The notes under the pieces: generated by a model
Database searches by the model: none
The model's input: only the letters and a program-made list of their open reading frames with translations
What the model was told of the DNA's origin: nothing
IMG/VR virus record: IMGVR_UViG_3300009164_000055
Direction: 5' to 3' (one strand)
DNA from: a virus
Taxonomy: Duplodnaviria > Heunggongvirae > Uroviricota > Caudoviricetes
DNA: 64,000 nucleotides
Position numbers and translations under genes: made by a program
Part shown: positions 1 to 64,000 of the stretch, one piece after another
How positions within the stretch are numbered: position 1 is the first letter of the stretch
Layout of the letters: every line of letters begins with the position of its first letter

Positions 1-68
1 GAAGGGATCAAGTCGTTCAACGGAACATTCTTAAAAGATTAAAAATATAAATTTAATGAGGTATTGAA

Positions 69-887
69 ATGAAGAAATATTATTTTTGCGTAGCGACTAC
101 TTTTAAGAATGAAAGCTGGGGAATGAAAGAATGGGTCGAGCATTATAAAGCTCATGGTGCAGATCATATCTATATGGTGGATGATGGTAGTACTGATGAT
201 TTTCTTCCTATTCTACAACCATACATTGATGATGGATTTGTGACCCTATATTATAATAAATTTACGGAAAGATATAGGGGTAGACAAGACGATATCAGCC
301 GTCATTACTTTAAAAGCAATATGCACGAGACACAGTGGCTTTCTGTTATTGATATGGATGAGTATCTTTATTCTCCTATAGTGATGAACATGAAAGAATT
401 GCTTCAAAAATATCAAGAAGCCAATATAACTTATATTGAGGTTAATTGGGCATACTTCACTTCAAATGGCTACATCAAACAGCCAGAGAATGTTGTAGAA
501 TCTTTTACCAAGAGAGTGCCATATAAAGCTGTTGTACACGCACGTCTTCCACACATGGATGAACCCGGCCCTATCGATTCGCATAGCGTGAAGGTGATAT
601 TCAATACAGATTCAGATGTTGTCCATATTGGCATACATGATGTTTGGAATTCAGGCATTCGTGTAAACGGTTCCTTTGTTGCTAACGAAGAAAATCCACA
701 CTTCATCATCAATCACTACCAGCTTCAGTCTAGAGAATATTGGGAAAAGATTAAAATGCATCGTGGAGATGTTAACTTTTGGCTTGGAGGTAAACCAAGA
801 GATTTTGAAATCTTTGATGCATTTGATAAGATTGGAACTGTAGAAGACACTAAGCTGAGAGACATGAATAGAGGCATTAAGCTTTAA
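69..887 (+). CDS. glycosyltransferase-like protein (GT2/GT92-type N-terminal fold)
   Basis: 272 aa ORF with SD GAGG upstream; N-terminus FCVATTFKNE...WVEHY...DHIYMVDDGSTDD resembles nucleotide-sugar transferase DxD region. Confidence 0.45.
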   Translation: MKKYYFCVATTFKNESWGMKEWVEHYKAHGADHIYMVDDGSTDDFLPILQPYIDDGFVTLYYNKFTERYRGRQDDISRHYFKSNMHETQWLSVIDMDEYLYSPIVMNMKELLQKYQEANITYIEVNWAYFTSNGYIKQPENVVESFTKRVPYKAVVHARLPHMDEPGPIDSHSVKVIFNTDSDVVHIGIHDVWNSGIRVNGSFVANEENPHFIINHYQLQSREYWEKIKMHRGDVNFWLGGKPRDFEIFDAFDKIGTVEDTKLRDMNRGIKL

Positions 888-888
888 T

Positions 889-1614
889 ATGACTAGGTTC
901 TCCATTTGTATTCCATCATACGAGATGCATGGATATGGTCATACTGTAGTCAATGAGCTTATGCATGAATTAAAGATGCAGTCGTTTCAAGACTTTGATA
1001 TTGTTATCTCTGATCAGAGCAATGATTCGAAAATCCTAGACGTTGTACATGAGCATTCAAAAGACTTAGATATCAAGTTTATGACTGATCTTGCCAATCG
1101 TGGTAAGGCCACATCCAACATTAACAAGGCTATGCGTTATGCTGAAGGCGAGATTATCAAGATTATGTTTCAGGATGACTTCTTTGTCAACTTTGATGCA
1201 CTGAAGATTATCAGCGCAGAGTTTGACAAGGGCGCAAAGTGGACAACCAATTCGTTCACTCACACAGTCGATAAAAAGCAATTCTTCAACACCAAGCCAT
1301 CATACTATCAGGATAGTGTAATCACTAGTCGTAATTCTATTGGCAATCCATCAAACATTTCTGTTCATCGTGATGCACGTGTGTACATGGATACAGAATT
1401 GTATTACCTTTTTGACTGTGAATATTACTGGCAGTTGAAACATAAAAATGGTATGCCAAACGTCATCAATGATGTACTGGTATGCTCACGCCTACATCCT
1501 ACATCACAGTCACAGAACAAAGATGTAGTTGGTTTGCTGGAAAAAGAAACAGAATATTGTTGCAAAAAGTACAACATCAAAGCAGAGGATTATCAGTTTG
1601 ACATACGCCATTAA
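889..1614 (+). CDS. glycosyltransferase family 2-like protein
   Basis: 241 aa; N-terminal SICIPSYE...DIVISDQSND typical GT2 start; TAATATG overlap with upstream gene. Confidence 0.45.
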   Translation: MTRFSICIPSYEMHGYGHTVVNELMHELKMQSFQDFDIVISDQSNDSKILDVVHEHSKDLDIKFMTDLANRGKATSNINKAMRYAEGEIIKIMFQDDFFVNFDALKIISAEFDKGAKWTTNSFTHTVDKKQFFNTKPSYYQDSVITSRNSIGNPSNISVHRDARVYMDTELYYLFDCEYYWQLKHKNGMPNVINDVLVCSRLHPTSQSQNKDVVGLLEKETEYCCKKYNIKAEDYQFDIRH

Positions 1615-1618
1615 TTAT

Positions 1619-2341
1619 ATGCCAGTGTTCTACATTGGCTTCATTCGTGACTATAACTCATACCGTGAAAAGTTTGTCAACGATCCTTTGTTCTTTGCAA
1701 AAAAGCATGTTGATTTTCTTAACACCTGTGTTGACACTCCTATCAAGACTGCCACTATGGTCTACAACGAAGAAATTCCTAATGAATTAAAGCAGATGGC
1801 GGTTGAGCTAACAGGCACAATCACTACAATGGATGCACGTACTATTTTCCGTCCTAACGGCGGCTTCTCTTATGGCGGCTGGAATGACGTTATTGCCAAC
1901 GACATTCAAAATGGTATTAACCATGACTATCATTTTCTCACTGAGGATGATTATATACCAACACGTCCAGACTTTTATGAACATTTTATTAAGCGTATGG
2001 ATGAAACCTGTCCATTTGTTTGTTGCAAAATATCTCCACCAGAATGGGGTAAGGCATATCCTGAACGTCCTGATGGTATGATTCGTGAAGATGCTTGCAG
2101 ACAGGTATACGCCAAGTATGGTGAGGTGTTTATTACCAATCGTAAACTTGAATATCCTGCTGGTTGGGATACACAGATAAACTACATGAATAATTATGGG
2201 GCTGAAGGATTTGAGCTACGTGATATCTCAGATGAGTTTAAGATCACAACAATTTTAAATTGTAATATAAATGAAGCTCGTATGTGGGGTAAGGAAGATG
2301 GCGAATCAATCATGATGCCTATAATTTTACCGCCCATGTGA
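1619..2341 (+). CDS. hypothetical protein
   Basis: ORF track 1529..2341 trimmed to first ATG after upstream stop (MPVFYIGF...). Confidence 0.4.
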   Translation: MPVFYIGFIRDYNSYREKFVNDPLFFAKKHVDFLNTCVDTPIKTATMVYNEEIPNELKQMAVELTGTITTMDARTIFRPNGGFSYGGWNDVIANDIQNGINHDYHFLTEDDYIPTRPDFYEHFIKRMDETCPFVCCKISPPEWGKAYPERPDGMIREDACRQVYAKYGEVFITNRKLEYPAGWDTQINYMNNYGAEGFELRDISDEFKITTILNCNINEARMWGKEDGESIMMPIILPPM

Positions 2342-2351
2342 GTACAATGTT

Positions 2352-2795
2352 ATGTCTGTTCTTTTCGAATATATGATAGATTTCTGTGATGAACAAATGT
2401 CAGGATGGGAAAAAAATCTACCAACAAAAACGTGTTTGTATTGTAAGGAAGCTTTGCCAAAATCAGCATTTCCAAAACACATTCATCACAAAGATAATTT
2501 AGATTCAAGATGTTATTCTTGTAAGAAAAATGAAGATGATATAAGAGAAAAGCTTCGTTCAGTAGCACCATCAAAACCAACTATTTGTGAATGCTGTGGG
2601 GAAGAAGGAAAAATGATAAATTTGGATCATGATCATGATACACTAGAAATTCGTGGATGGATATGCAGTGCATGTAACACTGGAATAGGAAAACTAAGCG
2701 ATAGCATCGAAGGCGTAAAAAAAGCATTGACTTATCTACAAAAAGATAAGAAAGCATATAACACACGAAATGTGTGGATGATAAGACATAACTGA
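2352..2795 (+). CDS. 49: recombination endonuclease VII-like (T4 gp49-type) His-Me nuclease
   Basis: CxxC zinc pairs plus LDHDHDTLEIRGWICSACNTGIG motif matching Endonuclease_7 family signature. Confidence 0.6.
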   Translation: MSVLFEYMIDFCDEQMSGWEKNLPTKTCLYCKEALPKSAFPKHIHHKDNLDSRCYSCKKNEDDIREKLRSVAPSKPTICECCGEEGKMINLDHDHDTLEIRGWICSACNTGIGKLSDSIEGVKKALTYLQKDKKAYNTRNVWMIRHN

Positions 2796-2840
2796 AGAAG
2801 GCAATACAATCATAATGCCTTCTATGTAAGGAGATATATT

Positions 2841-3128
2841 ATGACCATTGATGAAGCAATTGAGTATGGTAGAAGCCTAGAACGTGCTGCTATAGTTGAA
2901 AGAATGTGCTATGTTCATTTTGAACTTATTTACATGAAAAATAGAGCACGAAGCCCACATAAAATAACTGAGTGGCAGCATCATGCTGATGCTTGTAAAC
3001 AAATGGCGGAATCAATCAATGACAAGTATCATCATCGTGACCAATATCTACAAATACTAGAAGCATCAAAACATAATAAACCAATTGGTAAATGCGCCAA
3101 TGAACTAAACATCGAAATCAAAGTATAA
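2841..3128 (+). CDS. hypothetical protein
   Basis: 95 aa ORF, SD AAGGAG 8 nt upstream. Confidence 0.4.
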   Translation: MTIDEAIEYGRSLERAAIVERMCYVHFELIYMKNRARSPHKITEWQHHADACKQMAESINDKYHHRDQYLQILEASKHNKPIGKCANELNIEIKV

Positions 3129-3132
3129 ACAA

Positions 3133-3684
3133 ATGAACATTTTTTATATTGATGAAGACCCAAGTCAATGTGCAGAGTGGATGGTTGATCGCCATGTAGT
3201 CAAGATGATTCTTGAGACTGCACAACTGCTGTCAACTGCTCATCGTGTTCTTGATGGTAAGGAAACAATTGTAGAAGGATGGGTTGATGAGTTTGGTATC
3301 AAACATAGAAAATCAAAGCACTGGACACTCACAGATGTTCGAGATAACATACTGTATAGTGCTACTCACATTAACCACCCTTCTGCTGTTTGGGTTCGTC
3401 AGTCTGTTGAAAATTATAACTGGCTCGTGGATCATCTCTATGCTCTTGGTGCTGAGTACACTTATAGGTACGGGAAGACCCATGCAACAATGCTTAAGAT
3501 GGCTTATGAGCTTCAGTCGCCGCCTCATGCACTGAAGGAATGGGATTGGACACCAATGCCATGTTGTATGCCAGACTGTTACAAAACCTCTGACAATCCT
3601 GTGATCAATTATAGGAATTATTACAGAGACGCTAAGTCTGAACTTCATAGTTGGAAGAAGAGAGACAAACCACATTGGATTTAA
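3133..3684 (+). CDS. conserved phage protein (MNIFY...HVVKMILETAQLLSTAH N-terminus; possibly pyrimidine-dimer glycosylase/Pyr_excise-like)
   Basis: 183 aa; characteristic N-terminal motif seen in marine T4-like phage proteins; followed by strong terminator. Confidence 0.35.
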   Translation: MNIFYIDEDPSQCAEWMVDRHVVKMILETAQLLSTAHRVLDGKETIVEGWVDEFGIKHRKSKHWTLTDVRDNILYSATHINHPSAVWVRQSVENYNWLVDHLYALGAEYTYRYGKTHATMLKMAYELQSPPHALKEWDWTPMPCCMPDCYKTSDNPVINYRNYYRDAKSELHSWKKRDKPHWI

Positions 3685-3690
3685 AGATCA

Positions 3691-3713
3691 GCCCCGCTTC
3701 GGCGGGGTTTTTC
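3691..3713 (+). terminator. rho-independent terminator (CCCCGC-TTCG-GCGGGG + T run)
   Basis: GC stem with UUCG tetraloop followed by TTTTTCTT. Confidence 0.7.
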
Positions 3714-3751
3714 TTGTATAAATAGTCATATGAATAATCAAGAGGACTATC

Positions 3752-4171
3752 ATGACTAGGTGGGTAAAAGGAAGGTTTGAGAGCGAAATTAAAAGCTTTA
3801 CGACTATTGCTAACAAAATTATAGGTAGCGCAAGTCAACAAGTTATTAAAAAGCAATTAGTTGATCAGATGCTGGAAGACTTCAAAAAGAATTATAATTC
3901 CAAGAATGTTCAGCAATTAAAAAATGTAACATGGAGAACACTTCAAGGCACCGAGTCTTGGAACTCTGATACAATGACAAAGATTGAAAAGCATCTTAAT
4001 AAATCTGAAATTGATGCGCTAAATAAAACAATCGTTGATATTTTGTCAATGAAGCCTGTCAGTGCTCCTATTATTATGATGCAAAACAATGTTGGTATGC
4101 TTGTTTGTGGAGAGTATACGCTAATTGCATGTAGGCTATTAAATATCCAACCAAAGGTAGTAATGTTCTAA
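3752..4171 (+). CDS. hypothetical protein
   Basis: 139 aa ORF. Confidence 0.4.
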   Translation: MTRWVKGRFESEIKSFTTIANKIIGSASQQVIKKQLVDQMLEDFKKNYNSKNVQQLKNVTWRTLQGTESWNSDTMTKIEKHLNKSEIDALNKTIVDILSMKPVSAPIIMMQNNVGMLVCGEYTLIACRLLNIQPKVVMF

Positions 4172-5079
4172 TGGCACAGTGGCGCATTGATCAACAGAAA
4201 AAAGTAGAACAGAACAGCAAGACCCTATATGAGTTGGGGATGATTGCTACTGTGAATGGTGATCCTGTCACTAATGCTAATCCGTTTCCTGTCACTCTAG
4301 GTTCCAATAATATTACAATCACTGGAAATGTGAATGTTGGTACAACAGTTGAAGTATCTAGTACTCCTGAAAATCCAGTACACAGCCATATTACTGAAGT
4401 TGGTAATAGTGGTATTTTAACAGTTTCGTATATGCCTGTTAGTGGTAATGTAGTAATTACATCAGGCAATCTAAATTCAAATGTTACTGGTATTGTTAAC
4501 GTAGGCAACTTCCCTGCATCACAGAATGTTGTTGTAACTTCTGGTAATATAAATATTACTAGTACTGTTACTGTTATTACAACACAAGAAGCGGGTGATT
4601 TATATGCCTTTAATAATCATGCAATAAATACGAATCGTGGTTGGACTATGGACGATACTATGCGTCCTGTTGTTAGTTTTAGAAATAATAGTGCAAGTGT
4701 TGCGGATTTAATAAAAATTATTGAATATGAAATTGGAAACAACAACGCTAATCAAAGCACTATTGTGTATGAGTGGTATGAAGGTGATCTAACAATAACT
4801 GGAGCAGCTATACCTGCTTGGACTACGTTTGGTGTTCACAGTCAATATCGTGTATATCAAGACAAATATTCTTCTAATCAAGGAAACACGTTTACTCCAA
4901 ACGGTTCAATAATGAGACATAGTGGTATCATTATTGGTAAGAATACATCTGGTGATGAAGGCCCAGCATCAATGCATGGCGGTGGAACTCCAAATATGCT
5001 TACTTTGTGTATGAGACGTGTTGATAATTCAACCAAACTAGACGTATGGTTTGCATTTACTATTAAGGAACTATCATAA
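4171..5079 (+). CDS. putative virion structural / fibre-like protein with repeated V(T/V)SGN-type beta motifs
   Basis: 302 aa; repeats ITITGNVNVG / VVITSGNLNSNVTGIVNVGN / VVVTSGNINITS. Confidence 0.4.
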   Translation: MAQWRIDQQKKVEQNSKTLYELGMIATVNGDPVTNANPFPVTLGSNNITITGNVNVGTTVEVSSTPENPVHSHITEVGNSGILTVSYMPVSGNVVITSGNLNSNVTGIVNVGNFPASQNVVVTSGNINITSTVTVITTQEAGDLYAFNNHAINTNRGWTMDDTMRPVVSFRNNSASVADLIKIIEYEIGNNNANQSTIVYEWYEGDLTITGAAIPAWTTFGVHSQYRVYQDKYSSNQGNTFTPNGSIMRHSGIIIGKNTSGDEGPASMHGGGTPNMLTLCMRRVDNSTKLDVWFAFTIKELS

Positions 5080-5080
5080 G

Positions 5081-5374
5081 ATGAAAACGCTAAAAGATTT
5101 TATTTCAGAATGTGTTCTCATAGAGCGTGGTGAAGACGGTAAAGGATATTACCGTGCAACAGAAGATGGTGCTGGTCTTACAAAGAAGGGTGCAGCGCAC
5201 TTTGGTATAAAGACTGCTGTAACAAAAAAGAATGTCGATCCTGATTCTAAGTCAGGTAAACGCCGTAAATCATTCTGTGCAAGAATGTCTGGTATGCCCG
5301 GCCCAATGAAAGATGAAAAAGGAAGACCTACACGTAAGGCAATGTCTCTAAAAAGGTGGAGATGTAAAGTTTAA
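5081..5374 (+). CDS. small basic protein with capsid-targeting-sequence-like N-terminus (MKTLKDFISE)
   Basis: ORF track 5051 trimmed to ATG immediately after upstream stop; N-terminus matches the MK(T)FK.FI.E family in this window. Confidence 0.45.
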   Translation: MKTLKDFISECVLIERGEDGKGYYRATEDGAGLTKKGAAHFGIKTAVTKKNVDPDSKSGKRRKSFCARMSGMPGPMKDEKGRPTRKAMSLKRWRCKV

Positions 5375-5554
5375 AAAGTATAAATAAAGAGTGGTTAAGG
5401 CTAAGGCAAACACCCATTTAAACAGATAAGCCCAAGGGAAACTCTGATGGATAGAACAAAAGTAACACCCAACAACCAATTTTCTTCTCCCAAGCTAGAT
5501 ACCGTTGTAGGAGAAATGGGTGCCTTAGTCTTAATCAACGGAATTTAATAGGAG

Positions 5555-5584
5555 GCTTCTTGTATTCTACAAGGGGCTTTTTTT
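5555..5584 (+). terminator. rho-independent terminator
   Basis: 10-bp stem GGCTTCTTGTA/TACAAGGGGC then TTTTTTT. Confidence 0.5.
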
Positions 5585-5600
5585 GTATATAGAGGAAAAT

Positions 5601-7217
5601 ATGAGCACACCTGAAAACATTAGAAATAAAGCTTATAGTGCAGCCAGACAACTCGTGAGAAATCGTCTTGCTGAGAGTGCTGGTGCTGCTTATGAAAAGC
5701 TTGGTCCAACTGAAAAGATGAACATTGACAGAGCGATTGAAACAAAGCAAACTCATATTAAAAAGATTGCTCTAAAATTAATTCCACAAATTGCCAATAA
5801 TGAAAAGAAGCGTAAAGATTCATTCACCGCTGGAAGTCCGTTATCGAATAATGGTTCCCCAGAAAAGGGTGATGTTCATGAAGCTCTTAATAAGAAATTC
5901 TCTTTAACAATCAAGTCTACTGAAAAGAAGCCTGAAACCAAGAAGGGTAAGTCACCTCACATCATAGTGCACAATACCTTTGGTGAAGAAGTTGCGCTTG
6001 ATAGTCCAGTATACAAAGCATTACTAAACAAAGCCGAAAAGGCAAATATCGATATTACCATCATTGGCGAAATTTATAATCGTGGTATTTCTGTATGGTA
6101 TGAAGACACAAATGTTTCACAACAACAATACGCATTTGCTCGTGTAAACTCTTTTATCAATAAGGGCAAAACATATTTCAATGAAGATTCAGATTTAGCA
6201 GAAGATTTGCGTAAATGGTTCGATCAGAAATGGGTTCGCATGGACACCAAGGGTAAGATCAAAGGCGACTGTGCTAGAGAAGAAGGTGAAGGCAAACCAA
6301 AGTGTCTTCCAATGGCTCAAGCACAAGCTATGGACCCAAAGGATAGAGCCAAAGCTGCTCGACGTAAGCGTAGAGAAGACCCTGTTGCCGATAGAGAAGG
6401 TAAGGGTGGTAAGCCAATTAATGTTGCAACAGAAGCTGTAAACCCAGCACAACAAGCTGCAATTGCTATTGCTATGAAGAAAGCTGGTAAGAAACCAATA
6501 AAAGAAGAACAGCTTGATGAAAAAAATTCTCCTACCAATCCAACACTTTGGTCAAAAGCGAAGTCTCTTGCTCGTCAAAAGTTTGACGTATACCCATCTG
6601 CTTATGCAAATGGTTGGGCTGCTAAGTGGTATAAATCAAAGGGTGGTGGATGGAATTCTGCTAACGAAGAATTTGTAGATACATCAAAAGGTCTAAATGA
6701 ATCTTTCAACATGGCATTTGACTATCAAGGAAAGCCAACACTGGCTCCTACAGCACATCAATTAATGATGAAAACTCAAGGTGGGTTTGCTCATCACAAT
6801 GATGTTAAAGACGTTATGAACGTCACTGCTATTAAGGAACAGATTGAGAAAGCATTTCAAGCCACCATCCTTGAAGAAGATAAGGATGAGCTATCAATCT
6901 CCATGGACAATCTAATTGATATGGTCAATGAAGCATTTGCTACAATTGAAAATATTAAATCAGCAAATATTGATCGTGATGCATGGTCACAAGCACAAAT
7001 CCTTAAGTTAGAACGCTATATTGAATCGGTTGCTGCATACATCAATAACATGAATGAAACTGTAAGAAGCGGTGAATCACATGGTGTTATCGTTCCTGCA
7101 CATACAATTGTTAGTCAGAAGACAGGACAGTCAATCACTATACCTGCTAAGACAAAGAATGTAAAAAAGAATGATGTTATTCTTCATCCACATGACAATC
7201 CATTCGACGGTAAATGA
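5601..7217 (+). CDS. Lys-rich hypothetical protein (possible virion internal protein)
   Basis: ORF track start (TTG) trimmed to ATG with SD AGAGGAAAAT; 538 aa, low-complexity K/A/E-rich segments. Confidence 0.4.
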   Translation: MSTPENIRNKAYSAARQLVRNRLAESAGAAYEKLGPTEKMNIDRAIETKQTHIKKIALKLIPQIANNEKKRKDSFTAGSPLSNNGSPEKGDVHEALNKKFSLTIKSTEKKPETKKGKSPHIIVHNTFGEEVALDSPVYKALLNKAEKANIDITIIGEIYNRGISVWYEDTNVSQQQYAFARVNSFINKGKTYFNEDSDLAEDLRKWFDQKWVRMDTKGKIKGDCAREEGEGKPKCLPMAQAQAMDPKDRAKAARRKRREDPVADREGKGGKPINVATEAVNPAQQAAIAIAMKKAGKKPIKEEQLDEKNSPTNPTLWSKAKSLARQKFDVYPSAYANGWAAKWYKSKGGGWNSANEEFVDTSKGLNESFNMAFDYQGKPTLAPTAHQLMMKTQGGFAHHNDVKDVMNVTAIKEQIEKAFQATILEEDKDELSISMDNLIDMVNEAFATIENIKSANIDRDAWSQAQILKLERYIESVAAYINNMNETVRSGESHGVIVPAHTIVSQKTGQSITIPAKTKNVKKNDVILHPHDNPFDGK

Positions 7218-7255
7218 TTCAATAAATAACAAACAACTAATTAACAGGAAATACC

Positions 7256-7696
7256 ATGAATGAATTAATTGAACAAATGAAGAAATTATTGGCTGATGTT
7301 TATGCGTATGGTCTAAAAGCTCAAAACTACCACTGGAATGTGGAAGGACCAGATTTTCCACAATATCACGGTTTGTTTGGTGGTATCTATGAAAAGGCTG
7401 CTGATGATGTGGATTTGGTTGCAGAACACATTCGTGCTCTAGATTCATATACCCCTGCTTCATTCGGACGCTTTCAAGAGCTAACATCAATTCAAGATGA
7501 GACAACTGTTCCTATTGCACTTGAGATGATTAATCGTCTCTATGGTGATAACGGCAAGGTTCTTGCTACTGCAAAGATTGCATGTGCAACTGCTGATGAA
7601 CTAAAGCAACATGGTGTTTTAAATTTCCTTGAAGGTCTAATTGATGATTACGAAAAGCAATCATGGATGCTTCGTTCAACTGTAAAGAGGGGCTAA
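7256..7696 (+). CDS. Dps-like ferritin-family protein
   Basis: NYHWNVEGPDFPQYHGLF...motif matches Dps ferroxidase-site region (NYHWNVKGP.F..LH). Confidence 0.55.
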   Translation: MNELIEQMKKLLADVYAYGLKAQNYHWNVEGPDFPQYHGLFGGIYEKAADDVDLVAEHIRALDSYTPASFGRFQELTSIQDETTVPIALEMINRLYGDNGKVLATAKIACATADELKQHGVLNFLEGLIDDYEKQSWMLRSTVKRG

Positions 7697-7697
7697 T

Positions 7698-8303
7698 ATG
7701 GCCAATTACAAATCGCTTGCATCATTTGTGAGAGAAATTTTAGAGAAGAAAGAACTGAGAGCTAAGAACAATCAGGCTCCTGGCGGTGGACCTGAGACTG
7801 ATATGAATGATCAGATTGCTGTTGGTTCATATAATACCAAAGCATTTGAAATGTCAAATAAGGCACAGAAGCTTTATTCAAATCTACCAAAAGAAACAGA
7901 TTCTAATAGTGCTGAACAGGCTGCTATTCATCTTGATCAACTATTTGCTCTTCATAAGACTGCCAAGGTAAAAGGTTATACTTCACCTGAAGCTGCCAAG
8001 ACTGCACAAGAACATGCAGATAAGGTAATGTATCTTGCCAAAGCCTTGAAGATGGAAAAACAATTTGGTGATATTGTTGATGATTCTATGAGCTATCTCA
8101 AAGGACAAACTGGTAAATATCCAAGCAATGAGATTGAACCAGATCAAGAAAAATCGCCTGAGAATGACAGCAGATTTAATACGCCATCTAAGGACTATAC
8201 CACAGACCGTAATAGTGACCGTGATGTTGACAACGTGAAGAACTTTTTGATCAAAAGATCATTGAAAGCTCAACGTAAGCTCAAGATTATCGATGACGAT
8301 TAA
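7698..8303 (+). CDS. hypothetical protein
   Basis: 201 aa. Confidence 0.4.
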   Translation: MANYKSLASFVREILEKKELRAKNNQAPGGGPETDMNDQIAVGSYNTKAFEMSNKAQKLYSNLPKETDSNSAEQAAIHLDQLFALHKTAKVKGYTSPEAAKTAQEHADKVMYLAKALKMEKQFGDIVDDSMSYLKGQTGKYPSNEIEPDQEKSPENDSRFNTPSKDYTTDRNSDRDVDNVKNFLIKRSLKAQRKLKIIDDD

Positions 8304-8347
8304 TTCATAACAAAAAAAAATAAATAGCATATCAATTGGAGAAGAAA

Positions 8348-10885
8348 ATGATCAAGAATAATAACTACCTAGACAGTCTATCAAAGAGCCTACTTGCTGA
8401 CGTTCGTGGTGTCATGGAAGGCAAGAAGAAAGCATGTAAGTGCGACAATAATTGCTCTTGTGGAAAAATGGACAATGAAAAGTCTGAAAAGAAAGCCGAC
8501 GATGAAAATGCTGAAATGAAGACTGAAGCTTATATTAAAAAGCCGCCAAAGGGCGATTATAAAAAGCCTGGCCAAAGAGTATCTGGCACTATTGGAAATG
8601 GCTATGTAGTTCATGGCTATAGGAATGATGATAATGTTGATAGAATTCATTATAAAGTAAAACTAATGCATAAGCCTGACGATGAATATAAAAAAGACTT
8701 TCCAGAAGCAAAATGGCAAGAACGTAAAGATGAACCAGAACATCCAAAGAAGTTTGGTTCAAAAGTTCGAGCATTTGCCTTCGCAAGAAAGCTTAGAGCC
8801 GAAAGAGATTCACAGACAAATGAAGCTTATGATGAGGTTGCTGTAAACAAGGCAATCAGTTCTTCAAATCGTTCTGGTAAAAAGATCAGTCCTAAAGCAG
8901 CAAGGAATATTCACGCTCTTCTAAAGGGTTCATCTGGCTACGCTGCAAAAAAGAATGCTGAAGAAACAAAGAAGACTTTTCCTAACGTAAAGCACCTTAC
9001 AAAGGATGGCCATCCTGATTGGAAGAAGCATGGCATGGGCGAAGAAGTTGAAATTGAAGAAGGTGAAGAAAAGGGCGGTGGTTATAATGCTCCAAAGTCC
9101 AGAGGAACTGAATTGACATATAAAAAGGTTCTTGGCCAACACACCGTTCATAAAGGCAATACTTTTCATAGATCATTCCCATCAGAAATCGAAGCAATGA
9201 ATTATGTTAAAAAGAATCAAAGCAACGAGCCTAAGAAGAAAACTTATTCTTATAATGAAGAAGCTGAACTTGACGAAGCATATTATTCTCAAGGTAGAAA
9301 TCCATACACAATTAAAAGAGTTGATGGCAAAGATGTAACAGTTAGCAAGCCTAAGCCTTTAAAAGGCAATGCTGCTATTAGAGCAGCTATGGCTGCTTCT
9401 GATGAAAGAATGAAGGCCAAAAAAGATGCTGAAAAGATTGATGAAGCCAAGGCTGAAAGCCCAATCAAAGGCACTCGTCTAATTTCAAAGCATCAAGGCA
9501 AAGATGGTCATCACGCAGAAGTTCGTTTTAATCCAGATTACAACGAATATCAAGTTCATCACTATGAAGGTGGTAAGCATATGGGTGAAGGTCCAGTTTC
9601 TTATCATGGCGAAGGCAAGGAAGGTAGAGAAGACGCTACTCATACTGCTGAGTATGAAGTAAAGAACTATCGTCCTAAGAATGGTTCTCTTCAAAAAGAA
9701 GCTTTAGAGCCTTGGATGAAAGAAAAGGATGCTGTAGACGGTACTGTTCCTGCTTACATGCGTAAGAAGAAGCATGAAGATGAAATGAAGAAGGCTACAG
9801 GCGGTCCTGCTGTTCGTACTGCTAAGAATGAAGAAGTCGAACTTGATGAAATTAGTCATAAAATACGTAGTAGCTGGTTATCTAAAACCTTTAACAATCA
9901 TTTCAATCATCGTGTAGATGATAGCGCCACTGCTTCGGGTTGGAGAATAGACCCACCTTTAAAAGGACCAATGTCAGATTCTCGTCTAAAAATTTATAAA
10001 ATAGCTAGTGATAAAGCTGAAAAGCAGAACTCGAAAGATTATCAAAATCATGTACGTAAGAAGCGTGAAGAACATACTCCTAAAGTTCATGATCTACGTC
10101 ACATGGATCATGACGAAGTATATGACCACACTCAGACTAGCGATAAAATTAAGGATGGAGATGTTATGCGTGTCAAAAATGGCACTGCTGCTCTAATTGG
10201 TGCATGGCCAACAATGATTCACGGTAAAAGTGATGTTCTTCATAGCTTCAAGCCTGGCACTTCTATTAAGACAATTGATGACGGTACATATCATAAGACT
10301 TCTGACCTAGCTGATCGAACTCATGGTATTAAAGAAGAAGTCGAGGTGGTCGATAATGAATTCAATAGAACTAATTATAAGCATTTAATTGGTAAAAGAT
10401 ATTCAGATGAAAAAGCACCGTCATATGCAAGAGTAAAGAAGATTGATAAACCTTTAGTTGGTGATCAACATAAGCTTGACAAGAACAAGAATGGTAGGCT
10501 CGACACACAAGACTTCAAGATGGTTCGTAAGGAAGAGACAATTGAAGAGAAGCTAAATCCTTCTATGGGTACTGCTAAATACATCGAAGACTTTGTTAAG
10601 TCAAAAGACCCTCGCTTTGAAGGTAAAACAAAGAAAGAACGTATTAAAATGGCGCTTGGTGCATACTATGGTGCCAAGAATGAATCAGTAGAAACTGAAG
10701 AAGTTGATACTATTGAAGAAGCCTATGGCAAAAAGAGGGATCATAAGCCATTACATATTATAGTAGGTGGCAGGTATATCGCTACAACAACTTGGGCAAA
10801 GAATGCAGAGGAAGCCAAAGCAAGGTTCCTTAAGTCACATCCAGAGCACAAGGATAAAAGAATTACTGTAGAGACAGAACGCTAA
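8348..10885 (+). CDS. large Lys/Glu-rich hypothetical protein
   Basis: 845 aa after trimming TTG start to ATG with SD GGAGAAG. Confidence 0.4.
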   Translation: MIKNNNYLDSLSKSLLADVRGVMEGKKKACKCDNNCSCGKMDNEKSEKKADDENAEMKTEAYIKKPPKGDYKKPGQRVSGTIGNGYVVHGYRNDDNVDRIHYKVKLMHKPDDEYKKDFPEAKWQERKDEPEHPKKFGSKVRAFAFARKLRAERDSQTNEAYDEVAVNKAISSSNRSGKKISPKAARNIHALLKGSSGYAAKKNAEETKKTFPNVKHLTKDGHPDWKKHGMGEEVEIEEGEEKGGGYNAPKSRGTELTYKKVLGQHTVHKGNTFHRSFPSEIEAMNYVKKNQSNEPKKKTYSYNEEAELDEAYYSQGRNPYTIKRVDGKDVTVSKPKPLKGNAAIRAAMAASDERMKAKKDAEKIDEAKAESPIKGTRLISKHQGKDGHHAEVRFNPDYNEYQVHHYEGGKHMGEGPVSYHGEGKEGREDATHTAEYEVKNYRPKNGSLQKEALEPWMKEKDAVDGTVPAYMRKKKHEDEMKKATGGPAVRTAKNEEVELDEISHKIRSSWLSKTFNNHFNHRVDDSATASGWRIDPPLKGPMSDSRLKIYKIASDKAEKQNSKDYQNHVRKKREEHTPKVHDLRHMDHDEVYDHTQTSDKIKDGDVMRVKNGTAALIGAWPTMIHGKSDVLHSFKPGTSIKTIDDGTYHKTSDLADRTHGIKEEVEVVDNEFNRTNYKHLIGKRYSDEKAPSYARVKKIDKPLVGDQHKLDKNKNGRLDTQDFKMVRKEETIEEKLNPSMGTAKYIEDFVKSKDPRFEGKTKKERIKMALGAYYGAKNESVETEEVDTIEEAYGKKRDHKPLHIIVGGRYIATTTWAKNAEEAKARFLKSHPEHKDKRITVETER

Positions 10886-10930
10886 TATTATAAATATTAC
10901 AAGAAACAATTTCTAAACGGAGAAGAAAAA

Positions 10931-11533
10931 ATGAGCCAATTGGGCATGATCGATAGAGCAAATAACTCACCACTTTTTGCTGCATCACTAGTAAACTTAA
11001 CACCATCTGCTGCTAATGCAAACAATGTTTTTGGTAACACAACTTTTGGTGTGTTCCTTAATAATGGCGTTGCAATGAAAAAGGCATTTGGTACATTCGG
11101 CATTAGTACTGTTGAAGCGGGTAATACTGTTTCTGGTGGTACGAAGGCAGCACACGCTGGTTGGAATACAAGAACAGCATTCACTGGTTATCTTGCAACT
11201 CTCACTGTTGCTACTGTAGGTAAGCTCTACACAAACGGTGATATCGTTACAGTAGCTCCTAGTGGTGGTACTCTAGTCAGTTCCAATGCTACTGCTGTTA
11301 TTACAACCAATGCATCAGGTAATATCGTTTCAACATCAATCACATCAGGCGGTGCTGGATTTATTACAGCAGCACCTACAGCTATCACTGTAGCGAACTC
11401 AACTGGTGGTGCAACAACTGGTAGTAACGCAGTATTTACTGCTGTTGCTGGTGGTCGTGCAGGACGTGTTCAGCTAGAGACTTTAGTTGCCGCTGGTTCA
11501 ATCACTGGTGATGGTGACGGAACATTATTCTAA
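10931..11533 (+). CDS. Ala/Thr/Gly-rich hypothetical structural protein
   Basis: 200 aa, low-complexity ATGS-rich; SD GGAGAAG. Confidence 0.4.
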   Translation: MSQLGMIDRANNSPLFAASLVNLTPSAANANNVFGNTTFGVFLNNGVAMKKAFGTFGISTVEAGNTVSGGTKAAHAGWNTRTAFTGYLATLTVATVGKLYTNGDIVTVAPSGGTLVSSNATAVITTNASGNIVSTSITSGGAGFITAAPTAITVANSTGGATTGSNAVFTAVAGGRAGRVQLETLVAAGSITGDGDGTLF

Positions 11534-11544
11534 TTTTGAAATAT

Positions 11545-11568
11545 GGGGTGGTTTAGGCCACCCCTTTT
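11545..11568 (+). terminator. rho-independent terminator
   Basis: GGGGTGG...CCACCCC stem then TTTTATT. Confidence 0.55.
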
Positions 11569-11585
11569 ATTAAGTATAAAAAAGC

Positions 11586-11969
11586 ATGAATTATGAAAAG
11601 CTTGACTCGAATAACTTTGTATTATTTGCTGCGAAACATTACGACAATCCGCAGTGTCATGATACAACAGAATTCTATGATGACTTAAAAAGATTTAAGT
11701 ATCTTAAAAGATTATTTGTTAAATATCACGAAACTAGTGAGTTGCGTGAGCGTTTAATACTAAATCATTTAATTATATTATACAATGTTTTTGGCGAAGC
11801 TACAACAAGAATGTTGTTTCTGAAGCTTGAAGGTCATTATTCATATTTAAAGCCATTCATTGTCATGCTTGGTCATATGCCTGATAAAATTGTGGTAGAA
11901 AACCGATTGTATTATAGCAGTGACATTTCAATGGACAGTCATATTGTAGAAGTTTTAAGGAAAATTTAA
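11586..11969 (+). CDS. hypothetical protein
   Basis: 127 aa. Confidence 0.4.
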   Translation: MNYEKLDSNNFVLFAAKHYDNPQCHDTTEFYDDLKRFKYLKRLFVKYHETSELRERLILNHLIILYNVFGEATTRMLFLKLEGHYSYLKPFIVMLGHMPDKIVVENRLYYSSDISMDSHIVEVLRKI

Positions 11970-12487
11970 TGGCAAAATCTGTAGATAAAGGCGAATACGA
12001 CTACGAAGGTGATATGGCCATGTCACAGCTTAAGAGTGTTATGAGAAATGCTCAGAAGATTCATGACATGCTAAGCCCTGATACAAATCTTCCTGAATGG
12101 GTTCAATCAAAAATTACCTTGGCTGAAGACTATATCACAACTGCTGCTAATTATCTTCAAAGTGAAGATGTAAATGAGTCGAATAATAAACCATACGTAA
12201 AACCATTTATGCATACTGGTAGTGACAAACAAGCAGGATGGAAAGCTTCAAATAAGCATGGTAAGTTAAAGTTTTTTGGTCTTGAATTTAAAAAATCTGC
12301 TGAGAAACATGCTGGTATTACCACTGAAGATGCTAGTGGAGCACCAGTAAATTCAACTGGTCCTGCTGTATATGGAACTAACAAGGGTGATGCTCCTCCA
12401 ATGTTCCCTAAAGCAATTGAAAAGTATAAGAAGAGCAATCAACCTCTCAAGCGTAAATCACTAGAGCAATTCCGAAAGGGAAACTAA
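11969..12487 (+). CDS. hypothetical protein
   Basis: 172 aa, TAATG overlap. Confidence 0.4.
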   Translation: MAKSVDKGEYDYEGDMAMSQLKSVMRNAQKIHDMLSPDTNLPEWVQSKITLAEDYITTAANYLQSEDVNESNNKPYVKPFMHTGSDKQAGWKASNKHGKLKFFGLEFKKSAEKHAGITTEDASGAPVNSTGPAVYGTNKGDAPPMFPKAIEKYKKSNQPLKRKSLEQFRKGN

Positions 12488-12488
12488 T

Positions 12489-13004
12489 ATGTTTGGTATG
12501 ATCCCATTCCCTGTTAAAATTCTTGCTATTATCTTTATTATATTGGGTGCTGCTGGTTGGGGGTATATGAAAGGCTCCGCACATGCAGAGATTGAACTTG
12601 CTAACTATCATGCCAAAGCAGAGAAACAAATCTCTGAGCTTAAGACAGAAAATGCAACCATCTCAAGTAAAGTTGTAACCGAATATGTTGATCGTGTCAA
12701 CACAATTCATGACAAAGAAATCATCTATAAGACTGCTACTGCAAAGATGGAACCACAGCATGATATGTCTAATGGCTGGATTGAACTTCACGATGCTTCT
12801 GCCAGACTAGCTAATCCTGATGCAATCTTAGCATCTGATAAGTCACCATCCGGTATAATGGATAACTCTGCATTAGCAGTTGTGATTGGTAACTATGCAG
12901 TATGCCACGAGAATAAACAGCAACTAATCAGTCTACAAAAGTGGATTGCAGATAATAAAACAGCGATTGATGCTGCTAACCTTAAAGCACCAAAGGGGAA
13001 ATGA
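12489..13004 (+). CDS. Rz-like inner-membrane spanin candidate
   Basis: N-terminal TM helix (ILAIIFIILGAAGWGY) then coiled-coil periplasmic region; C-terminal QQLISLQKWI resembles lambda Rz; overlaps downstream lipoprotein gene. Confidence 0.45.
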   Translation: MFGMIPFPVKILAIIFIILGAAGWGYMKGSAHAEIELANYHAKAEKQISELKTENATISSKVVTEYVDRVNTIHDKEIIYKTATAKMEPQHDMSNGWIELHDASARLANPDAILASDKSPSGIMDNSALAVVIGNYAVCHENKQQLISLQKWIADNKTAIDAANLKAPKGK

Positions 13005-13198
13005 TTATGAAAAGGTTGATTATATTATTACCTTTAGTGTTGCTCATGGGATGTGCTGGTAAGACACGTCTAGTGCCACAGGCTTACATGCCAGAGCCAC
13101 CAGAAATTCTTATGAAAGCACCTAAAGAACTAAATACGATTAAAGTCAATAAGACTTCCGTTATTATTAACAATACAGAAAAAGGTGAACCAAAATGA
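13001..13198 (+). CDS. Rz1-like outer-membrane spanin lipoprotein candidate
   Basis: signal peptide with lipobox LLMGC, Pro-rich short mature part (PQAYMPEPPEI). Confidence 0.45.
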   Translation: MIMKRLIILLPLVLLMGCAGKTRLVPQAYMPEPPEILMKAPKELNTIKVNKTSVIINNTEKGEPK

Positions 13199-13494
13199 GT
13201 CTATGGGAAAAAATTAAAGCTTTCTTCAATACAACTAAAGGCCCAACTATCGTTGAGCAATTTAAGGAAATCATTGAAGAAGAAAAAACTATCGCAAAAA
13301 ATGTCGAAGCTGTTGTTGAAGCTTCAATTAATAAAGTTGAAGAAATTATCAAAACAGAAGTAAAGGCTGTAGAAACTTCTATTCATAAAGCTGAAGAAGC
13401 TGTCAAGGTAGAAGTAAAGGCTGTTAACGATCAGATTACTGATGCAGTAACACAAGCTAAGGCTATCGTAAAGAAGCCACGCAAGAAAAAGTAA
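13195..13494 (+). CDS. hypothetical coiled-coil protein
   Basis: 99 aa, repeats of KAVE/KVE heptads. Confidence 0.35.
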   Translation: MSLWEKIKAFFNTTKGPTIVEQFKEIIEEEKTIAKNVEAVVEASINKVEEIIKTEVKAVETSIHKAEEAVKVEVKAVNDQITDAVTQAKAIVKKPRKKK

Positions 13495-13503
13495 GGGACA
13501 ACA

Positions 13504-13755
13504 ATGAAGAGCGTAATCGATTACATTAAGGGCGTACTTGCTGATGGTAAGGGATCGCCTTCTTCAAAAAGAGTAATCACATTTCTTTTTGCAGTATTGT
13601 TGGGAGTGGCATTCGTTGCCAATCTATTCTATGGATACCATGTAGATAAAGAACTTCTTGATTCAGTAATGTATATCGTGATCGCAGGATTTGGCTTTAC
13701 AGGCATTGAGAAGTTTGCTCCTAATGGTATAGCGGGGGCTTCGACAGCACAATGA
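13504..13755 (+). CDS. small two-TM membrane protein (holin-class candidate)
   Basis: 83 aa with two hydrophobic helices, adjacent to spanin pair. Confidence 0.3.
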   Translation: MKSVIDYIKGVLADGKGSPSSKRVITFLFAVLLGVAFVANLFYGYHVDKELLDSVMYIVIAGFGFTGIEKFAPNGIAGASTAQ

Positions 13756-14234
13756 CAACAGATAGTGACGTTAAGAAGTTATCAGAGAACGTAGCTTCCC
13801 TACAAAAAGATATGGCACAAGTCGGAACTTTGGTGGACCGTCTTGACGTTACTATTGAAAAACTAACAGAAGTGTCAACGGCTGTATCTCAGCTATTAGC
13901 AGTTCAAGGCAATCGTCTTGAGTTTCAAGAAAAAGTTCAAGAGAGATTAGAGAAGATGGTTGAAACTCGTCGTAGCGAAACAGATAAAAGTATCAAAGAT
14001 GTTTATATTCGTATTGAAAATGTAGAAAGAGGACTACAGGAAGATATGGATGATGGATATAACAAGATTGCTGGTAAAATTGAACAACTTAGTAAAGAAG
14101 GTACAGATCAGCATAAGGTACTAAATGACCGTATGACACGCATGGAAAAGTGGATGTGGATGCTCGTTGGCGGCGGTATTGTTATCGGAACTCTCTTCAA
14201 TCATCTCAAACTACCAGTACTTTTCGGGGGCTAA
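13752..14234 (+). CDS. coiled-coil protein with C-terminal TM anchor
   Basis: 160 aa; C-terminal WMWMLVGGGIVIGTLF. Confidence 0.35.
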   Translation: MTTDSDVKKLSENVASLQKDMAQVGTLVDRLDVTIEKLTEVSTAVSQLLAVQGNRLEFQEKVQERLEKMVETRRSETDKSIKDVYIRIENVERGLQEDMDDGYNKIAGKIEQLSKEGTDQHKVLNDRMTRMEKWMWMLVGGGIVIGTLFNHLKLPVLFGG

Positions 14235-14243
14235 CCTTTCTCC

Positions 14244-14272
14244 TTGACTCATTATAGCCGGATTGTTATAAT
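14244..14272 (+). promoter_or_regulatory. sigma70-type promoter TTGACT-N17-TATAAT upstream of primase gene
   Basis: exact consensus hexamers with 17 nt spacer. Confidence 0.5.
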
Positions 14273-14322
14273 CTGATTGTTGATACGAAATATATTCGAA
14301 TCATTTATATAATGGAAAACAA

Positions 14323-15351
14323 GTGGATTGGTTAGATAGAAAATATATTGGTTTCATATCCAATAGACTCCGCAACTATAAGCAGAAGTCACAGAATTTA
14401 TATAATTTCTCGTGTCCCATTTGCGGAGATTCCAAAACAGATAAGAGAAAAGCACGTGCTTACTTCTATGAAAAGAAGGGTAAGGCATGGATGTGCTGTC
14501 ACAACTGTGGTGTTGGTATGACAGTCGATAAGCTTGTCAAGCATCTAGACCAAGGTCTATATAATGAATATGTCAAAGAGCGTATGGTTGCTAATGGGCA
14601 AGAACGTAAAAAGACGGATGTTGAACTCTTCGCTGAAAAGATGAAGAAACCAAAGTTCATGAAGTCAAGTCCTTTGATGAAACTCAAAAAAGTATCTTTA
14701 CTCAATCCTGTCGGTCCAACACGTATGTATGTTGATGGTCGTAAAATTCCCACGTCTATGCATCACAAATTGTTTTATTGCAAGAACTTTAAGGCATGGG
14801 TGAACAGTTTTCTACCGGGTAAGTTTGAGCATGAAGACAATGATGAGGCTCGTTTGATCATTCCATTCATCGATCAAGATGGAGAGTTTTTTGGTCTTCA
14901 GGGTCGTTCACTGGCTAAGGAAAGCAACCTACGATACATCACGATCATTCTTGATGAGGATCAGCCAAAGATTTATGGTCTAGATAGTGTCAAACTGGAT
15001 AGACCTATATATGTGGTAGAAGGCCCAATTGATTCGATGTTTATTCCAAACGCTATCGCATCTGCTGGTAGTGATCTTATCTCTAACTTAAGGCAGGTTA
15101 ACACCGATAAGAGCAATTTTATTATTGTGTTTGATAATGAACCACGAAACAAGGAAATCGTAAAGAAGATAGAAAAGGCAATCGATCAAGGGTATAAGGT
15201 TTGTTTATGGCCTGAAACAATTGCAGAAAAAGATATTAATGATATGATTCTTGCTGGACTAACGTCGAAAAAAATTGTTGACATTATAAATGAGAATACA
15301 TACAATGACCTTTCGGCAAAAATGAAATTTGCAACATGGAAGAAAATTTAA
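14323..15351 (+). CDS. 61: DNA primase, T4 gp61 type
   Basis: 342 aa (same as T4 gp61); CPICGDSKTDKRKARAYFY zinc ribbon, RLIIPFID, QGRSLAK, YITIILDE, IYVVEGPIDSMFI, VFDNEPRN, DINDMI all align with T4 gp61. Confidence 0.85.
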   Translation: MDWLDRKYIGFISNRLRNYKQKSQNLYNFSCPICGDSKTDKRKARAYFYEKKGKAWMCCHNCGVGMTVDKLVKHLDQGLYNEYVKERMVANGQERKKTDVELFAEKMKKPKFMKSSPLMKLKKVSLLNPVGPTRMYVDGRKIPTSMHHKLFYCKNFKAWVNSFLPGKFEHEDNDEARLIIPFIDQDGEFFGLQGRSLAKESNLRYITIILDEDQPKIYGLDSVKLDRPIYVVEGPIDSMFIPNAIASAGSDLISNLRQVNTDKSNFIIVFDNEPRNKEIVKKIEKAIDQGYKVCLWPETIAEKDINDMILAGLTSKKIVDIINENTYNDLSAKMKFATWKKI

Positions 15352-15613
15352 TATGATTACAGATCGTTCTATTGAAACTATAGAAAAGTTCCCCGTTGAT
15401 CCAGATGGGCATATTCTCTATATCGTGTACAATAAGGATATGGTTCGTGCTGCTGAAGATTTGATTTCTGAAGTTCACGGTAAAGACTATTTTGATAATT
15501 TTGTATCAGTTACTCCTATTGGTGGAAAACTTAAGCCTAGCTTAGAAGGCAAGAGATGTATGATGTATTTTGATCCTATGTTTCATGCTCATAATGGAAA
15601 CGGATATAACTGA
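15329..15613 (+). CDS. hypothetical protein
   Basis: 94 aa. Confidence 0.35.
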   Translation: MQHGRKFNMITDRSIETIEKFPVDPDGHILYIVYNKDMVRAAEDLISEVHGKDYFDNFVSVTPIGGKLKPSLEGKRCMMYFDPMFHAHNGNGYN

Positions 15614-15749
15614 TGTGGCGCAGGTTTCTTTGCCGTATTGGATGGCACTGGTGGACACCATGGGATACTCCTAGAGCTATTCCTGATGGGCGTTCTCAGC
15701 AATTCCGTATGTGCAAAGTATGTAACAAACAACAAAGGTATATTTTCTA

Positions 15750-16115
15750 ATGAAGGTTATTATTGCGGGTAGTCGTAAAGTTGATGACTACAGCCTTATT
15801 ATTGAAGCGGTTAAGCGTTCTGGTTACAACATTACTGAAGTGGTGTGTGGCTGTGCTATTGGTATTGATCGCCTTGGTGAGAAATGGGCTATTGCAAATA
15901 ATATACCTATTAAGGAAATGCCAGCAGATTGGAACCGCAACGGCAAAGCTGCTGGTCCTATGCGTAATCGTGATATGGCAGAATATGCTGATGCTGCTAT
16001 TGTCGTTTGGGATGGTAAGTCACCCGGCACTCGCAACATGATTGAGAATATGATTCGCAGAAAGAAGCCTTATTATGTTGCGTTAACTTCAACAACATTA
16101 GAGGATTTCATTTAA
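15750..16115 (+). CDS. SLOG-superfamily (DUF2493/DprA-like Rossmann) protein
   Basis: IIAGSR...GCAIGIDRLGE...DAAIVVWDGKSPGTRNMI pattern. Confidence 0.45.
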   Translation: MKVIIAGSRKVDDYSLIIEAVKRSGYNITEVVCGCAIGIDRLGEKWAIANNIPIKEMPADWNRNGKAAGPMRNRDMAEYADAAIVVWDGKSPGTRNMIENMIRRKKPYYVALTSTTLEDFI

Positions 16116-16384
16116 TGGATATTTACAAAACAGATATGGCAGAATTGGGTCTTGAATACGTTCAATGGCCCATTACTGCTGTTCGTATACATAGAACAGA
16201 TGGTCAGTGGCTTGTAGAGTATAAGCGTAAGCCAAAGTGGTATTTTGATCAATGGTGGTGGTTCAATGACGGTAAGTTTGTTGACTATACAGACGCACAG
16301 GATCGTGCTGGTAAGCTAGCTGCACAAGGCTATACTATTTCTACTCGCTATCGCACTGATTATATACAGGTGAATAATGACTAA
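16115..16384 (+). CDS. hypothetical protein
   Basis: 89 aa. Confidence 0.35.
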   Translation: MDIYKTDMAELGLEYVQWPITAVRIHRTDGQWLVEYKRKPKWYFDQWWWFNDGKFVDYTDAQDRAGKLAAQGYTISTRYRTDYIQVNND

Positions 16385-16534
16385 TAATACTGCCGTGATG
16401 AGCGTTTTATTATATAACGCTATCGTAATAGGTATTATGACATTTTTGTTTGTTCATTTTGAAAATGGTTGGCCAGTATTGATGGTATTCCTACTTGCTA
16501 ATTTTAGCACTGATGATAAAAAGGGAGGTTCTTA

Positions 16535-16705
16535 ATGAGCAAAGTTAATTGTATAGCATGTGATGATACACCAGAGCCAGCCATGTATATCCGCTATACA
16601 CAATTTGCGGGTGATCATCCTTTGTGCGAAAAACACGCAAAAGAAGATAAAAATTTTATGAATGATGATGATTATGCTTTTTGGGAGGTGATAGAAAGTG
16701 ACTAA
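16535..16705 (+). CDS. small zinc-ribbon-like protein (56 aa, below ORF-track cutoff)
   Basis: strong SD AAGGGAGG 5 nt upstream of ATG; CIACDD...PLCEKH. Confidence 0.4.
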   Translation: MSKVNCIACDDTPEPAMYIRYTQFAGDHPLCEKHAKEDKNFMNDDDYAFWEVIESD

Positions 16706-16853
16706 AGAAGAACTTGATGTAAAATGTAGAGACGTAGCCAAGAGACTTGATGAAGCTTCTATTGATGATTTTGAATTGATGAAGAAACTATTAAAAGAAA
16801 CTGAAGAGTTGCGTTTAGAATTTGTTAAACTATATGGATTAGATGATGAGTGA
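16698..16853 (+). CDS. small acidic protein (51 aa, GTG start)
   Basis: SD TGGGAGG upstream; ends overlapping thyX start. Confidence 0.25.
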   Translation: MTKEELDVKCRDVAKRLDEASIDDFELMKKLLKETEELRLEFVKLYGLDDE

Positions 16854-17547
16854 AGTGAATCTAGTTGGCATTACACAGCCAAATTATAAATATACAGGTT
16901 GCGATACTGCACAGGAACTAATTGGTTGGTGTGCTCGTATTTCAAATCCTGCTAATCAACAAAAGCACAGTACAGCACCAAAGTTGATCCAATCATTACT
17001 ACGTGATAAGCATTGGTCGCCACTAGAAATGGTTGATGCATCAATGGAAATCAAGACCACACGTGATATTGCACGTCAAATCTTGCGTCATCATTCATTC
17101 TCATTCCAAGAGTATAGCCAGCGTTACGCTGATCCTACCAAGGATTTAGGCTTTGTCACAAGAGAAGCAAGACTTCAAGATGCCAAGAACCGTCAGAATT
17201 CCATTGAAACTGAAGACACTGAGCTTCAAACAGAATGGAATATGAGACAACGAAAGGTAATGTCAGAGGCTCTGATCCAGTATCGTTGGGCTATTGAAAA
17301 TGGTATTGCAAAGGAACAGGCTCGTGCTGTACTTCCTGAAGGTAACACCGAATCAACTATAATTATGAAGGGTTCACTTCGTTCTTGGGTACACTATTGT
17401 GATCTACGTATGAAGTGGGACACACAGAAAGAACACCGTATTGTTGCTAAACAGTGCTGGAACATTATTGAAGAACAATTTCCAGATATCAAGATTGCTC
17501 TTGACAATATTAAAGCATGGCAGGAATTTGAAAGAAAGCTTCCATGA
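16843..17547 (+). CDS. thyX: flavin-dependent thymidylate synthase ThyX
   Basis: RHHSFSFQEYSQRY = ThyX motif RHRxxSxxxxSxR; 234 aa. Confidence 0.85.
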   Translation: MMSEVNLVGITQPNYKYTGCDTAQELIGWCARISNPANQQKHSTAPKLIQSLLRDKHWSPLEMVDASMEIKTTRDIARQILRHHSFSFQEYSQRYADPTKDLGFVTREARLQDAKNRQNSIETEDTELQTEWNMRQRKVMSEALIQYRWAIENGIAKEQARAVLPEGNTESTIIMKGSLRSWVHYCDLRMKWDTQKEHRIVAKQCWNIIEEQFPDIKIALDNIKAWQEFERKLP

Positions 17548-17702
17548 CTAAGGTAACGGTAGAATTTGATGAAGATTTGCAAGAATATTACATCTCTTCA
17601 TCAATATTAGAAAAACATTTTGATGTAGGGGATACTGTCGAATGGACAGAACAATCTACAGGCGTATACATATTAACCAAAGTAAAAGATAAAGGCGAAT
17701 AA
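17544..17702 (+). CDS. small hypothetical protein (52 aa)
   Basis: ATGA overlap with thyX stop; fills gap before nrdA. Confidence 0.3.
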   Translation: MTKVTVEFDEDLQEYYISSSILEKHFDVGDTVEWTEQSTGVYILTKVKDKGE

Positions 17703-17705
17703 TAA

Positions 17706-19514
17706 ATGACAACTGAAAGTTATCTTGGGATTACCATTGATAAAGAAAGAGATGCTCTTTTCGATGAACTTGGATTAAAGCGTCTTAAAGAATCTTATAT
17801 GAAAGATGATGAAACATCACCCCAAGAGAGATTTGCTTTTGTTTCAACTGCCTTTGCTACAGACGCTGCACACGCTCAGCGTCTATATGACTATTCCAGT
17901 AAGCATTGGCTATCATATGCCACACCAATCCTCTCGTTTGGTCGTACAACAAATGGTATGCCCATTAGCTGCTTCCTTAACTATATCGAAGATACTGCTG
18001 AAGGTTTGGTAAAGAACTATGAAGAAACAAGTCGCTTGTCTATGATGGGCGGCGGTGTTGGTATTGGGTTTGGTATTCGTTCTGCTGGCGATAAGTCAAC
18101 AGGAGTTATGCCTCACCTTAAGACATATGATTCTGGTTCAATGGCATATCGTCAAGGTCGTACTCGTCGTGGTTCGTATGCAACATACTTGAATATCAGC
18201 CACCCTGATATCACAATGTATCTTGAGATGCGTAAGCCTACTGGTGATCCGAATGTTCGCTGTTTGAACCTTCACCATGCTGTAAACATCACAGATGACT
18301 TCATGGAAATTATCGAACGCTGTATGATTGATCCAGAAGCAGATGATTCGTGGCATCTACGTGACCCACATTCTGGTGAAATTCGTGATACTGTTTCTGC
18401 TAAGAATTTATGGCAGTCTTTGCTTGAAATTCGTATGCAGACAGGCGAACCATACATTCACTTCATCGATACTTCTAATCGTCAAATGAAGGACTTCCAG
18501 AAGGCACTTGGTCTACGTATTAACCAAAGCAATCTTTGCAGTGAAATCATTCTACCAACTGACAAGAGCCGCACTGCTGTATGTTGTTTGTCTTCACTAA
18601 ACCTAGATCATTTTGATGCATGGAGTAAGGCTGGCATCATTGAACCATTCATTCGTGATGTTGCTGAGATGTTGGATAATGTTCTTCAGTACTTCATTGA
18701 CAATGCTGATCGTAAAGTGAAACGTGCTATCTATTCTGCTACTCGTGAACGCTCTATTGGTGTTGGTGCTCTAGGTTTCCATGCTTATCTACAGAAGAAG
18801 AATGTTCCTTTTGAAAGTGCTGTTGCTAAGGCAATCAACATCAAGATTTTCAAGAACATCAATGCTGCTATGGAAAAGGCTAATCTTGATATAGGTACAG
18901 AACGTGGTGAAGCTCCTGATGCTGTTGGTACTGGTCGCCGCTTCTCTAACTGTATGGCGATTGCTCCTAATGCATCATCATCATTGATCATGGGTAACAC
19001 TTCAGCTTCTATTGAGCCAATGCCAGCCAACGCATATCGTCAAGATACATTGTCCGGTGCATTTCTTAATAAAAATAAATACCTTGATTTGATCATCAAG
19101 AAGGAAGCTGAAGACAAGAAAGATGGTTGGTATGATGACGTTTGGTCAAGCATCATTGCAAACGATGGTTCTGTTCAGCATTTAAATTGGCTTGACGATG
19201 ACACTAAGCTAGTATATAAGACTGCAATGGAAATTGATCAGCGTTGGGTTATTGACCTTGCTGCTGATCGCCAACAGTTTATTGATCAATCTCAATCACT
19301 TAACGTATTCTTTAGACCAACTGCCAATATCAAATATATTCATGCAGTCCACTTCCTTGCTTGGAAGCGTGGTCTTAAGACACTTTATTACTGCCGCTCA
19401 GAAAAGATCGGTAAGGCTGATAAGGTTTCGAAGAGAATTGAGCGTGAAGTCATTAAAGAAATTGATATGCAGAGCCTAGTAGATGGCGATACCTGCATCG
19501 CATGTGAAGGTTAA
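17706..19514 (+). CDS. nrdA: ribonucleotide reductase large subunit (NrdA-type, no long ATP-cone)
   Basis: 602 aa; RNR catalytic barrel motifs, C-terminal CxxC (CIACEG); followed by nrdC/nrdB. Confidence 0.8.
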   Translation: MTTESYLGITIDKERDALFDELGLKRLKESYMKDDETSPQERFAFVSTAFATDAAHAQRLYDYSSKHWLSYATPILSFGRTTNGMPISCFLNYIEDTAEGLVKNYEETSRLSMMGGGVGIGFGIRSAGDKSTGVMPHLKTYDSGSMAYRQGRTRRGSYATYLNISHPDITMYLEMRKPTGDPNVRCLNLHHAVNITDDFMEIIERCMIDPEADDSWHLRDPHSGEIRDTVSAKNLWQSLLEIRMQTGEPYIHFIDTSNRQMKDFQKALGLRINQSNLCSEIILPTDKSRTAVCCLSSLNLDHFDAWSKAGIIEPFIRDVAEMLDNVLQYFIDNADRKVKRAIYSATRERSIGVGALGFHAYLQKKNVPFESAVAKAINIKIFKNINAAMEKANLDIGTERGEAPDAVGTGRRFSNCMAIAPNASSSLIMGNTSASIEPMPANAYRQDTLSGAFLNKNKYLDLIIKKEAEDKKDGWYDDVWSSIIANDGSVQHLNWLDDDTKLVYKTAMEIDQRWVIDLAADRQQFIDQSQSLNVFFRPTANIKYIHAVHFLAWKRGLKTLYYCRSEKIGKADKVSKRIEREVIKEIDMQSLVDGDTCIACEG

Positions 19515-19517
19515 AAA

Positions 19518-19751
19518 ATGAAAGCAATTATTTACTCTAAGCCCGACTGTGGCTTTTGCGTTAAAGCAAAGGAATTTATGTGGGGGGCTGATATTGAGTA
19601 TAGTGAGTATACTGTAGGCATGGATGTTTTATGGGAAAATGTTCAGGCACGTGCACCAGTTGATATTACAACTGTTCCACAGATTTGGATTGATGGTCAA
19701 TATGTCGGTGGTTACACAGAGTTAGTCAAATGGTATTCGGAGAATCTCTAA
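19518..19751 (+). CDS. nrdC: glutaredoxin/thioredoxin-like NrdC
   Basis: 77 aa, CGFC active site, VPQIWIDGQYVGGY glutaredoxin C-terminal motif. Confidence 0.7.
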   Translation: MKAIIYSKPDCGFCVKAKEFMWGADIEYSEYTVGMDVLWENVQARAPVDITTVPQIWIDGQYVGGYTELVKWYSENL

Positions 19752-20743
19752 TGGCAAAGAAAAGTACAGAATCGTCCTTAATGGATACAAGGTCTTATTT
19801 TAAGCCTTTTAATTATAGTTGGGCATATGATGCTTGGCTAAAGCACGAACAAAGTCATTGGCTTCACACTGAAGTACCAATGCTTGAAGACCTTCAAGAT
19901 TGGAAGAAATTTCTTACCAGTGAAGAAAAGTATTTCCTAACCAACATCTTTCGTTTCTTCACACAAGGCGATATTGACGTTGCAAACGGTTATGTAAATA
20001 ACTACCTGCCACACTTTCGTCAACCTGAAGTACGTATGATGTTGTTGGGTTTTGCTGCTCGTGAAGCATTGCATATTGCTGCATACTCACACTTGATTGA
20101 AACTCTTGGTATGCCTGAAGCAACATACTCAGAATTTCTTGAGTATGAAGCTATGAAGGATAAGCACGAATATATCATAGAGATGGCTATTGCTGATAAT
20201 AACAAGCAAACGATTGCTGCAAACATTGCTGCATTCTCAGCCTTTACTGAAGGTATGCAGTTATTCTCTTCATTCATTATGCTATTGAACTTCCCTCGTC
20301 ATGGTCGTATGAAGGGTATGGGTCAGATTGTTACATGGTCAATTGTTGACGAAACAATCCATGCCGAATCAATGATCAAGGTATTCCGTACATATATTCA
20401 AGAGAATAATGAAATCTGGAATGATGAACTCAAGGAACGTATCTACGGTATTGCTGAAAAGATGGTTGCTCTTGAAGACAAGTTTATTGATCTATCATTC
20501 AGTATGGGTCCAATGCAGAACTTAACTTCTGATGAAGTGAAGAAGTATATTCGATATATTGCTGATCGTCGTTTGATTGCTCTTGGGCTAAAGGGTATCT
20601 TTAAAGTAAAGAAGAATCCACTTCCATGGGTTGAAGGTATGATCAATGCTCCATCTCATACAAACTTCTTTGAAAATCGTTCTACAGACTATGCTAAGGG
20701 CGCTCTGAGTGGAACTTGGCAGGATGTTTGGGCAGCATCATGA
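19751..20743 (+). CDS. nrdB: ribonucleotide reductase small subunit NrdB
   Basis: ferritin-like di-iron radical protein; start trimmed to TAATG-overlapping ATG. Confidence 0.8.
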   Translation: MAKKSTESSLMDTRSYFKPFNYSWAYDAWLKHEQSHWLHTEVPMLEDLQDWKKFLTSEEKYFLTNIFRFFTQGDIDVANGYVNNYLPHFRQPEVRMMLLGFAAREALHIAAYSHLIETLGMPEATYSEFLEYEAMKDKHEYIIEMAIADNNKQTIAANIAAFSAFTEGMQLFSSFIMLLNFPRHGRMKGMGQIVTWSIVDETIHAESMIKVFRTYIQENNEIWNDELKERIYGIAEKMVALEDKFIDLSFSMGPMQNLTSDEVKKYIRYIADRRLIALGLKGIFKVKKNPLPWVEGMINAPSHTNFFENRSTDYAKGALSGTWQDVWAAS

Positions 20744-20876
20744 TAAGTTATAGTATTGATATAATTGATGGAAAGTATTTTCTGAAATGTGAAGGTATGG
20801 ACTTCAATTTATTGCACAAGTATAGAAAACAAATAAAAAGAATGTGTGGTATTGAAATTTCAGGATGGGATTATAG

Positions 20877-21197
20877 ATGAAGAAATCTAAAACTTCTCTT
20901 TTTACTGAGAGAAATAAAGCGTCCTATTCTGGTGTTATTGAAGGTAGTACTTGGCGACACTACAAAGGAACAATATATAGAGTAACTGACATTGCATTTG
21001 ATTGTGATACAAATGCAATGTTGGTTGTATATCAGGTCGAAGATGAGTATGAAAAGGAATATCCATTCAGCTTTTCTAGACCATATAGTCAATGGCACGA
21101 TGAAGTTGAAGAAGGCGTTAGACGCTTTGAGCAGGTTGATGCCAGAACACTATACATGACAGATAAAGAATATTGTGATTATCATAGGAGTAAATGA
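20877..21197 (+). CDS. hypothetical protein
   Basis: 106 aa. Confidence 0.35.
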   Translation: MKKSKTSLFTERNKASYSGVIEGSTWRHYKGTIYRVTDIAFDCDTNAMLVVYQVEDEYEKEYPFSFSRPYSQWHDEVEEGVRRFEQVDARTLYMTDKEYCDYHRSK

Positions 21198-21391
21198 TGA
21201 TTAAAAAAGGTGATTGGATTACATTAGATAATGATAAGTGGTACGATCATGGAAGAAGATATCATGTCCTAGACTTTAATTGTCGTGAAGGTTCAACCGC
21301 TGTTGATCTTCATCTTGAGGATGAAGATGATAATATGTTTCATCGTACTGAATCTTCTAATATAATTATTGTGGAAAAGATAAATGATTGA
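21194..21391 (+). CDS. hypothetical protein
   Basis: 65 aa. Confidence 0.3.
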   Translation: MMIKKGDWITLDNDKWYDHGRRYHVLDFNCREGSTAVDLHLEDEDDNMFHRTESSNIIIVEKIND

Positions 21392-21560
21392 ACCATATGC
21401 TAATGTAGATGCTGCTGTTGATGACATTGCTAATCAACACTGGAAAAACATTACAACAGCAATGCTTACTCGTAATGTTGACTTGTTATATGATAATGCA
21501 ATTTCATTGAAAGCTTTGGAAGAAGCCAGAAAATCAGTTAAAAAGAAACTAAAACAATAA
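21384..21560 (+). CDS. small hypothetical protein (58 aa)
   Basis: fills 21392-21573 gap, overlaps upstream stop. Confidence 0.25.
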   Translation: MIEPYANVDAAVDDIANQHWKNITTAMLTRNVDLLYDNAISLKALEEARKSVKKKLKQ

Positions 21561-21573
21561 AAGGAAAAAAGGA

Positions 21574-21720
21574 ATGAAGTGGTACGAATGTGGAAGCTGT
21601 TTATCAGAATTTCGTGTTGTGTCTGATATTGATGACCCCATTGATTATTGCCCCTTCTGTGGTTCTGAAATAGAAAACAAAGAAGAAGAAGACGAAGATG
21701 GTTATGATTATAACGACTAA
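21574..21720 (+). CDS. small zinc-ribbon protein (48 aa)
   Basis: CGSC...CPFC pairs; SD AAGGAAAAAAGGA upstream. Confidence 0.35.
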   Translation: MKWYECGSCLSEFRVVSDIDDPIDYCPFCGSEIENKEEEDEDGYDYND

Positions 21721-21746
21721 ATAATACTCCTGAAGTGGAGTATAAA

Positions 21747-22169
21747 ATGTGGTTATATAAAAACAAAGAATTAACTGAATTGCCAGCAGGGTGTGAGGCA
21801 TTTGTCTACTTGATTACTAACAAAATATCTGGTATGATGTATGTTGGTAAAAAGTTAGCAAAGTTTAAAATCACAAAGCCACCGCTTAAAGGCAAGAAAA
21901 ACAAAAGACGTTCTACAAAAGAAAGTGATTGGCGAGAATATTGGGGTTCTAGCGACAGACTAAATGCCGATGTAGAACAACTTGGCCCTGAAAATTTTAC
22001 AAGAGAAATTTTGCATTTTTGTCCAAGTAGAGGTATTGCTAGTTATCTGGAAGCAAGAGAACAATTTGAACGTAGAGTATTAGAAACCGATGATTACTAT
22101 AATGGTATCATAAACGTAAGAATTGGTGGATCAAACATTTTGAAAGAACATTTAAAAACTATAGAATAA
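21747..22169 (+). CDS. GIY-YIG nuclease-domain protein
   Basis: VYLITNKISGMMYVGKK matches GIY-(10)-YIG spacing; 141 aa. Confidence 0.5.
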   Translation: MWLYKNKELTELPAGCEAFVYLITNKISGMMYVGKKLAKFKITKPPLKGKKNKRRSTKESDWREYWGSSDRLNADVEQLGPENFTREILHFCPSRGIASYLEAREQFERRVLETDDYYNGIINVRIGGSNILKEHLKTIE

Positions 22170-22183
22170 AGGGAATTTATGAG

Positions 22184-22570
22184 TTGCTACAGATATTGGA
22201 ACATAAGCATCTAATTGTACGAGCAGAATTGTTTAATCCGCCACAGTGCGTTGAAGCAATTCAAGATTGGATGAAGAAGCTCGTGGATAAGATTGGCATG
22301 AAAATTCTCATGGGTCCATATGCAGTGTATTCTGATATGGTTGGTAATAGGGGCTTGACTGCTGTTACAATTATTGAGACTAGTCATATTGCTATGCATG
22401 TCTGGGATGAAGTTGATCCTGCACTTATGCAACTTGATGTATATACGTGCTCTACGTTAGATATTAAAAATGTGTTTGATGCATTAGAAGAATTCGGTCC
22501 TACAGAAATTGAGTATAAGTATATTGATCGTGAACATAATTTGACTGTTCTAGATCATGGTAAAAAATGA
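22184..22570 (+). CDS. speD: S-adenosylmethionine decarboxylase proenzyme (pyruvoyl, SpeH/SpeD class)
   Basis: LEHKHLIV N-terminus and ETSHIAMHVWDE matching the ESHISIHTWPE self-cleavage site; TTG start inferred. Confidence 0.65.
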   Translation: MLQILEHKHLIVRAELFNPPQCVEAIQDWMKKLVDKIGMKILMGPYAVYSDMVGNRGLTAVTIIETSHIAMHVWDEVDPALMQLDVYTCSTLDIKNVFDALEEFGPTEIEYKYIDREHNLTVLDHGKK

Positions 22571-22584
22571 AAGGTGAATAAACT

Positions 22585-22854
22585 ATGGGTAAGAAGCGCA
22601 GTCGTAAGACACAGGTGTCGAAGGGTGAACGCCGTTCAATTGGACGTTGGGCAGTAAATGCTGTTCGTCGTGATAGATCAGAATTTGATAAGATGATTAA
22701 CAAGCTTGAGGCTTGGAGAAAGGGGCAGAATCCTTGGATTACAGTTCCCGGCACAGCAAGCAACATGCGTTTCATTAGGGTACGTGCAAACACACTCTAT
22801 GGCAGTCCAAAAGCTGCTAGAGCAAATATTTATGGAAACAAAGGTGAAGAATGA
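22585..22854 (+). CDS. small basic hypothetical protein
   Basis: 89 aa, Arg/Lys rich. Confidence 0.35.
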   Translation: MGKKRSRKTQVSKGERRSIGRWAVNAVRRDRSEFDKMINKLEAWRKGQNPWITVPGTASNMRFIRVRANTLYGSPKAARANIYGNKGEE

Positions 22855-23849
22855 GTGAATTGAATATTTTTGGTAAGGATACTCAGGCAAAGAATGCCAT
22901 GGGTGGAACTGAGCTTATGAAGTATGGTCTTGAGAAACGTCTTCCTAAAGACCTCCTGTCAAACTTTCAAATCTTTGTGTCTCGTATTGAAGAAGACTTT
23001 GATGAGACAAAGATTCGTCTACTATGGTGTCATGATCTTCCAAACGATCCAGCATCCCATCATCTAGCCAATAATGGATGGAAGAATTTCCATCGTATTA
23101 TCTTTGCGTCTAATTGGCAGATGCAAGCATACATTCAAACATATAACATTCCTTGGTCACATTGTGTGGTCATGCAGAATGCAATTGATCCTATTGAAGA
23201 TCACAAGAAGCCAAACGATGGTACGATTCGTCTTGCCTATTGGTCAACACCACATCGTGGTCTGAACATTCTTGTTCCTGTATTCGATAAGCTATGCGAG
23301 AAGTATGATAACATCGAACTTGATGTTTATTCTTCGTTTAAGCTTTATGGTTGGGAGCAACGTGATAAGGAATTCCAGCCGCTGTTTGATCAGTGCAAGA
23401 ATCATCCAAAGATCAACTATCATGGTACTGTTCCAAATGAAACTCTTCGTAAGAACCTGAAGAACACCCATATTCTTGCCTACCCATCAACTTGGCCTGA
23501 AACATCATGCATCACATTGATGGAAGGTATGTCTGCTGGTCTAATGTGTGTACATCCTAACTTTGCAGCACTCTATGAGACTTCTGCAAACTGGTCACAC
23601 ATGTATCAGTGGCAAGAAGACCCTAACCAACACGCATCTGTTTTCTACAGTGTTCTAGATAGCTCAATTCAAAGCTTCTGGGACGAAGGTGTGCAGTCAC
23701 GTCTATCCTCACAGTCATCATATGCAAACGTGTATTATAACTGGAATATTCGTGCATTGCAATGGGAAAGTTTATTGACAACTCTTTTGGATATGCCACG
23801 TGCATTGCCAAAGCCAGAAGGTCAATTTTTCCAGTATAGAACTCCATAA
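22851..23849 (+). CDS. glycosyltransferase (GT1/GT4-like C-terminal domain)
   Basis: PETSCITLMEGMSAGLMCV matches E..G...EAMA.G.P motif of GT4 family. Confidence 0.45.
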   Translation: MSELNIFGKDTQAKNAMGGTELMKYGLEKRLPKDLLSNFQIFVSRIEEDFDETKIRLLWCHDLPNDPASHHLANNGWKNFHRIIFASNWQMQAYIQTYNIPWSHCVVMQNAIDPIEDHKKPNDGTIRLAYWSTPHRGLNILVPVFDKLCEKYDNIELDVYSSFKLYGWEQRDKEFQPLFDQCKNHPKINYHGTVPNETLRKNLKNTHILAYPSTWPETSCITLMEGMSAGLMCVHPNFAALYETSANWSHMYQWQEDPNQHASVFYSVLDSSIQSFWDEGVQSRLSSQSSYANVYYNWNIRALQWESLLTTLLDMPRALPKPEGQFFQYRTP

Positions 23850-23916
23850 AACTCCTTGACATTCCTCATGGATGCTCTATTATGATTGATCTACTTATAG
23901 TATCCATGAGGATTTT

Positions 23917-25026
23917 ATGATTAAAACAACAAAAAGAAAAGCCACCACTCGTCGCCCAAAGTTTGCCGATGAGCGTTGGACAGGACCAGAGCCAGAAAAC
24001 GATGTTGCTATTGTTGACAGCAATGATCTTCGTTATGGCAAAGCGTTAAGTTGGTATAATTATTATTATGATAATGAACAAGCAAAAGCTTGGTTGTTGG
24101 AATATATGAAGAATAATAATTATGCTGAAACTTTAATTGCAGATGTTAAGTCTGCACCACCAATCCGCACAATAACCACTGTGGGATGGACGGCTAGACT
24201 TATGCTTAAGGGATGGTCGTTCCCTGATAAGTCTATGGAAAAATTTAATTCTCACATTCAAGAAAATGCTTCTTTTGCTAAGCATGAAAAGAATAACGAT
24301 GCGCCAAAGGTTGTTGTCAACATTCAAGACAAGATCGCCGCAAAGGCTCGTGAGCTTCGTGGTAAGCTTGACGAACATATTGATAAGTTTGTTTTTGATG
24401 GCGTTGATGAAAAATTTTCTTTGTACAACTTTCTTCAGGTTGAGAAGCCATCTCCTGTTGGTATGAATATGGTTTTGACTTACGTTACTTCTCTATATCA
24501 AGAGTTGTTGAGTAAGGATGGATATGAACACCTTTCAACATGGAAGTATAATTCATGGCTTAAGTTCTATAAGACACTAGCTGACGATGCTGATCGCTAT
24601 CACGCAAACATGAAGATTACACGTCAGGTTCGTAAGCCACGTGCTATCAAGGTAAAGCCAGCAGCTAAGCTTGTCGAAAAGGTAAAGTTCAAGAAGGAAG
24701 ATGCTGAGCAAAAGCTTGTGAGTATCAATCCAGTTGACATTATCAAGGCTCAAACTCTCTGGGTTTACAACACTAAATATAGACAGCTATCAGTGTATCA
24801 TGCTATTGATGATGGTGGTTTGTCAGTTAAGGGTACGACTGTTACTCAGTTTGATGAGAAAAAGTCTGTATCAAAGCGTCTACGCAAACCACAAGAAGTT
24901 CTACCTCAATTGCTTGGTGCAGGTAAGATTGCTCTTAGGTCATTCATGGATGGCATTAAGACCAACACAACCGTACCAACTGGTCGCATCAACGAAGATG
25001 TAATATTATTGAGGATAACTAAATGA
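23917..25026 (+). CDS. hypothetical protein
   Basis: 369 aa. Confidence 0.4.
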   Translation: MIKTTKRKATTRRPKFADERWTGPEPENDVAIVDSNDLRYGKALSWYNYYYDNEQAKAWLLEYMKNNNYAETLIADVKSAPPIRTITTVGWTARLMLKGWSFPDKSMEKFNSHIQENASFAKHEKNNDAPKVVVNIQDKIAAKARELRGKLDEHIDKFVFDGVDEKFSLYNFLQVEKPSPVGMNMVLTYVTSLYQELLSKDGYEHLSTWKYNSWLKFYKTLADDADRYHANMKITRQVRKPRAIKVKPAAKLVEKVKFKKEDAEQKLVSINPVDIIKAQTLWVYNTKYRQLSVYHAIDDGGLSVKGTTVTQFDEKKSVSKRLRKPQEVLPQLLGAGKIALRSFMDGIKTNTTVPTGRINEDVILLRITK

Positions 25027-25385
25027 AAGATAACGTAGTAATGTTCCCAAAGGCTAAGAGGGACAGTCCTCTTAATACTAGAGAAGAAGTTGAAGCAAAA
25101 GTCGTTGAAGGCAGAAAAGAGCACGTTGAATATATCATTGACGAAACTCTTTCATTTGTTTTCAGTCGTTGTTATGAAGAAGGTTTTAATCTGAATAATG
25201 ATGATTGCTTTAAAACTACTGGTATGCTAGTAGAGTCGATGAGAGCAGCACTATTTAAAAGCGTTGGAATTGTCCATCCATTACACCTAGTAGCTGAAGA
25301 GCTTTTTGTTAGTGATGAAGATGCAATTGAGCAAACTGAAAGTATTATGGCAAAAAGTCTTGATGAGGAATACTTGGAAGACTAA
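25023..25385 (+). CDS. hypothetical acidic protein
   Basis: 120 aa. Confidence 0.35.
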   Translation: MKDNVVMFPKAKRDSPLNTREEVEAKVVEGRKEHVEYIIDETLSFVFSRCYEEGFNLNNDDCFKTTGMLVESMRAALFKSVGIVHPLHLVAEELFVSDEDAIEQTESIMAKSLDEEYLED

Positions 25386-25414
25386 ATAGATCATGAAATA
25401 TAAGGTATGATAAT

Positions 25415-26272
25415 GTGTTTATAGTCGATTTATCTCAAACAATGATTTCTACGTTCATGGCAACGATTGGAAATCATACTAACATCCCTGTAGAAGAAGA
25501 CCTTCTACGACATATGGTGCTAAATGCTATTCGTAGTTACAACGTCAAGTTCCGTAGAGAATATGGACAGATGATTATTGCTTGCGATGACCGCCGTAGT
25601 TGGCGTAAAGAGCTATACCCATATTACAAGGCGAACCGCCATAAGGATCGTGAAGAATCTGAGATTGATTGGAACACCGTGTTCGAAGTTCTCAACAAGG
25701 TTCGTGACGAACTCAAAGAATATTTCCCATACAAAGTTATTCATATCGATAGAGCAGAAGCTGATGATATCATTGGTACGCTAGTTCATGAGAACGGCAA
25801 CACCCTTGAGAAGATCATGATTGTTTCTGGCGATAAAGACTTTCGTCAATTGCAAACGTATACCAACGTCAAGCAATACGATCCCACACGCAAAAAATAT
25901 CTAGAAGAACGTGATCCTGATCGTTATCTACGTGAGCACATTTTACGTGGCGACAGAGGCGATGGTGTGCCTAACTTCCTTTCACAAGACGATTGTTTTG
26001 TGCTTGGTGTAAGGCAGAAGCAGTTAAGGGAAACAAAGATTGATCAGTGGGTCAATCAAAACCCTGATGAATTTTGTGATGAAGTAATGTTGAAGCGTTA
26101 CAATAGAAATAAGCAGATGGTTGATCTGTCTCTGATTCCTGATGATATCAAGGCATCAATCAATCAATCATATGCAGAACAGGAAGATGTGAAGAAGAGC
26201 AGAAATGATTTGTTCAACTACTTCATTCAACACAAACTAAAACATCTAATTGACAATATTAATGAATTTTGA
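25415..26272 (+). CDS. rnh: RNase H / 5'-3' flap exonuclease, T4 rnh type
   Basis: DRAEADD, SGDKDFRQL, NVKQYDP, RGDRGDGV and C-terminal NINEF align with T4 RNase H; GTG start. Confidence 0.85.
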   Translation: MFIVDLSQTMISTFMATIGNHTNIPVEEDLLRHMVLNAIRSYNVKFRREYGQMIIACDDRRSWRKELYPYYKANRHKDREESEIDWNTVFEVLNKVRDELKEYFPYKVIHIDRAEADDIIGTLVHENGNTLEKIMIVSGDKDFRQLQTYTNVKQYDPTRKKYLEERDPDRYLREHILRGDRGDGVPNFLSQDDCFVLGVRQKQLRETKIDQWVNQNPDEFCDEVMLKRYNRNKQMVDLSLIPDDIKASINQSYAEQEDVKKSRNDLFNYFIQHKLKHLIDNINEF

Positions 26273-26283
26273 TAGGAAAAATA

Positions 26284-26697
26284 ATGGCACGTAAATCAAT
26301 CGCATGGATTTTGGACTTTACTTCAAAGTTACCAAATGAAGAAGAGCAAATTAGATGCTTACAAGCAAATGATACCTTTGCTCTAAGAACTGTTCTAGCA
26401 GGAGCATTTGATCCTAACATCAAGTGGCTTCTTCCAGAAGGTGATGCTCCATATACTCCATGCGAATATCCAAACATGGAAAACTCGCTTTATCTTGAAG
26501 CGAGACGTATGTACCTTTTTGTTGATGGTGGAAATAATAACTTGAACCCTCGCAAGAGAGAAGCTATGTTCTTAGAACTGCTTCAAACCGTAACCCCTGA
26601 AGATGCAAAGCTTCTAATTGCTGTAAAGGATAAGAAGCTACCATTCGAAGGACTTTCTGCAAAAACCGTGCTAAAAGCATTTCCAAAGCTTTTTTAA
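26284..26697 (+). CDS. hypothetical protein
   Basis: start trimmed to ATG with SD. Confidence 0.35.
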   Translation: MARKSIAWILDFTSKLPNEEEQIRCLQANDTFALRTVLAGAFDPNIKWLLPEGDAPYTPCEYPNMENSLYLEARRMYLFVDGGNNNLNPRKREAMFLELLQTVTPEDAKLLIAVKDKKLPFEGLSAKTVLKAFPKLF

Positions 26698-26715
26698 ATA
26701 CCACCGGAGTTATTA

Positions 26716-26886
26716 ATGAGTAAGAAGTTTTCACGCAGCCCACAGTTTGATGACTATTATGACGAAGATGAATACAACAATGGATATCATGATAGTTTAA
26801 AAGAACGTAGAAAGCTGAAGAGAATGAAGAATGCGTTGAAAACACGCAATGTCGATTACCTCTTAGACCTAGACGAAGAGTTTTAA
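26716..26886 (+). CDS. small hypothetical protein (56 aa)
   Basis: fills gap; acidic/basic mixed. Confidence 0.25.
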   Translation: MSKKFSRSPQFDDYYDEDEYNNGYHDSLKERRKLKRMKNALKTRNVDYLLDLDEEF

Positions 26887-26889
26887 TTA

Positions 26890-27198
26890 ATGCCGATATA
26901 TTCTGTCCACAATACAGAAACAGATGAGCCAGAAGAAGACTTCTGGGGATCGTGGGATGCTCTTCAAACATATCTTGAAGAGCATCCACATCTACGACAA
27001 ACAATTACCGCACCCAACTTTGTTTCTGGGGTAGCAGGTATCACCCATAAAAATGACAGTGGATTTAAAGATATGCTTTCACGCATATCTGATGCTAACC
27101 CACATTCACCTCTTGCTCAAACACATGGCAAAAAGGGTGTCAAAGAAACTAAAACTAGAGAGGCTGTGAACAAAGCAAGAGCAAAACAGCCTTACTAG
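26890..27198 (+). CDS. hypothetical protein
   Basis: 102 aa. Confidence 0.35.
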   Translation: MPIYSVHNTETDEPEEDFWGSWDALQTYLEEHPHLRQTITAPNFVSGVAGITHKNDSGFKDMLSRISDANPHSPLAQTHGKKGVKETKTREAVNKARAKQPY

Positions 27199-27253
27199 AC
27201 AGGTATATATTATGCTTCAGTGATAACACTAACAACACTAGGAGCCAACCAAT

Positions 27254-28009
27254 ATGGTAGCCAGAAGCACTCAGCGTTTAACTAGAAGACAACAGAGACT
27301 AGCTGAAAAGGGAACAATAAAACTTGTTCCAACTATCAAGCAACAACACTTTGATTTAGAAGATATCTACCCAATGACTGATAATCAAGTGGCGACATTT
27401 GATGCATATGATGAGGGTAAAAATCTGTTCTTACATGGTTGTGCTGGTACTGGCAAAACTTTCATTTCAATGTTTCTTGCACTTAACGAAATCATGAATG
27501 AAAGAACACCTCGCAAAAAACTCGTTATCATTCGCAATACGCAGTCATCAAAAGATCAAGGATTTTTACCAGGTAATGTCAAAGAAAAGGGAGAGATTTT
27601 CGAAGCAGCCTATAGAGCTATCTGCTGCGAGTTGTTCCACCGTGATGATGCTTATGAAATCCTTAAGCAAAAAGGAATCATCGAATTCCACACCACATCA
27701 TTCCTTCGTGGAACCACCATCGACAACGCCATTATCCTCGTAGATGAAGTTCAAAACCAACGCTATGTTGAGCTAAGAACCGTCTTGACAAGAACTGGAG
27801 ATAATAGTAAAGTGATTCTTTGTGGCGACACAAAGCAGGATGACCTGTCTTCGACTCGCTACAATGAAGTGTCCGGTCTTAAGGATATGATGAAAGTATT
27901 TGAACGCATGGGCCTTATGTCTACCGTTCAATTTGGTATTGATGATATTGTGCGCTCTGGCTTTGTCAAATCGTTCATTATCGCTGAGTATGAATTAGGA
28001 CTATATTGA
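27254..28009 (+). CDS. phoH: PhoH-like ATPase
   Basis: Walker A GCAGTGKT, Walker B LVDEVQN; typical marine phage phoH length. Confidence 0.85.
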   Translation: MVARSTQRLTRRQQRLAEKGTIKLVPTIKQQHFDLEDIYPMTDNQVATFDAYDEGKNLFLHGCAGTGKTFISMFLALNEIMNERTPRKKLVIIRNTQSSKDQGFLPGNVKEKGEIFEAAYRAICCELFHRDDAYEILKQKGIIEFHTTSFLRGTTIDNAIILVDEVQNQRYVELRTVLTRTGDNSKVILCGDTKQDDLSSTRYNEVSGLKDMMKVFERMGLMSTVQFGIDDIVRSGFVKSFIIAEYELGLY

Positions 28010-28023
28010 TAAAGGAATGAAAA

Positions 28024-28269
28024 ATGGATAATGAAAATGCACAAATAATTTTTAATAAAATGAATGAAACACTCCCTTTTATTAAAGAAATGGATTTTAT
28101 AAGTGAGTTTGTATTGAAGCACTATAATATTGGAGATAGTAATTTACATGATATTATTTATGAAGCTCAATGTTGTTTTGAAGAAATTTGGGATGCTGCT
28201 TTTAAATCCAATAAGGGTCACATTCTAGGTTTTGATAAACGTTTAGTGAAAGGAATACAAAATGGATAA
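28024..28269 (+). CDS. hypothetical protein
   Basis: 81 aa. Confidence 0.3.
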   Translation: MDNENAQIIFNKMNETLPFIKEMDFISEFVLKHYNIGDSNLHDIIYEAQCCFEEIWDAAFKSNKGHILGFDKRLVKGIQNG

Positions 28270-28423
28270 GCGTGAATTTGTACAATATTATTTGATTGAA
28301 AATTATGATGGCGGTAATATGTATATGATGATTGATACTGCTGTAAAAATTTTTGATGCAATTGAAGAAACTTTTGTAAAGCCTGTAGTTTCTACTGATC
28401 TTTGGAAAAATGAACAAAGGTAA
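28262..28423 (+). CDS. small hypothetical protein (53 aa)
   Basis: fills gap, TAATG overlap with next gene. Confidence 0.25.
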   Translation: MDKREFVQYYLIENYDGGNMYMMIDTAVKIFDAIEETFVKPVVSTDLWKNEQR

Positions 28424-29091
28424 TGTTCAACCTTGATCTAATAGAGCTACCAAAGCTATTGCAGATTAATGGACCGAAAAGATACTATCAAATCCCTAAC
28501 GGGAAGAAGTATCCCTCTGTTACCACAATCCTTGGCGCTATGACAGACAAGTCTGGTCTTGATCGTTGGCGTGAAAGGGTTGGAGAAGAAGAAGCCAATC
28601 GTAAGATGAAGCAAGCTTCTGCTCGTGGTACAGCGGTCCATGCAATCTGTGAAAAGTATGTGTTGAATGAAGCTGTAGATATGGCTGGTGAAATGCCTTT
28701 GACAACTCGTTGTTATTATCAACTTCGAAACTTTGTCAGGGATAACGTCAACAATATTCGAAGTTCTGAAGGACAGTTATATTCAGACACATTGAAGACT
28801 GCTGGTTCAGTCGATCTGGTTGCTGAGTATCGTGGTCTTCCATCGATCATCGATTTCAAAACATCCGAAAAAGAAAAGAAAGAAGAATGGATTGAGAGTT
28901 ATTTTCTCCAAACGTCCATGTACTCTTTCATGCTTTGGGAAAGAACAGGAATGCTATATCCCAACATCGTTGTCGCAATTGGTGTAGACGAACGTAGCGA
29001 AGCACAAATCTTTGTCCGTAAGGCTAAGGACTATCTACCAAAAGCAAAGAAAATGTGCATTGAATATCATGAAAGGTATGAAAATGAGTGA
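28423..29091 (+). CDS. PD-(D/E)XK nuclease (RecB/Cas4-like fold)
   Basis: GTAVHAICE (motif I) ... DLVAEY ... IIDFKTSEK (D-x-K motif III). Confidence 0.55.
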   Translation: MFNLDLIELPKLLQINGPKRYYQIPNGKKYPSVTTILGAMTDKSGLDRWRERVGEEEANRKMKQASARGTAVHAICEKYVLNEAVDMAGEMPLTTRCYYQLRNFVRDNVNNIRSSEGQLYSDTLKTAGSVDLVAEYRGLPSIIDFKTSEKEKKEEWIESYFLQTSMYSFMLWERTGMLYPNIVVAIGVDERSEAQIFVRKAKDYLPKAKKMCIEYHERYENE

Positions 29092-29494
29092 GATTAATCT
29101 AAACAAGTATGCAGACTTCACATTTGAACTTGCATCACTTGCCAGCAAAGACCTACAGACATTGATTGCACGTCTGATTGAACTTGATCAACATGAAACT
29201 GTCAATATTCCATTATTGCTAACTGGTGCTTTTGGACTTGGTAGCGAGGGCGGTGAGTTTCAGGAAATCGTCAAGAAGATGTTATTTCAAGGTAAGCCCT
29301 TGAATGAAGACAATATTTTTCATATGAAGCGTGAGCTTGGAGATATTGCTTGGTATTGGGTAAATGCTTGTAATGCTTTGGGTATCGATCCAAACGAAGT
29401 GATCGCTGAGAATGTTGAGAAACTGAAGGCACGTTATCCTAGTGGTGCCTTTGATCCTTACTACAGCGAAAATCGCAAGGAAAATGACCTCTAA
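29084..29494 (+). CDS. mazG: MazG-like nucleotide pyrophosphohydrolase
   Basis: EGGEFQE...ELGDIAWYW...NVEKLKARYP = MazG EExGE / ELGD signature; start trimmed to ATG with SD. Confidence 0.8.
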   Translation: MSEINLNKYADFTFELASLASKDLQTLIARLIELDQHETVNIPLLLTGAFGLGSEGGEFQEIVKKMLFQGKPLNEDNIFHMKRELGDIAWYWVNACNALGIDPNEVIAENVEKLKARYPSGAFDPYYSENRKENDL

Positions 29495-30015
29495 TGTATC
29501 AGAGCATAGAATCTTCTCGTGGTATGTCTGGTGCTTTAAAATCTTTTGATAATACAGAACATAAGATTTATGATACCAAGGGCAAGGATGCCATGATATC
29601 TGTGCTCAATAAAAACTGTCCTCAATACAAAAATATCGAAAATCCCAACACCTTTGGCATTGATGTGCTTACCCTAAACAATAGCGGTAAGGTTGTCGGG
29701 TGTTGGGAAGTCGAAGTTCGTCATGGAAACTGGCAGGGAGATGTTTCATTTCCTTTCAGAGAAATCAATTGCATCGAACGCAAGGATTATCAATGGCGTA
29801 GGGACCAAGAATTTTTGGACAAGATACCATATGAGATGGCTGACAAATATAAGGTGTACTATGTACAGATGAACAGAGAATGCACCAGAGCAGTTATCAT
29901 TGATGGTGATATTATTCTCGATTACCCATTGAAAGAATGGAGAAATCGTAAAGCTGATGGCGAGTGCGTTAGACAAATTCCTATCTCAAAAACAATTCAA
30001 ATAAAATTGAGTTGA
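29494..30015 (+). CDS. hypothetical protein (possible nuclease fold; GIDVL...CWEVEVR)
   Basis: 173 aa. Confidence 0.35.
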   Translation: MYQSIESSRGMSGALKSFDNTEHKIYDTKGKDAMISVLNKNCPQYKNIENPNTFGIDVLTLNNSGKVVGCWEVEVRHGNWQGDVSFPFREINCIERKDYQWRRDQEFLDKIPYEMADKYKVYYVQMNRECTRAVIIDGDIILDYPLKEWRNRKADGECVRQIPISKTIQIKLS

Positions 30016-30040
30016 CACAAAAAACGAATCGTTTTATATT
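30012..30040 (+). promoter_or_regulatory. early-type sigma70 promoter TTGACA-N17-TATATT (family member P0)
   Basis: TTGACACAAAAAACGAATCGTTTTATATT; ORF-track N-terminal extension 30012.. is this promoter. Confidence 0.5.
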
Positions 30041-30068
30041 CTCTTTATCAAGACGAAAGGGAAATGAA

Positions 30069-30224
30069 ATGACCGTAAATGATTTGATCAATGCTCTTCA
30101 AGCTAACGTCGATAGCTACAAAGCAATCATCAGCAATCCTTCCAGTGATGCTGATCACGTCGAAAGACTGAAGCGTGTAGTTGTTGGATATGAAGCAGAC
30201 ATTCGTGAACTAAAAGGTGAATGA
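30069..30224 (+). CDS. small hypothetical protein (51 aa)
   Basis: ATG with SD AAAGGGAAAT downstream of P0. Confidence 0.35.
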   Translation: MTVNDLINALQANVDSYKAIISNPSSDADHVERLKRVVVGYEADIRELKGE

Positions 30225-30420
30225 TATGATCCCCTATAAAATCTTTAACGCTCCTGTCGATCCAAAGTGGCCAGACTATGGTTGCAACATCTACAAGGAT
30301 GAAGTCTTTGTTGAAGGTCGAATCTATTCCAACTATAGCGGAAACGCCATGATGGATGAAATGAAAGACCTTAAGAGATATGAATTCAAACCTGAAGATG
30401 GATACAAGATAGAATGGTAA
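30217..30420 (+). CDS. small hypothetical protein
   Basis: 67 aa. Confidence 0.35.
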   Translation: MNDMIPYKIFNAPVDPKWPDYGCNIYKDEVFVEGRIYSNYSGNAMMDEMKDLKRYEFKPEDGYKIEW

Positions 30421-30425
30421 AGAAC

Positions 30426-30456
30426 TCCCTCAGAGAAATCTGGGGGATTTTTTTTT
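30426..30456 (+). terminator. rho-independent terminator with GAAA tetraloop and T9
   Basis: TCCCTCAGA-GAAA-TCTGGGGGA then TTTTTTTTT. Confidence 0.65.
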
Positions 30457-30459
30457 ATG

Positions 30460-30488
30460 TTGACACGAATCACAAATGATTATATAAT
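30460..30488 (+). promoter_or_regulatory. early-type promoter TTGACACGAATCACAAATGATTA-TATAAT (P1)
   Basis: perfect -35/-10 consensus, 17 nt spacer, directly after terminator. Confidence 0.55.
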
Positions 30489-30517
30489 CACTTCATCAAG
30501 ACGGAAGGATATACATT

Positions 30518-31168
30518 ATGTCGATTTATCTTAGCATCAATCAAATTCATGAAATTGCCAACGAGAACGAAGTGTCTCTTCGGGTTGCTAACCTTTATGC
30601 TGAGTATGTTGCAAAGGCGAAGGAAAAGAATATGGTCCTGAAGATGGGCCGTAATACGCTTCGTGATAGCACCCGCCAGAAGACCTATAACGCCGAAAAC
30701 AAGTTCATGGCAACTCATGGTCGTGGTGTATGGTTCACCACTGTAGAGGAAGCTCAGAAGTTTGCTGACAAGGTGTTTGCTTCGAAGGTGTGGGAAAAGC
30801 ATAAGACCAATCGTGTCAGCAGCACTTCACCCCGCATCGAATATTCTAACAAGATGACTCGCTACAGCGGGATGGCTTATAGCAATCGTATCACCCTTAG
30901 TCGTAACGGGATGAACGCATACATCCTGCTTCATGAACTGGCGCACACCAATGGCCATCGTCATCACGACTCAACATTCCGTAAGTGCCTCGTTGCCTTT
31001 GTCACCAAGTTCATGGGCAAGGAGCAGGGTGAACTTCTCAATAAGCACTTCAAGGATGCTGGTCTTAAGATGACCGTTCCTACCATCAAGTCGGTGAAGG
31101 AATTCAAAGATTGGCACATCATGTTCAAGCGCATGGAAACTGCACGTCAGGTAAAAAATAATTATTAA
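30518..31168 (+). CDS. putative zinc metallopeptidase-like protein (HExxH)
   Basis: ILLHELAHTNGHRHHD motif; GC-richer codon usage than neighbours. Confidence 0.4.
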   Translation: MSIYLSINQIHEIANENEVSLRVANLYAEYVAKAKEKNMVLKMGRNTLRDSTRQKTYNAENKFMATHGRGVWFTTVEEAQKFADKVFASKVWEKHKTNRVSSTSPRIEYSNKMTRYSGMAYSNRITLSRNGMNAYILLHELAHTNGHRHHDSTFRKCLVAFVTKFMGKEQGELLNKHFKDAGLKMTVPTIKSVKEFKDWHIMFKRMETARQVKNNY

Positions 31169-31176
31169 ATTGTTTG

Positions 31177-31205
31177 TTGACACGAATCAACGAATCGACT
31201 ATTGT
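31177..31205 (+). promoter_or_regulatory. early-type promoter TTGACACGAATCAACGAATCGAC-TATTGT (P2)
   Basis: conserved TTGACACGAATCA box; weaker -10. Confidence 0.4.
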
Positions 31206-31235
31206 CATTTCACAGACAGAGAAAAGGAATTCAAA

Positions 31236-31577
31236 ATGCAAATCACGGTTATTCATAAAGACTTCGAAACCAACAAGCAGGAAGCTGTTGCCGTTGTTAC
31301 CTTTAATGGTACTGATATCATTGCTGGTCTTGATTATGCTTATCGTTGGACCAATAATCTTGATGGTTCATGGTCGCAGGGTGAAGAGTTTGCAATGGAC
31401 GGTCAACTCTATGATAATCCTGACTTCAACGAGAACGTCAAGGTTCTGGCTCCTCTGCGTAAGTTCATGGGTCGTACCATTGGTCATCGCTCTTCGTCAG
31501 TTGGCGATACGATGATTGTCGATGGCGAAGCATACAAGGTTGCTTCATTCGGTTTTGAAAAGATGGAAAACGCTTAA
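31236..31577 (+). CDS. hypothetical protein
   Basis: ORF-track TTG extension lies in promoter; ATG with SD GAAAAGGAA. Confidence 0.4.
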   Translation: MQITVIHKDFETNKQEAVAVVTFNGTDIIAGLDYAYRWTNNLDGSWSQGEEFAMDGQLYDNPDFNENVKVLAPLRKFMGRTIGHRSSSVGDTMIVDGEAYKVASFGFEKMENA

Positions 31578-32101
31578 TGGGTAAGCGTTCAGACTTCGAT
31601 AGGGTAGAGAGAGATTTCTACCCTACACCCATGAAGGCTGTGCTTCCTTTACTTCCACACCTAAAACCAGAAAGCTGGTTCATTGAGCCTTGCGCTGGTG
31701 ATGGTCGCCTTATAGATCATCTACAGGCGCATGGGCACAGGTGTACGTATGGTGTCGATGTTGAACCCATATGGCCTATTCAAAGGGTTGGTGATGCAAC
31801 TTCGATGCAGTATAATCATGGCGAAAATGATTACTTCATTACCAATCCACCATGGGACAGGAAAATACTCCATCCTATGATTGAAAATCTCAGCAACCAG
31901 TTGCCCACGTGGCTTTTGTTTGATGCTGATTGGATGCACACAAAACAAGCCGTACCCTACTTGACACGTCTCATAAGGGTTGTTAGTATCGGAAGGGTAA
32001 AATGGATAGAAGATAGCAAGTCTGTCGGAAAAGACAATTGCTGCTGGTATCTGTTCTGGCATAAGAATGTCTCGCAAACGCAATTTTTTGGAAAGATTTA
32101 A
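31577..32101 (+). CDS. small DNA N6-adenine/N4-cytosine methyltransferase (motif I EPCAGDG, motif IV NPPW)
   Basis: 174 aa; FIEPCAGDGRL and FITNPPW. Confidence 0.55.
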   Translation: MGKRSDFDRVERDFYPTPMKAVLPLLPHLKPESWFIEPCAGDGRLIDHLQAHGHRCTYGVDVEPIWPIQRVGDATSMQYNHGENDYFITNPPWDRKILHPMIENLSNQLPTWLLFDADWMHTKQAVPYLTRLIRVVSIGRVKWIEDSKSVGKDNCCWYLFWHKNVSQTQFFGKI

Positions 32102-32102
32102 T

Positions 32103-32315
32103 ATGAAGATGTGGTTGATACTTTGGTTCTTCAATCTGGATGGTCAATACATTCAGAAAGTGGAGCTTCCCTATAAAAACCGTGTAGAGTGTGTACAGGC
32201 TGCTGGTAATATGGCTAAGAAGTTTGTAAATAAATCATTCGCAATCTCTGCATTCTGTGTTACCGATAACCACCATAAGGGATTGACGATTGATCCCGGC
32301 GTACCAATGGACTAA
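32103..32315 (+). CDS. small hypothetical protein with hydrophobic N-terminus
   Basis: ATG directly after upstream stop. Confidence 0.3.
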   Translation: MKMWLILWFFNLDGQYIQKVELPYKNRVECVQAAGNMAKKFVNKSFAISAFCVTDNHHKGLTIDPGVPMD

Positions 32316-32325
32316 GGAATTTATT

Positions 32326-32502
32326 ATGACTGAAGGTTTGATCAGAATTGAACATCACATGTACAAGTCTTGGATTCGTGAGAATCCAGAGATTGCTATG
32401 CGTAGGATGATGGAACATCATAATAAGATGATGGGCCTTGGTATGATGGTTCGTGTCGAAGAAGACGAACATTATTATGATGTAATTGGAGAAAAGATGT
32501 GA
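32326..32502 (+). CDS. small hypothetical protein
   Basis: SD AAGGA upstream of ATG. Confidence 0.3.
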   Translation: MTEGLIRIEHHMYKSWIRENPEIAMRRMMEHHNKMMGLGMMVRVEEDEHYYDVIGEKM

Positions 32503-33626
32503 ACTACGATTTCCCTATCATCAATAACATTAGTGACGTGCTTCCTGCTATTGAAGGTAGGGATGAGTTCACTGTGGCCGTCAAGGAAGGCTACACTGTC
32601 ATCAACTATAACGTGATGATGAGTGATACCTTTGACTGCCCCATTCGCCGTGAGTGTCGTGGTATCATCTTCGACACTGCTTCTGGTGATATCATTCGCC
32701 GTCCCTTCCAAAAGTTCTTCAACGTGAATGAGCGTGAAGAAACTCAGGATCATGTGGTCGATCTATCACGTCCTCACGCTATCCTTGAGAAGCTTGATGG
32801 TTCAATGATAGCACCTTTCATTGTGAATGGTCAAATGATCTGGGGTACGAAGATGGGCGCTACTGACGTGGCAAAGCCTGTTGAGGAGTTTGTGAAGAAC
32901 AATCCAGATTATCAATTTTTAGCTGAAGAAGCTATTAGCTATGGTTATACTCCAATCTTCGAATGGTGCTCTCGTAAGCAGCGTATCGTTCTTGATTATC
33001 AGGAAGACCAATTAATTCTCACTGCTGTTCGAAATATGACAACTGGTAATTATGCTTTTTTTAAGGCATGGAATCATCTTGTTCCTTTGGTTCGTGAATT
33101 CGATCCACAGACTGACATGAAGGAATTCATTGAGTATGTTCGTGGTCTAGAAGACCTAGAAGGCTTCGTGGTTCGTTTTGATGATGGCCATATGATCAAG
33201 CTGAAGTGTGATTGGTATGTCCAAATTCACAAGGCGAAGGAAGCTATTCTACAGGATCGCAACATCGTTGAGTTGATCCTTGACGATAAGTTGGACGATA
33301 TCAAGGCGCACCTTCCTGCTGAAGATCGTGATCGCCTGACTTACTTCGAGTCTCAGATTAACAGTCGTATTCTTGATAGGTCTGCTCATCTTTCTGATGC
33401 AACAAATACTGAACAGGATTTGGGTGATCGTAAATATTTTGCTCTAAACCGTGCACAAGAATATAACTCATATTCTAAGGCGATTGTGTTTGCTCTTTGG
33501 GATGACAATTCTTATGAGCGTTCTTCAGAATTGGTTCGTAGAACTGTTCGTAATAATCTTGGTCGTACTACCAAGTGGGAAGAGTTGCGTGATCATTGGT
33601 TTGAGGGAGTAACTTATAATGGATGA
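32499..33626 (+). CDS. rnlA: RNA ligase 1 (T4 RnlA type)
   Basis: ECRGIIFD, QKFFNVNERE and nucleotidyl-lysine motif KLDGSM parallel T4 Rnl1 ECRGIMFE/KFFNLNE/KEDGSL; 375 aa. Confidence 0.75.
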   Translation: MNYDFPIINNISDVLPAIEGRDEFTVAVKEGYTVINYNVMMSDTFDCPIRRECRGIIFDTASGDIIRRPFQKFFNVNEREETQDHVVDLSRPHAILEKLDGSMIAPFIVNGQMIWGTKMGATDVAKPVEEFVKNNPDYQFLAEEAISYGYTPIFEWCSRKQRIVLDYQEDQLILTAVRNMTTGNYAFFKAWNHLVPLVREFDPQTDMKEFIEYVRGLEDLEGFVVRFDDGHMIKLKCDWYVQIHKAKEAILQDRNIVELILDDKLDDIKAHLPAEDRDRLTYFESQINSRILDRSAHLSDATNTEQDLGDRKYFALNRAQEYNSYSKAIVFALWDDNSYERSSELVRRTVRNNLGRTTKWEELRDHWFEGVTYNG

Positions 33627-33792
33627 ATACCCCATGATTGCCCTTTGGATGGGAAAGCCCCTGACATATTATACCAAAGAAGAGCTTATTGAAATTGTCA
33701 CTACGCTAGGACGTGAAGTAGAATCAGAACGTGCTAGACATAAGGCAACATTGGATGTATGGTCTTCTATGCGAAAGAGACAAGAGGCATAA
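33619..33792 (+). CDS. small hypothetical protein (57 aa)
   Basis: below ORF-track cutoff; overlaps rnlA end. Confidence 0.25.
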   Translation: MDEYPMIALWMGKPLTYYTKEELIEIVTTLGREVESERARHKATLDVWSSMRKRQEA

Positions 33793-33793
33793 A

Positions 33794-34030
33794 GTGAAGA
33801 AGTATAGAATTAAAGAAAAACTAGACGGATCGTGGAAGGTAGAGCATAAAGGATTTTTAGGGTTCTGGGTCAACTCTGTTGATGATTATTATGGTAGCCC
33901 CAATAACAAATGGACATATTATCAATGCAAAGATTATATTAAAAGGCGACACGAGATAGCTGCCTTTAAGCCAAAGATTTTATATCCTCCGTTTCCAGAT
34001 AGTGACCCAAACTATGGTCATGGTGTTTAA
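33794..34030 (+). CDS. hypothetical protein (GTG start)
   Basis: ORF track 33731.. trimmed; SD AGAGG upstream. Confidence 0.3.
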   Translation: MKKYRIKEKLDGSWKVEHKGFLGFWVNSVDDYYGSPNNKWTYYQCKDYIKRRHEIAAFKPKILYPPFPDSDPNYGHGV

Positions 34031-34047
34031 TTTAAAGGAAAAACGAA

Positions 34048-34524
34048 ATGCCTAAGTGTACAATTCTTGTCGGTGTTCCTGCCTCTGGTAAGTCCACGTG
34101 GGTTCAGGAAAACATGTCTGAAAGGACATGGGTTGTCTCGACTGATAATATTATTGAAAGTCTTGCTACGAGGTATGGCTTTACATATAATGAAATCTTT
34201 AAGGAAACGATTCGCTTTGCTGATATGGTAATGGTAAAGCATATGATCATGAATGCTGAAATTGGTTATGATTTGATCATTGATCGTACTAATCTTTCTG
34301 AGAAGAGCCGCCATCAGTTTATCACTAAGCTGAAAAAGTATGGCTATACCTTTGATGCTATGGTTTTTGAAACCCCTGAAAAGGAAGAGTGGAGCCGCCG
34401 CCTGACAAACCGTGACGGCAAGACCATTCCTGCTGAAGTTTTGAAGAAGATGCAGGATAGCTATGAGATACCCCTATATTCTGAAGGTTTCGAGAATATC
34501 AATTTTATTGAAAATAATTGTTGA
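34048..34524 (+). CDS. pnk: P-loop polynucleotide kinase (T4 Pnk kinase domain only, no phosphatase domain)
   Basis: ILVGVPASGKSTW, LIIDRTNLSEKSR, and C-terminal region align with T4 PseT N-terminal kinase domain; adjacent to rnlA. Confidence 0.6.
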   Translation: MPKCTILVGVPASGKSTWVQENMSERTWVVSTDNIIESLATRYGFTYNEIFKETIRFADMVMVKHMIMNAEIGYDLIIDRTNLSEKSRHQFITKLKKYGYTFDAMVFETPEKEEWSRRLTNRDGKTIPAEVLKKMQDSYEIPLYSEGFENINFIENNC

Positions 34525-34549
34525 CACGAATCACAAATAGTTTTATATT
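34521..34549 (+). promoter_or_regulatory. early-type promoter TTGACACGAATCACAAATAGTTT-TATATT (P3)
   Basis: identical 29-mer to P4. Confidence 0.55.
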
Positions 34550-34578
34550 GTGATCCTCAATAGAAAAAGGAACACCCT

Positions 34579-34860
34579 ATGGAAAAGACTTTTAATTTTC
34601 ACTCTGATTGTGGTCATGGTTGGTTGGCTGTTAAGATTGCTGATCTGAGCAAGGTCAATCTGCCACTGAGCGATATCAGCAACTATTCTTTTGTTCGAGG
34701 CAAGACCTTATATCTTGAAGAAGATTGTGATGCACCTAAGTTTATAAAGGCTTATGAAGCCACTTACGGTACATGCATGAAGTATGTTGAAAAGCATACT
34801 AGCCGTAGCACTATTCGCTCTTATGATGGTGTTTGTACACTTCGTCGTATTGCTGCTTAA
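34579..34860 (+). CDS. hypothetical protein
   Basis: 93 aa, SD AAAAAGGAA. Confidence 0.4.
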   Translation: MEKTFNFHSDCGHGWLAVKIADLSKVNLPLSDISNYSFVRGKTLYLEEDCDAPKFIKAYEATYGTCMKYVEKHTSRSTIRSYDGVCTLRRIAA

Positions 34861-35002
34861 AAGTTACCAACCACAAACCTTAAATGGCCGACATTCTCAG
34901 CGGCCACGAAGGGTATCCACCGGAAGGAACAAACGCCATTGTGAGTTGGCATATTTTTTTGGCGTGAATGGGTACCAATGAGAAACTTTTTGGAGATATA
35001 TT

Positions 35003-35458
35003 ATGCGTGTTGCAGTTGAATATGATCAGTATTGTAATGAAGATTATCACTCAGGTGAACAGTATGGTGAATGGAGAACTAGTTTTAGTTCGTCAGTAAC
35101 TGGCGTTCGTGTGCTTGGTGAAAAAGAAAAGGCTGAATATACCAGTGAGGTTTTTATTCTTCCTGATGATGCCACCACAGCCTACGTTGTCTATATGATC
35201 TATAGCAGCGGTGATAGCTTTGGTAATTCTAACGGAAACATCGATATCATTCATTGCACTTCTAGCTCTGAAAAAGCACATGAACTAGCAAAGAAGATCA
35301 CTGAAAACTCAGAAGATTTCACAATTAAGTTCATTGATGATTTTGATCGTGAAATCAGCATTCACAACAACGGTGCTGGCTACTTCGAACATATTGATTA
35401 TGTTGAAGTTCTTTCGTTTGATCTAAATGGTCAACCTCGTCGTTATCGTGTGAACTAA
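35003..35458 (+). CDS. hypothetical protein
   Basis: 151 aa. Confidence 0.4.
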   Translation: MRVAVEYDQYCNEDYHSGEQYGEWRTSFSSSVTGVRVLGEKEKAEYTSEVFILPDDATTAYVVYMIYSSGDSFGNSNGNIDIIHCTSSSEKAHELAKKITENSEDFTIKFIDDFDREISIHNNGAGYFEHIDYVEVLSFDLNGQPRRYRVN

Positions 35459-35481
35459 AAAAAAAACAAAAAAATGTTTGA

Positions 35482-35536
35482 CAGTCCTTTCCGACTTATG
35501 TAGAAGAAATTCAACAGAGACGGAAAGGACTTTTTT
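35482..35536 (+). terminator. long-loop hairpin (11-bp stem AGTCCTTTCCG/CGGAAAGGACT) + T6, overlapping a TTGACA -35 box
   Basis: perfect inverted repeat followed by TTTTTT immediately before ATG 35537. Confidence 0.45.
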
Positions 35537-35851
35537 ATGATCAAGTTTATCGCAATCAAGGAAGACGGTAAGTACAAGCATCAGTACAAGATTGTATCTG
35601 AAACGAACCGAGGTTACACCTTTGGCCGTATTCGCTTCGAACCTACTGGTCCCAAGGGTGCTGGTTGGAATGTTCGTTGCAGCGAATGTGATGAAGACCT
35701 TGAAGATGCAGTTCGTGCCAAGTTCATCCAGCATGGTCGCCGCTTTCCTATGAAGAAAGCAATGGAGCTTTTCGCTGAAGCTCAACAGGAACTGGAAATG
35801 GAATATCGTGCAGAGAAAAATAATTGGGAAAAAATGTACGAGGCAGCATAA
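35537..35851 (+). CDS. hypothetical protein
   Basis: 104 aa; GC-richer codons. Confidence 0.4.
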   Translation: MIKFIAIKEDGKYKHQYKIVSETNRGYTFGRIRFEPTGPKGAGWNVRCSECDEDLEDAVRAKFIQHGRRFPMKKAMELFAEAQQELEMEYRAEKNNWEKMYEAA

Positions 35852-35857
35852 AAAGCT

Positions 35858-35886
35858 GTTGACACGAATCACAAATAGTTTTATAT
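35858..35886 (+). promoter_or_regulatory. early-type promoter (P4), identical 29-mer to P3
   Basis: TTGACACGAATCACAAATAGTTTTATATT. Confidence 0.55.
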
Positions 35887-35915
35887 TCTCTTCATAGAAA
35901 CGAAAGGAACCCCAC

Positions 35916-36269
35916 ATGGGCGTTTATCAGTACACACTCCGCAAGGAAACTAAGACTGTCGATGGCACCAAGATTGGCCGCTATGGCTATGCTTACAAGC
36001 ATTCTTATTTCCGTCACTACAATCAGGACCGCTATGCTACAATGTACAACCGTCTGGTTGGCAGCGTTGAAGCAGCCGCTGATCGTGCTTTTGAAGCTAA
36101 CTCCGATCTGGAATATGCTGCAATCGGTGAATGGAAGTATGCCAGTGAAGATGAAGGTCTGACTGTCATCAAGGTCAAGAATTCTTCGTTTGCTGACGAT
36201 ACTGCTAATCATGAAGTGGTCGGCTTCTTGAAGAAGCAAGGTCGTAAGTTTAAGTTCGTCAAAAAGTAA
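35916..36269 (+). CDS. hypothetical protein
   Basis: 117 aa. Confidence 0.4.
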   Translation: MGVYQYTLRKETKTVDGTKIGRYGYAYKHSYFRHYNQDRYATMYNRLVGSVEAAADRAFEANSDLEYAAIGEWKYASEDEGLTVIKVKNSSFADDTANHEVVGFLKKQGRKFKFVKK

Positions 36270-36291
36270 GAAACTCAAAAGGAATTATATT

Positions 36292-36897
36292 ATGGGTACA
36301 CGTCATCTTATCGCAGTGCAGAAGAACCATGAGTACAAGGTCGCTCAGTATGGTCAGTGGGATGGTTATCTCTCTGGTCAGGGTGATAGCATCCTTAAGT
36401 TCTTCCATAGAACCGATCTTGAAGCATTCCGTGCCAAGGTTGATAACTGCTTCTATGGTACTCAGGAACAGATTGATGAGGCATACACACCATATACCAA
36501 TGGTGATGGGTGGATGACCTTTAAACAGTCTGCTGAGTTTAAGAAGTCAGAATTCGGTCATATTGGTCGTGATACTGGCTCTGAAATTCTGAGTGTTATT
36601 CTGAATTCAGATGGTCCACTTATGTTGATTGATCAGATTGATTTCGCCAAGGAATCTTTGTTCTGTGAATATGCCTACGTGATCGATCTGGACGATAACG
36701 TCCTTGAAGTCTATCAAGGTTTCAACAAAGAACCACTTCCTGATAGTGCACGTTTCACTGGCACCTCTAAGGATAATGGAGAATATCAGGCTGTGAAGCT
36801 GGTTGCTTCTTTCCCACTTGGAAACCTGCCTGAGAACTTTGATGAGCTTGAAAAGGAACTTTATCCTGATGAAGTTTATGATGAGGATGAAGGATAA
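36292..36897 (+). CDS. hypothetical protein
   Basis: 201 aa. Confidence 0.4.
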   Translation: MGTRHLIAVQKNHEYKVAQYGQWDGYLSGQGDSILKFFHRTDLEAFRAKVDNCFYGTQEQIDEAYTPYTNGDGWMTFKQSAEFKKSEFGHIGRDTGSEILSVILNSDGPLMLIDQIDFAKESLFCEYAYVIDLDDNVLEVYQGFNKEPLPDSARFTGTSKDNGEYQAVKLVASFPLGNLPENFDELEKELYPDEVYDEDEG

Positions 36898-36915
36898 AAA
36901 AAATTAAAATTAGTT

Positions 36916-36944
36916 GTTGACACGAATCACAAATAATTTTATAA
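36916..36944 (+). promoter_or_regulatory. early-type promoter TTGACACGAATCACAAATAATTT-TATAAA (P5) with A-rich UP element
   Basis: preceded by AAAAAAATTAAAATTAGTTG shared with P6. Confidence 0.5.
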
Positions 36945-36950
36945 AGGTGT

Positions 36951-37020
36951 CACTGAGCGGGGAACGAATGGTCTTTCGTAAATTGGCAGATGCCTAAGTG
37001 GACTTCCCCGCTTTTTTTTT
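36951..37020 (+). ncRNA. candidate small RNA / transcription attenuator: multi-hairpin element closed by GCGGGGAA/TTCCCCGC and T10, lying entirely downstream of P5 TSS
   Basis: promoter then ~70 nt structured RNA then TTTTTTTTTT then SD+ATG of 37035 gene. Confidence 0.3.
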
Positions 37021-37034
37021 GAAAGGAATACATT

Positions 37035-37223
37035 ATGCGTATTGGTGAAAAGTATACATTCAAGCGGTTCAAGAAGACCATTGGTCGCCGCCCTGTTGGT
37101 GAAGTTGTTCGTAAGGCTGGTGCTCTGACTTATTTCAAGAAGAGCAATGGTGAAATAGTTCCCATTCAAACCCGCTTCATCGAATACTACTATGTCTATC
37201 TTCCTAACAAGAAGGTGGCGTGA
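37035..37223 (+). CDS. small basic hypothetical protein
   Basis: 62 aa. Confidence 0.35.
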   Translation: MRIGEKYTFKRFKKTIGRRPVGEVVRKAGALTYFKKSNGEIVPIQTRFIEYYYVYLPNKKVA

Positions 37224-37224
37224 C

Positions 37225-37584
37225 ATGGACGAATATAAACATTTATTTGATGAACATATGGCCTATTTTACTAGGCATAATGGTAAAAAAGGACCACGTG
37301 GTACAGATGACGATGTTTTCATCATCATCTATGGTACTGGTAATTTTGGTGTCCTCACAAAAAGTGATATGGACCTTCTTAAATGGGAAGATGGCGATGT
37401 TGAAGATTTTGCAGGTCAGGCAAATCCTTTTATGGACTATATGCAGATAAAAATTCTTGCATACTGTAACATTACAAAATTTCTCATAGAAGATTCTATG
37501 GAATTGAAAGAAGAATTCACCAAAGAAAATATTGTTAAAACTCGTGAAGAACTTCATCGATTTCATCGTTACGATCCTTGGTGA
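37225..37584 (+). CDS. hypothetical protein
   Basis: ORF track 37192 trimmed to ATG after upstream stop. Confidence 0.35.
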   Translation: MDEYKHLFDEHMAYFTRHNGKKGPRGTDDDVFIIIYGTGNFGVLTKSDMDLLKWEDGDVEDFAGQANPFMDYMQIKILAYCNITKFLIEDSMELKEEFTKENIVKTREELHRFHRYDPW

Positions 37585-37612
37585 GAAGACTAAAAAAAAC
37601 TAAAATTAGTTG

Positions 37613-37641
37613 TTGACACGAATCAAAAACTATTCTAAAAC
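37613..37641 (+). promoter_or_regulatory. early-type promoter TTGACACGAATCAAAAACTATTC-TAAAAC (P6, weak -10)
   Basis: same UP element + -35 box as P5. Confidence 0.4.
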
Positions 37642-37691
37642 CAATTCATCAGATGGCGATGTGCCACTGACTACTTGAAGGAAATTATATT

Positions 37692-38654
37692 ATGTCTCAT
37701 GAACTTGAAATGCTCAATGGCGTTGCTCAGATGGCTTACGCTGGTGAAACCCCTTGGCACGGTCTTGGTGTTAAGGTTTCGAATGACCTTACCCCTGATC
37801 AGATGCTTAAGGCTGCTGGTCTTGATTGGTCGGTTAGCAAGGCTCCTGCCTTCGTCAACATCGATGGTGAACAGGTTGATATTGGCCGTTCGGCACTGAT
37901 CCGCAACACGGACAACAGCATTCTGGATATCGTCTCTGACGATTGGAACCCTTGCCAGAACACTGAAGCTTTCGAATTCTTCAATGACTTCGTTGCTGCT
38001 GGTGACATGGAAATGCACACTGCTGGTTCGCTCAAGGACGGCAAGATTGTTTGGGCTTTGGCTAAGGTCAAGGATAGCTTCGAACTCTTTGGTGGTCGTG
38101 ATCAGGTCGATGCTTACCTGCACTTCACCAATCCTCACCAGTATGGTCAGTCGATTGACGTTCGCTTCACTCCAATTCGTGTTGTGTGCAACAACACCTT
38201 GACCCTCTCGCTCAACATGAAGAGCAAAAATATGGTCAAGATCAGCCATGCACGTCAGTTTGACGGTGACATGGTGAAGGAAGCTCTTGGCGTTGCCAAG
38301 GAAAAGCTGAGCACCTACAAGGAAATGGCTCAGTACCTGTCGCAGAAGCGTTTCAGCAATGAGAACATTGTTGACTACTTCAAGCGTGTCTTCCCTGTTG
38401 TTACGACTAAGGAAGAAGCAAAGAAGGAACTGTCCCTCAATGCACGTACCGCTCTAGAAGCCCTCCACATCCAGCCTGGTGCTGAACTTGGCGAAGGTAC
38501 ATGGTGGCAAGCTTTTAACGCTGTGACCTTCATGACCGATCACGTCATGGGTCGTACCGCTGACAACCGCCTCCACAACGCATGGTACGGTGTCAACAAG
38601 AACCTTAAGACCAAGGCTCTTCAGACCGCTGTAGAGATGGCTGAAGCATCCTAA
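37692..38654 (+). CDS. DUF932-family protein (MxHELE...TPWHGLG N-terminus)
   Basis: 320 aa; conspicuously GC-rich codon usage vs genome, suggesting horizontal acquisition. Confidence 0.45.
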   Translation: MSHELEMLNGVAQMAYAGETPWHGLGVKVSNDLTPDQMLKAAGLDWSVSKAPAFVNIDGEQVDIGRSALIRNTDNSILDIVSDDWNPCQNTEAFEFFNDFVAAGDMEMHTAGSLKDGKIVWALAKVKDSFELFGGRDQVDAYLHFTNPHQYGQSIDVRFTPIRVVCNNTLTLSLNMKSKNMVKISHARQFDGDMVKEALGVAKEKLSTYKEMAQYLSQKRFSNENIVDYFKRVFPVVTTKEEAKKELSLNARTALEALHIQPGAELGEGTWWQAFNAVTFMTDHVMGRTADNRLHNAWYGVNKNLKTKALQTAVEMAEAS

Positions 38655-38660
38655 TTGGAA

Positions 38661-38688
38661 GGGGGGAGAAATCCCCCCAACCTTTTTT
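38661..38688 (+). terminator. rho-independent terminator GGGGGG-AGAAAT-CCCCCC + T6
   Basis: perfect G6/C6 stem. Confidence 0.65.
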
Positions 38689-38689
38689 G

Positions 38690-38718
38690 TTGACAGACCT
38701 GATTTACTCAGCTATTGA
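38690..38718 (+). promoter_or_regulatory. promoter TTGACA-N17-TATTGA (P7)
   Basis: directly follows terminator (PeSL-like arrangement). Confidence 0.4.
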
Positions 38719-38731
38719 AGGTTTAACGAAA

Positions 38732-38977
38732 ATGGAGTGTGACATGATTGCTCTTAGCAAACTTGATAATCCCGGTTTAGTTAAAGAACTTAACAAATGG
38801 AAAGATGTTGAGTTTCGTATCGACAATGCAGGTAAGCACATTAAGTTCTATCTGACTGTCAACAACAAATCACGGTTTGTTCTTTTCTCAAAGACAATCG
38901 GTGATTGGCGAGGAAAACACCGCCAAGTGTCTGATGTACGTAAGACACTAATTGAACTTGGCGCTGAAAAAAAGTAA
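38732..38977 (+). CDS. hypothetical protein
   Basis: start trimmed to first ATG downstream of P7. Confidence 0.35.
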   Translation: MECDMIALSKLDNPGLVKELNKWKDVEFRIDNAGKHIKFYLTVNNKSRFVLFSKTIGDWRGKHRQVSDVRKTLIELGAEKK

Positions 38978-38987
38978 AGGAAATAAT

Positions 38988-39209
38988 ATGTCTGAATCAA
39001 GTTCTGTATCAGTAAACTTTCCCTTCTTGGGAATTCTCACCCTGATCTTTATCACCCTTAAGCTCACTGGTCATATTGCATGGTCTTGGTGGTGGGTGCT
39101 TGCTCCTATGTGGATTCCTCTGGCAATCATTCTTGGTATTGGTATCATCGTTGTAATTATTGCTATGATTACTGGCGCTAACATCAATGTTAGGAAGCGT
39201 AAGCCATGA
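38988..39209 (+). CDS. small integral membrane protein (2 TM, Trp-rich)
   Basis: 73 aa after trimming to ATG with SD AAAGG. Confidence 0.4.
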   Translation: MSESSSVSVNFPFLGILTLIFITLKLTGHIAWSWWWVLAPMWIPLAIILGIGIIVVIIAMITGANINVRKRKP

Positions 39210-39418
39210 AGATTTCTATGAAATACGCTGCATTGCCTTTGGGTGCATTTGCAGTGTTCTTCCTAATACCCAAACTATTTCAGTTTCTGATCAATGCACA
39301 CTCAGATTTTGGAATTGTAATTGCTGTTACCGTTGTGTGCGTTATCGCCAGTATTGTTATTGGTGTAATTAACAAAATTATGAAATCCACCAAAAAGGAA
39401 AATGTTAATGAAGATTAA
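39206..39418 (+). CDS. small integral membrane protein (2 TM)
   Basis: 70 aa. Confidence 0.4.
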   Translation: MKISMKYAALPLGAFAVFFLIPKLFQFLINAHSDFGIVIAVTVVCVIASIVIGVINKIMKSTKKENVNED

Positions 39419-40235
39419 GAATATCGTTCTGGTTGCTCTTGCGGCTCTCTCACTTGCCGCATGTAGTCGTGTCGAACCGGGTCATGTTGGTATCAAGGTT
39501 GACCAGTATGGTTCATCTGCTGGTGTTGCCGCCGAATCTCTTCCAGTTGGTACATACTTTACTGGACCAGGCACAAGCATCTATGAATATCCAGTGTTCA
39601 CCAATACGTACACATGGACAAAGGATACTGAGGAAGGTTCTGCTTCAAATCAGGAATTTAGTTTCTCTGATAAGAATGGTATGACCGTCACCGCTGATGT
39701 TGCTGTTAGCTATCATGTTGATGCGACTAAGGCTCCTATTCTGTTCCAAAAGTATCGTACTGATATGGATGGTATTGTTGCTGGTCCTATGCGTGTTGCT
39801 ATTCGTGACGCTATCAACCAAGAAGCTAGTGGCATGACAGTAGAAGAAGTCTATGGTTCACGTAAGGCGGAACTTATCACTAAGTCGCTTCTACGTGTTC
39901 AAAAGTTCTTTGCTCCTTTTGGTCTGAATGTTGAACAGCTTTATTGGGCTTCACCAGTACGTGTCCCTGATCAAATCAAGGCACAGATCAATCAGAAGAT
40001 TGCTAACGAACAACAGGCTCTAGCCGCTCAGGCTAATGTTGCTACGGCAGAAGCTAATGCTCGTGCAAGAGTTGCTGAAGCAGAAGGTCGTGCTAAGGCT
40101 ACACAGATTGAAGCAAATGCTATCTCTTCAAATCCGCAGATTCTTACTCAGCGCATGATTGAAAAGTGGGATGGTCATTATCCTCAGTATGTTGGTGGTG
40201 GTATGCCTTTGCCTACCATTGCTATCAAGAAGTAA
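39402..40235 (+). CDS. SPFH/band-7 (prohibitin/HflC-like) lipoprotein
   Basis: signal peptide with lipobox LAAC; SPFH core; Ala/Gln-rich coiled C-terminus typical of band-7. Confidence 0.6.
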   Translation: MLMKIKNIVLVALAALSLAACSRVEPGHVGIKVDQYGSSAGVAAESLPVGTYFTGPGTSIYEYPVFTNTYTWTKDTEEGSASNQEFSFSDKNGMTVTADVAVSYHVDATKAPILFQKYRTDMDGIVAGPMRVAIRDAINQEASGMTVEEVYGSRKAELITKSLLRVQKFFAPFGLNVEQLYWASPVRVPDQIKAQINQKIANEQQALAAQANVATAEANARARVAEAEGRAKATQIEANAISSNPQILTQRMIEKWDGHYPQYVGGGMPLPTIAIKK

Positions 40236-40249
40236 AACCATACATAATG

Positions 40250-40282
40250 ATACCCTCAGCAGCAATGTCGGGGGTATTTTTT
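40250..40282 (+). terminator. putative terminator
   Basis: ATACCC...GGGTAT stem then TTTTTT. Confidence 0.4.
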
Positions 40283-40295
40283 ATAAAAATAATGC

Positions 40296-40324
40296 TTGAC
40301 TTATTTCTAAAAGTATGTTATAAT
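40296..40324 (+). promoter_or_regulatory. sigma70 consensus promoter TTGACT-N17-TATAAT (P8)
   Basis: exact hexamers. Confidence 0.5.
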
Positions 40325-40357
40325 GGTTTATAAGGTCAATTGAAGAGGAACTTAAAC

Positions 40358-40510
40358 ATGTATGCTTTTGATAAGTGGAGAGCCGAAAATTCCGAAACTC
40401 TTGATTCGGATTTGATATACGGAAAGTTTACTAGAGATCAATTACAGATTTTATTTTCATGGATGGAATCTGCTTATGAGGCTGGATTTGATGATGGCAG
40501 CGAAACATAA
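40358..40510 (+). CDS. small acidic hypothetical protein (50 aa) forming a stand-alone promoter-ORF-terminator unit
   Basis: SD GAAGAGGA upstream; flanked by P8 and terminator 40580..40604. Confidence 0.35.
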   Translation: MYAFDKWRAENSETLDSDLIYGKFTRDQLQILFSWMESAYEAGFDDGSET

Positions 40511-40579
40511 ACTCTGATAAGAGAGATTTATGATATTCTTATCAAGAAGTAAAAACTCACATCATAGCACAGAAAAAAG

Positions 40580-40604
40580 GGGGGAGCAATCCTCCCTTTT
40601 TTTT
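40580..40604 (+). terminator. putative terminator GGGAG-CAATC-CTCCC + T8
   Basis: short GC stem, 8 T. Confidence 0.4.
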
Positions 40605-40639
40605 GTTTTGATAAATAATACAAACCTAATGGAGAAACC

Positions 40640-41107
40640 ATGAAAACTTTTAAAGAATTTTTTGATGAGGCTACTAGAACTATTGATAGAGCATTAAAGC
40701 TTGGTGATCGATTAGCTGACAAATCAAAAAAAGATTGGGTAAAACAACCACCAAGCTATATGCAGAATAAAGCGTTGTCTTCACCATCACACAAACTGAT
40801 AAGCGGTTCTAAACCAGATTATACTGGAATGAGTGCATATAAAGCTAAGGCTGAAAGAGGCACAGACGTATTTGATCCAAAAATTAATGAACCAAATAAA
40901 ACACGAATTGATATAAAAAAATTAATCCCATCACAAGCCTTTACTGATTGGAATTCTAAAAAGGCAAAAGAAAAAATCAATGATGAAAATCCTATTTTAG
41001 TACTACATCATAACAATAAGCATTATGTTATAGATGGTCATCATAGAATTGTAGCAGCGAGACTTAAAGGTGATACTCACATAATCGCAAATATTCAGAA
41101 AGTATAA
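40640..41107 (+). CDS. ParB-like nuclease-domain protein with capsid-targeting-like N-terminus (MKTFKEFFDEA)
   Basis: C-terminal HYVIDGHHRIVAARLKG = ParB/Srx DGHHR motif. Confidence 0.55.
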   Translation: MKTFKEFFDEATRTIDRALKLGDRLADKSKKDWVKQPPSYMQNKALSSPSHKLISGSKPDYTGMSAYKAKAERGTDVFDPKINEPNKTRIDIKKLIPSQAFTDWNSKKAKEKINDENPILVLHHNNKHYVIDGHHRIVAARLKGDTHIIANIQKV

Positions 41108-41111
41108 TATA

Positions 41112-41981
41112 ATGCTGACCAATTTTAAAGATTTTATGGACAATGTTATTGTTGAAAATCTCCACCCAGAACTTCAGGACGTGGTTCGTACAGGTTCTAG
41201 TAGAAAAACTAAACAAAAGCAACTTGCTGATAAGATCAAAGACCTTACATCACGTGGTGAAAAAACAGGCATTGAAGGTAACATGCCTAAAGGTTCTTCT
41301 CGTGCTTACATGCAACATGCAGAGCCTGAGAATATCATTGTAGACAAGAAGATTGTACCTATGAAAGTTGGCACAAAGGTTGCTATTCGTTCCCCATTAG
41401 ACAGGTTTCACAATTCAAAAGAACATGATGGGCTTCACCTTGGTGCAATGCAAAATCATGCTGAAGGTGGGGATCATTGGGTGAACAGTAACTATCGCAC
41501 ATTGACAGACAAAGGTCATGGTCATTTCGAAACAAATGATGAAGGCATTTTTCCACCACTTGTTGACCATGATGATAAGGATCATCAGTGGACTAAAATA
41601 GGTCATGCACGTGATATTAAAGCTGGGGATTGGAAGAAGCTAACCAAAACAAAAGAGTATCCACAGGGTATAACTCATGATGATTTTACAAGCACTCTCC
41701 TACGTTTTCATAATCGTAATATTGGTAATCATTGGAAAAGTACTGATAATCACGAAAGACATATGGATCATATTGAACAACATCCGCTTGTACAAAAGTT
41801 TCTTGATTATCATGGCAATACAGGCAATTCCCCTGCTGATTATAGACAGCAAAAAAATCTTGGAGTATGGAAACACCCTGTTACTGGTCAAGAACATATT
41901 GTAGCACGTGATCATGGCTTCAGTAATGAAGTTGAACGTGCGTATAGAGATGCTAGAAAGAAACAATACGGCAACCGTTAA
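41112..41981 (+). CDS. His-rich hypothetical protein with CTS-like N-terminus (MLTNFKDFMDN)
   Basis: 289 aa. Confidence 0.4.
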   Translation: MLTNFKDFMDNVIVENLHPELQDVVRTGSSRKTKQKQLADKIKDLTSRGEKTGIEGNMPKGSSRAYMQHAEPENIIVDKKIVPMKVGTKVAIRSPLDRFHNSKEHDGLHLGAMQNHAEGGDHWVNSNYRTLTDKGHGHFETNDEGIFPPLVDHDDKDHQWTKIGHARDIKAGDWKKLTKTKEYPQGITHDDFTSTLLRFHNRNIGNHWKSTDNHERHMDHIEQHPLVQKFLDYHGNTGNSPADYRQQKNLGVWKHPVTGQEHIVARDHGFSNEVERAYRDARKKQYGNR

Positions 41982-42031
41982 TATTATAAATACATATGAA
42001 TATGTTCATATACCTAAAGGAATCCAAATAA

Positions 42032-43276
42032 ATGATTAATTTTAAATCTTTCATGACTGAAGCAACTGGTAGCACTGCACTTACAACACTTCCTGGTGTC
42101 CCAGAAAATCTTCACAACTTCCTTTTCCACCTTAGTGGTCCTTCTGATCCTACCAAGCTTCTCAACGAAGCTGCTGAGTATTATGATCAGATTGAAGAAG
42201 AGGAACGTAAAAGAGATGTTATGGATGTAAGTCAGCCAAAATTTAATCCTGATGAAGCTGCACATCCTTCAATGAATTTACCTAAAACACGTAATCTTAT
42301 TGATATGGGCCGTAGAGACATTCCAGCGGGAAACGTCCATAAGCGTATTGGTGAAGGCTTTCAATCAACATTCAAATCAATGGCAAATGAAACTCCAAAG
42401 GAATCAAGAGCAAAGCTTTCAGAATCACATAAGGTTCTAAGCGATTTTGCTAAGTCACGTGGTTTCAAGAGCAAGTTTCCCCTTTTGGGCGAAAACATGA
42501 AGACAGAAAAATCTTCTGGTGAGGGCGTTCTAACCAAAGGTCTAACACTAGCTCCACATACAACATCAGGTCTACATGGCTTTAACTCATGCGTTAAGGC
42601 ATCAACTGAATGTAAGAGGGGTTGCCTTGGTCTTACTGCTGGTGGCAATCGTCAGTACCCAGATGCTGCTCTATCAAGCAAGGTTATCAGAACACACTTC
42701 ATTGCAAAGCATCCTGAACATGCTGCACGTATCCTAGACAACGAAATCGGCAATCACGTCAAGAATGCCGCTAAGAAGGGCATGAAGCCTGGTGTGCGTC
42801 TAAACGTGACTTCAGATATCTCATGGGAAAAACATGCTCCACAACTATTTGATCGTCATCCAGATGCTCAATTCTATGACTATACCAAGCTCTCTAATCG
42901 TGTAGGCCATCCTGATCTACCAAAGAACTATCACCTTACCCTATCACACACAGGTACGGATCACGCTGAATCAAACGATAAGGCTGCTGTAGATACCTTG
43001 AAGAGAGGCCACGTGGTTGCGATGGTTTATCACCGTGGTAAGAAAATTCCACATCCAACACACGTTGAAGACGTTAAGACAGGCACTCGTTATCCAATCG
43101 TAAATGGCGATAAGGATGACAACACATTTGACCGTCATGAATCAATCGGCAGAACTGAAGGCAAGAAGGGACATGGAGTTGTGTCTGGTCTACAGCTTAA
43201 GGGCATTAAGAACGAAGAAGCTGGTAAATTTGCCAATCCAGTTGATAAAGATGGTATCATTCGTATCAATAAGTAA
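42032..43276 (+). CDS. hypothetical protein with CTS-like N-terminus (MINFKSFMTEA)
   Basis: 414 aa. Confidence 0.4.
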   Translation: MINFKSFMTEATGSTALTTLPGVPENLHNFLFHLSGPSDPTKLLNEAAEYYDQIEEEERKRDVMDVSQPKFNPDEAAHPSMNLPKTRNLIDMGRRDIPAGNVHKRIGEGFQSTFKSMANETPKESRAKLSESHKVLSDFAKSRGFKSKFPLLGENMKTEKSSGEGVLTKGLTLAPHTTSGLHGFNSCVKASTECKRGCLGLTAGGNRQYPDAALSSKVIRTHFIAKHPEHAARILDNEIGNHVKNAAKKGMKPGVRLNVTSDISWEKHAPQLFDRHPDAQFYDYTKLSNRVGHPDLPKNYHLTLSHTGTDHAESNDKAAVDTLKRGHVVAMVYHRGKKIPHPTHVEDVKTGTRYPIVNGDKDDNTFDRHESIGRTEGKKGHGVVSGLQLKGIKNEEAGKFANPVDKDGIIRINK

Positions 43277-43321
43277 GGTTCAATAATGATATATAATAAT
43301 AAAAGTAAAATATAAAAACTT

Positions 43322-43359
43322 ATGGGGGCGACATTTTTTAATGATGCCCCCATTTTTTT
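43322..43359 (+). terminator. rho-independent terminator ATGGGGGC...GCCCCCAT + T7
   Basis: 8-bp stem, 16-nt loop. Confidence 0.55.
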
Positions 43360-43361
43360 AC

Positions 43362-43390
43362 TTTACACGAGTTGCAACTGCCGTTATAAT
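43362..43390 (+). promoter_or_regulatory. promoter TTTACA-N17-TATAAT
   Basis: follows terminator, precedes 43438 gene. Confidence 0.45.
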
Positions 43391-43437
43391 CCGTTTGTCG
43401 GCATGAAATATTACTAACATATTACAGAAAGACTCAC

Positions 43438-43647
43438 ATGGAACAAGAAGACAAGAATAGAAACACATTCTATGCCATACCATGTAGAATGGATGACGAA
43501 GATGATGATGAATATATGTTCTTCCTTACATTTAATACAAGGAATGAAAAGGAAGCATTGAGATTAGCTAGTTGTGTTTGTGGTGAAGAGTCTAAACGTA
43601 GCTTAGTGGTTATTACAGATAATGGTGATTATTACGATTGCTATTGA
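43438..43647 (+). CDS. small acidic, Cys-containing hypothetical protein
   Basis: 69 aa. Confidence 0.35.
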   Translation: MEQEDKNRNTFYAIPCRMDDEDDDEYMFFLTFNTRNEKEALRLASCVCGEESKRSLVVITDNGDYYDCY

Positions 43648-43659
43648 CTGATACATCAG

Positions 43660-43854
43660 TCATTTTTCTTTTGGAAATATTTCAGGATATCTTTCATACA
43701 TACAGTAATATAATACAGTGCCTCTAAGCTTGCTATAAAATGTTGTCTGTTCTTTACCGTCCATCATACACTCATACTTAGATGGATGTACGTGAACAAT
43801 CCTTGCCTTTAAATCTCCATTATAAAAAATGTAAGCAATCATCCACCAAGTCAT
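43660..43854 (-). CDS. small hypothetical protein, last gene of minus-strand operon
   Basis: ATGA overlap with cyclase stop. Confidence 0.35.
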   Translation of the reverse strand: MTWWMIAYIFYNGDLKARIVHVHPSKYECMMDGKEQTTFYSKLRGTVLYYCMYERYPEIFPKEK

Positions 43855-45905
43855 TTACTGGTAGCACGGTAAACACCGTCCCAATTATTTGGTGCAGACT
43901 TTTGCTCATTCATGCGATCTATCATAGCGTTGTAATAGCCAGAAAGTTCACCTTTCCACACTGGTCCCATTTCATAAGCCATAGCTAAAGCTCTACCCCA
44001 TTCACCAGTACGATAATAATTTAAAAATTTATTATGAGCTTTTTCTGCTGCACTATCTTTCTTTTCAACCACAGTATAAATCTTTACTGGTTCTGTCTTG
44101 CCCTTAACAGCAATGAGGTCCAGTTCAATTATTTGGTATACATCCCTAACCAATTCGGCAGTTTCTGGCCCAATAATGAGTTTGACTCCATAAGGCTTGG
44201 ATTGACCTTCCAAACGAGAAGCCAGATTAACGCCATCCCCCAAGCAAGTATAGTCAAAACGCTGATCACTGCCCATATTACCAACAACCACAGTGGCAGT
44301 GTTAATACCAAGACCCATCCCAAAAGCGGGTACACCTTCTCTTGTAACTTCATCATTAAATTCCTTTAGTGAGTTTAGCATCTGGAATGCAGTCTTCACA
44401 GCATCTAGAGCATGTTGTTCATTGTTTAGTGGTGCATTCCAGAATGCCATCTGAGCGTCACCGATATACTTATCAAGCGTTCCTTTGTTCTCTAGGATTG
44501 CCTTTGTCATGGCAGTCATGTAGCGATTCATGATCTTAGTTAAACCTTGAACGTCTCTTCCATAGTGTTCTGAGATTGTTGTGAAGCCACGAACGTCTGT
44601 GAACATGATAGAGAGCTTTTGCTCTGTTCCACCTAGCTGTAGCAAGTCTGGTTGCTTTTGCAACTGTGCAACAAGGTCTGGTGACAGATATGTACCAAAC
44701 TGTTTCTTGATTTGTTGCTTCTGAAGGAATTCTGAGATATAATTGACGATGTTGACATGTAGGTATATAAGAATCATTGATCCAATAATGAAACTTGAAT
44801 CAAGTAGAATTTTATAATGTTCCATCGCATAGTATGGTGCATATACAGCCGCTGCTAATAATCCACCTACCCAAACGAATGAGAAGCGTACACGTGAAAG
44901 ACCAATCACCAAAATGCCAAGGGTTAGGAAACCAGCCCATTCCACTAAAGGAACCCATGACGGAATGGAAACGCTTGATCCGTCAAGAAGGGTCTGCAAT
45001 AATGAAGCTTGAATATACTGTGGAGACTTTGCTCCCACAGGAGTTGGAACAGGGTTCTGAATTCCTTCAGCAGTTACGCCAAGAATTACAAACTTATTTT
45101 GAAGAGATGGTAATGGGGAACCAACATCATACTCCTGAAATGCCTTGTTCCAATTTACAAACACTCGACTATAAGGGTCTGTTGAAATTGTATCGTACTG
45201 AGGGACACGAACAGCCTCAACACCTGTCTCATTTATCTTTGCTTGATATGATGTATCACCAGCCGCATTTCGAAGCATCTCAAGAGCAAAAGATGGGTAA
45301 TACTCATTATTTGACATTGCCAAAAGAGGAATACGACGAACAACGCCGTCAACTTCTGGAAGGGTTGATGTTACGCCAATCCCAGAAGCTTTATTTTGGA
45401 CCGTAGCTACGTTATCAAGAATGCATTTATATTGTGGTAGATAATCGGTGGCTTTGCCGTCACCAACAACTGCTACACCTGTACGCTTTGTGTTTGAGTT
45501 ATCTCTAGCGCACTTTTCACTAGCAACTTGAGATAAGACTACAGGATTAGATAAAAGTGATTGTTGTAGATCGGTGTCATGATTGAAGCGATCTGGCTCA
45601 GGATATAGTATGGTAGTACCGACTAAGCCAGCACCGCTGCTGTAAGCGTCATTAATAACCTTAGCATAAACATCTCTTGAGAATGGATACTGCCCATACT
45701 TTTCCAAAGTTTTTTCGGAAATATTGAGCAATACAACATCAGTACTAACAACTTGCTGCTCTGCTACCATCAGGTTATCGTAGAAATTCAAGCGGGTTGA
45801 TTCGATAAGGCGAGGATCAGCTACCTTCAATGTGATCAGAAGAGAAAAAGTAAGTAAAGCTAACCATGGGGACAATAATGTCTTTTTAATTTTGTTGACT
45901 AACAA
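43851..45905 (-). CDS. CHASE2 sensor domain - class III adenylate/guanylate cyclase
   Basis: N-terminal signal/TM + large periplasmic CHASE2-like region + TM cluster, then FTDVRGFTTISEH...GDGVNLASRLE class III cyclase catalytic motifs. Confidence 0.75.
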   Translation of the reverse strand: MLVNKIKKTLLSPWLALLTFSLLITLKVADPRLIESTRLNFYDNLMVAEQQVVSTDVVLLNISEKTLEKYGQYPFSRDVYAKVINDAYSSGAGLVGTTILYPEPDRFNHDTDLQQSLLSNPVVLSQVASEKCARDNSNTKRTGVAVVGDGKATDYLPQYKCILDNVATVQNKASGIGVTSTLPEVDGVVRRIPLLAMSNNEYYPSFALEMLRNAAGDTSYQAKINETGVEAVRVPQYDTISTDPYSRVFVNWNKAFQEYDVGSPLPSLQNKFVILGVTAEGIQNPVPTPVGAKSPQYIQASLLQTLLDGSSVSIPSWVPLVEWAGFLTLGILVIGLSRVRFSFVWVGGLLAAAVYAPYYAMEHYKILLDSSFIIGSMILIYLHVNIVNYISEFLQKQQIKKQFGTYLSPDLVAQLQKQPDLLQLGGTEQKLSIMFTDVRGFTTISEHYGRDVQGLTKIMNRYMTAMTKAILENKGTLDKYIGDAQMAFWNAPLNNEQHALDAVKTAFQMLNSLKEFNDEVTREGVPAFGMGLGINTATVVVGNMGSDQRFDYTCLGDGVNLASRLEGQSKPYGVKLIIGPETAELVRDVYQIIELDLIAVKGKTEPVKIYTVVEKKDSAAEKAHNKFLNYYRTGEWGRALAMAYEMGPVWKGELSGYYNAMIDRMNEQKSAPNNWDGVYRATSK

Positions 45906-46947
45906 TTATGCTACTCCCGCCATCGTTTAATTGAATAATATTTGTTTTTCCATTATCAGTGAATGATATATTTAGGTTTGATGTTTTTTCTGTAAGGATC
46001 GATGCCGTATTGTTTTGAATTCTAGTAAACTGGATAGTAACCTGTTCAACAAATGTGTATATCTTTGTTGTGCTATCAAGACCAAAATTTGTACCAATCA
46101 ATCGAATATTATCTTTAGTAACTTCTCCACCTTCAGAATATGTTAAATCATCCTCAAAAAAGTTTACATCAAGTCTATTGATACTAAGATCATTGTCGTT
46201 GATATCATTCTTTTCAAGTTCATCGTTCTTTAGGAAGTCAATATCTAGTTCTGATAGATCAAGAATATTGGCTCTTTTATCAACTATATCCTGTTGTTTA
46301 ACCACATCTGGTGGAGACACGATCAACATATTGTCGATCATGCTTAGGTCTAGGTTGAGAATGACAGGTTTTGTTGGTGGTGTATCAGCCGTCAGAACAA
46401 TAGTTGATTGAAAGGCTTTATCTAAAATAACAGTCCCTGCACTATTCGACACAGTAATCTGCCCAACATGACCGTTTTCTTCTGGTAGAAGAATAAACAG
46501 GCTCTTACCCATTTCATCTACGGTTGTTGTGAAATCTGTTCCTCTAACCGCTATGGTAGCAGTAGGAGTTTTAAGGTTGATACCTTTCTTACCCATGGAA
46601 CCAGTTACGAACCTAGCAGTACCTGAAGCAAATCGAAGATTCATCTTTCCTTTACTAGCATCGCCATCATAAACAAAATCATCGATCACAAGCTTTGATT
46701 GTTCTGTGAGTTTAACCTTAGTGTTGTCAACAAATGTTATTTCGATGCGACCATTACCAGTACGCACGTTATCCATTTTTTGCACAGGTAAGCGAGGCTG
46801 TGTAGGAATTTTTTGTGTTTTCCTAACAACCTCGCTTGGTCCTCTTAGCTCAGTAACACTGCCAATATTAGCAGTTGCCGCTATTGCATTGTGTGATGTT
46901 AATAATACCACCAGTAGCAGTAGTATTAAGTTTAATCGTATCCACAT
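45886..46947 (-). CDS. FecR-domain periplasmic protein
   Basis: signal peptide; FecR-like beta domain (GSVTELRGPSEV..., MGKSLFILLPEENGHVG); start overlaps curlin gene by ~80 nt so start codon uncertain. Confidence 0.5.
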   Translation of the reverse strand: MWIRLNLILLLLVVLLTSHNAIAATANIGSVTELRGPSEVVRKTQKIPTQPRLPVQKMDNVRTGNGRIEITFVDNTKVKLTEQSKLVIDDFVYDGDASKGKMNLRFASGTARFVTGSMGKKGINLKTPTATIAVRGTDFTTTVDEMGKSLFILLPEENGHVGQITVSNSAGTVILDKAFQSTIVLTADTPPTKPVILNLDLSMIDNMLIVSPPDVVKQQDIVDKRANILDLSELDIDFLKNDELEKNDINDNDLSINRLDVNFFEDDLTYSEGGEVTKDNIRLIGTNFGLDSTTKIYTFVEQVTIQFTRIQNNTASILTEKTSNLNISFTDNGKTNIIQLNDGGSSIIVSQQN

Positions 46948-47572
46948 TCAATGTACTCTTCTGATCGATATTAATAGTATTCAATGAACCTAGTACGTTC
47001 ATATCGATGTTCTTACCAGCATAACCAGTTTGAGTAGTTGTAATGGTATTTTGATCACCAGTTACGTTTATTGTATTGGTAACATCATCTGTATTGATAT
47101 TTGCCAGTAATGTATTATAGTCTCCTGAGATTACATAATTCAGAAGAGCATTTGTTGCTGATGAATAATCACCATGATTAAATGTTGTTTTATTGTTATC
47201 ACCAGTAATTGTCATATTTTGGGTTGTACCTGCAACAGAAGCACTACTGCCTGTGTTGAAGATATTTTCGTTAGAATTACCAGTAATATTAAGGTTATAA
47301 TTCACACCAGATGCATTTGTTATACGTCCAGTAAGAATGTTGTTTGAACCAGTTTGAGTAATAGTGATATCTTGTGAGTTTCCTTCAAGATTAAATCTAT
47401 TATTTTCAGAACCGATCTTATTATCTTGGCCTGTTTGCGTTACTGTTATCTTACTTGTTTCGCCTACTTGCTCAATATAGATTGCGTTTGGATTTGCAAT
47501 CGCTGTGGATGAAATCATGACCATCAAGAGTGATAACATCTTGATTTTCTTTAACATATCTTTTAACTCCAA
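46868..47572 (-). CDS. curlin-repeat (CsgA/CsgB-like) secreted protein
   Basis: signal peptide then imperfect repeats TVTQTGQDNKIGS / ITITQTGSNNILTG / MTITGDNNKTT / INVTGDQNTITTTQTGYAGKN resembling S-x5-Q-x-G-x-G-N curlin repeats. Confidence 0.5.
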   Translation of the reverse strand: MELKDMLKKIKMLSLLMVMISSTAIANPNAIYIEQVGETSKITVTQTGQDNKIGSENNRFNLEGNSQDITITQTGSNNILTGRITNASGVNYNLNITGNSNENIFNTGSSASVAGTTQNMTITGDNNKTTFNHGDYSSATNALLNYVISGDYNTLLANINTDDVTNTINVTGDQNTITTTQTGYAGKNIDMNVLGSLNTINIDQKSTLNVDTIKLNTTATGGIINITQCNSGNC

Positions 47573-48330
47573 TATCCCTTAATTCTGCCTTGTTTGATTA
47601 GTTCGACTACTGCCGCTTCAATTGTCATCTTAACCGCAATCGTGTTTGCTTCATTTTCGGTTATACCTACTTCTGTTTCAACAAGTTTGGTTCCTACATC
47701 AATAAATTTAAATAATGTAAAGTCTGTACCAGTTGAAAGGATTGTTTTTGAAACCTGTACGTTCATAATGACTTCGCCAGTGTTTGTTGAAACCGCCCTT
47801 AGTGCTACTGTTACTTGGTCTTTGCGATATTTTGTGCTTGAACCGATACCAAGATATCTGGCTCCAGCACCACCAGTAACAATATTGGTATCGTAACCAA
47901 TAATGCCACCTTGAATCATTATTCCTGCAAAGACTAAAGGTTCAAGCTTATTAGCGCCTTCACCTTGGTATTCTTCACGAGTTTGACGAACAATTTGACG
48001 TTCTTTAGTAAGATCGTCTATTCTTTGACGTTCGACAACTCTAAACCACTTTCCACGTCCAGCATTTTTCAATGCATCAATTAATAAACTTGTTCCGCCT
48101 TGAGTTACGGAAGTTGAAAATGTCGCTACACCATCTTTATCTTTTCTTTGACCTGTAAGATCAGGAAAGTCATACACAGCTACTACTGCTGGCATTTGTG
48201 GTGGTCTAATATCTAACAGTGGCTTATATGCCACACTATCAACAACAGGTAAATTTCTGTTGAAGTCATGTAGAGCAGGGGTTGCACAACCACCTAGCAA
48301 TAGTAATAATGCTAAACCTATGCTTTTCAT
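47563..48330 (-). CDS. csgG: curli production assembly/transport lipoprotein CsgG
   Basis: lipobox LLGGC; long blocks align with E. coli CsgG (VAVYDFPDLTGQ..., FSTSV...LLIDALK, MIQGGIIGYDTNIVTGGAGARYLGIGSSTKY...SKTILS...FKFID). Confidence 0.85.
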   Translation of the reverse strand: MKSIGLALLLLLGGCATPALHDFNRNLPVVDSVAYKPLLDIRPPQMPAVVAVYDFPDLTGQRKDKDGVATFSTSVTQGGTSLLIDALKNAGRGKWFRVVERQRIDDLTKERQIVRQTREEYQGEGANKLEPLVFAGIMIQGGIIGYDTNIVTGGAGARYLGIGSSTKYRKDQVTVALRAVSTNTGEVIMNVQVSKTILSTGTDFTLFKFIDVGTKLVETEVGITENEANTIAVKMTIEAAVVELIKQGRIKGYWS

Positions 48331-48854
48331 TAGAATTTAAATGACCCTGCTGTTGGAATGGTGATTGAAGTTGATGTACCATCTGGCTGTGTTATTGTCA
48401 GTGTTATACCATTTAAGTCTTTTTGAAATGCAACGGTATTTCCATCAAGCTCAAAGGTTCCTGAATCCTGTGCGTTTGGACCGAAAAGACTATCTGTCAG
48501 TTGTTTGGCTAGTTGAGAATATATACGAGACTGCAAATTGGTCATGAATTTGTTCATGATTGAATTTTGCTCAGCTTGAACTGCTGCTTTCAAATCTGAT
48601 TCAATTTTGTCTTGAATTGTTTTACGTCTGGTTGCTTCTTGATTTTCAATTGTTAACCAATGTGCAGAAGTGCCAACTCCACTAAATGAAGGGCTTTTGA
48701 ATTGCTGAACAATTTCTGTGGAATGTGCAGGACTACTTAGAAACAGTAGGCTTGCTAGTATCAGGCTCTTTCTTAGCAACTTCTTCTTCCTTTTTCTTTT
48801 TATTATTTTCAGAAGAAAGATCGAATTCAAGTTTGAAGATTTTGATGATTTCAA
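48330..48854 (-). CDS. csgF: CsgF-like curli assembly protein
   Basis: signal peptide then EIVQQFKSPSFSG (cf. CsgF TMTFQFRNPNFGG) and C-terminal ITLTITQPDGTSTSITIP (cf. LNVTDRKTGQTSTIQVSG). Confidence 0.55.
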   Translation of the reverse strand: MKSSKSSNLNSIFLLKIIKRKRKKKLLRKSLILASLLFLSSPAHSTEIVQQFKSPSFSGVGTSAHWLTIENQEATRRKTIQDKIESDLKAAVQAEQNSIMNKFMTNLQSRIYSQLAKQLTDSLFGPNAQDSGTFELDGNTVAFQKDLNGITLTITQPDGTSTSITIPTAGSFKF

Positions 48855-49114
48855 TTTTTAGGCTTATAATCACCGTGATCTTCCTTTATCTGTAGTACTA
48901 CATTCACCTTCTGGTTCAACCGAATGAGGTCATTGTCCAACATGCGAACACGATCAATCAGTGCGATTAAAATAACATTGGTTTCGCCAATCAACGGCAT
49001 TAATTTATCTGTAACAAACTTATAGATGAAGAATACGAAATATCCCATACCGACTGCGGCAACAATTGGGAATCCATATTGCTTCACAAATTGAGCAATT
49101 AGATCGGGTGACAT
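48851..49114 (-). CDS. small single-TM protein (paralog of next gene)
   Basis: shares D.I....GFPI.AA...G.F.....I...L.....I..L..RV....D.IR pattern with 49114..49401. Confidence 0.4.
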   Translation of the reverse strand: MSPDLIAQFVKQYGFPIVAAVGMGYFVFFIYKFVTDKLMPLIGETNVILIALIDRVRMLDNDLIRLNQKVNVVLQIKEDHGDYKPKN

Positions 49115-49401
49115 TAGTCTCTCCTAGCATCGTTCTTCCCGTCTGCTCGTGCAATTCTTTCAAGATCAGGCTTAAGACCTAATGCAGAACTTACTACGGC
49201 ATCAACACGGATAATATCATGGTTCATTGTTTTGACTCGATTATCGAGTCCCATAATAATACCCTGCATTCCTTTGATGGCTTTGAGGACGCTTTCTAGG
49301 ATGTAGTTAATAACAAAGTACACGAAGACACCACCCAACAACGCTGCTGCGATGGGGAACCCTACGTCACCAATCAGTTTGAATATAACATCGTATCCCA
49401 T
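49114..49401 (-). CDS. small single-TM protein, first gene of minus-strand operon
   Basis: ORF-track TTG start (49554) trimmed to ATG giving paralog-length product. Confidence 0.35.
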   Translation of the reverse strand: MGYDVIFKLIGDVGFPIAAALLGGVFVYFVINYILESVLKAIKGMQGIIMGLDNRVKTMNHDIIRVDAVVSSALGLKPDLERIARADGKNDARRD

Positions 49402-49673
49402 GCTTATATTTATGCAAATGGCATCTTTGTATGTAGCATACGAAAAAAAAAAAGTTGACAATCCATTTTTTTCTGCTATTTGCGTCTCAACTTGTATAAA
49501 TAAATGTAAGAAACTATTTACTAAGAAAGACTTAAAGTGCAACTCACCTATCAACCCATTATGAAAGATATGAAACCAGCCAGTTCATTCGAACATGGCC
49601 GCTTTGCGTCTGTCAATAATGGTGCGTGGACAGATGAGATGTAACTGAAGTACGACATAAGTATAACTTGTCA

Positions 49674-49705
49674 AGCTTCGGTCCACAAAACCGGAGCTTT
49701 TTTTT
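49674..49705 (+). terminator. rho-independent terminator AGCTTCGG...CCGGAGCT + T8
   Basis: 8-bp stem incl. one G-U, then TTTTTTTT. Confidence 0.55.
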
Positions 49706-49716
49706 ATGATAGTGGG

Positions 49717-49744
49717 TTGACACTGATGGAACGAAACGTATAAT
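49717..49744 (+). promoter_or_regulatory. sigma70 consensus promoter TTGACA-N16-TATAAT driving tRNA array
   Basis: 12 nt upstream of first tRNA. Confidence 0.55.
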
Positions 49745-49756
49745 ACAACCCATAAC

Positions 49757-49832
49757 GCCGCTATAGCTCAGTTGGTAGAGCGTCTGCCTTGTAAGCAGAA
49801 TGTCTGGGGTTCGATTCCTCATGGCGGCACCA
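49757..49832 (+). tRNA. tRNA-Thr (anticodon TGT)
   Basis: cloverleaf by eye; GCTCAGTTGGTAGAGC D-arm, GGTTCGATTCC T-arm, CCA encoded. Confidence 0.7.
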
Positions 49833-49839
49833 GAATTTC

Positions 49840-49915
49840 GGGGACTTAGCTCAGTTGGGAGAGCGATAGCTTTGCAAGCTATAGGTCAAGGGTTCGATCC
49901 CCTTAGTCTCCACCA
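49840..49915 (+). tRNA. tRNA-Ala (TGC)
   Basis: acceptor GGGGACT/AGTCTCC incl. G3-U70, anticodon loop TTTGCAA. Confidence 0.7.
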
Positions 49916-49985
49916 AGTTAGGGGTTGACGTTTAATAAGCACGGATGTAATGTAATTGAATGTTGGCTTCGACAAAATAGATTAT

Positions 49986-50064
49986 AGCGGGATAGAGGAG
50001 TATGGCCGTCCTCGCCAGTTTCATAAGCTGGAAATCGTCGGTTCAAATCCGGCTCCCGCAACCA
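49986..50064 (+). tRNA. initiator tRNA-fMet (CAT)
   Basis: 3' half ATCGTCGGTTCAAATCCGGCTCCCGCAACCA nearly identical to E. coli tRNA-fMet; 1-72 mismatch (A·A). Confidence 0.65.
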
Positions 50065-50103
50065 ATCTATGCTCTTTGACATTGTTAGAAACGTAATATT
50101 TTA

Positions 50104-50180
50104 CGGGGATTAGCGCAGTCCGGTAGCGCACCTGCTTTGGGAGCAGGGGGTCGTAGGTTCGAATCCTACATTCCCGACCA
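50104..50180 (+). tRNA. tRNA-Pro (TGG)
   Basis: anticodon loop TTTGGGA, T-arm GTAGGTTCGAATCCTAC. Confidence 0.7.
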
Positions 50181-50310
50181 TTAAGTTTTCTTGTTTTTCC
50201 TTTAAAAAACAAGTGGTGGATCGCAGAATTAGATGCTAATTCGGCCCCAAATGTGGTGTATGCCAAAGACCATTGAAAGAGATGGGCAGCGAATGGGAGC
50301 TTCGCAGTAT

Positions 50311-50386
50311 GGTGGCTGTAGCTCAGAGGCAGAGCGTTGGGTTGTGAACCCAAATGTCGGGATTTCGAAACTCCTCAGTCACCCCA
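50311..50386 (+). tRNA. tRNA-His (GTG) with encoded G-1
   Basis: G-1 opposite C73, anticodon loop TTGTGAA; T-arm GGGATTTCGAAACTCCT imperfect. Confidence 0.55.
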
Positions 50387-50387
50387 T

Positions 50388-50465
50388 GTCGGTGTAGCTT
50401 AGCCCGGTCTAAAGCAACGGTCTCCAAAACCGTGATCGTGAGTTCGAATCTCACCACCTTCGCCA
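50388..50465 (+). tRNA. tRNA-Trp (CCA)
   Basis: anticodon arm ACGGTCTCCAAAACCGT identical to E. coli tRNA-Trp; acceptor stem shows two mismatches as read. Confidence 0.5.
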
Positions 50466-50487
50466 TTTTTTAAACAATAGGTGATTT

Positions 50488-50925
50488 ATGATTGAAGAAG
50501 CAAAACAGGCAATCTTGGCATCAAGTCAAAGTTCTTCTGTTTACATCGGTGCTGACAGCATCCGTTACAAAAAAGACGGTAAGTGGTATGCTAAGTATTC
50601 GACTGTGATTGTTCTTCACATAGATTCTAAGCGGGGCTGCAAACTATTCCATAACAGCGTTGATTTGCCAGACTATGGCAACTTAAAACAACGCTTGCTA
50701 ACAGAAGTTGGATATGCTATTGAAGCAGCAATCGAGATTATTGATGTGGTTGGTAAACGTCATTTGGAAGTTCATATTGACGTTAATCCAAATCCAAAGC
50801 ATAAATCTTCTGTTGCAATCAAGGAAGCCTTGGGTTATGTTAAGGGTTCACTTGGTATAGATGCTATTCCAAAGCCAAATGGATGGGCAGCTACTCATGC
50901 TGCTGACCATATGGCAAGACACTAA
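50488..50925 (+). CDS. RNase H-like fold protein (YkuK/DUF458-like) embedded in tRNA array
   Basis: VYIGADS...KYSTVIVLH pattern reminiscent of DUF458; 145 aa. Confidence 0.35.
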   Translation: MIEEAKQAILASSQSSSVYIGADSIRYKKDGKWYAKYSTVIVLHIDSKRGCKLFHNSVDLPDYGNLKQRLLTEVGYAIEAAIEIIDVVGKRHLEVHIDVNPNPKHKSSVAIKEALGYVKGSLGIDAIPKPNGWAATHAADHMARH

Positions 50926-50930
50926 ATAAT

Positions 50931-51005
50931 GCCTGATTAGCTCAGCGGTAGAGCAAATCCTTTACACGGATAAGGTCGGCGGTTCAATCCCGTCATCAGG
51001 TACCA
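50931..51005 (+). tRNA. tRNA-Val (TAC)
   Basis: close to E. coli tRNA-Val1 3' half (GGTCGGCGGTTCAATCCCGTCATCA). Confidence 0.7.
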
Positions 51006-51013
51006 AAGTTCAT

Positions 51014-51088
51014 TCCCTGATAGCTCAATGGTAGAGCTTTCGGCTGTTAACCGGACGGTTGTAGGTTCGAGTCCTACTCAGGGAGCCA
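51014..51088 (+). tRNA. tRNA-Asn (GTT)
   Basis: anticodon loop CTGTTAA; acceptor TCCCTGA/TCAGGGA. Confidence 0.7.
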
Positions 51089-51444
51089 GAGTTTAGTGAG
51101 TGTTATAGTTAGACGGCACTGTGTGTAAACTAATCGATTGTTGTAACACAGTAAAAGATGACGGTGCAAGTACGCAACATAGATAAACCATCTGCTCTCT
51201 ATCAATTTATAACGTACCCTAAGAACGCAAGTTCAATAGCAGAGGCGCTGATAAATTCTGCATAATGCTCCATTGTTGGGTTGGAGGCTCACTAATTCAA
51301 GTTTACTAGGCGGGTGCAGTACACCGTAAGTCCTCAGAAGTTGGGGAATGGCAAAGTGCTCAACGGCTATACAACTACTATTGTATAGCAACTGTAGTAG
51401 CAGTGTTGATGTGGTGCAAGTCCATACGTTCCCCTCATTTTAAT

Positions 51445-51520
51445 GGATCGTTAGCTCAATCGGGAGAGCACCGCACTGTCCATGCGGAGGTAAGGGGATC
51501 GAAACCCCTACGATTCGCCA
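51445..51520 (+). tRNA. tRNA-Asp (GTC), non-canonical T-loop ATCGAAA
   Basis: anticodon loop CTGTCCA; T-arm AGGGG-ATCGAAA-CCCCT (A at position 54). Confidence 0.55.
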
Positions 51521-51525
51521 TCAAT

Positions 51526-51600
51526 GGCCCTGTCGTCTAGTGGCTAGGACGCTAGGTTTTCAACCTAGAGAAGCGGGATCGAAACCCGTCAGGGCTACCA
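51526..51600 (+). tRNA. tRNA-Glu (TTC), 3-bp D-stem, T-loop ATCGAAA
   Basis: anticodon loop TTTTCAA. Confidence 0.55.
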
Positions 51601-51622
51601 TTTTTTAAGGTTGACAAACGAT

Positions 51623-51793
51623 ATGGATAACGATAATAAAGAAGCCGTATTGCTTAGTTTAAAGGAACGTAAAACTGCATGTTGGGCAATGGCTAAAGTG
51701 TTTCTCTTGAATGAAGATGCACACGGCGTTCACGACATGGGAGTTGAAATTCAAGCTTTAGACAGAGCAATCAAAGAGATTGAAAGTCTTTAA
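51623..51793 (+). CDS. doubtful small ORF (56 aa) without RBS, overlapping a TTGACA-N17-TAATAA promoter-like site
   Basis: ORF track 51611..51793 trimmed to ATG; may be non-coding. Confidence 0.2.
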   Translation: MDNDNKEAVLLSLKERKTACWAMAKVFLLNEDAHGVHDMGVEIQALDRAIKEIESL

Positions 51794-51800
51794 AGTTTAG

Positions 51801-51883
51801 GGTGACTAAAGTCGATAGTTTCGGCAATCGGTCTGTAAAACCGATCTTTCGGGGAGTGGAGCGTAACCACAGTCACCCACCAA
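51801..51883 (+). pseudogene. tRNA-Tyr-like degenerate element (acceptor GGTGACT/AGTCACC, anticodon arm with CTGTAAA loop, no T-arm)
   Basis: anticodon loop identical to E. coli tRNA-Tyr; 3' tail ...AGTCACCCACCA; lacks recognisable T-loop. Confidence 0.3.
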
Positions 51884-51910
51884 GTTTTTTGAGATAGTGA
51901 AAAATAGTTG

Positions 51911-51939
51911 TTGATATAAAGACAACGAATCACTATATT
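51911..51939 (+). promoter_or_regulatory. early-type promoter TTGATA-N17(…CGAATCAC)-TATATT in front of the large ORF-free region
   Basis: shares CGAATCAC spacer element with P1-P6 family. Confidence 0.4.
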
Positions 51940-51945
51940 GAGTTC

Positions 51946-53090
51946 AACAAAGAGATAAATGGCGGTGTAGCGTCAATAGGGTAAGGTCGGGTAACTGATC
52001 CCAAAGCAAGTTCTCCTACAGAACTGCGCCAGTGATGGTCCATCTATGCAAGCCTGAACAAACCCGAAAGGGTCCGTCAGTAGAATGGCGGTAGGCATTA
52101 AGTGCTGGTCGAAGGTCCGAAAGGATAGGTTACAGAGCCACATCGGTGAGTAGCTAAATGGGGTGGTACCCATACCAAGTCAAACCAACAGTACGATTGC
52201 TGAATGTTAACAGGTAGTTATTGAGTCTGACCCTGCAAGGAAAGGCAAGATAGCAGTCACAAAGTTGAAGGGATGACCGGAGACTTGAAGGATCGTTGAG
52301 TAGTTCGCAAGACGAAAGACAGGAGGTGTGCAGTATTTTGTATCCCAAAAGGATATGAAGCAGCAGTAGCAGCACATCTTGGTAGGTTTCTTACTTTGCA
52401 CAAACTTTAGGTGTCTGATCGCAAATCAAACAAAAAAAAGCAAAGTCTGCTACGGTACTATGTGAAAGGTGCTTAATACCACACTCGAAAGGGAATGTGG
52501 TTCATGGATACTCGCAAGGTTGAAGTGATTGTTCGGATTGAAAACGTAAGAGCTTAGCGGCTCCTAACTGCTCGTAAGGTAGACGGAAGATTGAGGGATG
52601 AATAGCATAGTATGACAGGTCAAACGCCAGACCTTAAAAAAGGCAGCACTGAGAGATACTAGATGACTGTAAAAAGCTCTAGTGGATAACGAGTTAACAA
52701 TCCTCGCAAGGGACTTGGTACGGCTCAAAGGCTCTCATATGAAGCAGTAATCTCATGCTTCTCAAAGACTTTTTAGATGAACACATTCTATAAGACTTAC
52801 GGCCTTCGGGTACGCTTGAGTGTGTTCTTCTAAAAAGTTTTGATGAACACACCAAACAGGACGCTGGCTCGTTGAAGTATTTGGGGGAAGTAGCTGCCCT
52901 TGGGTATGGAGAGATGAGTGTGTTCTTCTAAACTTTTTAAATCTACTCTGCTGGGGGTAGCAGTGTATGGACGCATACACTATGTGAGGATAGGGCCATC
53001 TTACCCTCACTGACATAACCCTAGCAATGGCTTAGGACAGGAAGCACCTGACTCCGAAATTCGCTCATGAGCAGAGTAGATTTAAATAGT
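51946..53090 (+). ncRNA. candidate large structured non-coding RNA (~1.15 kb, GNRA-tetraloop-rich, GC-enriched; GOLLD/ROOL-class or novel)
   Basis: no + strand ORF >=60 aa across 1.3 kb in an otherwise tightly packed genome; many C(n)GAAAG(n) / CGCAAG hairpins; 17-bp long-range inverted repeat 52936-52952 / 53069-53085; flanked by tRNAs. Confidence 0.45.
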
Positions 53091-53094
53091 TTAT

Positions 53095-53169
53095 GCCAGT
53101 ATAGCTCAGCGGTAGAGTACGGGACTCATATTCCCTTGGTCGCTAGTTCGATCCTAGCTACTGGTACCA
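53095..53169 (+). tRNA. tRNA with CAT anticodon, tRNA-Ile2 (lysidine) type more likely than elongator Met
   Basis: ACTCATATTCCCTTGGTCGCTAGTTCGATCC resembles E. coli tRNA-Ile2 (TTGGTC variable loop). Confidence 0.55.
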
Positions 53170-53220
53170 ATTTGTGGATTATTTTACAACTATATACAAT
53201 GTCTTTATATAAAGGAAATT

Positions 53221-53784
53221 ATGATGAATAATAACAATTTGCCACATCATTTGGGTGGACACGAAAACATGACACATGTTGATGATGGTGCTCTTCAATT
53301 TTTGATTGAACGCTATGATGCTAAGTCATTTCTTGATGTTGGCTGTGGTCCTGGTGGAATGGTTGACCTATCACTTGAAAAAGGATTGATTGCTCATGGT
53401 GTTGATGGAGATTTTACAGTAAATCATAAAAATCCAAATAACATTACCATTCATGATTATGTTACTGGTCCTGTAAAGCTCAATAGAAATTATGATATTG
53501 GTTGGTCTTGTGAATTTCTAGAGCATGTTGAAGAAGTTTATATGGCTAATTATATGGATACCTTCAAGTATTGTAAAGTTATTGCAGTCACACATGCTTT
53601 TCCAAATCAACAGGGCCATCATCATGTTAACTTGAAAAGTCCAGAATATTGGATTGAAAAGTTTTCTTTTTATGGTTTTTCACAGGATATTGAAGCAACT
53701 CAGTTGATCCGTGAAAAGTCAACAATGGGCGATGAATACATTCGTTTGAGCGGTCTTGTATTTTTGAATTCAAATTTTAGTTAA
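53221..53784 (+). CDS. class I SAM-dependent methyltransferase
   Basis: motif I FLDVGCGPGGM, motif II-like ITIHDYV. Confidence 0.55.
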   Translation: MMNNNNLPHHLGGHENMTHVDDGALQFLIERYDAKSFLDVGCGPGGMVDLSLEKGLIAHGVDGDFTVNHKNPNNITIHDYVTGPVKLNRNYDIGWSCEFLEHVEEVYMANYMDTFKYCKVIAVTHAFPNQQGHHHVNLKSPEYWIEKFSFYGFSQDIEATQLIREKSTMGDEYIRLSGLVFLNSNFS

Positions 53785-53789
53785 ATATT

Positions 53790-53864
53790 GCACCATTAGC
53801 TCAGTAGTAGAGCATTCGACTGATAATCGAAAGGTGACAGGGGCGGTACCTGTATGGTGTACCA
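53790..53864 (+). tRNA. tRNA-Ile (GAT), unusual T-loop GGCGGTA
   Basis: anticodon arm TTCGA-CTGATAA-TCGAA; T-arm ACAGG-GGCGGTA-CCTGT. Confidence 0.5.
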
Positions 53865-53908
53865 AAAATTACTAATACTTCTAGTAAATGGAAGTTTCTA
53901 TAATTTGT

Positions 53909-53985
53909 GGCCGTGTAGTCCAACTGGCAGAGACACTAGTTTTAGGTACTAGGTGTTGGGAGTTCGAATCTCTCCACGGCTACCA
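53909..53985 (+). tRNA. class-I tRNA with anticodon TAG (Leu-decoding anticodon but short 5-nt variable loop)
   Basis: anticodon arm CTAGT-TTTAGGT-ACTAG; variable loop GTGTT; canonical T-arm. Confidence 0.45.
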
Positions 53986-53990
53986 TTTAT

Positions 53991-54067
53991 ATCCTTGTAG
54001 CTCAACTGGAGAGAGCACTTGATTACGAATCAAGAGGTTACAGGTTCGAATCCTGTCAAGGATGCCA
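53991..54067 (+). tRNA. tRNA-Arg (ACG)
   Basis: anticodon loop TTACGAA, perfect acceptor ATCCTTG/CAAGGAT. Confidence 0.7.
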
Positions 54068-54108
54068 ATCCTTATAAATAGTAAAAACTATTTCGTTGAG
54101 GACAATAC

Positions 54109-54813
54109 ATGAAACCTTTTAAATCATTTATCGAAGAATCATTGATTAAACAACTTACGTTGAAGTATCATGGTAAGCTTAATCCAAAGATTTGGAAGAA
54201 AGATCAACTGAAGGATGGTATCGCTGAACTTTTGATTAAGAAAGCATATGAGTTTGCCGTCTATTCTGGTGTGAGCAAAGGTCGTATTAAAGATATTGTC
54301 ATCACTGGCGGTAATGTCAATTACAACTATACCAAGTTCTCTGATATCGATGTTCATTTAATGTGTGATGTTGACGGCTTGAATAGCGATAAGCTTTATG
54401 AAAAGAAAGTTTCATGGACAGCTAGTCACAAGAATTTGAAGGTTGCTGGATATCCATTAGAGTTTTATGCTGCTAATAACAAAGATCATTTTCCAAAGGG
54501 ACAGGGTGTATATTCTATCCTTGAAAATAAATGGTTGATCATACCAAAACATCTTGATCATTTAGATATTCTGCATGATCCAAAAGTGATTGACAAGATC
54601 AATTACTATGTTAAGTATATCAGAACACTTCTAAAAAGTGGAACAGAAACAGAAATCAAGGCTTTTAAAGATAAGCTACATACAATGCGTGGTGCTGGAT
54701 TGCATCATGGTGGTGAATTTTCGGTTGAGAATGTTCTTTATAAAGACCTTCGTAATCGTGGTCTGCTTGATAAGTTGAATGCAAAAATTCACCATACAGG
54801 TGAAGAAGTTTAA
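54109..54813 (+). CDS. nucleotidyltransferase-fold protein with CTS-like N-terminus (MKPFKSFIEES)
   Basis: GGNVNYNYTKFSDIDVHL fits hG[GS]x9-13Dh[DE]h pol-beta NTase motif. Confidence 0.45.
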   Translation: MKPFKSFIEESLIKQLTLKYHGKLNPKIWKKDQLKDGIAELLIKKAYEFAVYSGVSKGRIKDIVITGGNVNYNYTKFSDIDVHLMCDVDGLNSDKLYEKKVSWTASHKNLKVAGYPLEFYAANNKDHFPKGQGVYSILENKWLIIPKHLDHLDILHDPKVIDKINYYVKYIRTLLKSGTETEIKAFKDKLHTMRGAGLHHGGEFSVENVLYKDLRNRGLLDKLNAKIHHTGEEV

Positions 54814-54818
54814 AGTTT

Positions 54819-54890
54819 GCGGGTAAGCATAAGGTATGCAGTCGGTCTTCCAAACCGTACATAGAGTGAGTTCGATTCTCATTATCCGCT
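54819..54890 (+). pseudogene. tRNA-Gly(TCC)-like element with truncated D-loop (possible tRNA pseudogene)
   Basis: acceptor GCGGGTA/TATCCGC, anticodon loop CTTCCAA, T-arm GTGAG-TTCGATT-CTCAT, but 5-nt D-loop and no CCA. Confidence 0.3.
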
Positions 54891-54955
54891 CATAGAGTTC
54901 CAGACCACCAACACCTTTTTTAGGAAAATCTCATTCATTAGAAACTAAGAAAAAA

Positions 54956-55099
54956 ATGAGTGAATCTAAAAAAGGAAAATTTACTGGTGAAAAAAATTCA
55001 CAATATGGTACAATGTGGATAACCAATGGAAATATAAATAAAAAAGTAAAATGTGATGATATCATCCCTGATGGATGGTATAAAGGAAGATTGAAATAA
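54956..55099 (+). CDS. homing-endonuclease C-terminal DNA-binding module remnant (47 aa)
   Basis: TGEKNSQYGTMWITNG...IPDGWYKGR resembles repeated G.K.S.E...G..W..NG / P.GW..GR modules of T4 Seg/Tev-type endonucleases; no catalytic domain. Confidence 0.35.
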   Translation: MSESKKGKFTGEKNSQYGTMWITNGNINKKVKCDDIIPDGWYKGRLK

Positions 55100-55192
55100 T
55101 AGTTTGATGTGAATACAAAGCGTTCGTCGCTGTCGCAATATCACACACATTCGTACCAATACGTGCGGTACAGATTTATTATGAGGGAACAT

Positions 55193-56443
55193 ATGTTAAA
55201 CAATGCTTATATTTTATATCTAGATGAACCAAAATCATTAAAGTATCTACAAGACTGCATCGATTCATGTGAGCAGTTTCCTAATATCAATCCCATTCCA
55301 GTAGCTGGTCCACTTCGTGCTTCATACAAAGAATTGTGTGAAGAATTTGGTATCGGCATCATTCCTTATTACGTTAATCAGATGGCCACCAATGCACAGA
55401 CGTTGAACAATACGTTCTCCTGTAATGGTGGTCATTATCGTATTTGGAAGAAGATTGTCGAAAGCGGTGAAGCTGGTGTTGTGTTTGAGCACGATGTAGT
55501 TGTCAAGCAAGACTTTACAACTCTTGAGCCAGTTGATGGTGAAATTCTCTGGCTTGGTCCACGTATTCATAATGTAGATGACTACAACTATCCTGATGGA
55601 TGGGAAAGCAGATACGTAGAAGTTGATCGTTGGGAAGGCACCCATGCCTATGCCATTACACCAAACACAGCACAGATGCTGCTTGACTGTATTGATGAGT
55701 ATGGCATCAATGATTCGATTGATGGTCAGTTAGGTATGAGAAATATCTTTGACATGCGTATGAGGGCGGTTGATCCACCTCCTGCTGTAGCTGTTGTTTC
55801 TGGTGATCGTCAATCAACGATTGAACTTAGCGGAAATGCTGCAACATGGAATGCGTATAGTACTGATGGATTTCGTGCTGGTCTGAAGGCTGGTATGGAG
55901 CCACCTGTTCGTCAGCTATATTTCACTAACAGTAGCTTCATGAAACACACTGGTGTTCTTGATACTATTCTTAAGGAAAATGGCTTCTACGAAAACAAAC
56001 CATTAAAGGTTCTTGTTATCGGTGGTGAAGAAGGTATGTCAACTTTATGGTTGAGCAATAAGTTGCTTCGTCATGACGACAGTCAGTTATTCTGTGCTGG
56101 TGGCTTTGAAAAAAAGAATTTGGAAATATTCAACTTCAACACATATTTCAGTAAGTACTATTACAAGTTGAACGCAATCAATTGTGATGATCCCACTGAT
56201 CTTTTGATTGCAAGCTGTGGTGATCCTGATATTGTCTTAGATGTTGTGTATATTGGCGGTAATACAAACACAAAAAATACAGTATTTAATGGTACTGCTT
56301 CTTTCTCAATGTTAAGGGATGGTGGTCTGATTATTTTTGATAATTATGATCAGCCAATCGTTAAGGCGGGTGTTGATATCATTGATAATGCAACCTGTAT
56401 GGAATCGCTTTACAAAGGCGATGTTGCAGTGTACAAATACTGA
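55193..56443 (+). CDS. putative glycosyltransferase (GT25-like N-terminus) with uncharacterised C-terminal domain
   Basis: start chosen at ATG with SD GAGGG; ORF track offers 55109 GTG. Confidence 0.3.
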   Translation: MLNNAYILYLDEPKSLKYLQDCIDSCEQFPNINPIPVAGPLRASYKELCEEFGIGIIPYYVNQMATNAQTLNNTFSCNGGHYRIWKKIVESGEAGVVFEHDVVVKQDFTTLEPVDGEILWLGPRIHNVDDYNYPDGWESRYVEVDRWEGTHAYAITPNTAQMLLDCIDEYGINDSIDGQLGMRNIFDMRMRAVDPPPAVAVVSGDRQSTIELSGNAATWNAYSTDGFRAGLKAGMEPPVRQLYFTNSSFMKHTGVLDTILKENGFYENKPLKVLVIGGEEGMSTLWLSNKLLRHDDSQLFCAGGFEKKNLEIFNFNTYFSKYYYKLNAINCDDPTDLLIASCGDPDIVLDVVYIGGNTNTKNTVFNGTASFSMLRDGGLIIFDNYDQPIVKAGVDIIDNATCMESLYKGDVAVYKY

Positions 56444-56447
56444 GTGT

Positions 56448-56521
56448 TGCCCTTTCCTCTAATGGTAAGAGAGCGGACTTTGAATCCGTCAATTGGGGTT
56501 CGAGTCCCTGAAGGGCATCCA
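56448..56521 (+). tRNA. tRNA-Gln (TTG)
   Basis: anticodon loop CTTTGAA; 3-bp D-stem; CCA encoded. Confidence 0.6.
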
Positions 56522-56549
56522 AATTTTATTTTATAATGGAGAAAAAACT

Positions 56550-56786
56550 ATGAGTGACAATATTTCTGTAAATGAACTACGTCAGTACATTGAACGTATT
56601 GAGCGTCTTGAAGAAGAACTTGATGGTATCAAGGGTGATCGTAAGGACGTATATGCTGAAGTTAAGGCTGTAGGCTTTGACGTTAAGGCAGTACGCAAGA
56701 TTGTTCGTATTCGCAAGATGGACCCAACACAGCGCCAGATTGAAGAAGCGGTAGAAGATACATATCGTACTGCATTAGGTCTATAA
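56550..56786 (+). CDS. hypothetical coiled-coil protein
   Basis: ORF track 56493 trimmed (5' part overlaps tRNA-Gln); SD GGAG. Confidence 0.4.
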   Translation: MSDNISVNELRQYIERIERLEEELDGIKGDRKDVYAEVKAVGFDVKAVRKIVRIRKMDPTQRQIEEAVEDTYRTALGL

Positions 56787-56801
56787 TAAAAGGATATATT
56801 T

Positions 56802-57032
56802 ATGGCAAAAACACTTGTAAATTTTCTTGTTGAAGAAGCTGATCTTCGTCGTTTTGATAACATAGCAGAAATTTTAGGAAGAACTCGCACATCAATTTTG
56901 AGAGAATACATAAATGACTTTTCTGCTGAACAGTCTATTATGATAGCACAGAAAAAGCTTAAACTACAGGAATTAGATCGTATTCTTGCAGAATATAAAT
57001 CGGTACTCACGCCTTCACAAGAACAAGACTAG
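56802..57032 (+). CDS. ribbon-helix-helix (CopG/Arc-like) DNA-binding protein
   Basis: KTLVNFLVEEADLRRFDNIAEILGRTRTSILREYIN fits beta-strand + two helices RHH pattern. Confidence 0.45.
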   Translation: MAKTLVNFLVEEADLRRFDNIAEILGRTRTSILREYINDFSAEQSIMIAQKKLKLQELDRILAEYKSVLTPSQEQD

Positions 57033-57066
57033 GCTTTAATAAATATACTAAAAGAAGGGAAACCAA

Positions 57067-57699
57067 ATGAAAACTTTTAGTGCATTTATTTCAGAAGAGC
57101 GTGAGAACAATACACGTAAGACACAGGTTGCCACAACTGGTGGTACCTATAGAAAGACAGGCGAATTCCTTAAGGATAAGCTTGCTCCTAAGTCAAAGAT
57201 CATCAGCATTGGTGCTGGTCTAGATCAAACACGTGAGGGTCTTCGTGCTGGTCTTGGTGACGGTCATACTATTGATGATCATGAACCAAATCCTGAAGGA
57301 CGTAAGACCAAGCCTGAATTCACAGATGCATCACGTATTCCAAAGAACGGATATGATGCTGCTGTATCACACAATGTTTTAAATGTTGTTGAACCACATG
57401 TACGTGAACAGGTTATGCATTCGATCTTTAATTCCGTCAAGGAAGGTGGTCATGCTATTATCGGTACACGTAAGTGGAGTGGTGATATCAACACCAACAA
57501 GAACTTTGAAAAGGGCGATGAACCTAAATCAATGTGGGTCAAGAAGGGTAATGCCACATCATATCAAAAGGGATTTGATGGTAACGAACTAAAGGACTAC
57601 GTTGAAGACTATGCAAAGCGCAATGGTCATCAGGTTGAAGTCAAGAAGGTTCCATTAGCAGCCAATGGCGTACATATAAAAATTATAAAAAAGGGTTGA
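57067..57699 (+). CDS. methyltransferase-like Rossmann protein with CTS-like N-terminus (MKTFSAFISEE)
   Basis: IISIGAGLD (motif I-like), DAAVSHNVL, EGGHAIIG. Confidence 0.4.
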   Translation: MKTFSAFISEERENNTRKTQVATTGGTYRKTGEFLKDKLAPKSKIISIGAGLDQTREGLRAGLGDGHTIDDHEPNPEGRKTKPEFTDASRIPKNGYDAAVSHNVLNVVEPHVREQVMHSIFNSVKEGGHAIIGTRKWSGDINTNKNFEKGDEPKSMWVKKGNATSYQKGFDGNELKDYVEDYAKRNGHQVEVKKVPLAANGVHIKIIKKG

Positions 57700-58085
57700 T
57701 GATGAAAAGTTTATCACAATTCATTGCAGAATCTTTATTTAGCGGCGAACATGTATTACAGCATTTCAACAATACCCATCATGAGCATGGACAAAATCCT
57801 GAGATGGAAAAATATATAAAAAATACAAAGTTTAAACTCACTAAAATACATCCTGACAAACTTCCAAGCGAAGAGAGTTTATGGGATAAAGACGATCCAT
57901 TTCATAGAGTTGTTGATATCGATAATGATACCGTCAAAAAGAATGAAATGAGAATTGATGCTGGTAAAAAATTACCACCAATTATCATGGGTAAAGGTGC
58001 CATAATCGATGGTCATCACAGGGCTTTAGCAGCAAAAAATAAAAATAAACATATTGATGCATATGTCCCTGTAGAAAAGGGTTGA
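57699..58085 (+). CDS. ParB-like nuclease-domain protein with CTS-like N-terminus (MMKSLSQFIAES)
   Basis: GAIIDGHHRALAAK DGHHR motif; paralogous in domain content to 40640..41107. Confidence 0.5.
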   Translation: MMKSLSQFIAESLFSGEHVLQHFNNTHHEHGQNPEMEKYIKNTKFKLTKIHPDKLPSEESLWDKDDPFHRVVDIDNDTVKKNEMRIDAGKKLPPIIMGKGAIIDGHHRALAAKNKNKHIDAYVPVEKG

Positions 58086-58110
58086 CACCCACCTCATAAT
58101 TGCATACTAT
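58082..58110 (+). promoter_or_regulatory. promoter TTGACA-N17-TACTAT
   Basis: precedes SD GGAGG and arfA-like ORF. Confidence 0.4.
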
Positions 58111-58136
58111 AAGTTCATAAGCGATGGAGGAAAGTC

Positions 58137-58283
58137 ATGAAATCACGTAATCCAATAGCCCGATCACTTCGCAGTGCACATCTTAAGCCTAAGATTGTAC
58201 GTGCAAAGAAGGGTAAAGGTTCTTATCGCCGTAGCAACAAAAAAATTGCTACGGCGGTTGACTCTTTTCTCCGTATTGCTTAA
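58137..58283 (+). CDS. ArfA-like alternative ribosome-rescue factor candidate (48 aa)
   Basis: PIARSLRSAHLKPKIVRAKKGKGSYRR parallels E. coli ArfA [27 protein letters not shown] including the KGKGS motif; strong SD GGAGG. Confidence 0.4.
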   Translation: MKSRNPIARSLRSAHLKPKIVRAKKGKGSYRRSNKKIATAVDSFLRIA

Positions 58284-58312
58284 TAAAATTTGAGATAAAC
58301 GGAGATTGTATT

Positions 58313-58645
58313 ATGACAGATTGTTATTGGTATCAGCGTGGAAAGTATCAGCAATTGGCTGAAGCTCTTCAGAGCCGTATTCCTATGCAGGGTGAGATTG
58401 CTAATAAGGATGAAAATCCCAAGCTTGAAGAGTATCGTAAGGTTTCTAACCAGTACTACGATCTTTTCAACAACGGACTGCATAATCAACCATATCACTT
58501 CAAGCGCCGTTTTGGTGTAACTGTTGTGGAAGCTCGTTCCATTCTTCGTGTTGGTGGTATCCTTGAGTGTGATATTCTTCGCACCATTGAAGCTAGCGTA
58601 GATCAGTTCATTCTTGAAGCTGCTGCTGAACAAGGATTAATTTAA
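58313..58645 (+). CDS. hypothetical protein
   Basis: 110 aa, SD GGAG. Confidence 0.4.
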   Translation: MTDCYWYQRGKYQQLAEALQSRIPMQGEIANKDENPKLEEYRKVSNQYYDLFNNGLHNQPYHFKRRFGVTVVEARSILRVGGILECDILRTIEASVDQFILEAAAEQGLI

Positions 58646-58653
58646 TAATTTAT

Positions 58654-58730
58654 GGACCCTTAGCTCATTTGGTTAGAGCGTCCGACTTTTAATCGGAAGG
58701 TGCTGGGTTCGAGTCCCAGAGGGTCCACCA
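58654..58730 (+). tRNA. tRNA-Lys (TTT)
   Basis: perfect acceptor GGACCCT/AGGGTCC, anticodon loop CTTTTAA. Confidence 0.75.
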
Positions 58731-58736
58731 TAACTC

Positions 58737-58801
58737 GCCATATGTGTCAATATATGATTAGTTATAGTACTTAATTAGCCATATGTGACCATATATGATC
58801 A
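58737..58801 (+). repeat. two 24-nt direct repeats GCCATATGTG(T/A)C(A/C)ATATATGAT(T/C)A between tRNA-Lys and tRNA-Ser
   Basis: copies at 58737-58760 and 58778-58801. Confidence 0.5.
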
Positions 58802-58805
58802 CTTA

Positions 58806-58893
58806 GGAACGTGGGCAGGATGGTAATGCAATCGCTTGCTAAGCGACACACCCTGAAAGGGGTGACAGGGTTCGATTCCCTGACGTTCCGCCA
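58806..58893 (+). tRNA. tRNA-Ser (GCT), class II
   Basis: 88 nt, variable-arm hairpin CACCC-TGAAA-GGGGTG. Confidence 0.7.
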
Positions 58894-58901
58894 TTCTATT
58901 G

Positions 58902-58930
58902 TTGACAAGACTATATACTTTGGTTATTGT
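58902..58930 (+). promoter_or_regulatory. promoter TTGACA-N17-TATTGT
   Basis: precedes 58962 gene. Confidence 0.4.
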
Positions 58931-58961
58931 AACAGTCGTTTGAAATTATCTGGAGATTAGT

Positions 58962-59225
58962 ATGCCATCATTAGATAAATGGTTTGATGATCCTGATACC
59001 ATTCAGGAAGATGAACCAACAACAAATGAATGGATTGATATGCCTGAGTTTGTTCAGGAAAGCAAACCACCATTTGCTAAGATTATTTTTCGTTTTGACA
59101 GTCAAGAAGACTTGGATGAATTTTCTAAGTTGATTGGCCAGAAATTGACACCAAAGACTAAAAGTGCTTGGTATCCAGAACTAGAGCGAGGCAAAAATGC
59201 TGCAAAGCGTTGGATACAAGAATAA
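58962..59225 (+). CDS. hypothetical acidic protein
   Basis: 87 aa. Confidence 0.35.
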   Translation: MPSLDKWFDDPDTIQEDEPTTNEWIDMPEFVQESKPPFAKIIFRFDSQEDLDEFSKLIGQKLTPKTKSAWYPELERGKNAAKRWIQE

Positions 59226-60111
59226 GCGTGAGAACCGCTATCCTGTGTATATTGTATCGAAAGGTCGCTATACCAATATGCTAACTAATAGGTCGCTGAA
59301 TAGACTTGGCGTTCCTTTTAGGGTTATTGTAGAGGAAGAAGAGTTTGACGAATACGCTAAGGTTGTTGGTGCAGAAAAGCTTCTGATCCTTCCTAAGAAA
59401 TACAAAGAAGAATATGAAGTTCTTGATGATCTTGGGCTGACAAAGAGCACAGGACCCGGTCCTGCTCGTAACTTTGCATGGGACCATTCTATTTCTGAAG
59501 GTCATGCATGGCATTGGGTATTAGATGATAATCTTGATGACTTCCATCGTCTAAATAGAAACATGAAGTCTCCTATGAGGACTAATGTGAATTTTGTGGC
59601 GACTGAAGATTTTGTAGATAGGTATGAGAACCTAGCAATTGCTGGCTTTAACTATTACTCTTTCTGTAAGTGTGATGCTAAAGCTAACCCATATGTTTTG
59701 AATACAAGGATTTATTCTTGTCTTCTTATTCGCAACGACATTCCTTTCAAATGGCGTGGTCGTTATAACGAAGACACTATCCTGTGTCTTGACGTGTTGA
59801 CTGCTGGATGGGCAACTATTCAGTTGAATGCTTTTTTACAAGGCAAGGTCACTACTCAGCGCATGGGTGGTGGTAACAGCAAAGACTTCTATGAAGTTGA
59901 AGGTACACTTGCTAAGTCTAAGATGTTAGCAGATGCATATCCTGATATTGCATCTGTTGTATGGAAGTTTAATCGCTGGCATCATCATGTGGATTATAGT
60001 CCGTTTAAGAATAATTCATTGAAGAGAAAGGCAAGTTTTATCCCACAAAATCAAATCAATGAATATGGTTTGAAACTTATTGATGGCGATAAAAACGATA
60101 AAAGGGATTAA
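59197..60111 (+). CDS. hypothetical protein (start uncertain: 59197 ATG, 59245 GTG or 59278 ATG)
   Basis: 304 aa. Confidence 0.35.
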   Translation: MLQSVGYKNKRENRYPVYIVSKGRYTNMLTNRSLNRLGVPFRVIVEEEEFDEYAKVVGAEKLLILPKKYKEEYEVLDDLGLTKSTGPGPARNFAWDHSISEGHAWHWVLDDNLDDFHRLNRNMKSPMRTNVNFVATEDFVDRYENLAIAGFNYYSFCKCDAKANPYVLNTRIYSCLLIRNDIPFKWRGRYNEDTILCLDVLTAGWATIQLNAFLQGKVTTQRMGGGNSKDFYEVEGTLAKSKMLADAYPDIASVVWKFNRWHHHVDYSPFKNNSLKRKASFIPQNQINEYGLKLIDGDKNDKRD

Positions 60112-60116
60112 AATAG

Positions 60117-60194
60117 GAGTCGGTGGCGGAGTGGTCCAACGCAAGGGATTGCAAATCCCTAAAGCCGTGAGTTCGAATCTCACCCGGCTCTCCA
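60117..60194 (+). tRNA. tRNA-Cys (GCA)
   Basis: anticodon arm AGGGA-TTGCAAA-TCCCT as in E. coli tRNA-Cys. Confidence 0.65.
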
Positions 60195-60209
60195 ACATAT
60201 GGGAACACA

Positions 60210-60962
60210 ATGCAAAAATATAAAACTATTTTTATCAGCGATGTACATTTGGGATCAAAAGATTGCAAAGCTGCATACCTAGATAACTTTCTCAAGCATA
60301 ATAGCTGTGAAACTCTATATCTTGTCGGTGATATTATAGATGCTTGGAAAATCCAACAAAATAAAGTAAAATGGAAAAAATCACACACAGATGTTATTCG
60401 TAGAATTTTAAAGCTTACAAAAAGAAATACCAAGGTCATATATGTTGCTGGCAATCATGACGAATTTCTTCGTCCTATGATACCATATGCAGCAAATTTT
60501 GGTACTGTACAAATCTGTAATCAGATAACTCATATCGGCGTTGATGGTAAAAAGTATCTCGTTGTTCATGGCGATCTATTTGATGGTATTACCAGATTAG
60601 CCCCATGGTTAAGTTTTCTTGGTGATCGTGCATATGACTTTATACTTAATGTAAATGGAAGATTTAATTGGATACGCCACAGGCTTGGATTTGGATATTG
60701 GTCATTAAGTAAGTGGCTGAAGCACAGAGTTAAAAAAGCTATTGACTTTATATTCATGTTTGAAAAAACCATAACTGACTATGCTAAAAAGCGTGGATTT
60801 GATGGTGTTATATGTGGTCATATTCATCATGCAGAAATAAAAGATATAAATGGTATCGTCTATATGAATGATGGTGATTGGGTAGAATCTCTCACTGCCC
60901 TTGTCGAACACCATGATGGAACGTGGGAAATTGTGACATGGCAAGAAATGGTGTATAAATGA
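60210..60962 (+). CDS. calcineurin-like metallophosphoesterase (LpxH-like layout)
   Basis: FISDVHLG, GDIIDAW, AGNHDEF, VVHGDLFD, CGHIHH phosphoesterase motifs. Confidence 0.65.
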   Translation: MQKYKTIFISDVHLGSKDCKAAYLDNFLKHNSCETLYLVGDIIDAWKIQQNKVKWKKSHTDVIRRILKLTKRNTKVIYVAGNHDEFLRPMIPYAANFGTVQICNQITHIGVDGKKYLVVHGDLFDGITRLAPWLSFLGDRAYDFILNVNGRFNWIRHRLGFGYWSLSKWLKHRVKKAIDFIFMFEKTITDYAKKRGFDGVICGHIHHAEIKDINGIVYMNDGDWVESLTALVEHHDGTWEIVTWQEMVYK

Positions 60963-61357
60963 AAATTGCAATTATCACTGATGCTACTCCACCACAGGTG
61001 AATGGAGTTGTTATGACATATGAAAATACTGTCGTAGAACTTGTGAACATGGGCCATAGCGTTATGGTGATCAAAGGTGTAGAGTGTAAAAAAGTACCTG
61101 TTATTGGATACAAAGAAATTAAAGTTGCTATCAATCCATGGAAAATTAAAAATCATATTGATGTTGCTATTGAGAATGAATTTACAATCCACATCGCCAC
61201 TGAAGGTCCGCTTGGATTATTTGCTAGATTATACCTGCAATATAAAAAATATCCTTTTACTACCTGCTATCATACTAAGTTTCCAGAATTTGTGGCTGCT
61301 AGATCAAAGCTAAAGGCTGATTGGATTTACTCATATTTTCGCTGGTTCCATAGTTAA
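60959..61357 (+). CDS. glycosyltransferase GT4-type N-terminal half
   Basis: KIAIITDATPPQVNGVVMTYENTVVEL; terminated by in-frame TAA 61355-61357. Confidence 0.5.
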   Translation: MKIAIITDATPPQVNGVVMTYENTVVELVNMGHSVMVIKGVECKKVPVIGYKEIKVAINPWKIKNHIDVAIENEFTIHIATEGPLGLFARLYLQYKKYPFTTCYHTKFPEFVAARSKLKADWIYSYFRWFHS

Positions 61358-61366
61358 TCAAGATGT

Positions 61367-61930
61367 GTGATGGTTCCTACCAATGATATGAAAACTTTCC
61401 TAGAAAATAAAGGTTTTGCTAATATCAAAATTTGGACACGTGGTGTCAATTCAAAACAATTTTATCCTGAAACAGAGACGGGTAAATATATCGTTTGTGT
61501 GTCTAGGGTATCAAAGGAAAAGAATTTAGATGCTTTCTGTCAACTCGACTATCCACACAAGGTTATAGTTGGGGATGGTCCATATCTTGAAGAGTTAAAG
61601 AAAAAATATCCAGATGTAATCTATGATGGAAAACTCACTGGAAATTCTCTTAGACGTGCATACGCAGATGCCCAATGTTTTGTGTTCCCATCAAAAGAAG
61701 ACACGTTTGGTATAGTTCTACTGGAAGCAATTGCTTGTGGTACGCCAATTGCTGCATATCCTGAGCCGGGTCCAAAAGAAGTTGTCAATGAGGACAATGG
61801 ACAAATGTCTGAAGACTTGCAATATGCATTAGAAATGGCCTTGAAAAAAGACCGCAAAAAAGTATATGCAACGTCAAAGAAATGGACATGGCGTTCTGCT
61901 ACTGAAAATTTTATAAAAAACTTAGGCTAA
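61367..61930 (+). CDS. glycosyltransferase GT4-type C-terminal half (same frame as upstream half)
   Basis: GDGPYLEELKKKYPDVIY...FPSKEDTFGIVLLEAIACGTPIAAY = GT1 catalytic domain motif. Confidence 0.5.
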   Translation: MMVPTNDMKTFLENKGFANIKIWTRGVNSKQFYPETETGKYIVCVSRVSKEKNLDAFCQLDYPHKVIVGDGPYLEELKKKYPDVIYDGKLTGNSLRRAYADAQCFVFPSKEDTFGIVLLEAIACGTPIAAYPEPGPKEVVNEDNGQMSEDLQYALEMALKKDRKKVYATSKKWTWRSATENFIKNLG

Positions 61931-61932
61931 AC

Positions 61933-62106
61933 ATGAGTGTATTTGACACACCAGAATTTAAGAAAGCTTTTTGGAAGTGGTTTGATGCTTTACCAAGGCA
62001 GGAACGCAAGCGTTTTCAGGAATACCCTGCTGATATGGCAGAGTTGAACTTTTATAACAGGGTATACAAGAATTCCATTGACAGCCGTGATTCGTCCCTA
62101 TATTAA
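61933..62106 (+). CDS. small hypothetical protein (57 aa)
   Basis: below ORF-track cutoff; fills gap. Confidence 0.25.
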   Translation: MSVFDTPEFKKAFWKWFDALPRQERKRFQEYPADMAELNFYNRVYKNSIDSRDSSLY

Positions 62107-62136
62107 TAATAGGACAGACAATCTAAGGAATATATT

Positions 62137-63651
62137 ATGGCATTCGTACCTTCTCCGTATCAGCAAGCAATTTTTGATGCAGTAACCGATCCATCACTTG
62201 GCTCAATCATTGTTGATGCTAAGGCTGGTTCTGGTAAGACCACCACTATCATTGAAGCTGCAAAGCTCATGAAGGGTGACATTTTTCTTGGCGCATTCAA
62301 TAAGAAGATGGCTGATGAACTGTTCCTTCGTTGTAAGGGCATGTTCAATGTAAAGGCTGGCACATTTCACTCTGCTGGTTATCAGGCTATCCGAAAGGTC
62401 ATGCCAAACATTGGTAGTCCTACCAATAAAATTTTTGGTATTGCCAAAGCTCTGAATGACAATGGTCATAAGGATGATGATTTCGACAAGCAAGCTTTTC
62501 AGATTGCTCGTATCGTCTCTATGGCTAAGCAGCGTGGTATCGGTGCAATTATTCCTGATGAACTGGATGTTTGGGAAAACATGATCCTAACCTTTGGTCT
62601 TGATGAAAATCTTCCTGAGCGTTTTGATGATCGTTCAGAGATGACGTATCTTATCAAGTTCTGTCAGGAAGTATTAAACTACGATTTCAATAACTCTGAA
62701 ATTATTGACTTTGACGATATGATCTATCTGCCACTCAAGATGAACCTTGAAATGCCGCAGTATGATTGGGTTATGATCGATGAAGCACAGGATACCAATC
62801 CTTCTCGCCGTGAACTGGCTAAGCGTATGCTGAAGCCTACTGGACGTATGCTGGCTGTTGGTGATCCGTATCAGGCAATCTATGGCTTTACTGGTGCTGA
62901 TAATGATGCGCTAGATCAAATTCGTGATGACTTTAATGCTATCACTCTTCCTCTTTCGGTGACGTATCGTTGCCCTAAGAAGGTAGTTGCACTGGCACAG
63001 AATTACGTTACTGGCATTGAAGCTCATGAGAGCGCCCCTGAAGGCGAAATTGATAGCATTCTATACCATAGCCTAGCTGACACGGTACAGCCCGGTGAGG
63101 TCATTCTCTCACGCTACAACAAGTATCTGGTTAACCTCTGCTTCAAGTTTATTCGTCAAGGTAAGGGCGCAAAGATTGAAGGTCGTGAAGTTGGTGCTAA
63201 TCTGATTTCACTTGCCAAGAAGTGGCGCACTAAGGATTTCGATCAGCTTTCCATGCACATTCGTGAGTGGACAAAGAAGGAAATCGAACGTGCAAAGAAG
63301 AAGGGTGTAGAACGCACTGACTTCATCACTGATCGTGCTGAAACATTGAATGTTCTGATTGATCGTGCAAAGGAACTGAAGCTTAAGGACAAGGATGATC
63401 TTATTGAGATGATCGAAGGTCTTTTTGTTGATGACTTGAATGGTCATAAGAACAAGGTTCTACTATGCTCTGTTCATCGTGCTAAGGGTCTTGAATGGGA
63501 TACTGTCTATCTGCTTGGACGTAATGAGATTATGGGTAAGCAGTGCACTATGCAATGGCAGACTGATCAGGAAAGAAATCTGGTATACGTTGGTGTAACT
63601 CGTGCTAAGAAGCGTTATGTTGATGTAACGCAAGTACCAAAGAAGTTATAA
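62137..63651 (+). CDS. SF1 DNA helicase (UvrD/Dda-like)
   Basis: YQQAIFDAV...VDAKAGSGKTTTI Walker A, DEAQD Walker B, C-terminal VYVGVTRAKKRYV like T4 Dda LYVGVTRGRY. Confidence 0.7.
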   Translation: MAFVPSPYQQAIFDAVTDPSLGSIIVDAKAGSGKTTTIIEAAKLMKGDIFLGAFNKKMADELFLRCKGMFNVKAGTFHSAGYQAIRKVMPNIGSPTNKIFGIAKALNDNGHKDDDFDKQAFQIARIVSMAKQRGIGAIIPDELDVWENMILTFGLDENLPERFDDRSEMTYLIKFCQEVLNYDFNNSEIIDFDDMIYLPLKMNLEMPQYDWVMIDEAQDTNPSRRELAKRMLKPTGRMLAVGDPYQAIYGFTGADNDALDQIRDDFNAITLPLSVTYRCPKKVVALAQNYVTGIEAHESAPEGEIDSILYHSLADTVQPGEVILSRYNKYLVNLCFKFIRQGKGAKIEGREVGANLISLAKKWRTKDFDQLSMHIREWTKKEIERAKKKGVERTDFITDRAETLNVLIDRAKELKLKDKDDLIEMIEGLFVDDLNGHKNKVLLCSVHRAKGLEWDTVYLLGRNEIMGKQCTMQWQTDQERNLVYVGVTRAKKRYVDVTQVPKKL

Positions 63652-63662
63652 ATAAAACTACT

Positions 63663-63750
63663 GGGAGCGTGGGTGAGCGGTTTAAACCTACAGTCTTGAA
63701 AACTGTCGTACCGCAAGGTACCGTGGGTTCGAATCCCACCGCTTCCTCCA
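63663..63750 (+). tRNA. tRNA-Ser (TGA), class II
   Basis: 88 nt; variable arm GTACC-GCAA-GGTAC; anticodon loop CTTGAAA. Confidence 0.65.
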
Positions 63751-63764
63751 ATAAAAAAAAACTA

Positions 63765-63793
63765 TTGACACTCCCTTTTGAATCGTCTATAAA
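63765..63793 (+). promoter_or_regulatory. promoter TTGACA-N17-TATAAA overlapping a terminator hairpin (63770..63819, ACTCCCTTT/AAAGGGAGT + T7)
   Basis: PeSL-like promoter/stem-loop pair before last gene. Confidence 0.4.
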
Positions 63794-63819
63794 GGACTTC
63801 TTCGAAAGGGAGTTTTTTT

Positions 63820-64000
63820 ATGGCTTTTGCCCCACACACCAACACTGACATTAAACACGGCAAGAATTTGCCTTTGGTTCTTGGTAGCTTTGTTGAGAAG
63901 GACAAGCGTAATCTTTTTGAGTATGCTATTCGTCCTGATGAAGGTATCGACTTTGCACCCGACTGTCCGCACATTGTCTATGTGACCAATGTTGTTGATG
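63820..64000 (+). CDS. hypothetical protein, 5' part only (runs off window)
   Basis: ATG 63820 after T-run. Confidence 0.3.
   Translation, partial: MAFAPHTNTDIKHGKNLPLVLGSFVEKDKRNLFEYAIRPDEGIDFAPDCPHIVYVTNVVD

Follow-up and report, generated by a model that had tools for sequence, protein, structure and literature searches.

Candidate early promoter-leader cassettes sharing a conserved spacer box in a T4-type phage

Early promoters of T4 follow an extended sigma70-type consensus with upstream A-tracts. Like the candidate promoters described here, they are strong host-polymerase promoters that carry information beyond the two hexamers and stand at the start of many short early units composed of small genes; they differ in their GTTTAC-type -35 hexamers, and a spacer box of the CGAATCA type is not known to us from T4. 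Promoter-early-stem-loop (PeSL) cassettes have been described in the T4-type phages RB49/phi1, T4/PST and KVP40/nt-1 (Arbiol 2010, PMC2839356; Comeau 2014, PMC4122927) and comprise an AT-rich stretch, sigma70-type -35 and -10 elements, a Shine-Dalgarno sequence and an ATG (PMC4122927). In Caulobacter, GcrA boxes lie within the -35/-10 spacer of host cell-cycle promoters (Haakonsen 2015, PMC4647560; Wu 2023, PMC9976885), centred at -20±1 and -30±2, and the solved complex used GAATC at -22..-18 (PMC9976885). Sinorhizobium phage phiM12 (NC_027204) carries a homologous early promoter-leader family of at least 15 copies in 100 kb, of which no description was found in the literature searched. As here, the phiM12 copies have an AT-rich upstream stretch, the form TTGAC(A/G)-N17-TA(A/T)TTT and a purine-rich leader, ATCATAGAGAGAACGAAAGAG, that aligns with TTCATAGAAACGAAAGGAAC of the DNA analysed here. 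In phiM12, however, it is the upstream stretch that is strongly conserved, and the spacer is variable (often GGAATTT or CGAATTCG).

The window, the whole stretch of 64,000 nucleotides that was analysed, belongs to an uncultured T4-type phage, apparently of lake-metagenome origin. This agrees with the initial annotation: the gp61-type primase matches 2413 T4-like records, late promoters TATAAATA occur 10 times on the + strand and never on the - strand (six copies just 5′ of genes, none within 30-39 kb), and contigs sharing the cassettes encode gp21-22-23, gp47-46 and gp44. The primase is about 45% identical to those of the nearest cultured T4-like phages, indicating a distant lineage. An oligonucleotide signature is common to the window and the cassette-sharing contigs (GANTC at 0.63-0.65 of expectation, CCNGG depleted, no CGCG).

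Eight sites had been listed as sharing TTGACAC(G/A)AA, a box and 17-nt spacers. The spacer is readable at all eight, and seven sites form one family, with 30012 as a diverged relative. TTGACACRAA was found exactly at 30012, 30460, 31177, 34521, 35859, 36917 and 37613, all on the + strand; the coordinates first given were mostly right, 35858 and 36916 being off by one. The 13-mer TTGACACGAATCA has six exact copies, all on the + strand, versus 0.21 expected (0 of 100 shuffles reached six). The sites are all intergenic and co-oriented with the genes, and they share one layout: a stretch of AT-rich DNA upstream, then TTGACA, a spacer of 17 nt and the -10 hexamer, followed in five sites by an ATG at 28-30 nt, a distance set by the conserved leader. 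A uniform TAT(A/T)(A/T)T hexamer did not hold up: it is present in only four of the eight, the others reading TATTGT, TATAAA, TAAAAC and TATTGA, and two family members have a poor -10 that lacks the final T (TATAAA, TAAAAC). The identity of the 29-mers at 34521 and 35859 was verified (31 nt with the preceding TG included), and the A-rich upstream stretch attributed to 36917 and 37613 is indeed common to both, over 34 nt with one mismatch, or at 86% over 56 nt. Roughly 20 sigma70-like promoters occur in the window; the box is found in only about seven, clustered within 7.6 kb.

The eighth site, 38690 (TTGACAGACC...TATTGA), was rejected as a family member. It has no CGAATCA box, and its TTGACA is homologous to codons within a 75-aa ORF still present there in the close strain L060; the site is a deletion scar, the remnant of that deleted ORF. 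At P30012, the 17-nt spacer carries ACGAATCG in distal position, the box being displaced by 7 nt, and the stop codon of the upstream ORF falls within the -35 hexamer, as does that of the kinase gene within the -35 of P34521. The placing of GC-rich terminator hairpins directly before the listed sites was borne out at 30426 and 38661 but not at 35482, where the hairpin overlaps the promoter-like site 35478 and is separated from 35859 by gene 35537-35851. The composite element at 35478 is kept in L015 and L027, although the upstream genes differ in all three.

Coordinates and parts of the promoter sites and neighbouring features in the window
Feature	Position	Strand	Parts
P30012, diverged family member	30012..30071	+	TTGACA 30012-30017, TATATT 30035-30040, leader, ATG 30069
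Intrinsic terminator	30426..30456	+	terminator at 30426-30447, 9-bp stem plus T9; z -3.95; ends the 30069-30420 unit, directly 5′ of P30460
P30460	30460..30520	+	TTGACACGAATCAC...TATAAT plus leader, ATG 30518 (HExxH protein)
P31177	31177..31238	+	TTGACA, tandem boxes CGAATCA + ACGAATCG, TATTGT, leader, ATG 31236; unit includes DNA methyltransferase, RNA ligase and polynucleotide kinase genes
N6-adenine-type DNA methyltransferase	31577..32101	+	EPCAGDG ... NPPW; in P31177 unit
P34521	34521..34581	+	TTGACACGAATCACAAATAGTTTTATATT plus leader, ATG 34579
Other composite element	35478..35539	+	TTGACA, 11-bp stem 35483-35531 enclosing a -10-like hexamer and sequestering the Shine-Dalgarno sequence, T6, ATG 35537; z -4.6
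P35859	35859..35918	+	29-mer as in 34521, leader TTCATAGAAACGAAAGGAAC, ATG 35916
696-nt insertion/deletion unit	36917..37612	+	P36917 (-10 TATAAA), leader hairpin with T9 at 36953-37022, ORFs 37035-37223 and 37225-37584
P37613	37613..37694	+	TTGACACGAATCAA...TAAAAC (weak -10), 50-nt leader, ATG 37692 (DUF932 protein)
DUF932-unit terminator and 38690 site	38661..38718	+	terminator 38661-38678, then ORF remnant

Selection on the promoter parts was assessed with orthologs in three relatives, four-fold degenerate sites (0.56-0.68 identity) serving as the neutral reference. The -35 was identical at 53 of 54 ortholog positions and the first seven bases of the spacer, CGAATCA, at 61 of 63 (p=6e-11), so that conservation of the box equals that of the -35 (97% versus about 62% neutral). 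The -10 (49/54) and the leader (166/207) were also compared; the upstream stretch, identical at 141 of 225, was at the neutral level. These comparisons show the box to be held constant by selection as tightly as the -35. The box occurs singly or as tandem heptads (ACGAATC-ACGAATC). Orthologs of P30012 have diverged, reading ACGAATCG, TCGAGTCG and AAGAATCA, and loci chosen by gp46 homology, not by motif (L050, L054 and L055), contain TTGACA-nnnnnACGAATCAnnnn-TATGAT. The box therefore recurs in otherwise unrelated promoter spacers of the clade and is a separate cis-element.

Taken together, the sites are probably seven paralogous early promoter-leader cassettes with a selected spacer box and occasional crossover inside the copies. 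To judge from their anatomy, we infer host-sigma70 early cassettes of the PeSL kind, whose published anatomy and mechanism they match. Host sigma70 RNA polymerase would recognise TTGACA, a perfect -35, and the -10 hexamer that follows after 17 nt, probably assisted by the AT-rich upstream stretch, and would produce short transcripts with a conserved 21-23-nt purine-rich leader carrying the ribosome-binding site. A small early transcription unit would start at each cassette, the surrounding region consisting of genes that vary and are mostly of unknown function, and intrinsic terminators would end a few of these units. The box would most likely be the contact site of a putative protein that tunes or times early transcription.

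The likeness to PeSL cassettes extends to the T4-type genome, the order AT-rich stretch, sigma70-type -35, N17, -10, Shine-Dalgarno and ATG, the clustering among small ORFans in a variable region, and some indels or replacements between relatives with crossovers inside the promoter. The PeSL architecture proposed earlier was thus upheld for the promoter half and the setting among small ORFs, mostly of no known function. It was not upheld for the stem-loop half: the upstream stem-loop that defines PeSL cassettes stands at only one of the seven family members. The locus further differs in its distant lineage and in its 7-bp spacer box, which is absent from the PeSL descriptions (PMC2839356, PMC4122927). 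As had been noted, genes at 30-38.8 kb exceed the rest of the window in GC content (GC3 0.41 versus 0.32, p=2e-5). Their reading as recently imported morons does not fit, because the GC-richest protein genes of the window (DUF932, HExxH protein and ORF 35916) keep 77-94% amino-acid identity throughout the clade and the genes that vary between relatives are AT-rich.

What the box binds admits several readings. A tentative one, also put forward initially, is that it serves as operator for a regulator encoded by the phage, for instance an early shut-off repressor or a polymerase-associated factor marking a promoter subclass; the virion would bring this protein in, or it would be produced early. 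T4-type phages reprogram sigma70 polymerase with small phage proteins. The box abuts the -35 and is equally strongly conserved, it comes as one or two tandem heptads, and it defines only a subclass of the sigma70-like promoters. Selection on the box suits a regulator site, but the MotA-type variant failed: the sites have TTGACA without a mismatch as their -35, and the five TGCTT-type matches of the window all fall inside coding sequence. Against a regulator, no candidate box-binding or other DNA-binding protein was found among the window ORFs scanned, and the box stands at several spacer positions (-26, -20, -19), an uncommon feature in a classical operator.

An epigenetic GcrA-type element in a CcrM/GcrA-bearing alphaproteobacterial host is unlikely, and any link between the box and GcrA is speculative. 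Host CcrM or the phage methyltransferase would N6-methylate the GANTC within CGAATCA, and the sigma70 cofactor GcrA would read TGATTCG on the opposite strand and promote open-complex formation on phage DNA that enters fully methylated. The reverse complement of CGAATCA is exactly TGATTCG, which fits the GcrA consensus YGAKTCK (PMC4647560). L050-type promoters place GAATC exactly at -22..-18, as in the solved complex, and it lies at -21..-17 in box 2 of the clade consensus, P31177 and P30012. GANTC is retained in orthologs while other bases vary (e.g. GAATC to GAGTC) and occurs in 11 of the 20 sigma70-like promoters of the window versus about one expected; with paralogs removed, the figures are 5 of 14 versus 0.7 (p=0.001). 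Across the window it is depleted to 0.64 of expectation and enriched twofold in intergenic DNA, a signature reported for CcrM-bearing Alphaproteobacteria (PMC3973325). The genome of phiM12 is likewise depleted (0.61), and that of Melnitz, a betaproteobacterium phage, much less so (0.88). For the window methyltransferase, possibly relevant to GANTC in the box, 39 homologs were found in phages, almost all of which infect Alphaproteobacteria. However, the centre of the best-conserved box copy falls near -26, in the gap separating the two positions permitted to GcrA, and this copy is 7 bp, not about 10 bp, from box 2. GC content and the best DUF932 and cyclase matches (Melnitz) fit freshwater Methylophilaceae equally well. 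Only 5 of 20 phiM12 promoter spacers contain GANTC, though the host of that phage has CcrM and GcrA, and most have GGAATTT or CGAATTCG instead. The depletion could be mere restriction avoidance, as with CCNGG, which is depleted too, and CGCG, which is absent, and the match was noticed only in hindsight. A search of the compared loci with an approximate GcrA sequence found no homolog.

It is also improbable that the box binds no factor, its constancy reflecting an intrinsic spacer effect on sigma70 polymerase (DNA shape or contacts by the -35) or homogenisation by gene conversion. Promoter strength is modulated by spacer sequence, the copies are paralogous and recombine, and the leader and -10 are conserved too. 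Yet the distal spacer and -10 variants are group-specific (for example, TATTGT throughout the four orthologs of P31177, and TAAAAC in two) beside an invariant box, which argues against frequent homogenisation, and an identical 8-mer occurs at a different spacer position in promoters without other similarity.

As to crossover inside the cassettes, comparison with relatives revealed three indels that end within such promoters. At the boundaries of the 696-nt unit stand the two copies of a 34-nt direct repeat (36896-36929 and 37592-37625), composed of the upstream A-rich stretch, -35 and box. The window, L061 and L063 have the unit, L060, L062 and L027 lack it, and L015 has another ORF in its place; L060 and L062 (93-97% identical to the window) carry one hybrid promoter versus the window's two flanking the 696 nt. 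P30460 is chimeric, its -35 and box resembling P8630 of L002 and its -10 and leader a different promoter (TTGACTC...TGTATAAT) that precedes the HExxH gene in L002 and L015; the 3-4 ORFs between these two promoters in L002 and L027 are missing in the window. In L028, two promoter-leader copies flank an inserted 173-aa ORF. These three events show that, the cassettes being direct repeats of 35-60 nt, phage recombination sometimes crosses over within them and deletes or inserts the genes between two cassettes.

The modular gene shuffling ascribed to the cassettes was supported by these indels but not by break frequency, as synteny breaks showed no excess at promoter junctions (11/19 versus 12/23 at promoter-less junctions of the same region, Fisher p=0.48). 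Many indels lie at plain stop/start junctions or other short repeats, e.g. a 21-nt repeat around 40249-40539. Nor was there any sign of transposition, since cassette positions are mostly orthologous and stable in the relatives, four ortholog groups occupying the same place in all of them. Cassettes that are truly mobile in the strict PeSL sense, excising with their ORFs as mini-circles, as shown experimentally for RB49 and phi1 (PMC2839356), inserting at other cassettes and driving most turnover, are quite unlikely despite the three promoter-bounded indels, one polymorphic between near-identical strains, given the unenriched junctions, the fixed ortholog groups, the indels elsewhere and the finding of no other context in IMG/VR for the ORFs of the 696-nt unit. 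Crossover at the paralogous promoter-leader cassettes is a by-product of the repeats and not the main source of gene turnover here.

Near-identical promoter-leader copies, an arrangement that sometimes serves as a recombination site, are already known. The new point is the strictly conserved 7-base spacer box CGAATCA.

Seven exact copies of TTGACACRAA, all on the + strand, were found in the 30–39 kb region, bearing out, for seven of its eight sites, the array of near-identical promoters proposed in the initial annotation. At every site TTGACA was separated by 17 nt from a -10-like TAnnnn hexamer, and the 13-mer TTGACACGAATCA occurred in six exact copies in the window versus 0.21 expected from shuffles. 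The sites at 34521 and 35859 shared an identical 29-mer, and an A-rich upstream stretch was common to those at 36917 and 37613 (86% over 56 nt). The distance from the -10 to the ATG was 28–30 nt at five of the seven sites and 50 and 89 nt at the other two; the five carried a conserved leader, ctcTTCATcaAgAcgaaAggaa, which includes AAGGA. Given this fixed spacing and the conserved leader, the repeated unit reaches from the start codon back to about -60. The sites were intergenic or overlapped just a stop codon, and their orientation was that of the genes.

Positions of promoters, hairpins and other features in the window
Feature	Position	Strand	Detail
Family promoter P30012	30012	+	-10 TATATT
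Family promoter P30460	30460	+	-10 TATAAT
Family promoter P31177	31177	+	-10 TATTGT
Family promoter P34521	34521	+	-10 TATATT
Family promoter P35859	35859	+	-10 TATATT
Family promoter P36917	36917	+	-10 TATAAA
Family promoter P37613	37613	+	-10 TAAAAC
Stem-loop directly 5′ of P30460	30426-30447		
Compact hairpin promoter	35478-35539		promoter-inside-hairpin design
Compact hairpin promoter	63765-63823		promoter-inside-hairpin design
Leader hairpin of P36917	36953-37022		60 nt, T9 after
Non-coding insert	34861-34996		136 nt, between ORFs 34579-34860 and 35003-35458
Unit with indel breakpoints in promoters	36917-37612		ORFs of 62 and 119 aa
Terminator-promoter-ORF module	40249-40539		292 nt; terminator 40252-40283, promoter 40296
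Genes variable between relatives	29494-30015, 33794-34030, 35003-35458, 37035-37584		ordinary or low GC
Cyclase-like gene	43851-45905	-	684 aa
tRNA cluster	49757-63750		18 tRNA genes; sigma70-like promoter 49717
TATAAATA near gene starts or intergenic	3717, 5379, 10889, 41985, 49495, 54073	+	
ORF starts directly 3′ of five of these	3752, 5583, 10931, 42032, 54109	+	

The seven sites belong to a known class, the repeated early promoter cassettes of T4-type phages (promoter-early stem-loop, or PeSL-like), here in a distant uncultured lineage. As published, a PeSL combines an AT-rich stretch and a -35 and -10 of sigma70 type with a Shine-Dalgarno sequence and start codon (PMC4122927), and the window sites were alike in these parts: an AT-rich stretch was followed by a sigma70-like -35 and -10 about 17 nt apart, with a Shine-Dalgarno sequence and start codon at the 3′ end of the element. 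All copies lay within 30.0–37.7 kb, a hyperplastic region in which most ORFs were without a family match and gene content was different in every relative; searches of PHROGs and Pfam returned no family for most small ORFs between 30 and 39 kb. Unlike PeSLs, the window cassettes mostly lacked the stem-loop half and carried in addition a selected spacer box, CGAATCA. The pairing of hairpins with promoters claimed in the initial annotation therefore held in part. Terminators did lie directly 5′ of 30460 and 38690, but P30460 was the only family member with such a stem-loop, and the hairpin at 35482 belonged to the 35478 element, whose stem-loop, like that at 63765, overlapped a promoter of another type. 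The site at 38690, formerly counted as an eighth member, lacked the box. In the close strain L060, whose DUF932 protein was identical to that of the window, the matching TTGACA fell inside a 75-aa ORF (codons AVDM) located after the DUF932 terminator and ahead of the following gene; the window has lost the first part of this ORF. In a region devoid of late promoters, the seven sites are most simply read as putative host-polymerase early promoters, which would head short units of small genes.

Relatives were gathered by an IMG/VR scan with the promoter pattern. The pattern TTGACACGAATCA-N10-TAT returned 47 loci, mostly from unrelated phages and about the estimated chance yield for 16 specified bases; among these the whole cassette was common to L002, L012, L015, L019, L027 and L028 only. 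Three were syntenic with the window (L015, ~86% nucleotide identity; L002, ~83%; L027, ~76%), and the contigs L012, L019 and L028 had the cassette alone in common with it. A near-identical cultured phage was absent, megablast of the region against INPHARED phages giving no match. Contig L061 (JGI 3300027969) was 99.986% identical to window 34692-41654, and the source samples look like lake metagenomes, judged from their names.

The window gp61-type primase matched 2413 T4-like records with a top identity of 45%. Gene content included ribonucleotide reductase subunits and thymidylate synthase, an RNA ligase 1-type enzyme and polynucleotide kinase, PhoH, exonucleases, a Dda-type helicase and 18 tRNAs. 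The T4-type late-promoter motif TATAAATA occurred ten times on the + strand of the whole window and never on the - strand; six copies were near gene starts or intergenic, five of them directly 5′ of + strand ORF starts, and none lay in 30–39 kb. Relatives of L019 encoded gp21-22-23, gp47-46 and gp44 and had the oligonucleotide signature of the window, which, together with the primase and late promoters, places the clade by gene content among the T4-type phages. Its capsid protein was nearest to those of Stenotrophomonas phage DLP6, pelagiphage Mosig, cyanomyophages and Sinorhizobium phage phiN3 (64–69% identity). Further features of these genomes included the cyclase-like gene, whose adenylate/guanylate cyclase-like product shared 37% identity with proteins of pelagiphage HTVC008M and Methylophilales phage Melnitz and which sits in a - strand block breaking up the + strand early genes. 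The tRNA genes were clustered among small ORFs, and a terminator with a sigma70-like promoter lay ahead of the cluster. On the reverse strand of L015 (~6290-8170) the RNA ligase gene was split, its 171-aa and 185-aa portions being separated by ~800 nt of small ORFs; an intron, a replacement or the insertion of a homing endonuclease could account for this.

A published account of the related phage DLP6 also describes repeated, conserved promoters (PMC5349666). In Sinorhizobium phage phiM12 (L057/L058, NC_027204) a homologous family with at least 15 copies in 100 kb had the form aaataatttcaaattccctg-TTGAC(A/G)-N17-TAATTT-caaatcatagagagaacgaaagag. The phiM12 leader aligned with that of the window cassettes, which suggests an old promoter-leader design common to the T4-like subgroup of phiM12 and the window.

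Selection on the parts of the cassette was assessed by comparing promoters 5′ of the same genes in the window and L015, L002 and L027. Four-fold degenerate sites of flanking genes were identical at frequencies of 0.68, 0.64 and 0.56, respectively, and the neutral level was taken as ~0.62.

Identity of promoter segments between the window and syntenic relatives
Segment	Identical positions	Fraction	p
-35 hexamer	53/54	0.98	2e-10
Proximal spacer (CGAATCA)	61/63	0.97	6e-11
-10 hexamer	49/54	0.91	2e-6
Leader	166/207	0.80	1e-8
Distal spacer	69/90	0.77	0.002
Upstream stretch	141/225	0.63	0.45

With nearly equal ortholog identities, the box is under as much constraint as the -35 itself. The -10 and distal spacer were particular to each ortholog group and retained within it, evidence against wholesale homogenisation of the copies. 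A fuller consensus in the relatives, TTGAC-ACGAATC-ACGAATC-ATTATATATT, contained two tandem heptads, the second of which (box 2) lies further into the spacer. At loci chosen by gp46 homology and not by motif (L050-type promoters), ACGAATCA was found within an otherwise unrelated spacer, TTGACA-ccataACGAATCAatgt-TATGAT, indicating that the box is a portable cis-element.

The box may be read by a phage-encoded factor, or may act through an intrinsic effect of the spacer; each is at least as likely as reading by the host regulator GcrA. According to the latter explanation, which we consider improbable, the box would be a methylation-read element (TGATTCG/GANTC) that wires the early promoters of a T4-type phage to the CcrM/GcrA epigenetic system of an alphaproteobacterial host. 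Fully methylated phage DNA entering the cell would then be the preferred template of GcrA-loaded sigma70 polymerase. Caulobacter GcrA has TGATTCG, the reverse complement of CGAATCA, as its top consensus (PMC4647560). Its elements within the -35/-10 spacer are centred at -20±1 and -30±2, with GAATC at -22 to -18 in the solved complex (PMC9976885); positions from +5 to +30 also count as GcrA sites. The flanks agreed with YGAKTCK, CGAATCA and CGAATCG being TGATTCG and CGATTCG on the other strand, although the match was spotted after the fact. GAATC stood at -22 to -18 in the L050-type promoters and at -21 to -17 in box 2, and from inferred start sites these elements were centred at -20 and -19, as expected for GcrA, but the main box was centred at about -26, which is neither GcrA position. 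Orthologs of P30012 kept GANTC while other bases changed (ACGAATCG, TCGAGTCG, AAGAATCA), and 11 of 20 promoter candidates contained GANTC versus ~1 expected; the homologous phiM12 promoters, however, mostly had GGAATTT or CGAATTCG instead. Across the window GANTC stood at 0.64 of expectation, only one of 16 comparable palindromes being more depleted, and it was twofold enriched in intergenic DNA. This combination is a signature of CcrM-bearing Alphaproteobacteria (PMC3973325) and the depletion was alike in phiM12 (0.61) and far weaker in the betaproteobacterial phage Melnitz (0.88), but the depletion may be a product of restriction avoidance. Homologs of the window methyltransferase (ORF 31577-32101) occurred almost solely in phages of Alphaproteobacteria, yet the host is possibly a freshwater methylophile. 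Searches with the methyltransferase gave neither a Pfam match nor a structurally solved relative that would point to its target sequence. An approximate N-terminal probe detected no GcrA homolog, either in the window or across 646 kb of related loci, a weak negative, and none of the papers searched tied phage early promoters to GcrA boxes. If GcrA does read the box, this would be a case in which the early promoters of a lytic phage respond to an epigenetic mark of the host.

A MotA/AsiA-like factor, suggested in the initial annotation, was rejected as reader of the box: a MotA box (TGCTT near -30 replacing the -35) was absent from the sites, their -35 was a perfect TTGACA, and all five window matches to TGCTTNA-N-TAnnnT fell within coding sequence. 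A CRP-like site (TGTGA-N6-TCACA) was likewise discarded, as the conserved CGAA would fall in the CRP spacer and the TCACA part was variable.

Other short words were also scarce. CGCG was absent from the 64 kb versus ~80 copies expected from base composition, and CCNGG stood at 0.34 of expectation; the cassette-sharing T4-core contigs L053 and L055 repeated the CGCG/CCNGG/GANTC pattern. These phages seem to be avoiding particular restriction or methylation sites.

Three indel events had breakpoints inside promoters. In the first, the unit 36917-37612, comprising a promoter, the leader hairpin and two ORFs, was flanked by a 34-nt direct repeat of upstream stretch, -35 and box. In strains L060 and L062 (93–97% identical to the window) it was replaced by one promoter whose left part resembled P36917 and right part P37613; L027 also had one promoter there, and L015 a different ORF. 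In the second, P30460 was a chimera: its -35 and box matched a promoter after the terminator in L002 and L027, and its -10 and leader matched a different promoter (TTGACTC...TGTATAAT) 5′ of the HExxH gene in L002 and L015. Three to four ORFs that separate the two promoters in L002 and L027 were missing from the window. In the third, a 173-aa ORF of L028 lay between two promoter-leader copies, of which L019 had a single one. The cassettes thus appear to serve sometimes as homology for recombination, as the PeSL model holds (PMC2839356).

The wider claim that the cassettes mediate modular gene shuffling fared less well. Every gene junction was tallied against the three relatives, compared over ~15-kb pieces of 49–99-kb contigs, and breaks were in no excess at promoters: 11 of 19 comparisons at promoter junctions versus 12 of 23 at promoter-less junctions of the same region (Fisher p=0.48) and 18 of 47 at all promoter-less junctions covered by the relatives (p=0.12). 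Indels elsewhere ended at plain stop/start junctions or other repeats. The 292-nt module, with a terminator, a promoter (TTGACT-17-TATAAT with TG) and a 50-aa ORF, was bounded on both sides by a 21-nt sequence of gene 3′ ends (tcaagaagtaaaa..acat), repeated in direct orientation; the close strains L063, L060 and L062 lacked the module. Four promoter ortholog groups held the same place in all relatives. The ORF 37225-37584 of the 696-nt unit had no relative in another context in IMG/VR and so gave no sign of mobility. Neither mobility of the cassettes nor a dominant part for them in gene turnover was supported.

Region genes were GC-richer than the rest of the window (GC3 0.41 vs 0.32, p=2e-5), as the initial annotation had noted in describing recently imported morons. 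The GC-richest, however, namely DUF932, the HExxH protein and ORF 35916, were conserved in all relatives (77–94% amino-acid identity), and genes variable between relatives had ordinary or low GC. Recent import was not supported; codon adaptation of well-expressed early genes may be an alternative cause.

About 20 sigma70-like intergenic sites were present in the window. The two compact hairpin promoters were of distinct design: TTGACA directly adjoins the 5′ arm of a strong stem whose loop contains the -10 and whose 3′ arm holds the Shine-Dalgarno sequence, followed by a T-run and ATG. The 35478 element was nearly identical in L015 and L027, with a different upstream gene in each. Read-through transcripts would be terminated or translationally silenced by the hairpin, and transcripts starting within it would remain translatable. 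Such logic is known for some T4 genes.

Several leader and non-coding elements were also seen. The hairpin predicted at the 5′ end of the P36917 transcript, closed by GCGGGGAA/TTCCCCGC (-25.9 kcal/mol, z -2.0), precedes the ribosome-binding site of ORF 37035 and could be a leader terminator/attenuator or a small RNA. The insert 34861-34996 ended in a weak hairpin and T7; L060 lacked it, its two ORFs being 11 nt apart. Neither element matched an Rfam family. At 40469-40604 a strong terminator stood at the end of a segment overlapping the 3′ end of the 50-aa ORF of the 292-nt module; its full-length Rfam match to PrrB/RsmZ was sub-threshold (27.3 bits vs gathering score 44, E=0.004) and probably spurious.

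The cassette architecture is ordinary for this phage group, and the box is a concrete lead. Gene turnover in the region took place mostly away from the cassettes, so these are more aptly regarded as conserved regulatory modules that at times provide homology. The PeSL picture of repeated early promoter cassettes as recombination substrates is widened to a distant uncultured T4-type lineage, with strain-level evidence for one event, and the CGAATCA box offers a testable handle on the control of early transcription in T4-like phages without a MotA-type system.

Follow-up and report, generated by a model that had tools for sequence, protein, structure and literature searches.

Because seven of its genes start with the head-loading tag of phage T4, a distant, uncultured phage is likely to hold an array of enzymes within its capsid and to inject them along with the DNA. 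The window (the whole stretch of 64,000 nucleotides that was analysed) is, judged by its genes, a fragment of the genome of a T4-like freshwater myophage. The probability that the seven N-termini are T4-type capsid targeting sequences (CTSs), and that the proteins are packaged, trimmed and ejected with the DNA, is placed at about 0.75. As bearers of such sequences, the proteins are therefore candidates for packaging and injection. We infer that they bind the core and are physically packaged, that a gp21-type protease cleaves them, and that after injection they have a role in the host, in anti-defence or takeover.

Injected phage proteins act ahead of any phage gene expression and are therefore the first to counter host defences. 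Since the mature parts bear no relation to one another, such proteins are difficult to find. Uncultured T4-like phages are among the most abundant viruses of lakes and oceans. If the tag is reliable outside the T-even phages, the injected proteome of any uncultured phage of the T4-like group could be predicted from its sequence by a simple N-terminal pattern. A reliable tag would also decide whether cyanophage virions contain their kinases, cytidylyltransferases and SAM hydrolase as true cargo, and would yield new candidates for enzymes of anti-defence or takeover.

The shared N-terminus and the T4 targeting sequence

The common decapeptide-like start that had been predicted for seven open reading frames (ORFs) was confirmed, on the plus strand and at the starts listed in Table 1. 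The shared pattern is M-(K/x)-x-[F/L]-x-x-F-[I/M/F]-x-E. It occupies residues 1-11, the extreme N-terminus, in all seven, with F or L at tag position 4 and F at position 7 throughout. The longest version of ORF 5081 starts at a TTG at 5051, and a TTG is also found at 57696, by ORF 57699. Four ORFs (5081, 54109, 57067 and 57699) have I-x-E at tag positions 8-10. In two others, P3 of the predicted cleavage site is non-canonical (F-D-E in 40640 and M-T-E in 42032, instead of I/L). ORF 41112 has M-D-N at 8-10, with Asn and not Glu at 10; a family-invariant I-V-E at residues 13-15 is likely its cleavage site.

Table 1. Tagged genes, a doubtful further member and late-promoter-like boxes; a slash marks the predicted cleavage point
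Feature	Position	Strand	Description
Late-promoter-like box	3717-3724		TATAAATA; heads the run 3752, 4171, 5081, of which 5081 is the last gene
CTS-tagged small basic protein, 97 aa	5081..5374	+	Predicted propeptide MKTLKDFISE/C (5081-5110); DUF6321 domain
Candidate eighth member, 201 aa (doubtful)	7698..8303	+	MANYKSLASFVRE/ILEKK; core shifted 3 residues from start; acidic/charged, no family
Late-promoter-like box	40611-40617		GATAAATA; 29 nt upstream of 40640
CTS-tagged protein, 155 aa	40640..41107	+	Predicted propeptide MKTFKEFFDE/A (40640-40669); C-terminal ParB/Srx-like part, DGHHR
CTS-tagged protein, 289 aa, His-rich	41112..41981	+	Starts MLTNFKDFMDN; predicted propeptide of 15 residues, MLTNFKDFMDNVIVE/N (41112-41156); protein-kinase-like fold predicted
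T4-type late-promoter-like box	41985..41992	+	TATAAATA; upstream of 42032
CTS-tagged protein, 414 aa	42032..43276	+	Predicted propeptide MINFKSFMTE/A (42032-42061); variable linker; GP88 domain (PF17338), three invariant cysteines
Late-promoter-like box	54073-54080		TATAAATA; 35 nt upstream of 54109
CTS-tagged protein, 234 aa	54109..54813	+	Predicted propeptide MKPFKSFIEE/S (54109-54138); Pol-beta-type nucleotidyltransferase-like; inside tRNA cluster
Late-promoter-like box	57039-57045		AATAAATA; 28 nt upstream of 57067
CTS-tagged protein, 210 aa	57067..57699	+	Predicted propeptide MKTFSAFISE/E (57067-57096); very weak methyltransferase similarity
CTS-tagged protein, 128 aa	57699..58085	+	Starts MMKSLSQFIAES; predicted propeptide MMKSLSQFIAE/S (57699-57731); ParB/Srx-like, DGHHR; overlaps 57067 stop codon

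A regular expression made from the seven tags matched these seven only in the six-frame translation of the window. The strict core [FLY]xxF[ILMFV]xE had six N-terminal matches among 114 called ORFs, against a chance expectation, taken from composition-preserving shuffles, of 0.08 on average and 1 at most. Elsewhere in the called ORFs its single further match was ORF 7698, at residue 7, near the N-terminus. Membership of ORF 7698 in the tagged set is doubtful, since its orthologue in L014 reads ...LASYARN, without the Glu. In the window and its sibling contigs together (318 ORFs, 58,741 aa), 18 motif matches were N-terminal and 8 internal. The motif was also looked for on clearly non-virion genes, and none was found in the window, in a 204-kb relative or in cyanophage S-CREM2.

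T4 IPII and IPIII start MKTYQEFIAE/A, as the original prediction had it. This sequence had also been ascribed to IPI, which starts MKTFKEFTSTTTPVSTITE/A in the T4 genome (NC_000866), where all three were checked. The first seven residues of IPI (MKTFKEF) are identical to those of ORF 40640, and the FIAE in the tag of ORF 57699 equals residues 7-10 of IPII and IPIII. T4 has Y4 and F7 in the tag of IPII and IPIII, and F4 and F7 in that of IPI. The cleavage site of T4 gp23 reads ...GSFLTE/AE and the start of T4 Alt MELITE/L. By T4 genetics, CTS residues 4 and 7 serve targeting, with determinants known from IPIII, and residues 8 and 10 serve processing; Asp at position 10 blocks processing and leaves targeting intact (PMC9026906). 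These determinants are kept in the window as a hydrophobic or aromatic residue at 4 and 7 in all seven tags, and as I/L-x-E at 8-10 in part of them. The reading of the N-termini as T4-type CTSs, advanced in the original prediction, is supported by these kept determinants, the T4-like genome, conservation, late boxes and a link to virions in S-CREM2.

Six S-CREM2 proteins bear the tag (ORF6 MKDFDSFLEE, ORF13 MKDLHSFLTE, ORF14 KRFDAFLTEE, ORF136 MQTFSMFFSE, ORF154 MKNFSSFLTE and ORF12 ..RFASFMAE). All six are in the published virion proteome (52 virion proteins, 221 ORFs; Fisher p = 1.3e-4), and a tag-type N-terminus was found only on virion-detected proteins. Purified S-CREM2 virions also yielded 6 peptides of ORF156, which is 38% identical to its homologue 54109 and has MKKLISE as a shorter N-terminus (PMC10665884). 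The authors cautioned that non-structural proteins, where abundant, might be carried along in virion purification; they left contaminants possible and drew no connection between the virion enzymes and a targeting sequence (PMC10665884). No paper linking the CTS to cyanophages was found in the searchable literature.

In the mechanism proposed here, the tagged genes would be transcribed late, from T4-type late promoters. The first ~10 residues, hydrophobic at 4 and 7, would attach to the scaffolding core while the prohead assembles, and the protein would thus be enclosed. A gp21-type prohead protease would cut the tag after the Glu of (I/L/M/F)-x-E, which would be residue 10 in five proteins, 11 in 57699 and 15 in the 41112 family. 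The mature enzyme would remain in the DNA-filled head and exit with the DNA at infection. One class of cargo would be a conserved syntenic pair, the kinase-like 41112 and the GP88 protein 42032 with its three invariant cysteines, present in hundreds of related uncultured phages. The other would consist of variable accessory genes, encoding small ParB/Srx-like, NTase-like, methyltransferase-like and DUF6321 proteins, and Alt-like ADP-ribosyltransferases in sibling phages.

The protease gene is assumed in this lineage because gp21 is described as belonging to the core genes of the T4-related phages (PMC9026906) and has homologues in cyanophages, one detected in S-SM1 virions (PMC3037559) and one annotated in S-CREM2. 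A walk along sibling contigs reached replication, gp5/gp25/gp6/gp7/gp8-like baseplate and tail-fibre genes. In these ~100 kb of sibling sequence in total, which end short of the head module, tblastn with gp20-gp24 of T4 and S-CREM2 detected no head gene. A gp21-alignment scan of genome contigs returned 49 T4-like loci, none demonstrably of the window's own lineage. Exact look-up of window proteins gave matches on contigs of at most 19 kb only, with nothing beyond the window.

Cargo, genome setting and site of action

The genome is T4-like in several respects. The window encodes a gp61-type primase and RnlA, and the sibling contigs encode gp43 polymerase, UvsX, gp41, gp32, gp59, RnlB and the baseplate genes named above, these assignments resting mostly on recognition of N-terminal sequence and on gene size. 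The primase of the lineage is ~45% identical to cyanophage primases. In T4 the gene order is denV, ipII, ipIII ... tRNA cluster ... ipI. In the window, a denV-like gene is found at 3133, not far from 5081, and a tRNA cluster encloses three of the tagged genes. By gene order, then, the synteny of the tagged genes parallels that of the T4 ip genes. No near-identical DNA was found for 39000-44000 among isolated phages, and tblastn against them with the 849-aa ORF 8336 gave no match either.

The phage also encodes a TET-associated glycosyltransferase, and its DNA is therefore probably hypermodified. Hypermodified DNA is the setting in which T4 employs internal proteins against modification-dependent restriction enzymes.

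The enzyme labels first given to the payloads held in part. The ParB-like DGHHR and the NTase G-G...D-x-D motifs are present; profile support for the labels is weak, and for the methyltransferase very weak (E = 0.02-0.09). Cargo domain matches fall mostly under curated thresholds, and comparison of the cargo proteins and their family profiles with solved structures, by sequence, gave nothing useful. ORF 40640 matches Pfam ParBc_2 at 3.8e-4 (21 bits, under the 23.6 cut-off), and ORFs 40640 and 57699, which share DGHHR, have weak PHROG ParB-like matches (1e-3 and 2.5e-3). Only five homologues of ORF 40640 were found among 5.8 billion proteins, with the tag intact in all except P0245, and by this count the family is restricted to this lineage. 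One of the homologues is labelled 'ParB-like nuclease family protein' by its source.

In ORF 41112, D243, N249 and D267-H268-G269 vary little or not at all across the family and may represent a catalytic loop and DFG motif, as mapped by inspection only. No sequence-profile match to any solved structure was found for this protein, and tblastn against isolated phages gave no match. The GP88 domain of 42032 has the invariant Cys spacing CX6CX3C, as against the canonical CX3CX2C of radical-SAM-like/Gp37-Gp68-like Fe-S enzymes. ORF 54109 matches phrog_36119 at 6e-54 and, weakly, Pfam NTP_transf_2 (E = 0.039), and is 38-40% identical to homologues in T4-like cyanophages. For ORF 57067, no solved structure was similar by sequence. 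ORF 5081 matches Pfam DUF6321 at 2.6e-14; a DUF6321 homologue with the start MKTYNDFITE is encoded on another T4-like contig (L170), which also carries a gp21-type protease gene. Further tagged genes on sibling contigs encode a ParB_N protein (1e-7; 1.1e-7 for the L014 paralogue) and, beyond the window end, two ADPrib_exo_Tox proteins (1e-11 and 4.5e-12).

Proteins packaged by a CTS could instead act inside the head, as prohead-core or DNA-organising proteins (like T4 gp67, gp68 and part of IPIII) or as enzymes of the packaged DNA, and not as injected effectors. On other T4-like contigs, tagged small, very basic proteins are encoded directly upstream of gp21, in the gp67/gp68 position, and ORF 5081 is likewise small and basic. 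The nearness of such tagged genes to gp21 also counts in favour of the CTS reading itself. The pair 41112 and 42032 is conserved in >300 phages and is not fast-evolving, a pattern more in keeping with a housekeeping role in the virion than with an arms race. Most of the cargo, however, looks enzymatic (kinase-like, NTase-like and ParB/Srx, with ADP-ribosyltransferases in siblings), and the 40640 family is as confined to its lineage as the T4 ip genes are. T4 also offers precedents, since its Alt and IPI-III enter the host by injection and act there (PMC9026906; PMC12373910). A function confined to the head is thus considered unlikely, and injection with the DNA remains the preferred reading.

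Selection on the tag

Conservation among metagenomic homologues indicates that selection maintains the tag in two large protein families, 41112 and GP88. F5, F8 and E15 are invariant, or nearly so, in homologues of 41112 down to 53% identity. In the GP88 family, a conserved decapeptide is followed by ~90 hypervariable residues. The tag is also portable. GP88-domain homologues in mycobacteriophages and pelagiphages align only from about residue 106-171 on, and the cyanophage homologues of 54109 are without the decapeptide. Orthologues of ORF 57067 on sibling contigs keep it (MKTFSAFISEN, MKTLSIFISES and MKTFNEFISED). Among isolated phages, no homologue of the kinase-like family and no tagged homologue of the GP88 family was found.

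A (N)ATAAATA box lies 28-46 nt upstream of 40640, 42032, 54109 and 57067, and the other three tagged genes directly follow box-bearing genes. With the T4 consensus assumed, ATAAATA occurs within 80 nt upstream of 4/7 tagged genes and 5/79 other plus-strand ORFs (Fisher p = 0.0018).

A shared gene start might also arise as a DNA cassette, either an A/T-rich translation-initiation context with AAA as second codon or a segment that promotes recombination. All Lys codons in the tags are AAA, codon pairs for the same residue are identical in 59/83 cases where roughly half would be expected, and the tagged genes are accessory, varying among sibling contigs. Yet ~100 other ORFs of the window, highly expressed types among them, are without the motif, and the seven tags differ by synonymous codons (TTT/TTC, ACT/ACG, TCA/TCT/AGT, ATT/ATC and CTA/TTA). 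The amino acids are conserved across families with only 46-55% identity, and the conserved positions are those of genetic importance in T4 (PMC9026906). A cassette was rejected as the main cause, and is regarded as very improbable, because what is conserved is the amino-acid sequence and because the motif goes together with presence in virions in S-CREM2.

There is similarly little to recommend a convergent or coincidental likeness, in which the tag would be a generic amphipathic N-terminal helix (for membrane association, oligomerisation or degradation): the motif is short and both AlphaFold2 models have a short, low-confidence helix at residues 4-12, but the identities to IPI (seven residues) and to IPII/III (FIAE) occur in a T4-like phage, every tag has a protease-type x-E site, no hydrophobic stretch of the secretion or membrane type is present, and the S-CREM2 proteins tie the tag to virions. 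A secretion or membrane signal was rejected on tag composition. A T4-type CTS thus remains the favoured account of the seven N-termini.

Comparison with known systems

A broader reading, placed at somewhat under even odds, is that the T4 CTS is an ancient sorting code of the whole T4 superfamily, cyanophages and large uncultured freshwater lineages included, which loads a sizeable enzyme toolkit into the head. The toolkit would comprise kinase-like proteins, cysteine-cluster GP88 proteins, ParB/Srx NTPase-nucleases, nucleotidyltransferases and ADP-ribosyltransferases. The kinase-like and GP88 pair would then represent injected enzymes of host takeover, in a class not recognised before.

The closest known system is that of T4 IPI, IPII and IPIII. 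There, too, an N-terminal CTS of ~10 residues has its determinants at these positions and an x-E site for the protease, a common tag precedes mature parts that are unrelated, and the genes are clustered near denV and tRNA genes. Polymorphic ip genes were reportedly first described by Repoila et al. in 1994. As in T4, gene content varies between close relatives (PMC3012670; PMC12373910). The mature parts in the window, however, are without detectable similarity to the T4 IPs, and scans of Pfam, PHROGs and NCBIfam assign them to other families or to none. The T4 IPs are inhibitors of GmrSD-type restriction, of 95-193 aa as encoded, whereas the window cargo is mostly 130-410 aa and enzyme-looking. 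Two of the cargo families are conserved over hundreds of phages and are not hypervariable, and the window phage itself belongs to a very distant uncultured T4-like lineage.

T4 Alt likewise travels in the head as an enzyme; gp21 trims it after I-x-E near its N-terminus, and once injected it modifies host proteins as an ADP-ribosyltransferase. Unlike the tagged proteins, it has a propeptide of 6-7 residues and not an IP-type decapeptide. The similarity of the tagged ADP-ribosyltransferases of sibling contigs to Alt is marginal by BLASTP (E = 0.006 to 0.02).

So-called regulatory proteins (kinases, cytidylyltransferase/NMNAT and SAM hydrolase) are known from the virions of the T4-like cyanophages S-CREM2, S-CRM01, S-SZBM1 and S-SCSM1, and have been reported too in the non-T4 cyanomyovirus S-CBWM1 and in S-TIM5. 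These are non-structural enzymes in purified virions, and the S-CREM2 examples bear the same N-terminal tag as the window proteins. Like the cyanophages with their virion kinases, the window seems to have a kinase-like cargo (41112, predicted). If the sorting code is as general as proposed, these puzzling proteins of cyanophage virion proteomes would be explained.

More distant parallels are found in the ejection and inner-body proteins of the giant phages phiKZ and SPN3US, which are loaded into the prohead, cut after Glu by a gp21-related protease and delivered to the host (PMC9026906), and in the Dar proteins of phage P1, among which the packaged DdrB has a ParB-like domain (PMC5512222). Those systems use other targeting determinants, cleavage at S/A/G-x-E, and large or polyvalent proteins, whereas the window has a short T4-type decapeptide on single-domain proteins.

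The N-terminal tag and its phage

The original prediction placed a capsid targeting sequence (CTS) of the T4 type at the N-termini of seven ORFs, named here by their start positions, and all seven were present in the window as claimed. This reading has proved well supported by motif specificity, the T4-like identity of the phage, tag conservation, a link to the virion proteome of the cyanophage S-CREM2 and late-promoter boxes. The tagged genes are a real finding and, judged from sequence, their interpretation is well supported. Position 4 is F or L and position 7 is F in all seven tags, while I-x-E occupies positions 8-10 in four of the seven and position 8 is F or M in two. A regular expression derived from the seven tags found no further match in the six-frame translation of the window. 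An independent core, [FLY]xxF[ILMFV]xE, was matched at 6 N-termini among 114 ORFs versus a mean of 0.08 in shuffled proteins; the one remaining core match, in ORF 7698, lies three residues from its own N-terminus. Across the window and its sibling IMG/VR contigs (58,741 residues), 18 N-terminal motif matches were counted versus 8 internal ones. The codons of the seven tags include synonymous differences, with AAA preferred, and their excess of identity is only modest; thus, the constraint lies mainly at the peptide level.

Tagged genes and other features (slash, predicted or known cleavage point after Glu; coordinates are those of the window unless a contig is named)
Feature	Location or strand	Tag	Assignment
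ORF 5081	+	MKTLKDFISE/C	DUF6321
ORF 40640	+	MKTFKEFFDE/A	small ParB/Srx-like, DGHHR motif
ORF 41112	+	(M)LTNFKDFMDN	
ORF 42032	+	MINFKSFMTE/A	GP88 domain, invariant C187/C194/C198
ORF 54109	+	MKPFKSFIEE/S	Pol-beta NTase-like
ORF 57067	+	MKTFSAFISE/E	methyltransferase-like, faintly
ORF 57699	+	(M)MKSLSQFIAE/S	small ParB/Srx-like, DGHHR motif
Sibling contig L006	13640-16551	MKTFKQFREE	232-aa His-rich protein
Sibling contig L006	13640-16551	MKTFKQFIESE, MMQSFKKFLEES	two ADP-ribosyltransferases (ADPrib_exo_Tox 1e-11, 4.5e-12)
gp21 loci L171, L172	1087-1344, 984-1232	MKTFSEFMEE or MKTFKDFLDE	very basic 82-85-aa proteins
S-CREM2 ORF6	 	MKDFDSFLEE	'SAM hydrolase'; strict match
S-CREM2 ORF13	 	MKDLHSFLTE	strict match
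S-CREM2 ORF136	 	MQTFSMFFSE	strict match
S-CREM2 ORF154	 	MKNFSSFLTE	cytidylyltransferase; strict match
S-CREM2 ORF14	 	KRFDAFLTEE	kinase, GTG start; by inspection
S-CREM2 ORF12	residues 19-25 of annotated start	..RFASFMAE/A	by inspection
Charged ORF	5583-7217		544 aa, DUF5824 and DUF5872
Ferritin/Dps-like gene	7256-7696		PF00210, 4.9e-18
Charged ORF	8336-10885		849 aa, rich in K, E, H
Host-like block	43851-49554, -		CHASE2-sensor adenylate/guanylate cyclase (684 aa), FecR-like protein, CsgG, CsgF (curli secretion components), small ORFs
tRNA region	49757-63750		18 tRNA genes interleaved with protein genes
RNase H-like gene	50488-50925		PF04308, within tRNA region
Sugar-modification genes	59197-61930		TET-associated glycosyltransferase (TAGT; PF20691, 2.9e-46), metallophosphoesterase, GT4 glycosyltransferase (split, 60959-61357 and 61367-61930)
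204-kb relative L080	12424-17098		NMNAT-Nudix fusion and NAMPT (NAD salvage), radical SAM gene, 2OG-Fe(II) oxygenase

Judged by its genes, the phage belongs to a distant, uncultured lineage of the T4 superfamily. The 64-kb window has a G+C content of ~38-40%, is coded nearly entirely on the + strand and encodes a gp61-type primase (up to ~45% identity to cyanomyophage primases; 2,413 matching phage records), a class I ribonucleotide reductase, an RnlA-type RNA ligase and a denV-like glycosylase. Sibling contigs, whose helicase is ~90% identical at the protein level, encode gp43 polymerase, UvsX, gp41, gp32, gp59, RnlB and gp5/gp25/gp6/gp7/gp8-like baseplate genes, assigned for the most part from gene size and recognizable N-terminal sequences. 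Freshwater metagenomes contain genes identical to those of the window, and no close DNA-level relative was found among isolated phages. The tRNA genes include two tRNA-Met and two tRNA-Ser. GC skew reverses sign at the host-like block, which is unusual as a phage auxiliary module.

Conservation of the tag and its cargo

Its family alignments indicate that the tag is selected and portable across genes. Metagenomes supply >300 members of the 41112 family, isolated phages not one. In homologues with identity as low as 53%, F5 and F8 hardly vary and E15 is fixed, inside (I/L/V)-x-E; a 15-residue propeptide, MLTNFKDFMDNVIVE/N, is therefore probable. In the GP88 family of ORF 42032 (420 members), the tag is kept as M-x-[NS]-F-K-x-[FY]-[IL]-x-E, while the next ~90 residues are rich in substitutions and indels. 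One sub-branch has another N-terminus, which nonetheless closes with L-L-x-E. Mycobacteriophage and pelagiphage GP88 homologues align only from residue ~106-171, and the starts of cyanophage homologues of 54109 align at residue ~11 of the window protein. The 40640 family has five relatives only, and the tag is intact in all except P0245. An internal tag copy was found in one GP88 fusion protein, P0228, where the tag-like NSLKEFKQWLEEA separates an N-terminal ~200-aa domain (start MKRFKQWLLE) from the GP88 module. P0228 resembles a fusion of two tagged genes, and its internal site may still be cleavable.

The tagged set varies among relatives. In the 204-kb relative, the tag was found only on the 41112 and 42032 orthologues among 18 ORF N-termini inspected, and a 40640 homologue was absent from the equivalent position. 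The NAD salvage, radical SAM and oxygenase genes just downstream of this pair carry no tag. Sibling contigs have an additional tagged ParB_N protein (1.1e-7), and L006 carries three more tagged genes downstream of the part matching the window's end. A dTDP-rhamnose biosynthesis cluster follows these three genes.

The payload folds originally proposed held in part. The ParB-like proteins with DGHHR were recovered with profile scores at or under thresholds, 54109 is NTase-like, and the methyltransferase likeness of 57067 is faint. Fold matches of 42032 are weak, with several radical-SAM enzymes among them, and no solved structure was matched by sequence for 40640, 57699, 42032, 54109, 57067 or 5081. 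These family assignments are leads, not identifications.

The sugar-modification genes near the window's end point to glycosylated cytosine hypermodification of phage DNA. One metagenomic contig whose helicase is identical carries the GT4 gene in intact form (323 aa).

Virion proteins, late promoters and gp21

The tag has also been connected to virion proteins of S-CREM2, a T4-like cyanophage. Proteomics of CsCl-purified virions detected 52 of its 221 ORFs (PMC10665884). The S-CREM2 genome was reassembled from its record, scanned for the strict N-terminal motif and inspected by eye, giving four strict matches and two by inspection. All six tagged proteins are among those detected in virions (Fisher p = 1.3e-4; p = 0.0028 for the four strict matches alone), and the motif is absent from neighbouring replication and repair genes. 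ORF156, 38% identical to window ORF 54109, is a virion protein too. The S-CREM2 authors proposed no targeting signal for these proteins and left contamination open (PMC10665884), and no literature linking the CTS with cyanophages was found in the searchable library. By motif, the same tag marks unexplained non-structural virion proteins of this cyanophage, a new observation.

Four tagged genes (40640, 42032, 54109 and 57067) are preceded at 28-46 nt by a T4-type late-promoter box (TATAAATA or NATAAATA), and the remaining three are directly downstream of genes with such boxes (enrichment p = 0.0018). The prohead protease gp21 of this lineage was not found in the window and sibling contigs, because these never reach the head module. 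When prokaryotic genome assemblies were scanned with an alignment of gp21, 49 T4-like loci were recovered. Among them, marine T4-like contigs binned into MAGs (L171, L172) have small, very basic tagged ORFs immediately upstream of gp21, where T4 has gp67/gp68; their products are candidate core or internal proteins. A DUF6321 homologue of ORF 5081, starting MKTYNDFITE, is encoded on one contig together with gp21.

The region of tagged 5081 also contains two large, highly charged ORFs, which may encode further head or injected proteins with another signal. The 849-aa ORF matched nothing in isolated phages or in any of the libraries, and an ATAAATA box precedes it by 16 nt; ORF 5583 has its nearest TATAAATA at 5379, ~200 nt upstream. 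A late-promoter-like ATAAATA box lies ahead of the ferritin/Dps-like gene, which sits between candidate virion-protein genes.

Comparison with T4

[quoted passage not shown] The T4 record bears this out for IPII and IPIII (MKTYQEFIAE/A); IPI starts MKTFKEFTSTTTPVSTITE/A and shares its first seven residues with ORF 40640. Alt starts MELITE/L, which the start of S-CREM2 ORF156 (MKKLISE/L) resembles, and the gp23 maturation site is GSFLTE/AE. The first 10 residues of IPIII are enough for packaging; residues 4 and 7 of the CTS serve targeting and residues 8 and 10 processing, and Asp at position 10 blocks cleavage and leaves targeting intact (review of Black's work, PMC9026906).

Host RNA polymerase is modified by Alt, and one GmrSD variant is blocked by each of IPI-III (PMC12373910). 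An anti-defence or takeover role of the cargo is suggested because of these precedents and because the TAGT gene makes DNA hypermodification probable. The tagged ADPrib_exo_Tox proteins of the sibling contig would be Alt-like cargo. The T4 gene order (denV, ipII, ipIII, e ... tRNA cluster ... ipI) is echoed in the window, where the denV-like gene (3133) is close to 5081 and 54109, 57067 and 57699 lie among tRNA genes. The predicted packaging, cleavage and ejection would follow the known T4 CTS mechanism; what is new is a CTS in an uncultured lineage remote from T4, where the set of enzyme-like cargo is enlarged and in part conserved.

Follow-up and report, generated by a model that had tools for sequence, protein, structure and literature searches.

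Why a T4-like phage should carry a membrane-bound nucleotidyl cyclase alongside genes for curli secretion is the question raised by this locus, which lies in a 64,000-nucleotide stretch of viral DNA analyzed here at its full length (the window). The first-pass annotation had proposed that a CHASE2 cyclase and a FecR-domain protein are co-operonic with the curli genes and that signalling of this architecture had not been described for T4-like phages. With a probability of about 60%, we regard the block as a known phage T8SS module, present here as a diverged copy, in which a FecR/CHASE2 pair would serve in cAMP sensing.

The genes form a tightly overlapping minus-strand operon that runs from two small membrane proteins through CsgF, CsgG and a curlin-like protein to the FecR-domain protein and the cyclase (Table 1). 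Successive overlaps down the operon measure 1, 4, 1, 10, 80, 20 and 4 nt, and because the junctions overlap we treat the block as a single operon. The two small genes encode single-pass membrane paralogs, and the FecR and cyclase genes are the final conserved genes of the operon. Both open reading frames of the proposed pair were thus found on the minus strand, in the same operon as the curli genes. As had also been noted, the gene for the secreted FecR-domain protein precedes that of the cyclase and begins within the curlin-like gene, with which it shares 80 nt (44 nt if it begins at the alternative start of the JGI gene call); its end overlaps the cyclase start, a TTG codon, by 20 nt. A PHROG family was available for every module gene but the curlin-like one. 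The 64-aa ORF behind the cyclase had a homologue in L008 only among the IMG/VR and genome loci screened, was annotated as a gene on the nearly identical contig L151 of the same phage as well, and gave no family match in Pfam, NCBIfam or PHROGs. The module runs in the opposite direction to the backbone, a tRNA array adjoins it, and the hairpin at its end is terminator-like in the plus-strand sense.

Table 1. Features of the curli-cyclase block, with positions in the window
Feature	Position	Strand	Matches and remarks
Small membrane protein 1, 95 aa	49114..49401	-	phrog_18771 E=6.5e-29
Small membrane protein 2, 87 aa	48851..49114	-	phrog_18771 E=5e-31
CsgF-like protein	48330..48854	-	PF10614 E=9e-19, phrog_35372
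CsgG-like outer-membrane lipoprotein pore (predicted)	47563..48330	-	PF03783 E=3e-52
Secreted N/T/G-rich repeat protein, curlin-like	46868..47572	-	weak CsgA, Curlin_rpt matches
Secreted FecR-domain protein, 353 aa	45886..46947	-	PF04773 E=3e-15, phrog_37870 E=2e-63
Receptor-type class IIIb adenylate cyclase (predicted), 684 aa	43851..45905	-	Pfam; phrog_35576 full length, 746 bits
CHASE2 sensor domain, residues 27-335, predicted periplasmic	44901..45827	-	PF05226 E=5e-37
Class III cyclase catalytic domain, residues 429-611	44073..44621	-	PF00211 E=2e-19
64-aa ORF, overlaps cyclase stop by 4 nt	43660..43854	-	not a conserved module member
Hairpin	43645..43662	.	between convergent ends of module and plus-strand backbone genes

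The orientation of the block, opposite to that of the surrounding genes, and the occurrence of some of its relatives on contigs binned as bacterial MAGs could point to bacterial contamination, a chimeric assembly or a decaying passenger without function. Against this, the GC content of the block (0.385) matches that of the window (0.391), and contigs from two other JGI samples match positions 42886-49472 at 99.985% and positions 45290-47115 at 100%, the junction with backbone genes included. Moreover, on dozens of contigs the neighbours of the module are phage genes, and every gene, together with the catalytic residues, is intact across the clade. On these grounds we rejected contamination, chimerism and decay, to which we give next to no weight; the assembly artefact against which the first-pass annotation had cautioned is excluded by the recovery of the block at 99.98-100% identity in independent assemblies. 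The T4-like character of the backbone was likewise upheld, the window primase being 45% identical to primases of T4-like cyanomyophages.

Homologues of all seven module genes were found in the same order in Pelagibacter phage HTVC008M (KC465899) and Methylophilales phage Melnitz (MZ577097), whose records annotate the same cyclase beside the same curli genes. In addition, the T8SS module of pelagiphages has been reported to include FecR and adenylate cyclase in both Myoviridae and Podoviridae, in a study that also gives module phylogenies, global distribution and metatranscriptome detection (mSystems 2022; PMC9599517). The claim that this signalling is undescribed for T4-like phages therefore fails; the existence, architecture and global distribution of the module are already published, and the window adds to them incrementally. 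Relatives were present on at least 544 IMG/VR contigs, and the full gene set occurred in the same order in all 49 IMG/VR loci with enough upstream flank. Because the seven genes are homologous and share their order with Melnitz, HTVC008M and these 49 loci, the block is, as judged by homology and synteny, a diverged copy of the known marine-pelagiphage T8SS (curli) module in an uncultivated T4-like phage. The copy is part of a diverged clade: identity to the cultured phages is 37% for the cyclase and up to 50% for CsgG, and no nucleotide-level match to this copy was found in 50,697 phage records. This clade is probably freshwater, as its MAG relatives bear lake-type names. The module is a recombination mosaic, its cyclase, T8SS core and small-protein pair each assorting on their own. 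Nested among the copies from phages is one on a bacterial chromosome (L086); this copy lacks the two small membrane proteins.

The identification of the adjoining genes as curli genes was borne out for CsgG and CsgF. CsgG scored 177 bits against PF03783 and E = 4e-52 against the NCBIfam CsgG model (below the equivalog cut-off), carries the lipobox LLGGC and is 47-50% identical to CsgG of Melnitz and HTVC008M; CsgF, whose start is uncertain (149 aa in the JGI call), scored 68 bits against PF10614. By these matches the two proteins are the putative outer-membrane pore and its cap. The gene that had been called curlin does encode a secreted repeat protein, with a signal peptide and ITxTQTGxxN motifs, and is homologous to the "curlin" genes of Melnitz and HTVC008M, but its support from curated models is weak (NCBIfam CsgA, E = 9e-4; Pfam Curlin_rpt, E = 0.21; both below cut-offs). 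Profile comparison with E. coli CsgA (hhalign) gave a probability of 77% at E = 2e-5. CsgE, CsgC and CsgD were absent among the eight module ORFs searched with Pfam and NCBIfam.

We confirmed the CHASE2 plus class III cyclase architecture of the 684-aa product with Pfam, where PF05226 scored 128 bits against a cut-off of 26.3 and PF00211 70.4 bits against 21.9; the two motifs quoted in the first-pass annotation, FTDVRGFTTISE and GDGVNLASRLE, both occur in the translation. In the hydropathy profile, TM1 spans residues 10-28, and a TM cluster, made up of segments 318-336 and 366-384 and a weaker one separating them, covers 318-384. Because these bracket CHASE2, the sensor is predicted to be extracytoplasmic and the cyclase domain cytoplasmic, the latter followed by a 70-aa C-terminal extension. 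With a median identity of 64%, the cyclase ranks with the better conserved module genes. Its best PDB matches were CyaB and Cya2-derived cyclase domains; the top match was 6fht, an engineered phytochrome-cyclase fusion (E = 2e-34), and the second CyaB 3R5G (E = 6e-34).

On alignment, all six catalytic residues were present, the metal-binding and substrate residues on which the earlier proposal depended among them. The metal-binding pair D437/D483 aligns with that of CyaB 3R5G and is invariant in 81 of 81 viral homologues; the substrate pair K479 (in LDKYIGD) and T553 (in FDYTCLGD) is the same as in CyaB, with Lys conserved in 81/81 and Thr in 78/81; and the transition-state residues N560 and R564 lie in GVNLASR. 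Of the 81 viral sequences, 78 carry the resulting DDKTNR signature. Among the three that do not, L079 and L081 are cut short where their contigs end, and sequences that depart from the signature also include Melnitz (DDKDSR) and HTVC008M (DDKSNR). Adenine is specified by Lys together with Thr (class IIIb) or Asp, whereas guanylate cyclases have Glu together with Cys, Gly or Ser. Since the substrate pair here is Lys479/Thr553, the enzyme is predicted to be an ATP-specific class IIIb adenylate cyclase and not a guanylate cyclase; of the two products first suggested, cAMP is retained as the predicted one and cGMP is dropped. These residues also bear on a Pycsar-like role in defence or counter-defence, in which the cyclase would make cCMP or cUMP or interfere with host cNMP immunity. 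The cyclase domain matches PADLOC PycC models (best E = 1.5e-23), but only over the shared class III fold (residues 429-567), and the Lys/Thr pair is of the purine (ATP) type and not the pyrimidine type. As no cNMP-activated effector gene adjoins the cyclase and CHASE2 with a FecR partner is a bacterial receptor-cyclase architecture, we consider such a role very improbable.

The FecR-domain protein, which has 5918 database homologues, scored 56.8 bits against PF04773 (cut-off, 24). Its N-terminus is a hydrophobic, cleavable-looking segment resembling a signal peptide, and the FecR domain begins ∼30 residues beyond it. An AF2 model, partly confident (mean pLDDT, 62), shows two beta-domains, the first at residues ∼28-125 and the second, C-terminal, at 272-353, joined by a D/N-rich linker of low confidence. 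Foldseek matched the N-terminal domain to periplasmic domains of the FecR family (PupR 6ovk and 4m0h). We note that the C-terminal beta-domain resembles, by Foldseek, the pore-plugging "cell surface anchoring" domain of an RTX adhesin (5ix9). A role as an iron-regulating anti-sigma factor was rejected because the cytoplasmic anti-sigma domain is absent, as is the membrane anchor, and because Pfam and NCBIfam searches of the module found no FecI sigma factor and no FecA or other TonB-dependent receptor.

A better guide to this protein is its position beside CHASE2. In many genuine bacterial genomes without curli genes, CHASE2 proteins adjoin FecR-domain ORFs, and a FecR-domain ORF lay at most 1.5 kb from the CHASE2 protein in 29 of 57 non-module genome loci. 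The pairing, described as common in bacteria when the locus was first annotated, is therefore a recurrent one, in agreement with two published cases: a Campylobacterota cluster of cyclase, phosphodiesterase, FecR and TPR genes (PMC9239204), and S. meliloti cyaD1 with its neighbour SMc02177 (PMC5498481). CHASE2 cyclases of S. meliloti take input via the outer-membrane barrel NsrA, in a chain that leads from NsrA through the cyclase to cAMP and Clr (PMC13001267).

The two small proteins at the head of the operon have been labelled histidine kinases (PMC9599517). We rejected this label, as no kinase domain was detected in the 87- and 95-aa proteins with Pfam, NCBIfam or PHROGs, the two paralogs share no conserved His, and the AF2 model of small membrane protein 2 (pLDDT, 79) comprises a helix at residues 3-13 and one long helix at 15-81, that is, a single-pass TM segment that continues as a long helix. 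Small membrane protein 1, found upstream of csgF in 49 of 49 viral loci, gave chance-level matches only in Pfam at E ≤ 1; its mechanical ORF reaches a TTG at 49554, but homologues are ∼95 aa long and the protein is called at 95 aa on related contigs. These helices figure in a reading of the block as a device for lysis or its timing, with CsgG(F) as a gated outer-membrane pore, the small proteins as holin/antiholin-like partners and the FecR/CHASE2 cyclase as a sensor of periplasmic events such as superinfection. A lysis hypothesis for CsgGF of Melnitz is in print (PMC9004378), and the small proteins are phage-specific, being missing from the bacterial copy L086. The N-terminal holin match of small membrane protein 2 is marginal, however (E = 1.3e-3 over ∼19 residues), a pure pore model has no need of the conserved secreted curlin-like substrate, and neither lysin nor spanin is encoded in or beside the module, the sole Rz-like match of the window lying 30 kb off. 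We consider a lysis function quite unlikely.

Taken together, the domain assignments make the FecR-domain protein and the inner-membrane CHASE2 cyclase a putative sensor unit. In the favoured reading of a T8SS module with cAMP sensing, the FecR-domain protein would act in the infected cell as a periplasmic co-sensor, informing CHASE2 of the state of some component of the outer membrane or envelope; a candidate for that component is the co-encoded CsgG/CsgF/curlin apparatus or the cargo passing through it. CHASE2 would then switch the dimeric cyclase, and cytoplasmic cAMP would report an envelope-side or extracellular cue to a target such as a host CRP-family regulator or a phage factor. The signal and the cAMP receptor are inferences, as are contacts of the FecR-domain protein with CHASE2 and, if any, with CsgG; the proposed signalling follows the examples of FecR-FecA cell-surface signalling and the S. 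meliloti NsrA/Clr chain. Neither a CRP-like or other cNMP-binding protein nor an Icc-type phosphodiesterase was found in the 64-kb window, which is part of the genome. The cultured relatives are known to infect SAR11 and OM43, whose regulatory repertoires are very small, and a host cAMP receptor is not guaranteed.

How closely the cyclase is tied to the curli genes is where the readings part. In the closest coupling, FecR and the CHASE2 cyclase would be a trans-envelope sensor physically wired to the phage CsgG/CsgF pore, with which a strictly lytic T4-like phage would read a periplasmic or outside cue (for instance curlin export load, contact with aggregated sibling cells or superinfection) and, through cAMP, adjust when or how its infection proceeds, possibly via the two small membrane proteins. 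We think this unlikely. The independent assortment of the module parts also counts against the favoured reading, as it weakens the case for tight physical coupling. Conversely, the cyclase might function in host takeover or auxiliary regulation: by raising cAMP it would turn on host CRP-dependent transport and catabolism in the service of phage production, and its linkage to the curli genes would reflect joint inheritance only. The FecR and CHASE2 pair is self-sufficient in many bacteria, the cyclase assorts separately from the T8SS core among related phages, and some published phage modules have no cyclase, so the T8SS part can work without it (PMC9599517). Yet the seven-gene order is kept in 49/49 loci, the overlapping junctions imply co-translation, the linkage has persisted through ∼60% sequence divergence between the marine and window clades, and no cAMP receptor was identified in the window. 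An independent cyclase is thus a possible explanation, but a somewhat doubtful one.

If the proposed mechanism is true, abundant lytic aquatic phages would import a receptor and second-messenger pathway together with a secretion system into cells lacking both, an unusual case of a virus sensing the surroundings of its host. The window extends the module to a diverged T4-like clade, supplies residue-level grounds for predicting an active, ATP-specific cyclase and corrects two published labels, "histidine kinase" and "iron regulator FecR"; it also singles out the bacterial FecR-CHASE2 pair as the likely functional analogue.

Among known systems, the pelagiphage T8SS module of HTVC008M, Melnitz and HTVC023P-type podophages (PMC9599517, PMC7029224, PMC9004378) has the same gene set and order, and HTVC008M and Melnitz, like the window, have a T4-like backbone, in their case of the Kyanoviridae type. 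The window module is a compact form that lacks the second curlin-like gene between FecR and the cyclase, and its cyclase has Thr at the second substrate position where Melnitz has Asp and HTVC008M has Ser. Canonical E. coli curli (csgBAC-csgDEFG) shares with the module the CsgG and CsgF homologues and a secreted Q/N/G repeat protein, but the module has no CsgE, CsgC or CsgD and its curlin-like protein misses the curated CsgA and Curlin_rpt thresholds. P. aeruginosa CyaB (3R5G), also of class IIIb, has a catalytic set identical to that of the phage cyclase, Lys and Thr included, but no FecR partner, and its membrane sensor is MASE2 instead of CHASE2. The E. coli FecA-FecR-FecI system has the periplasmic FecR fold in common with the phage protein, and the idea of passing an outer-membrane event across the periplasm is comparable; in the phage protein, however, a signal peptide replaces the anti-sigma domain and membrane anchor, and the output would be cAMP rather than the release of a sigma factor. 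In the bacterial pairs of S. meliloti and Campylobacterota, a gene for a secreted or periplasmic FecR-domain protein lies directly beside that for a CHASE2 class III cyclase, as in the phage. Such pairs, with the exception of L086, occur without curli genes, and their FecR-domain proteins are often much larger (∼800 aa), whereas the phage pair lacks the phosphodiesterase and TPR partners of the Campylobacterota cluster.

The FecR-domain and CHASE2 cyclase ORFs described in the first-pass annotation were both present, and they form the distal end of a minus-strand block in a region that otherwise reads on the plus strand. The first-pass annotation had placed the pair in one operon with the curli genes, and this was borne out by the order of the genes and by their junctions. 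Successive genes overlap by 1, 4, 1, 10, 80, 20, and 4 nt; the block is therefore read as one operon, and on sequence evidence its genes are likely translationally coupled. A hairpin at 43645-43662 marks the operon end and is common to the convergent plus-strand genes.

Genes of the minus-strand block, in order of transcription
Feature	Position in window	Strand	Remarks
Small membrane protein, 95 aa	49114-49401	-	First gene of operon
Small membrane protein, 87 aa, paralog of the 95-aa protein	48851-49114	-	Second gene
CsgF	48330-48854	-	Third gene
CsgG lipoprotein	47563-48330	-	Fourth gene
Curlin-like protein, secreted, N/T/G-rich	46868-47572	-	Fifth gene
FecR-domain protein, 353 aa	45886-46947	-	Sixth gene; PF04773
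CHASE2 cyclase, 684 aa	43851-45905	-	Seventh gene; PF05226 and PF00211
64-aa ORF, non-conserved	distal to cyclase	-	Last ORF of block

No convincing sigma-70-type site was found upstream of the module on the minus strand, and the CATAAATA motif was rejected as the operon promoter because it lies too near the first ATG to serve it. Opposite the operon start, a perfect sigma-70-type promoter drives a plus-strand array of about 20 tRNA genes (49757-63750), which starts about 200 nt from the operon and has a full-length GOLLD RNA embedded in it at 52323-52759 (+; RF02032, 203 bits, E = 7e-56). Contigs from two other JGI samples matched window positions 42886-49472 at 99.985% and 45290-47115 at 100%, the junction with the backbone genes included, and the GC content of the block (0.385) equals that of the window (0.391). 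Because the block recurs in these independent assemblies at the GC content of its surroundings, we rejected the assembly artefact that the first-pass annotation had named as the possible undoing of its reading. A decaying passenger was also rejected.

We then analyzed the cyclase by domain and by residue. The 684-aa protein contains the two domains that had been proposed for it, CHASE2 (PF05226, E = 5e-37, residues 27-335) and a class III cyclase domain (PF00211, E = 2e-19, residues 429-611), and a hydropathy scan placed one transmembrane segment at residues 10-28 and a cluster at 318-384. The predicted topology is thus the one usual for CHASE2 proteins, in which the catalytic domain lies in the cytoplasm and the sensor beyond the membrane. 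Among solved structures the top match was an engineered phytochrome-cyclase fusion (6fht, 2e-34), followed by the best natural enzyme, the catalytic domain of Pseudomonas aeruginosa CyaB (3R5G, E = 6e-34). Alignment to CyaB placed the two metal aspartates at D437 and D483 and the lysine that specifies adenine at K479 (in LDKYIGD). The second specificity position holds a threonine, as in class IIIb (T553), and the transition-state asparagine and arginine are N560 and R564. The position of K479 is Glu in guanylate cyclases, and wild-type Cya2 (2W01) has exactly Glu there in the same alignment. Across 81 viral homologues neither the two Asp nor the Lys varies, and 78 retain DDKTNR in full, two of the other three being truncated by contig ends. 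Since all catalytic residues are retained, the loss of metal-binding or substrate residues on which the first-pass annotation would have given up its reading was not found, and the residues predict a catalytically competent enzyme. Of the proposed products, cAMP or cGMP, cAMP is the one predicted, the Lys/Thr substrate residues being of the ATP type. A Pycsar-like role was rejected, as the PADLOC match that raised it spans only the shared fold and the substrate residues are purine-type.

The FecR-domain protein has a signal-peptide-like N terminus and matches PF04773 (E = 3e-15). Its AF2 model (mean pLDDT, 62) contains confident N-terminal and C-terminal beta-domains, the latter at about residues 272-353 (window 45886-46152, minus strand). 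By Foldseek, the N-terminal domain matches periplasmic domains of the FecR family (PupR 6ovk, 4m0h). For the model as a whole, the top match was 5ix9, which is labelled a "cell surface anchoring domain" (E = 6e-3, target TM 0.72, 31% identity over 61 columns) and is the N-terminal domain with which an RTX ice-binding adhesin plugs an outer-membrane pore. A sequence-profile search of the FecR alignment against the PDB gave no match at E ≤ 10, so the resemblance to 5ix9 is structural only, and we treat it as an unverified lead. Reading the protein as an iron regulator would be a transfer of name: no anti-sigma domain was found in it, and no FecI or FecA partner in the module.

The 87- and 95-aa proteins, paralogs within phrog_18771, are single-pass membrane proteins; the model of the 87-aa protein has a short N-terminal helix followed by one long helix, and an N-terminal holin match was marginal. 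A previous report labels the two small upstream proteins "HK," for histidine kinase (PMC9599517). This label was not reproduced, as no kinase domain was found in either protein in any library (Pfam, NCBIfam, PHROGs) and no His is conserved between the paralogs. The curlin-like protein falls below curated thresholds and is homologous to the "curlin" genes of two cultured phages, Methylophilales phage Melnitz (MZ577097) and Pelagibacter phage HTVC008M (KC465899); its profile matched Escherichia coli CsgA at 77% probability.

The suggestion that FecR and CHASE2 proteins are a common bacterial pairing agreed both with genome loci and with the literature. A FecR-domain ORF lies within 1.5 kb of the CHASE2 protein in 29 of 57 genome loci without curli genes, often abutting the CHASE2 gene on the same strand (Hyphococcus, Parvularculaceae, Sulfurimonas, Desulfobulbales). 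The CHASE2 cyclases of Campylobacterota are found in clusters that also encode a FecR-domain protein, a phosphodiesterase, and a TPR protein (PMC9239204). In Sinorhizobium meliloti, the cAMP regulator Clr targets the FecR-domain protein SMc02177, and Clr activation is dependent on the CHASE2 cyclases CyaD1, CyaD2, and CyaK (PMC5498481); judged by its locus tag, SMc02177 presumably adjoins cyaD1. The CHASE2 cyclases of this species respond to an external protein signal via the outer-membrane barrel NsrA, with cAMP and Clr as output (PMC13001267).

We regard the architecture, topology, operon structure, conservation, and bacterial FecR-CHASE2 precedent as established. As a mechanism, we propose that the secreted FecR-domain protein may relay an envelope-side state to CHASE2, which would then gate cAMP synthesis; this state would most plausibly be tied to the co-encoded CsgG/CsgF/curlin apparatus. 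Alternatively, the cyclase might act independently of the curli genes as a regulator of host metabolism, or the module might be a lysis-timing device, an extension of the proposal made for Melnitz. In the 64-kb window, no CRP-like protein was found by phmmer with E. coli CRP as query, and no Icc-type phosphodiesterase was found. The sole Metallophos protein (60210-60962, +) was rejected as a cAMP phosphodiesterase, being LpxH-like and not Icc-like: its best solved-structure matches are to LpxH (E = 2e-5), the UDP-2,3-diacylglucosamine hydrolase of lipid A synthesis. Together with glycosyltransferase ORFs at 69-887, 889-1614, 22851-23849, 55109-56443, and 59197-60111, this protein suggests possible envelope or LPS remodelling.

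By a pattern scan, relatives are encoded on at least 544 IMG/VR contigs; the 80 best have full-length identities of 52-67%, and the contigs that carry these reach 360 kb. When all module proteins were mapped, the complete seven-gene set was found in all 49 loci with enough upstream sequence; of the mapped loci, 38 share the window's compact form, and an extra curlin-like gene is present in 35. Many relative contigs share backbone genes, at differing positions relative to the module, and in some related phages (L159-L161, 1997-5681) Tet_JBP dioxygenase and DruA-family genes lie directly upstream of it. Relatives L003-L082 fall into two types by their small-protein pair, which has either about 90% or about 66% identity to that of the window, and into two divergent types by their CsgF-to-FecR core; each of the four combinations was seen. 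Identity of the window cyclase to these relatives is about 64% throughout, whichever type they carry. By these comparisons the module is a recombination mosaic, and the window stands for a lineage of its own within a large clade that recombines. The T4-like label of the phage came into doubt because the Dda/UvrD-type helicase (62137-63651, +) is 51% identical to Brevundimonas siphophage helicases. T4-like cyanomyophages have the primases most similar to that of the window (45% identity), so the label stands despite the helicase, and the replication gene set is of mixed ancestry.

The small membrane pair always accompanies the module in phages and is missing from its single bacterial chromosomal copy, a genuine locus in a Caulobacteraceae MAG (CANGCO010000005.1, 2749-10058) flanked by methylmalonyl-CoA mutase, acyl-CoA dehydrogenase, and TetR genes. 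This locus encodes CsgF, CsgG, two curlin-like proteins, FecR, and the CHASE2 cyclase, with a phosphodiesterase-family gene (Rv0805/Icc-like) ahead of them. In a neighbour-joining tree the cyclase of this locus falls within the phage clade, the GC content of its module (0.52) is intermediate between that of the phage (0.39) and that of its flanks (0.57-0.58), and its nearest relatives are phage contigs. These data argue against this chromosome as the donor of the phage module and therefore point to a probable phage-to-bacterium transfer. The locus does run counter to the claim in print that bacterial T8SS operons do not contain FecR and the cyclase; we do not count it against the alphaproteobacterial origin to which phylogenies of the phage module point (PMC9599517). 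We note that the phage-type module, phage-specific small proteins included, also occurs in MAG contigs binned as Bacteroidetes, Rhodobacteraceae, Legionellales, Flavobacteriaceae, Pirellulales, and Pelagibacter (L083, L085, L087-L090, L097, L099, L102, and L126), which are probably mis-binned phage contigs.

A nucleotide search of the 6-kb block against 50,697 phage records gave no match, and a protein-level search was therefore needed. With the cyclase as query, tblastn detected Melnitz (37% identity over 96% of the query) and HTVC008M, both T4-like (Kyanoviridae), in which the homologue is annotated as an adenylate/guanylate cyclase within the same module in the same gene order. A PHROG family exists for every module protein except the curlin-like one, and the cyclase matches phrog_35576 end to end (746 bits). 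The curli cluster was reported in pelagimyophages in 2020 (PMC7029224), CsgGF of Melnitz was discussed in 2022 without mention of the cyclase (PMC9004378), and FecR and adenylate cyclase were explicitly included in the phage T8SS module of podo- and myo-pelagiphages in 2022, with detection at each of the 65 GOV2.0 stations and in metatranscriptomes (PMC9599517). The first-pass annotation was thus right about what the proteins are and wrong in holding the architecture undescribed for T4-like phages. The window leaves the question of the module's function unchanged. Its copy is a new, diverged member of the published phage module, 37% identical to the cultured marine copies, and it lacks the second curlin-like gene that Melnitz and HTVC008M carry between FecR and the cyclase.
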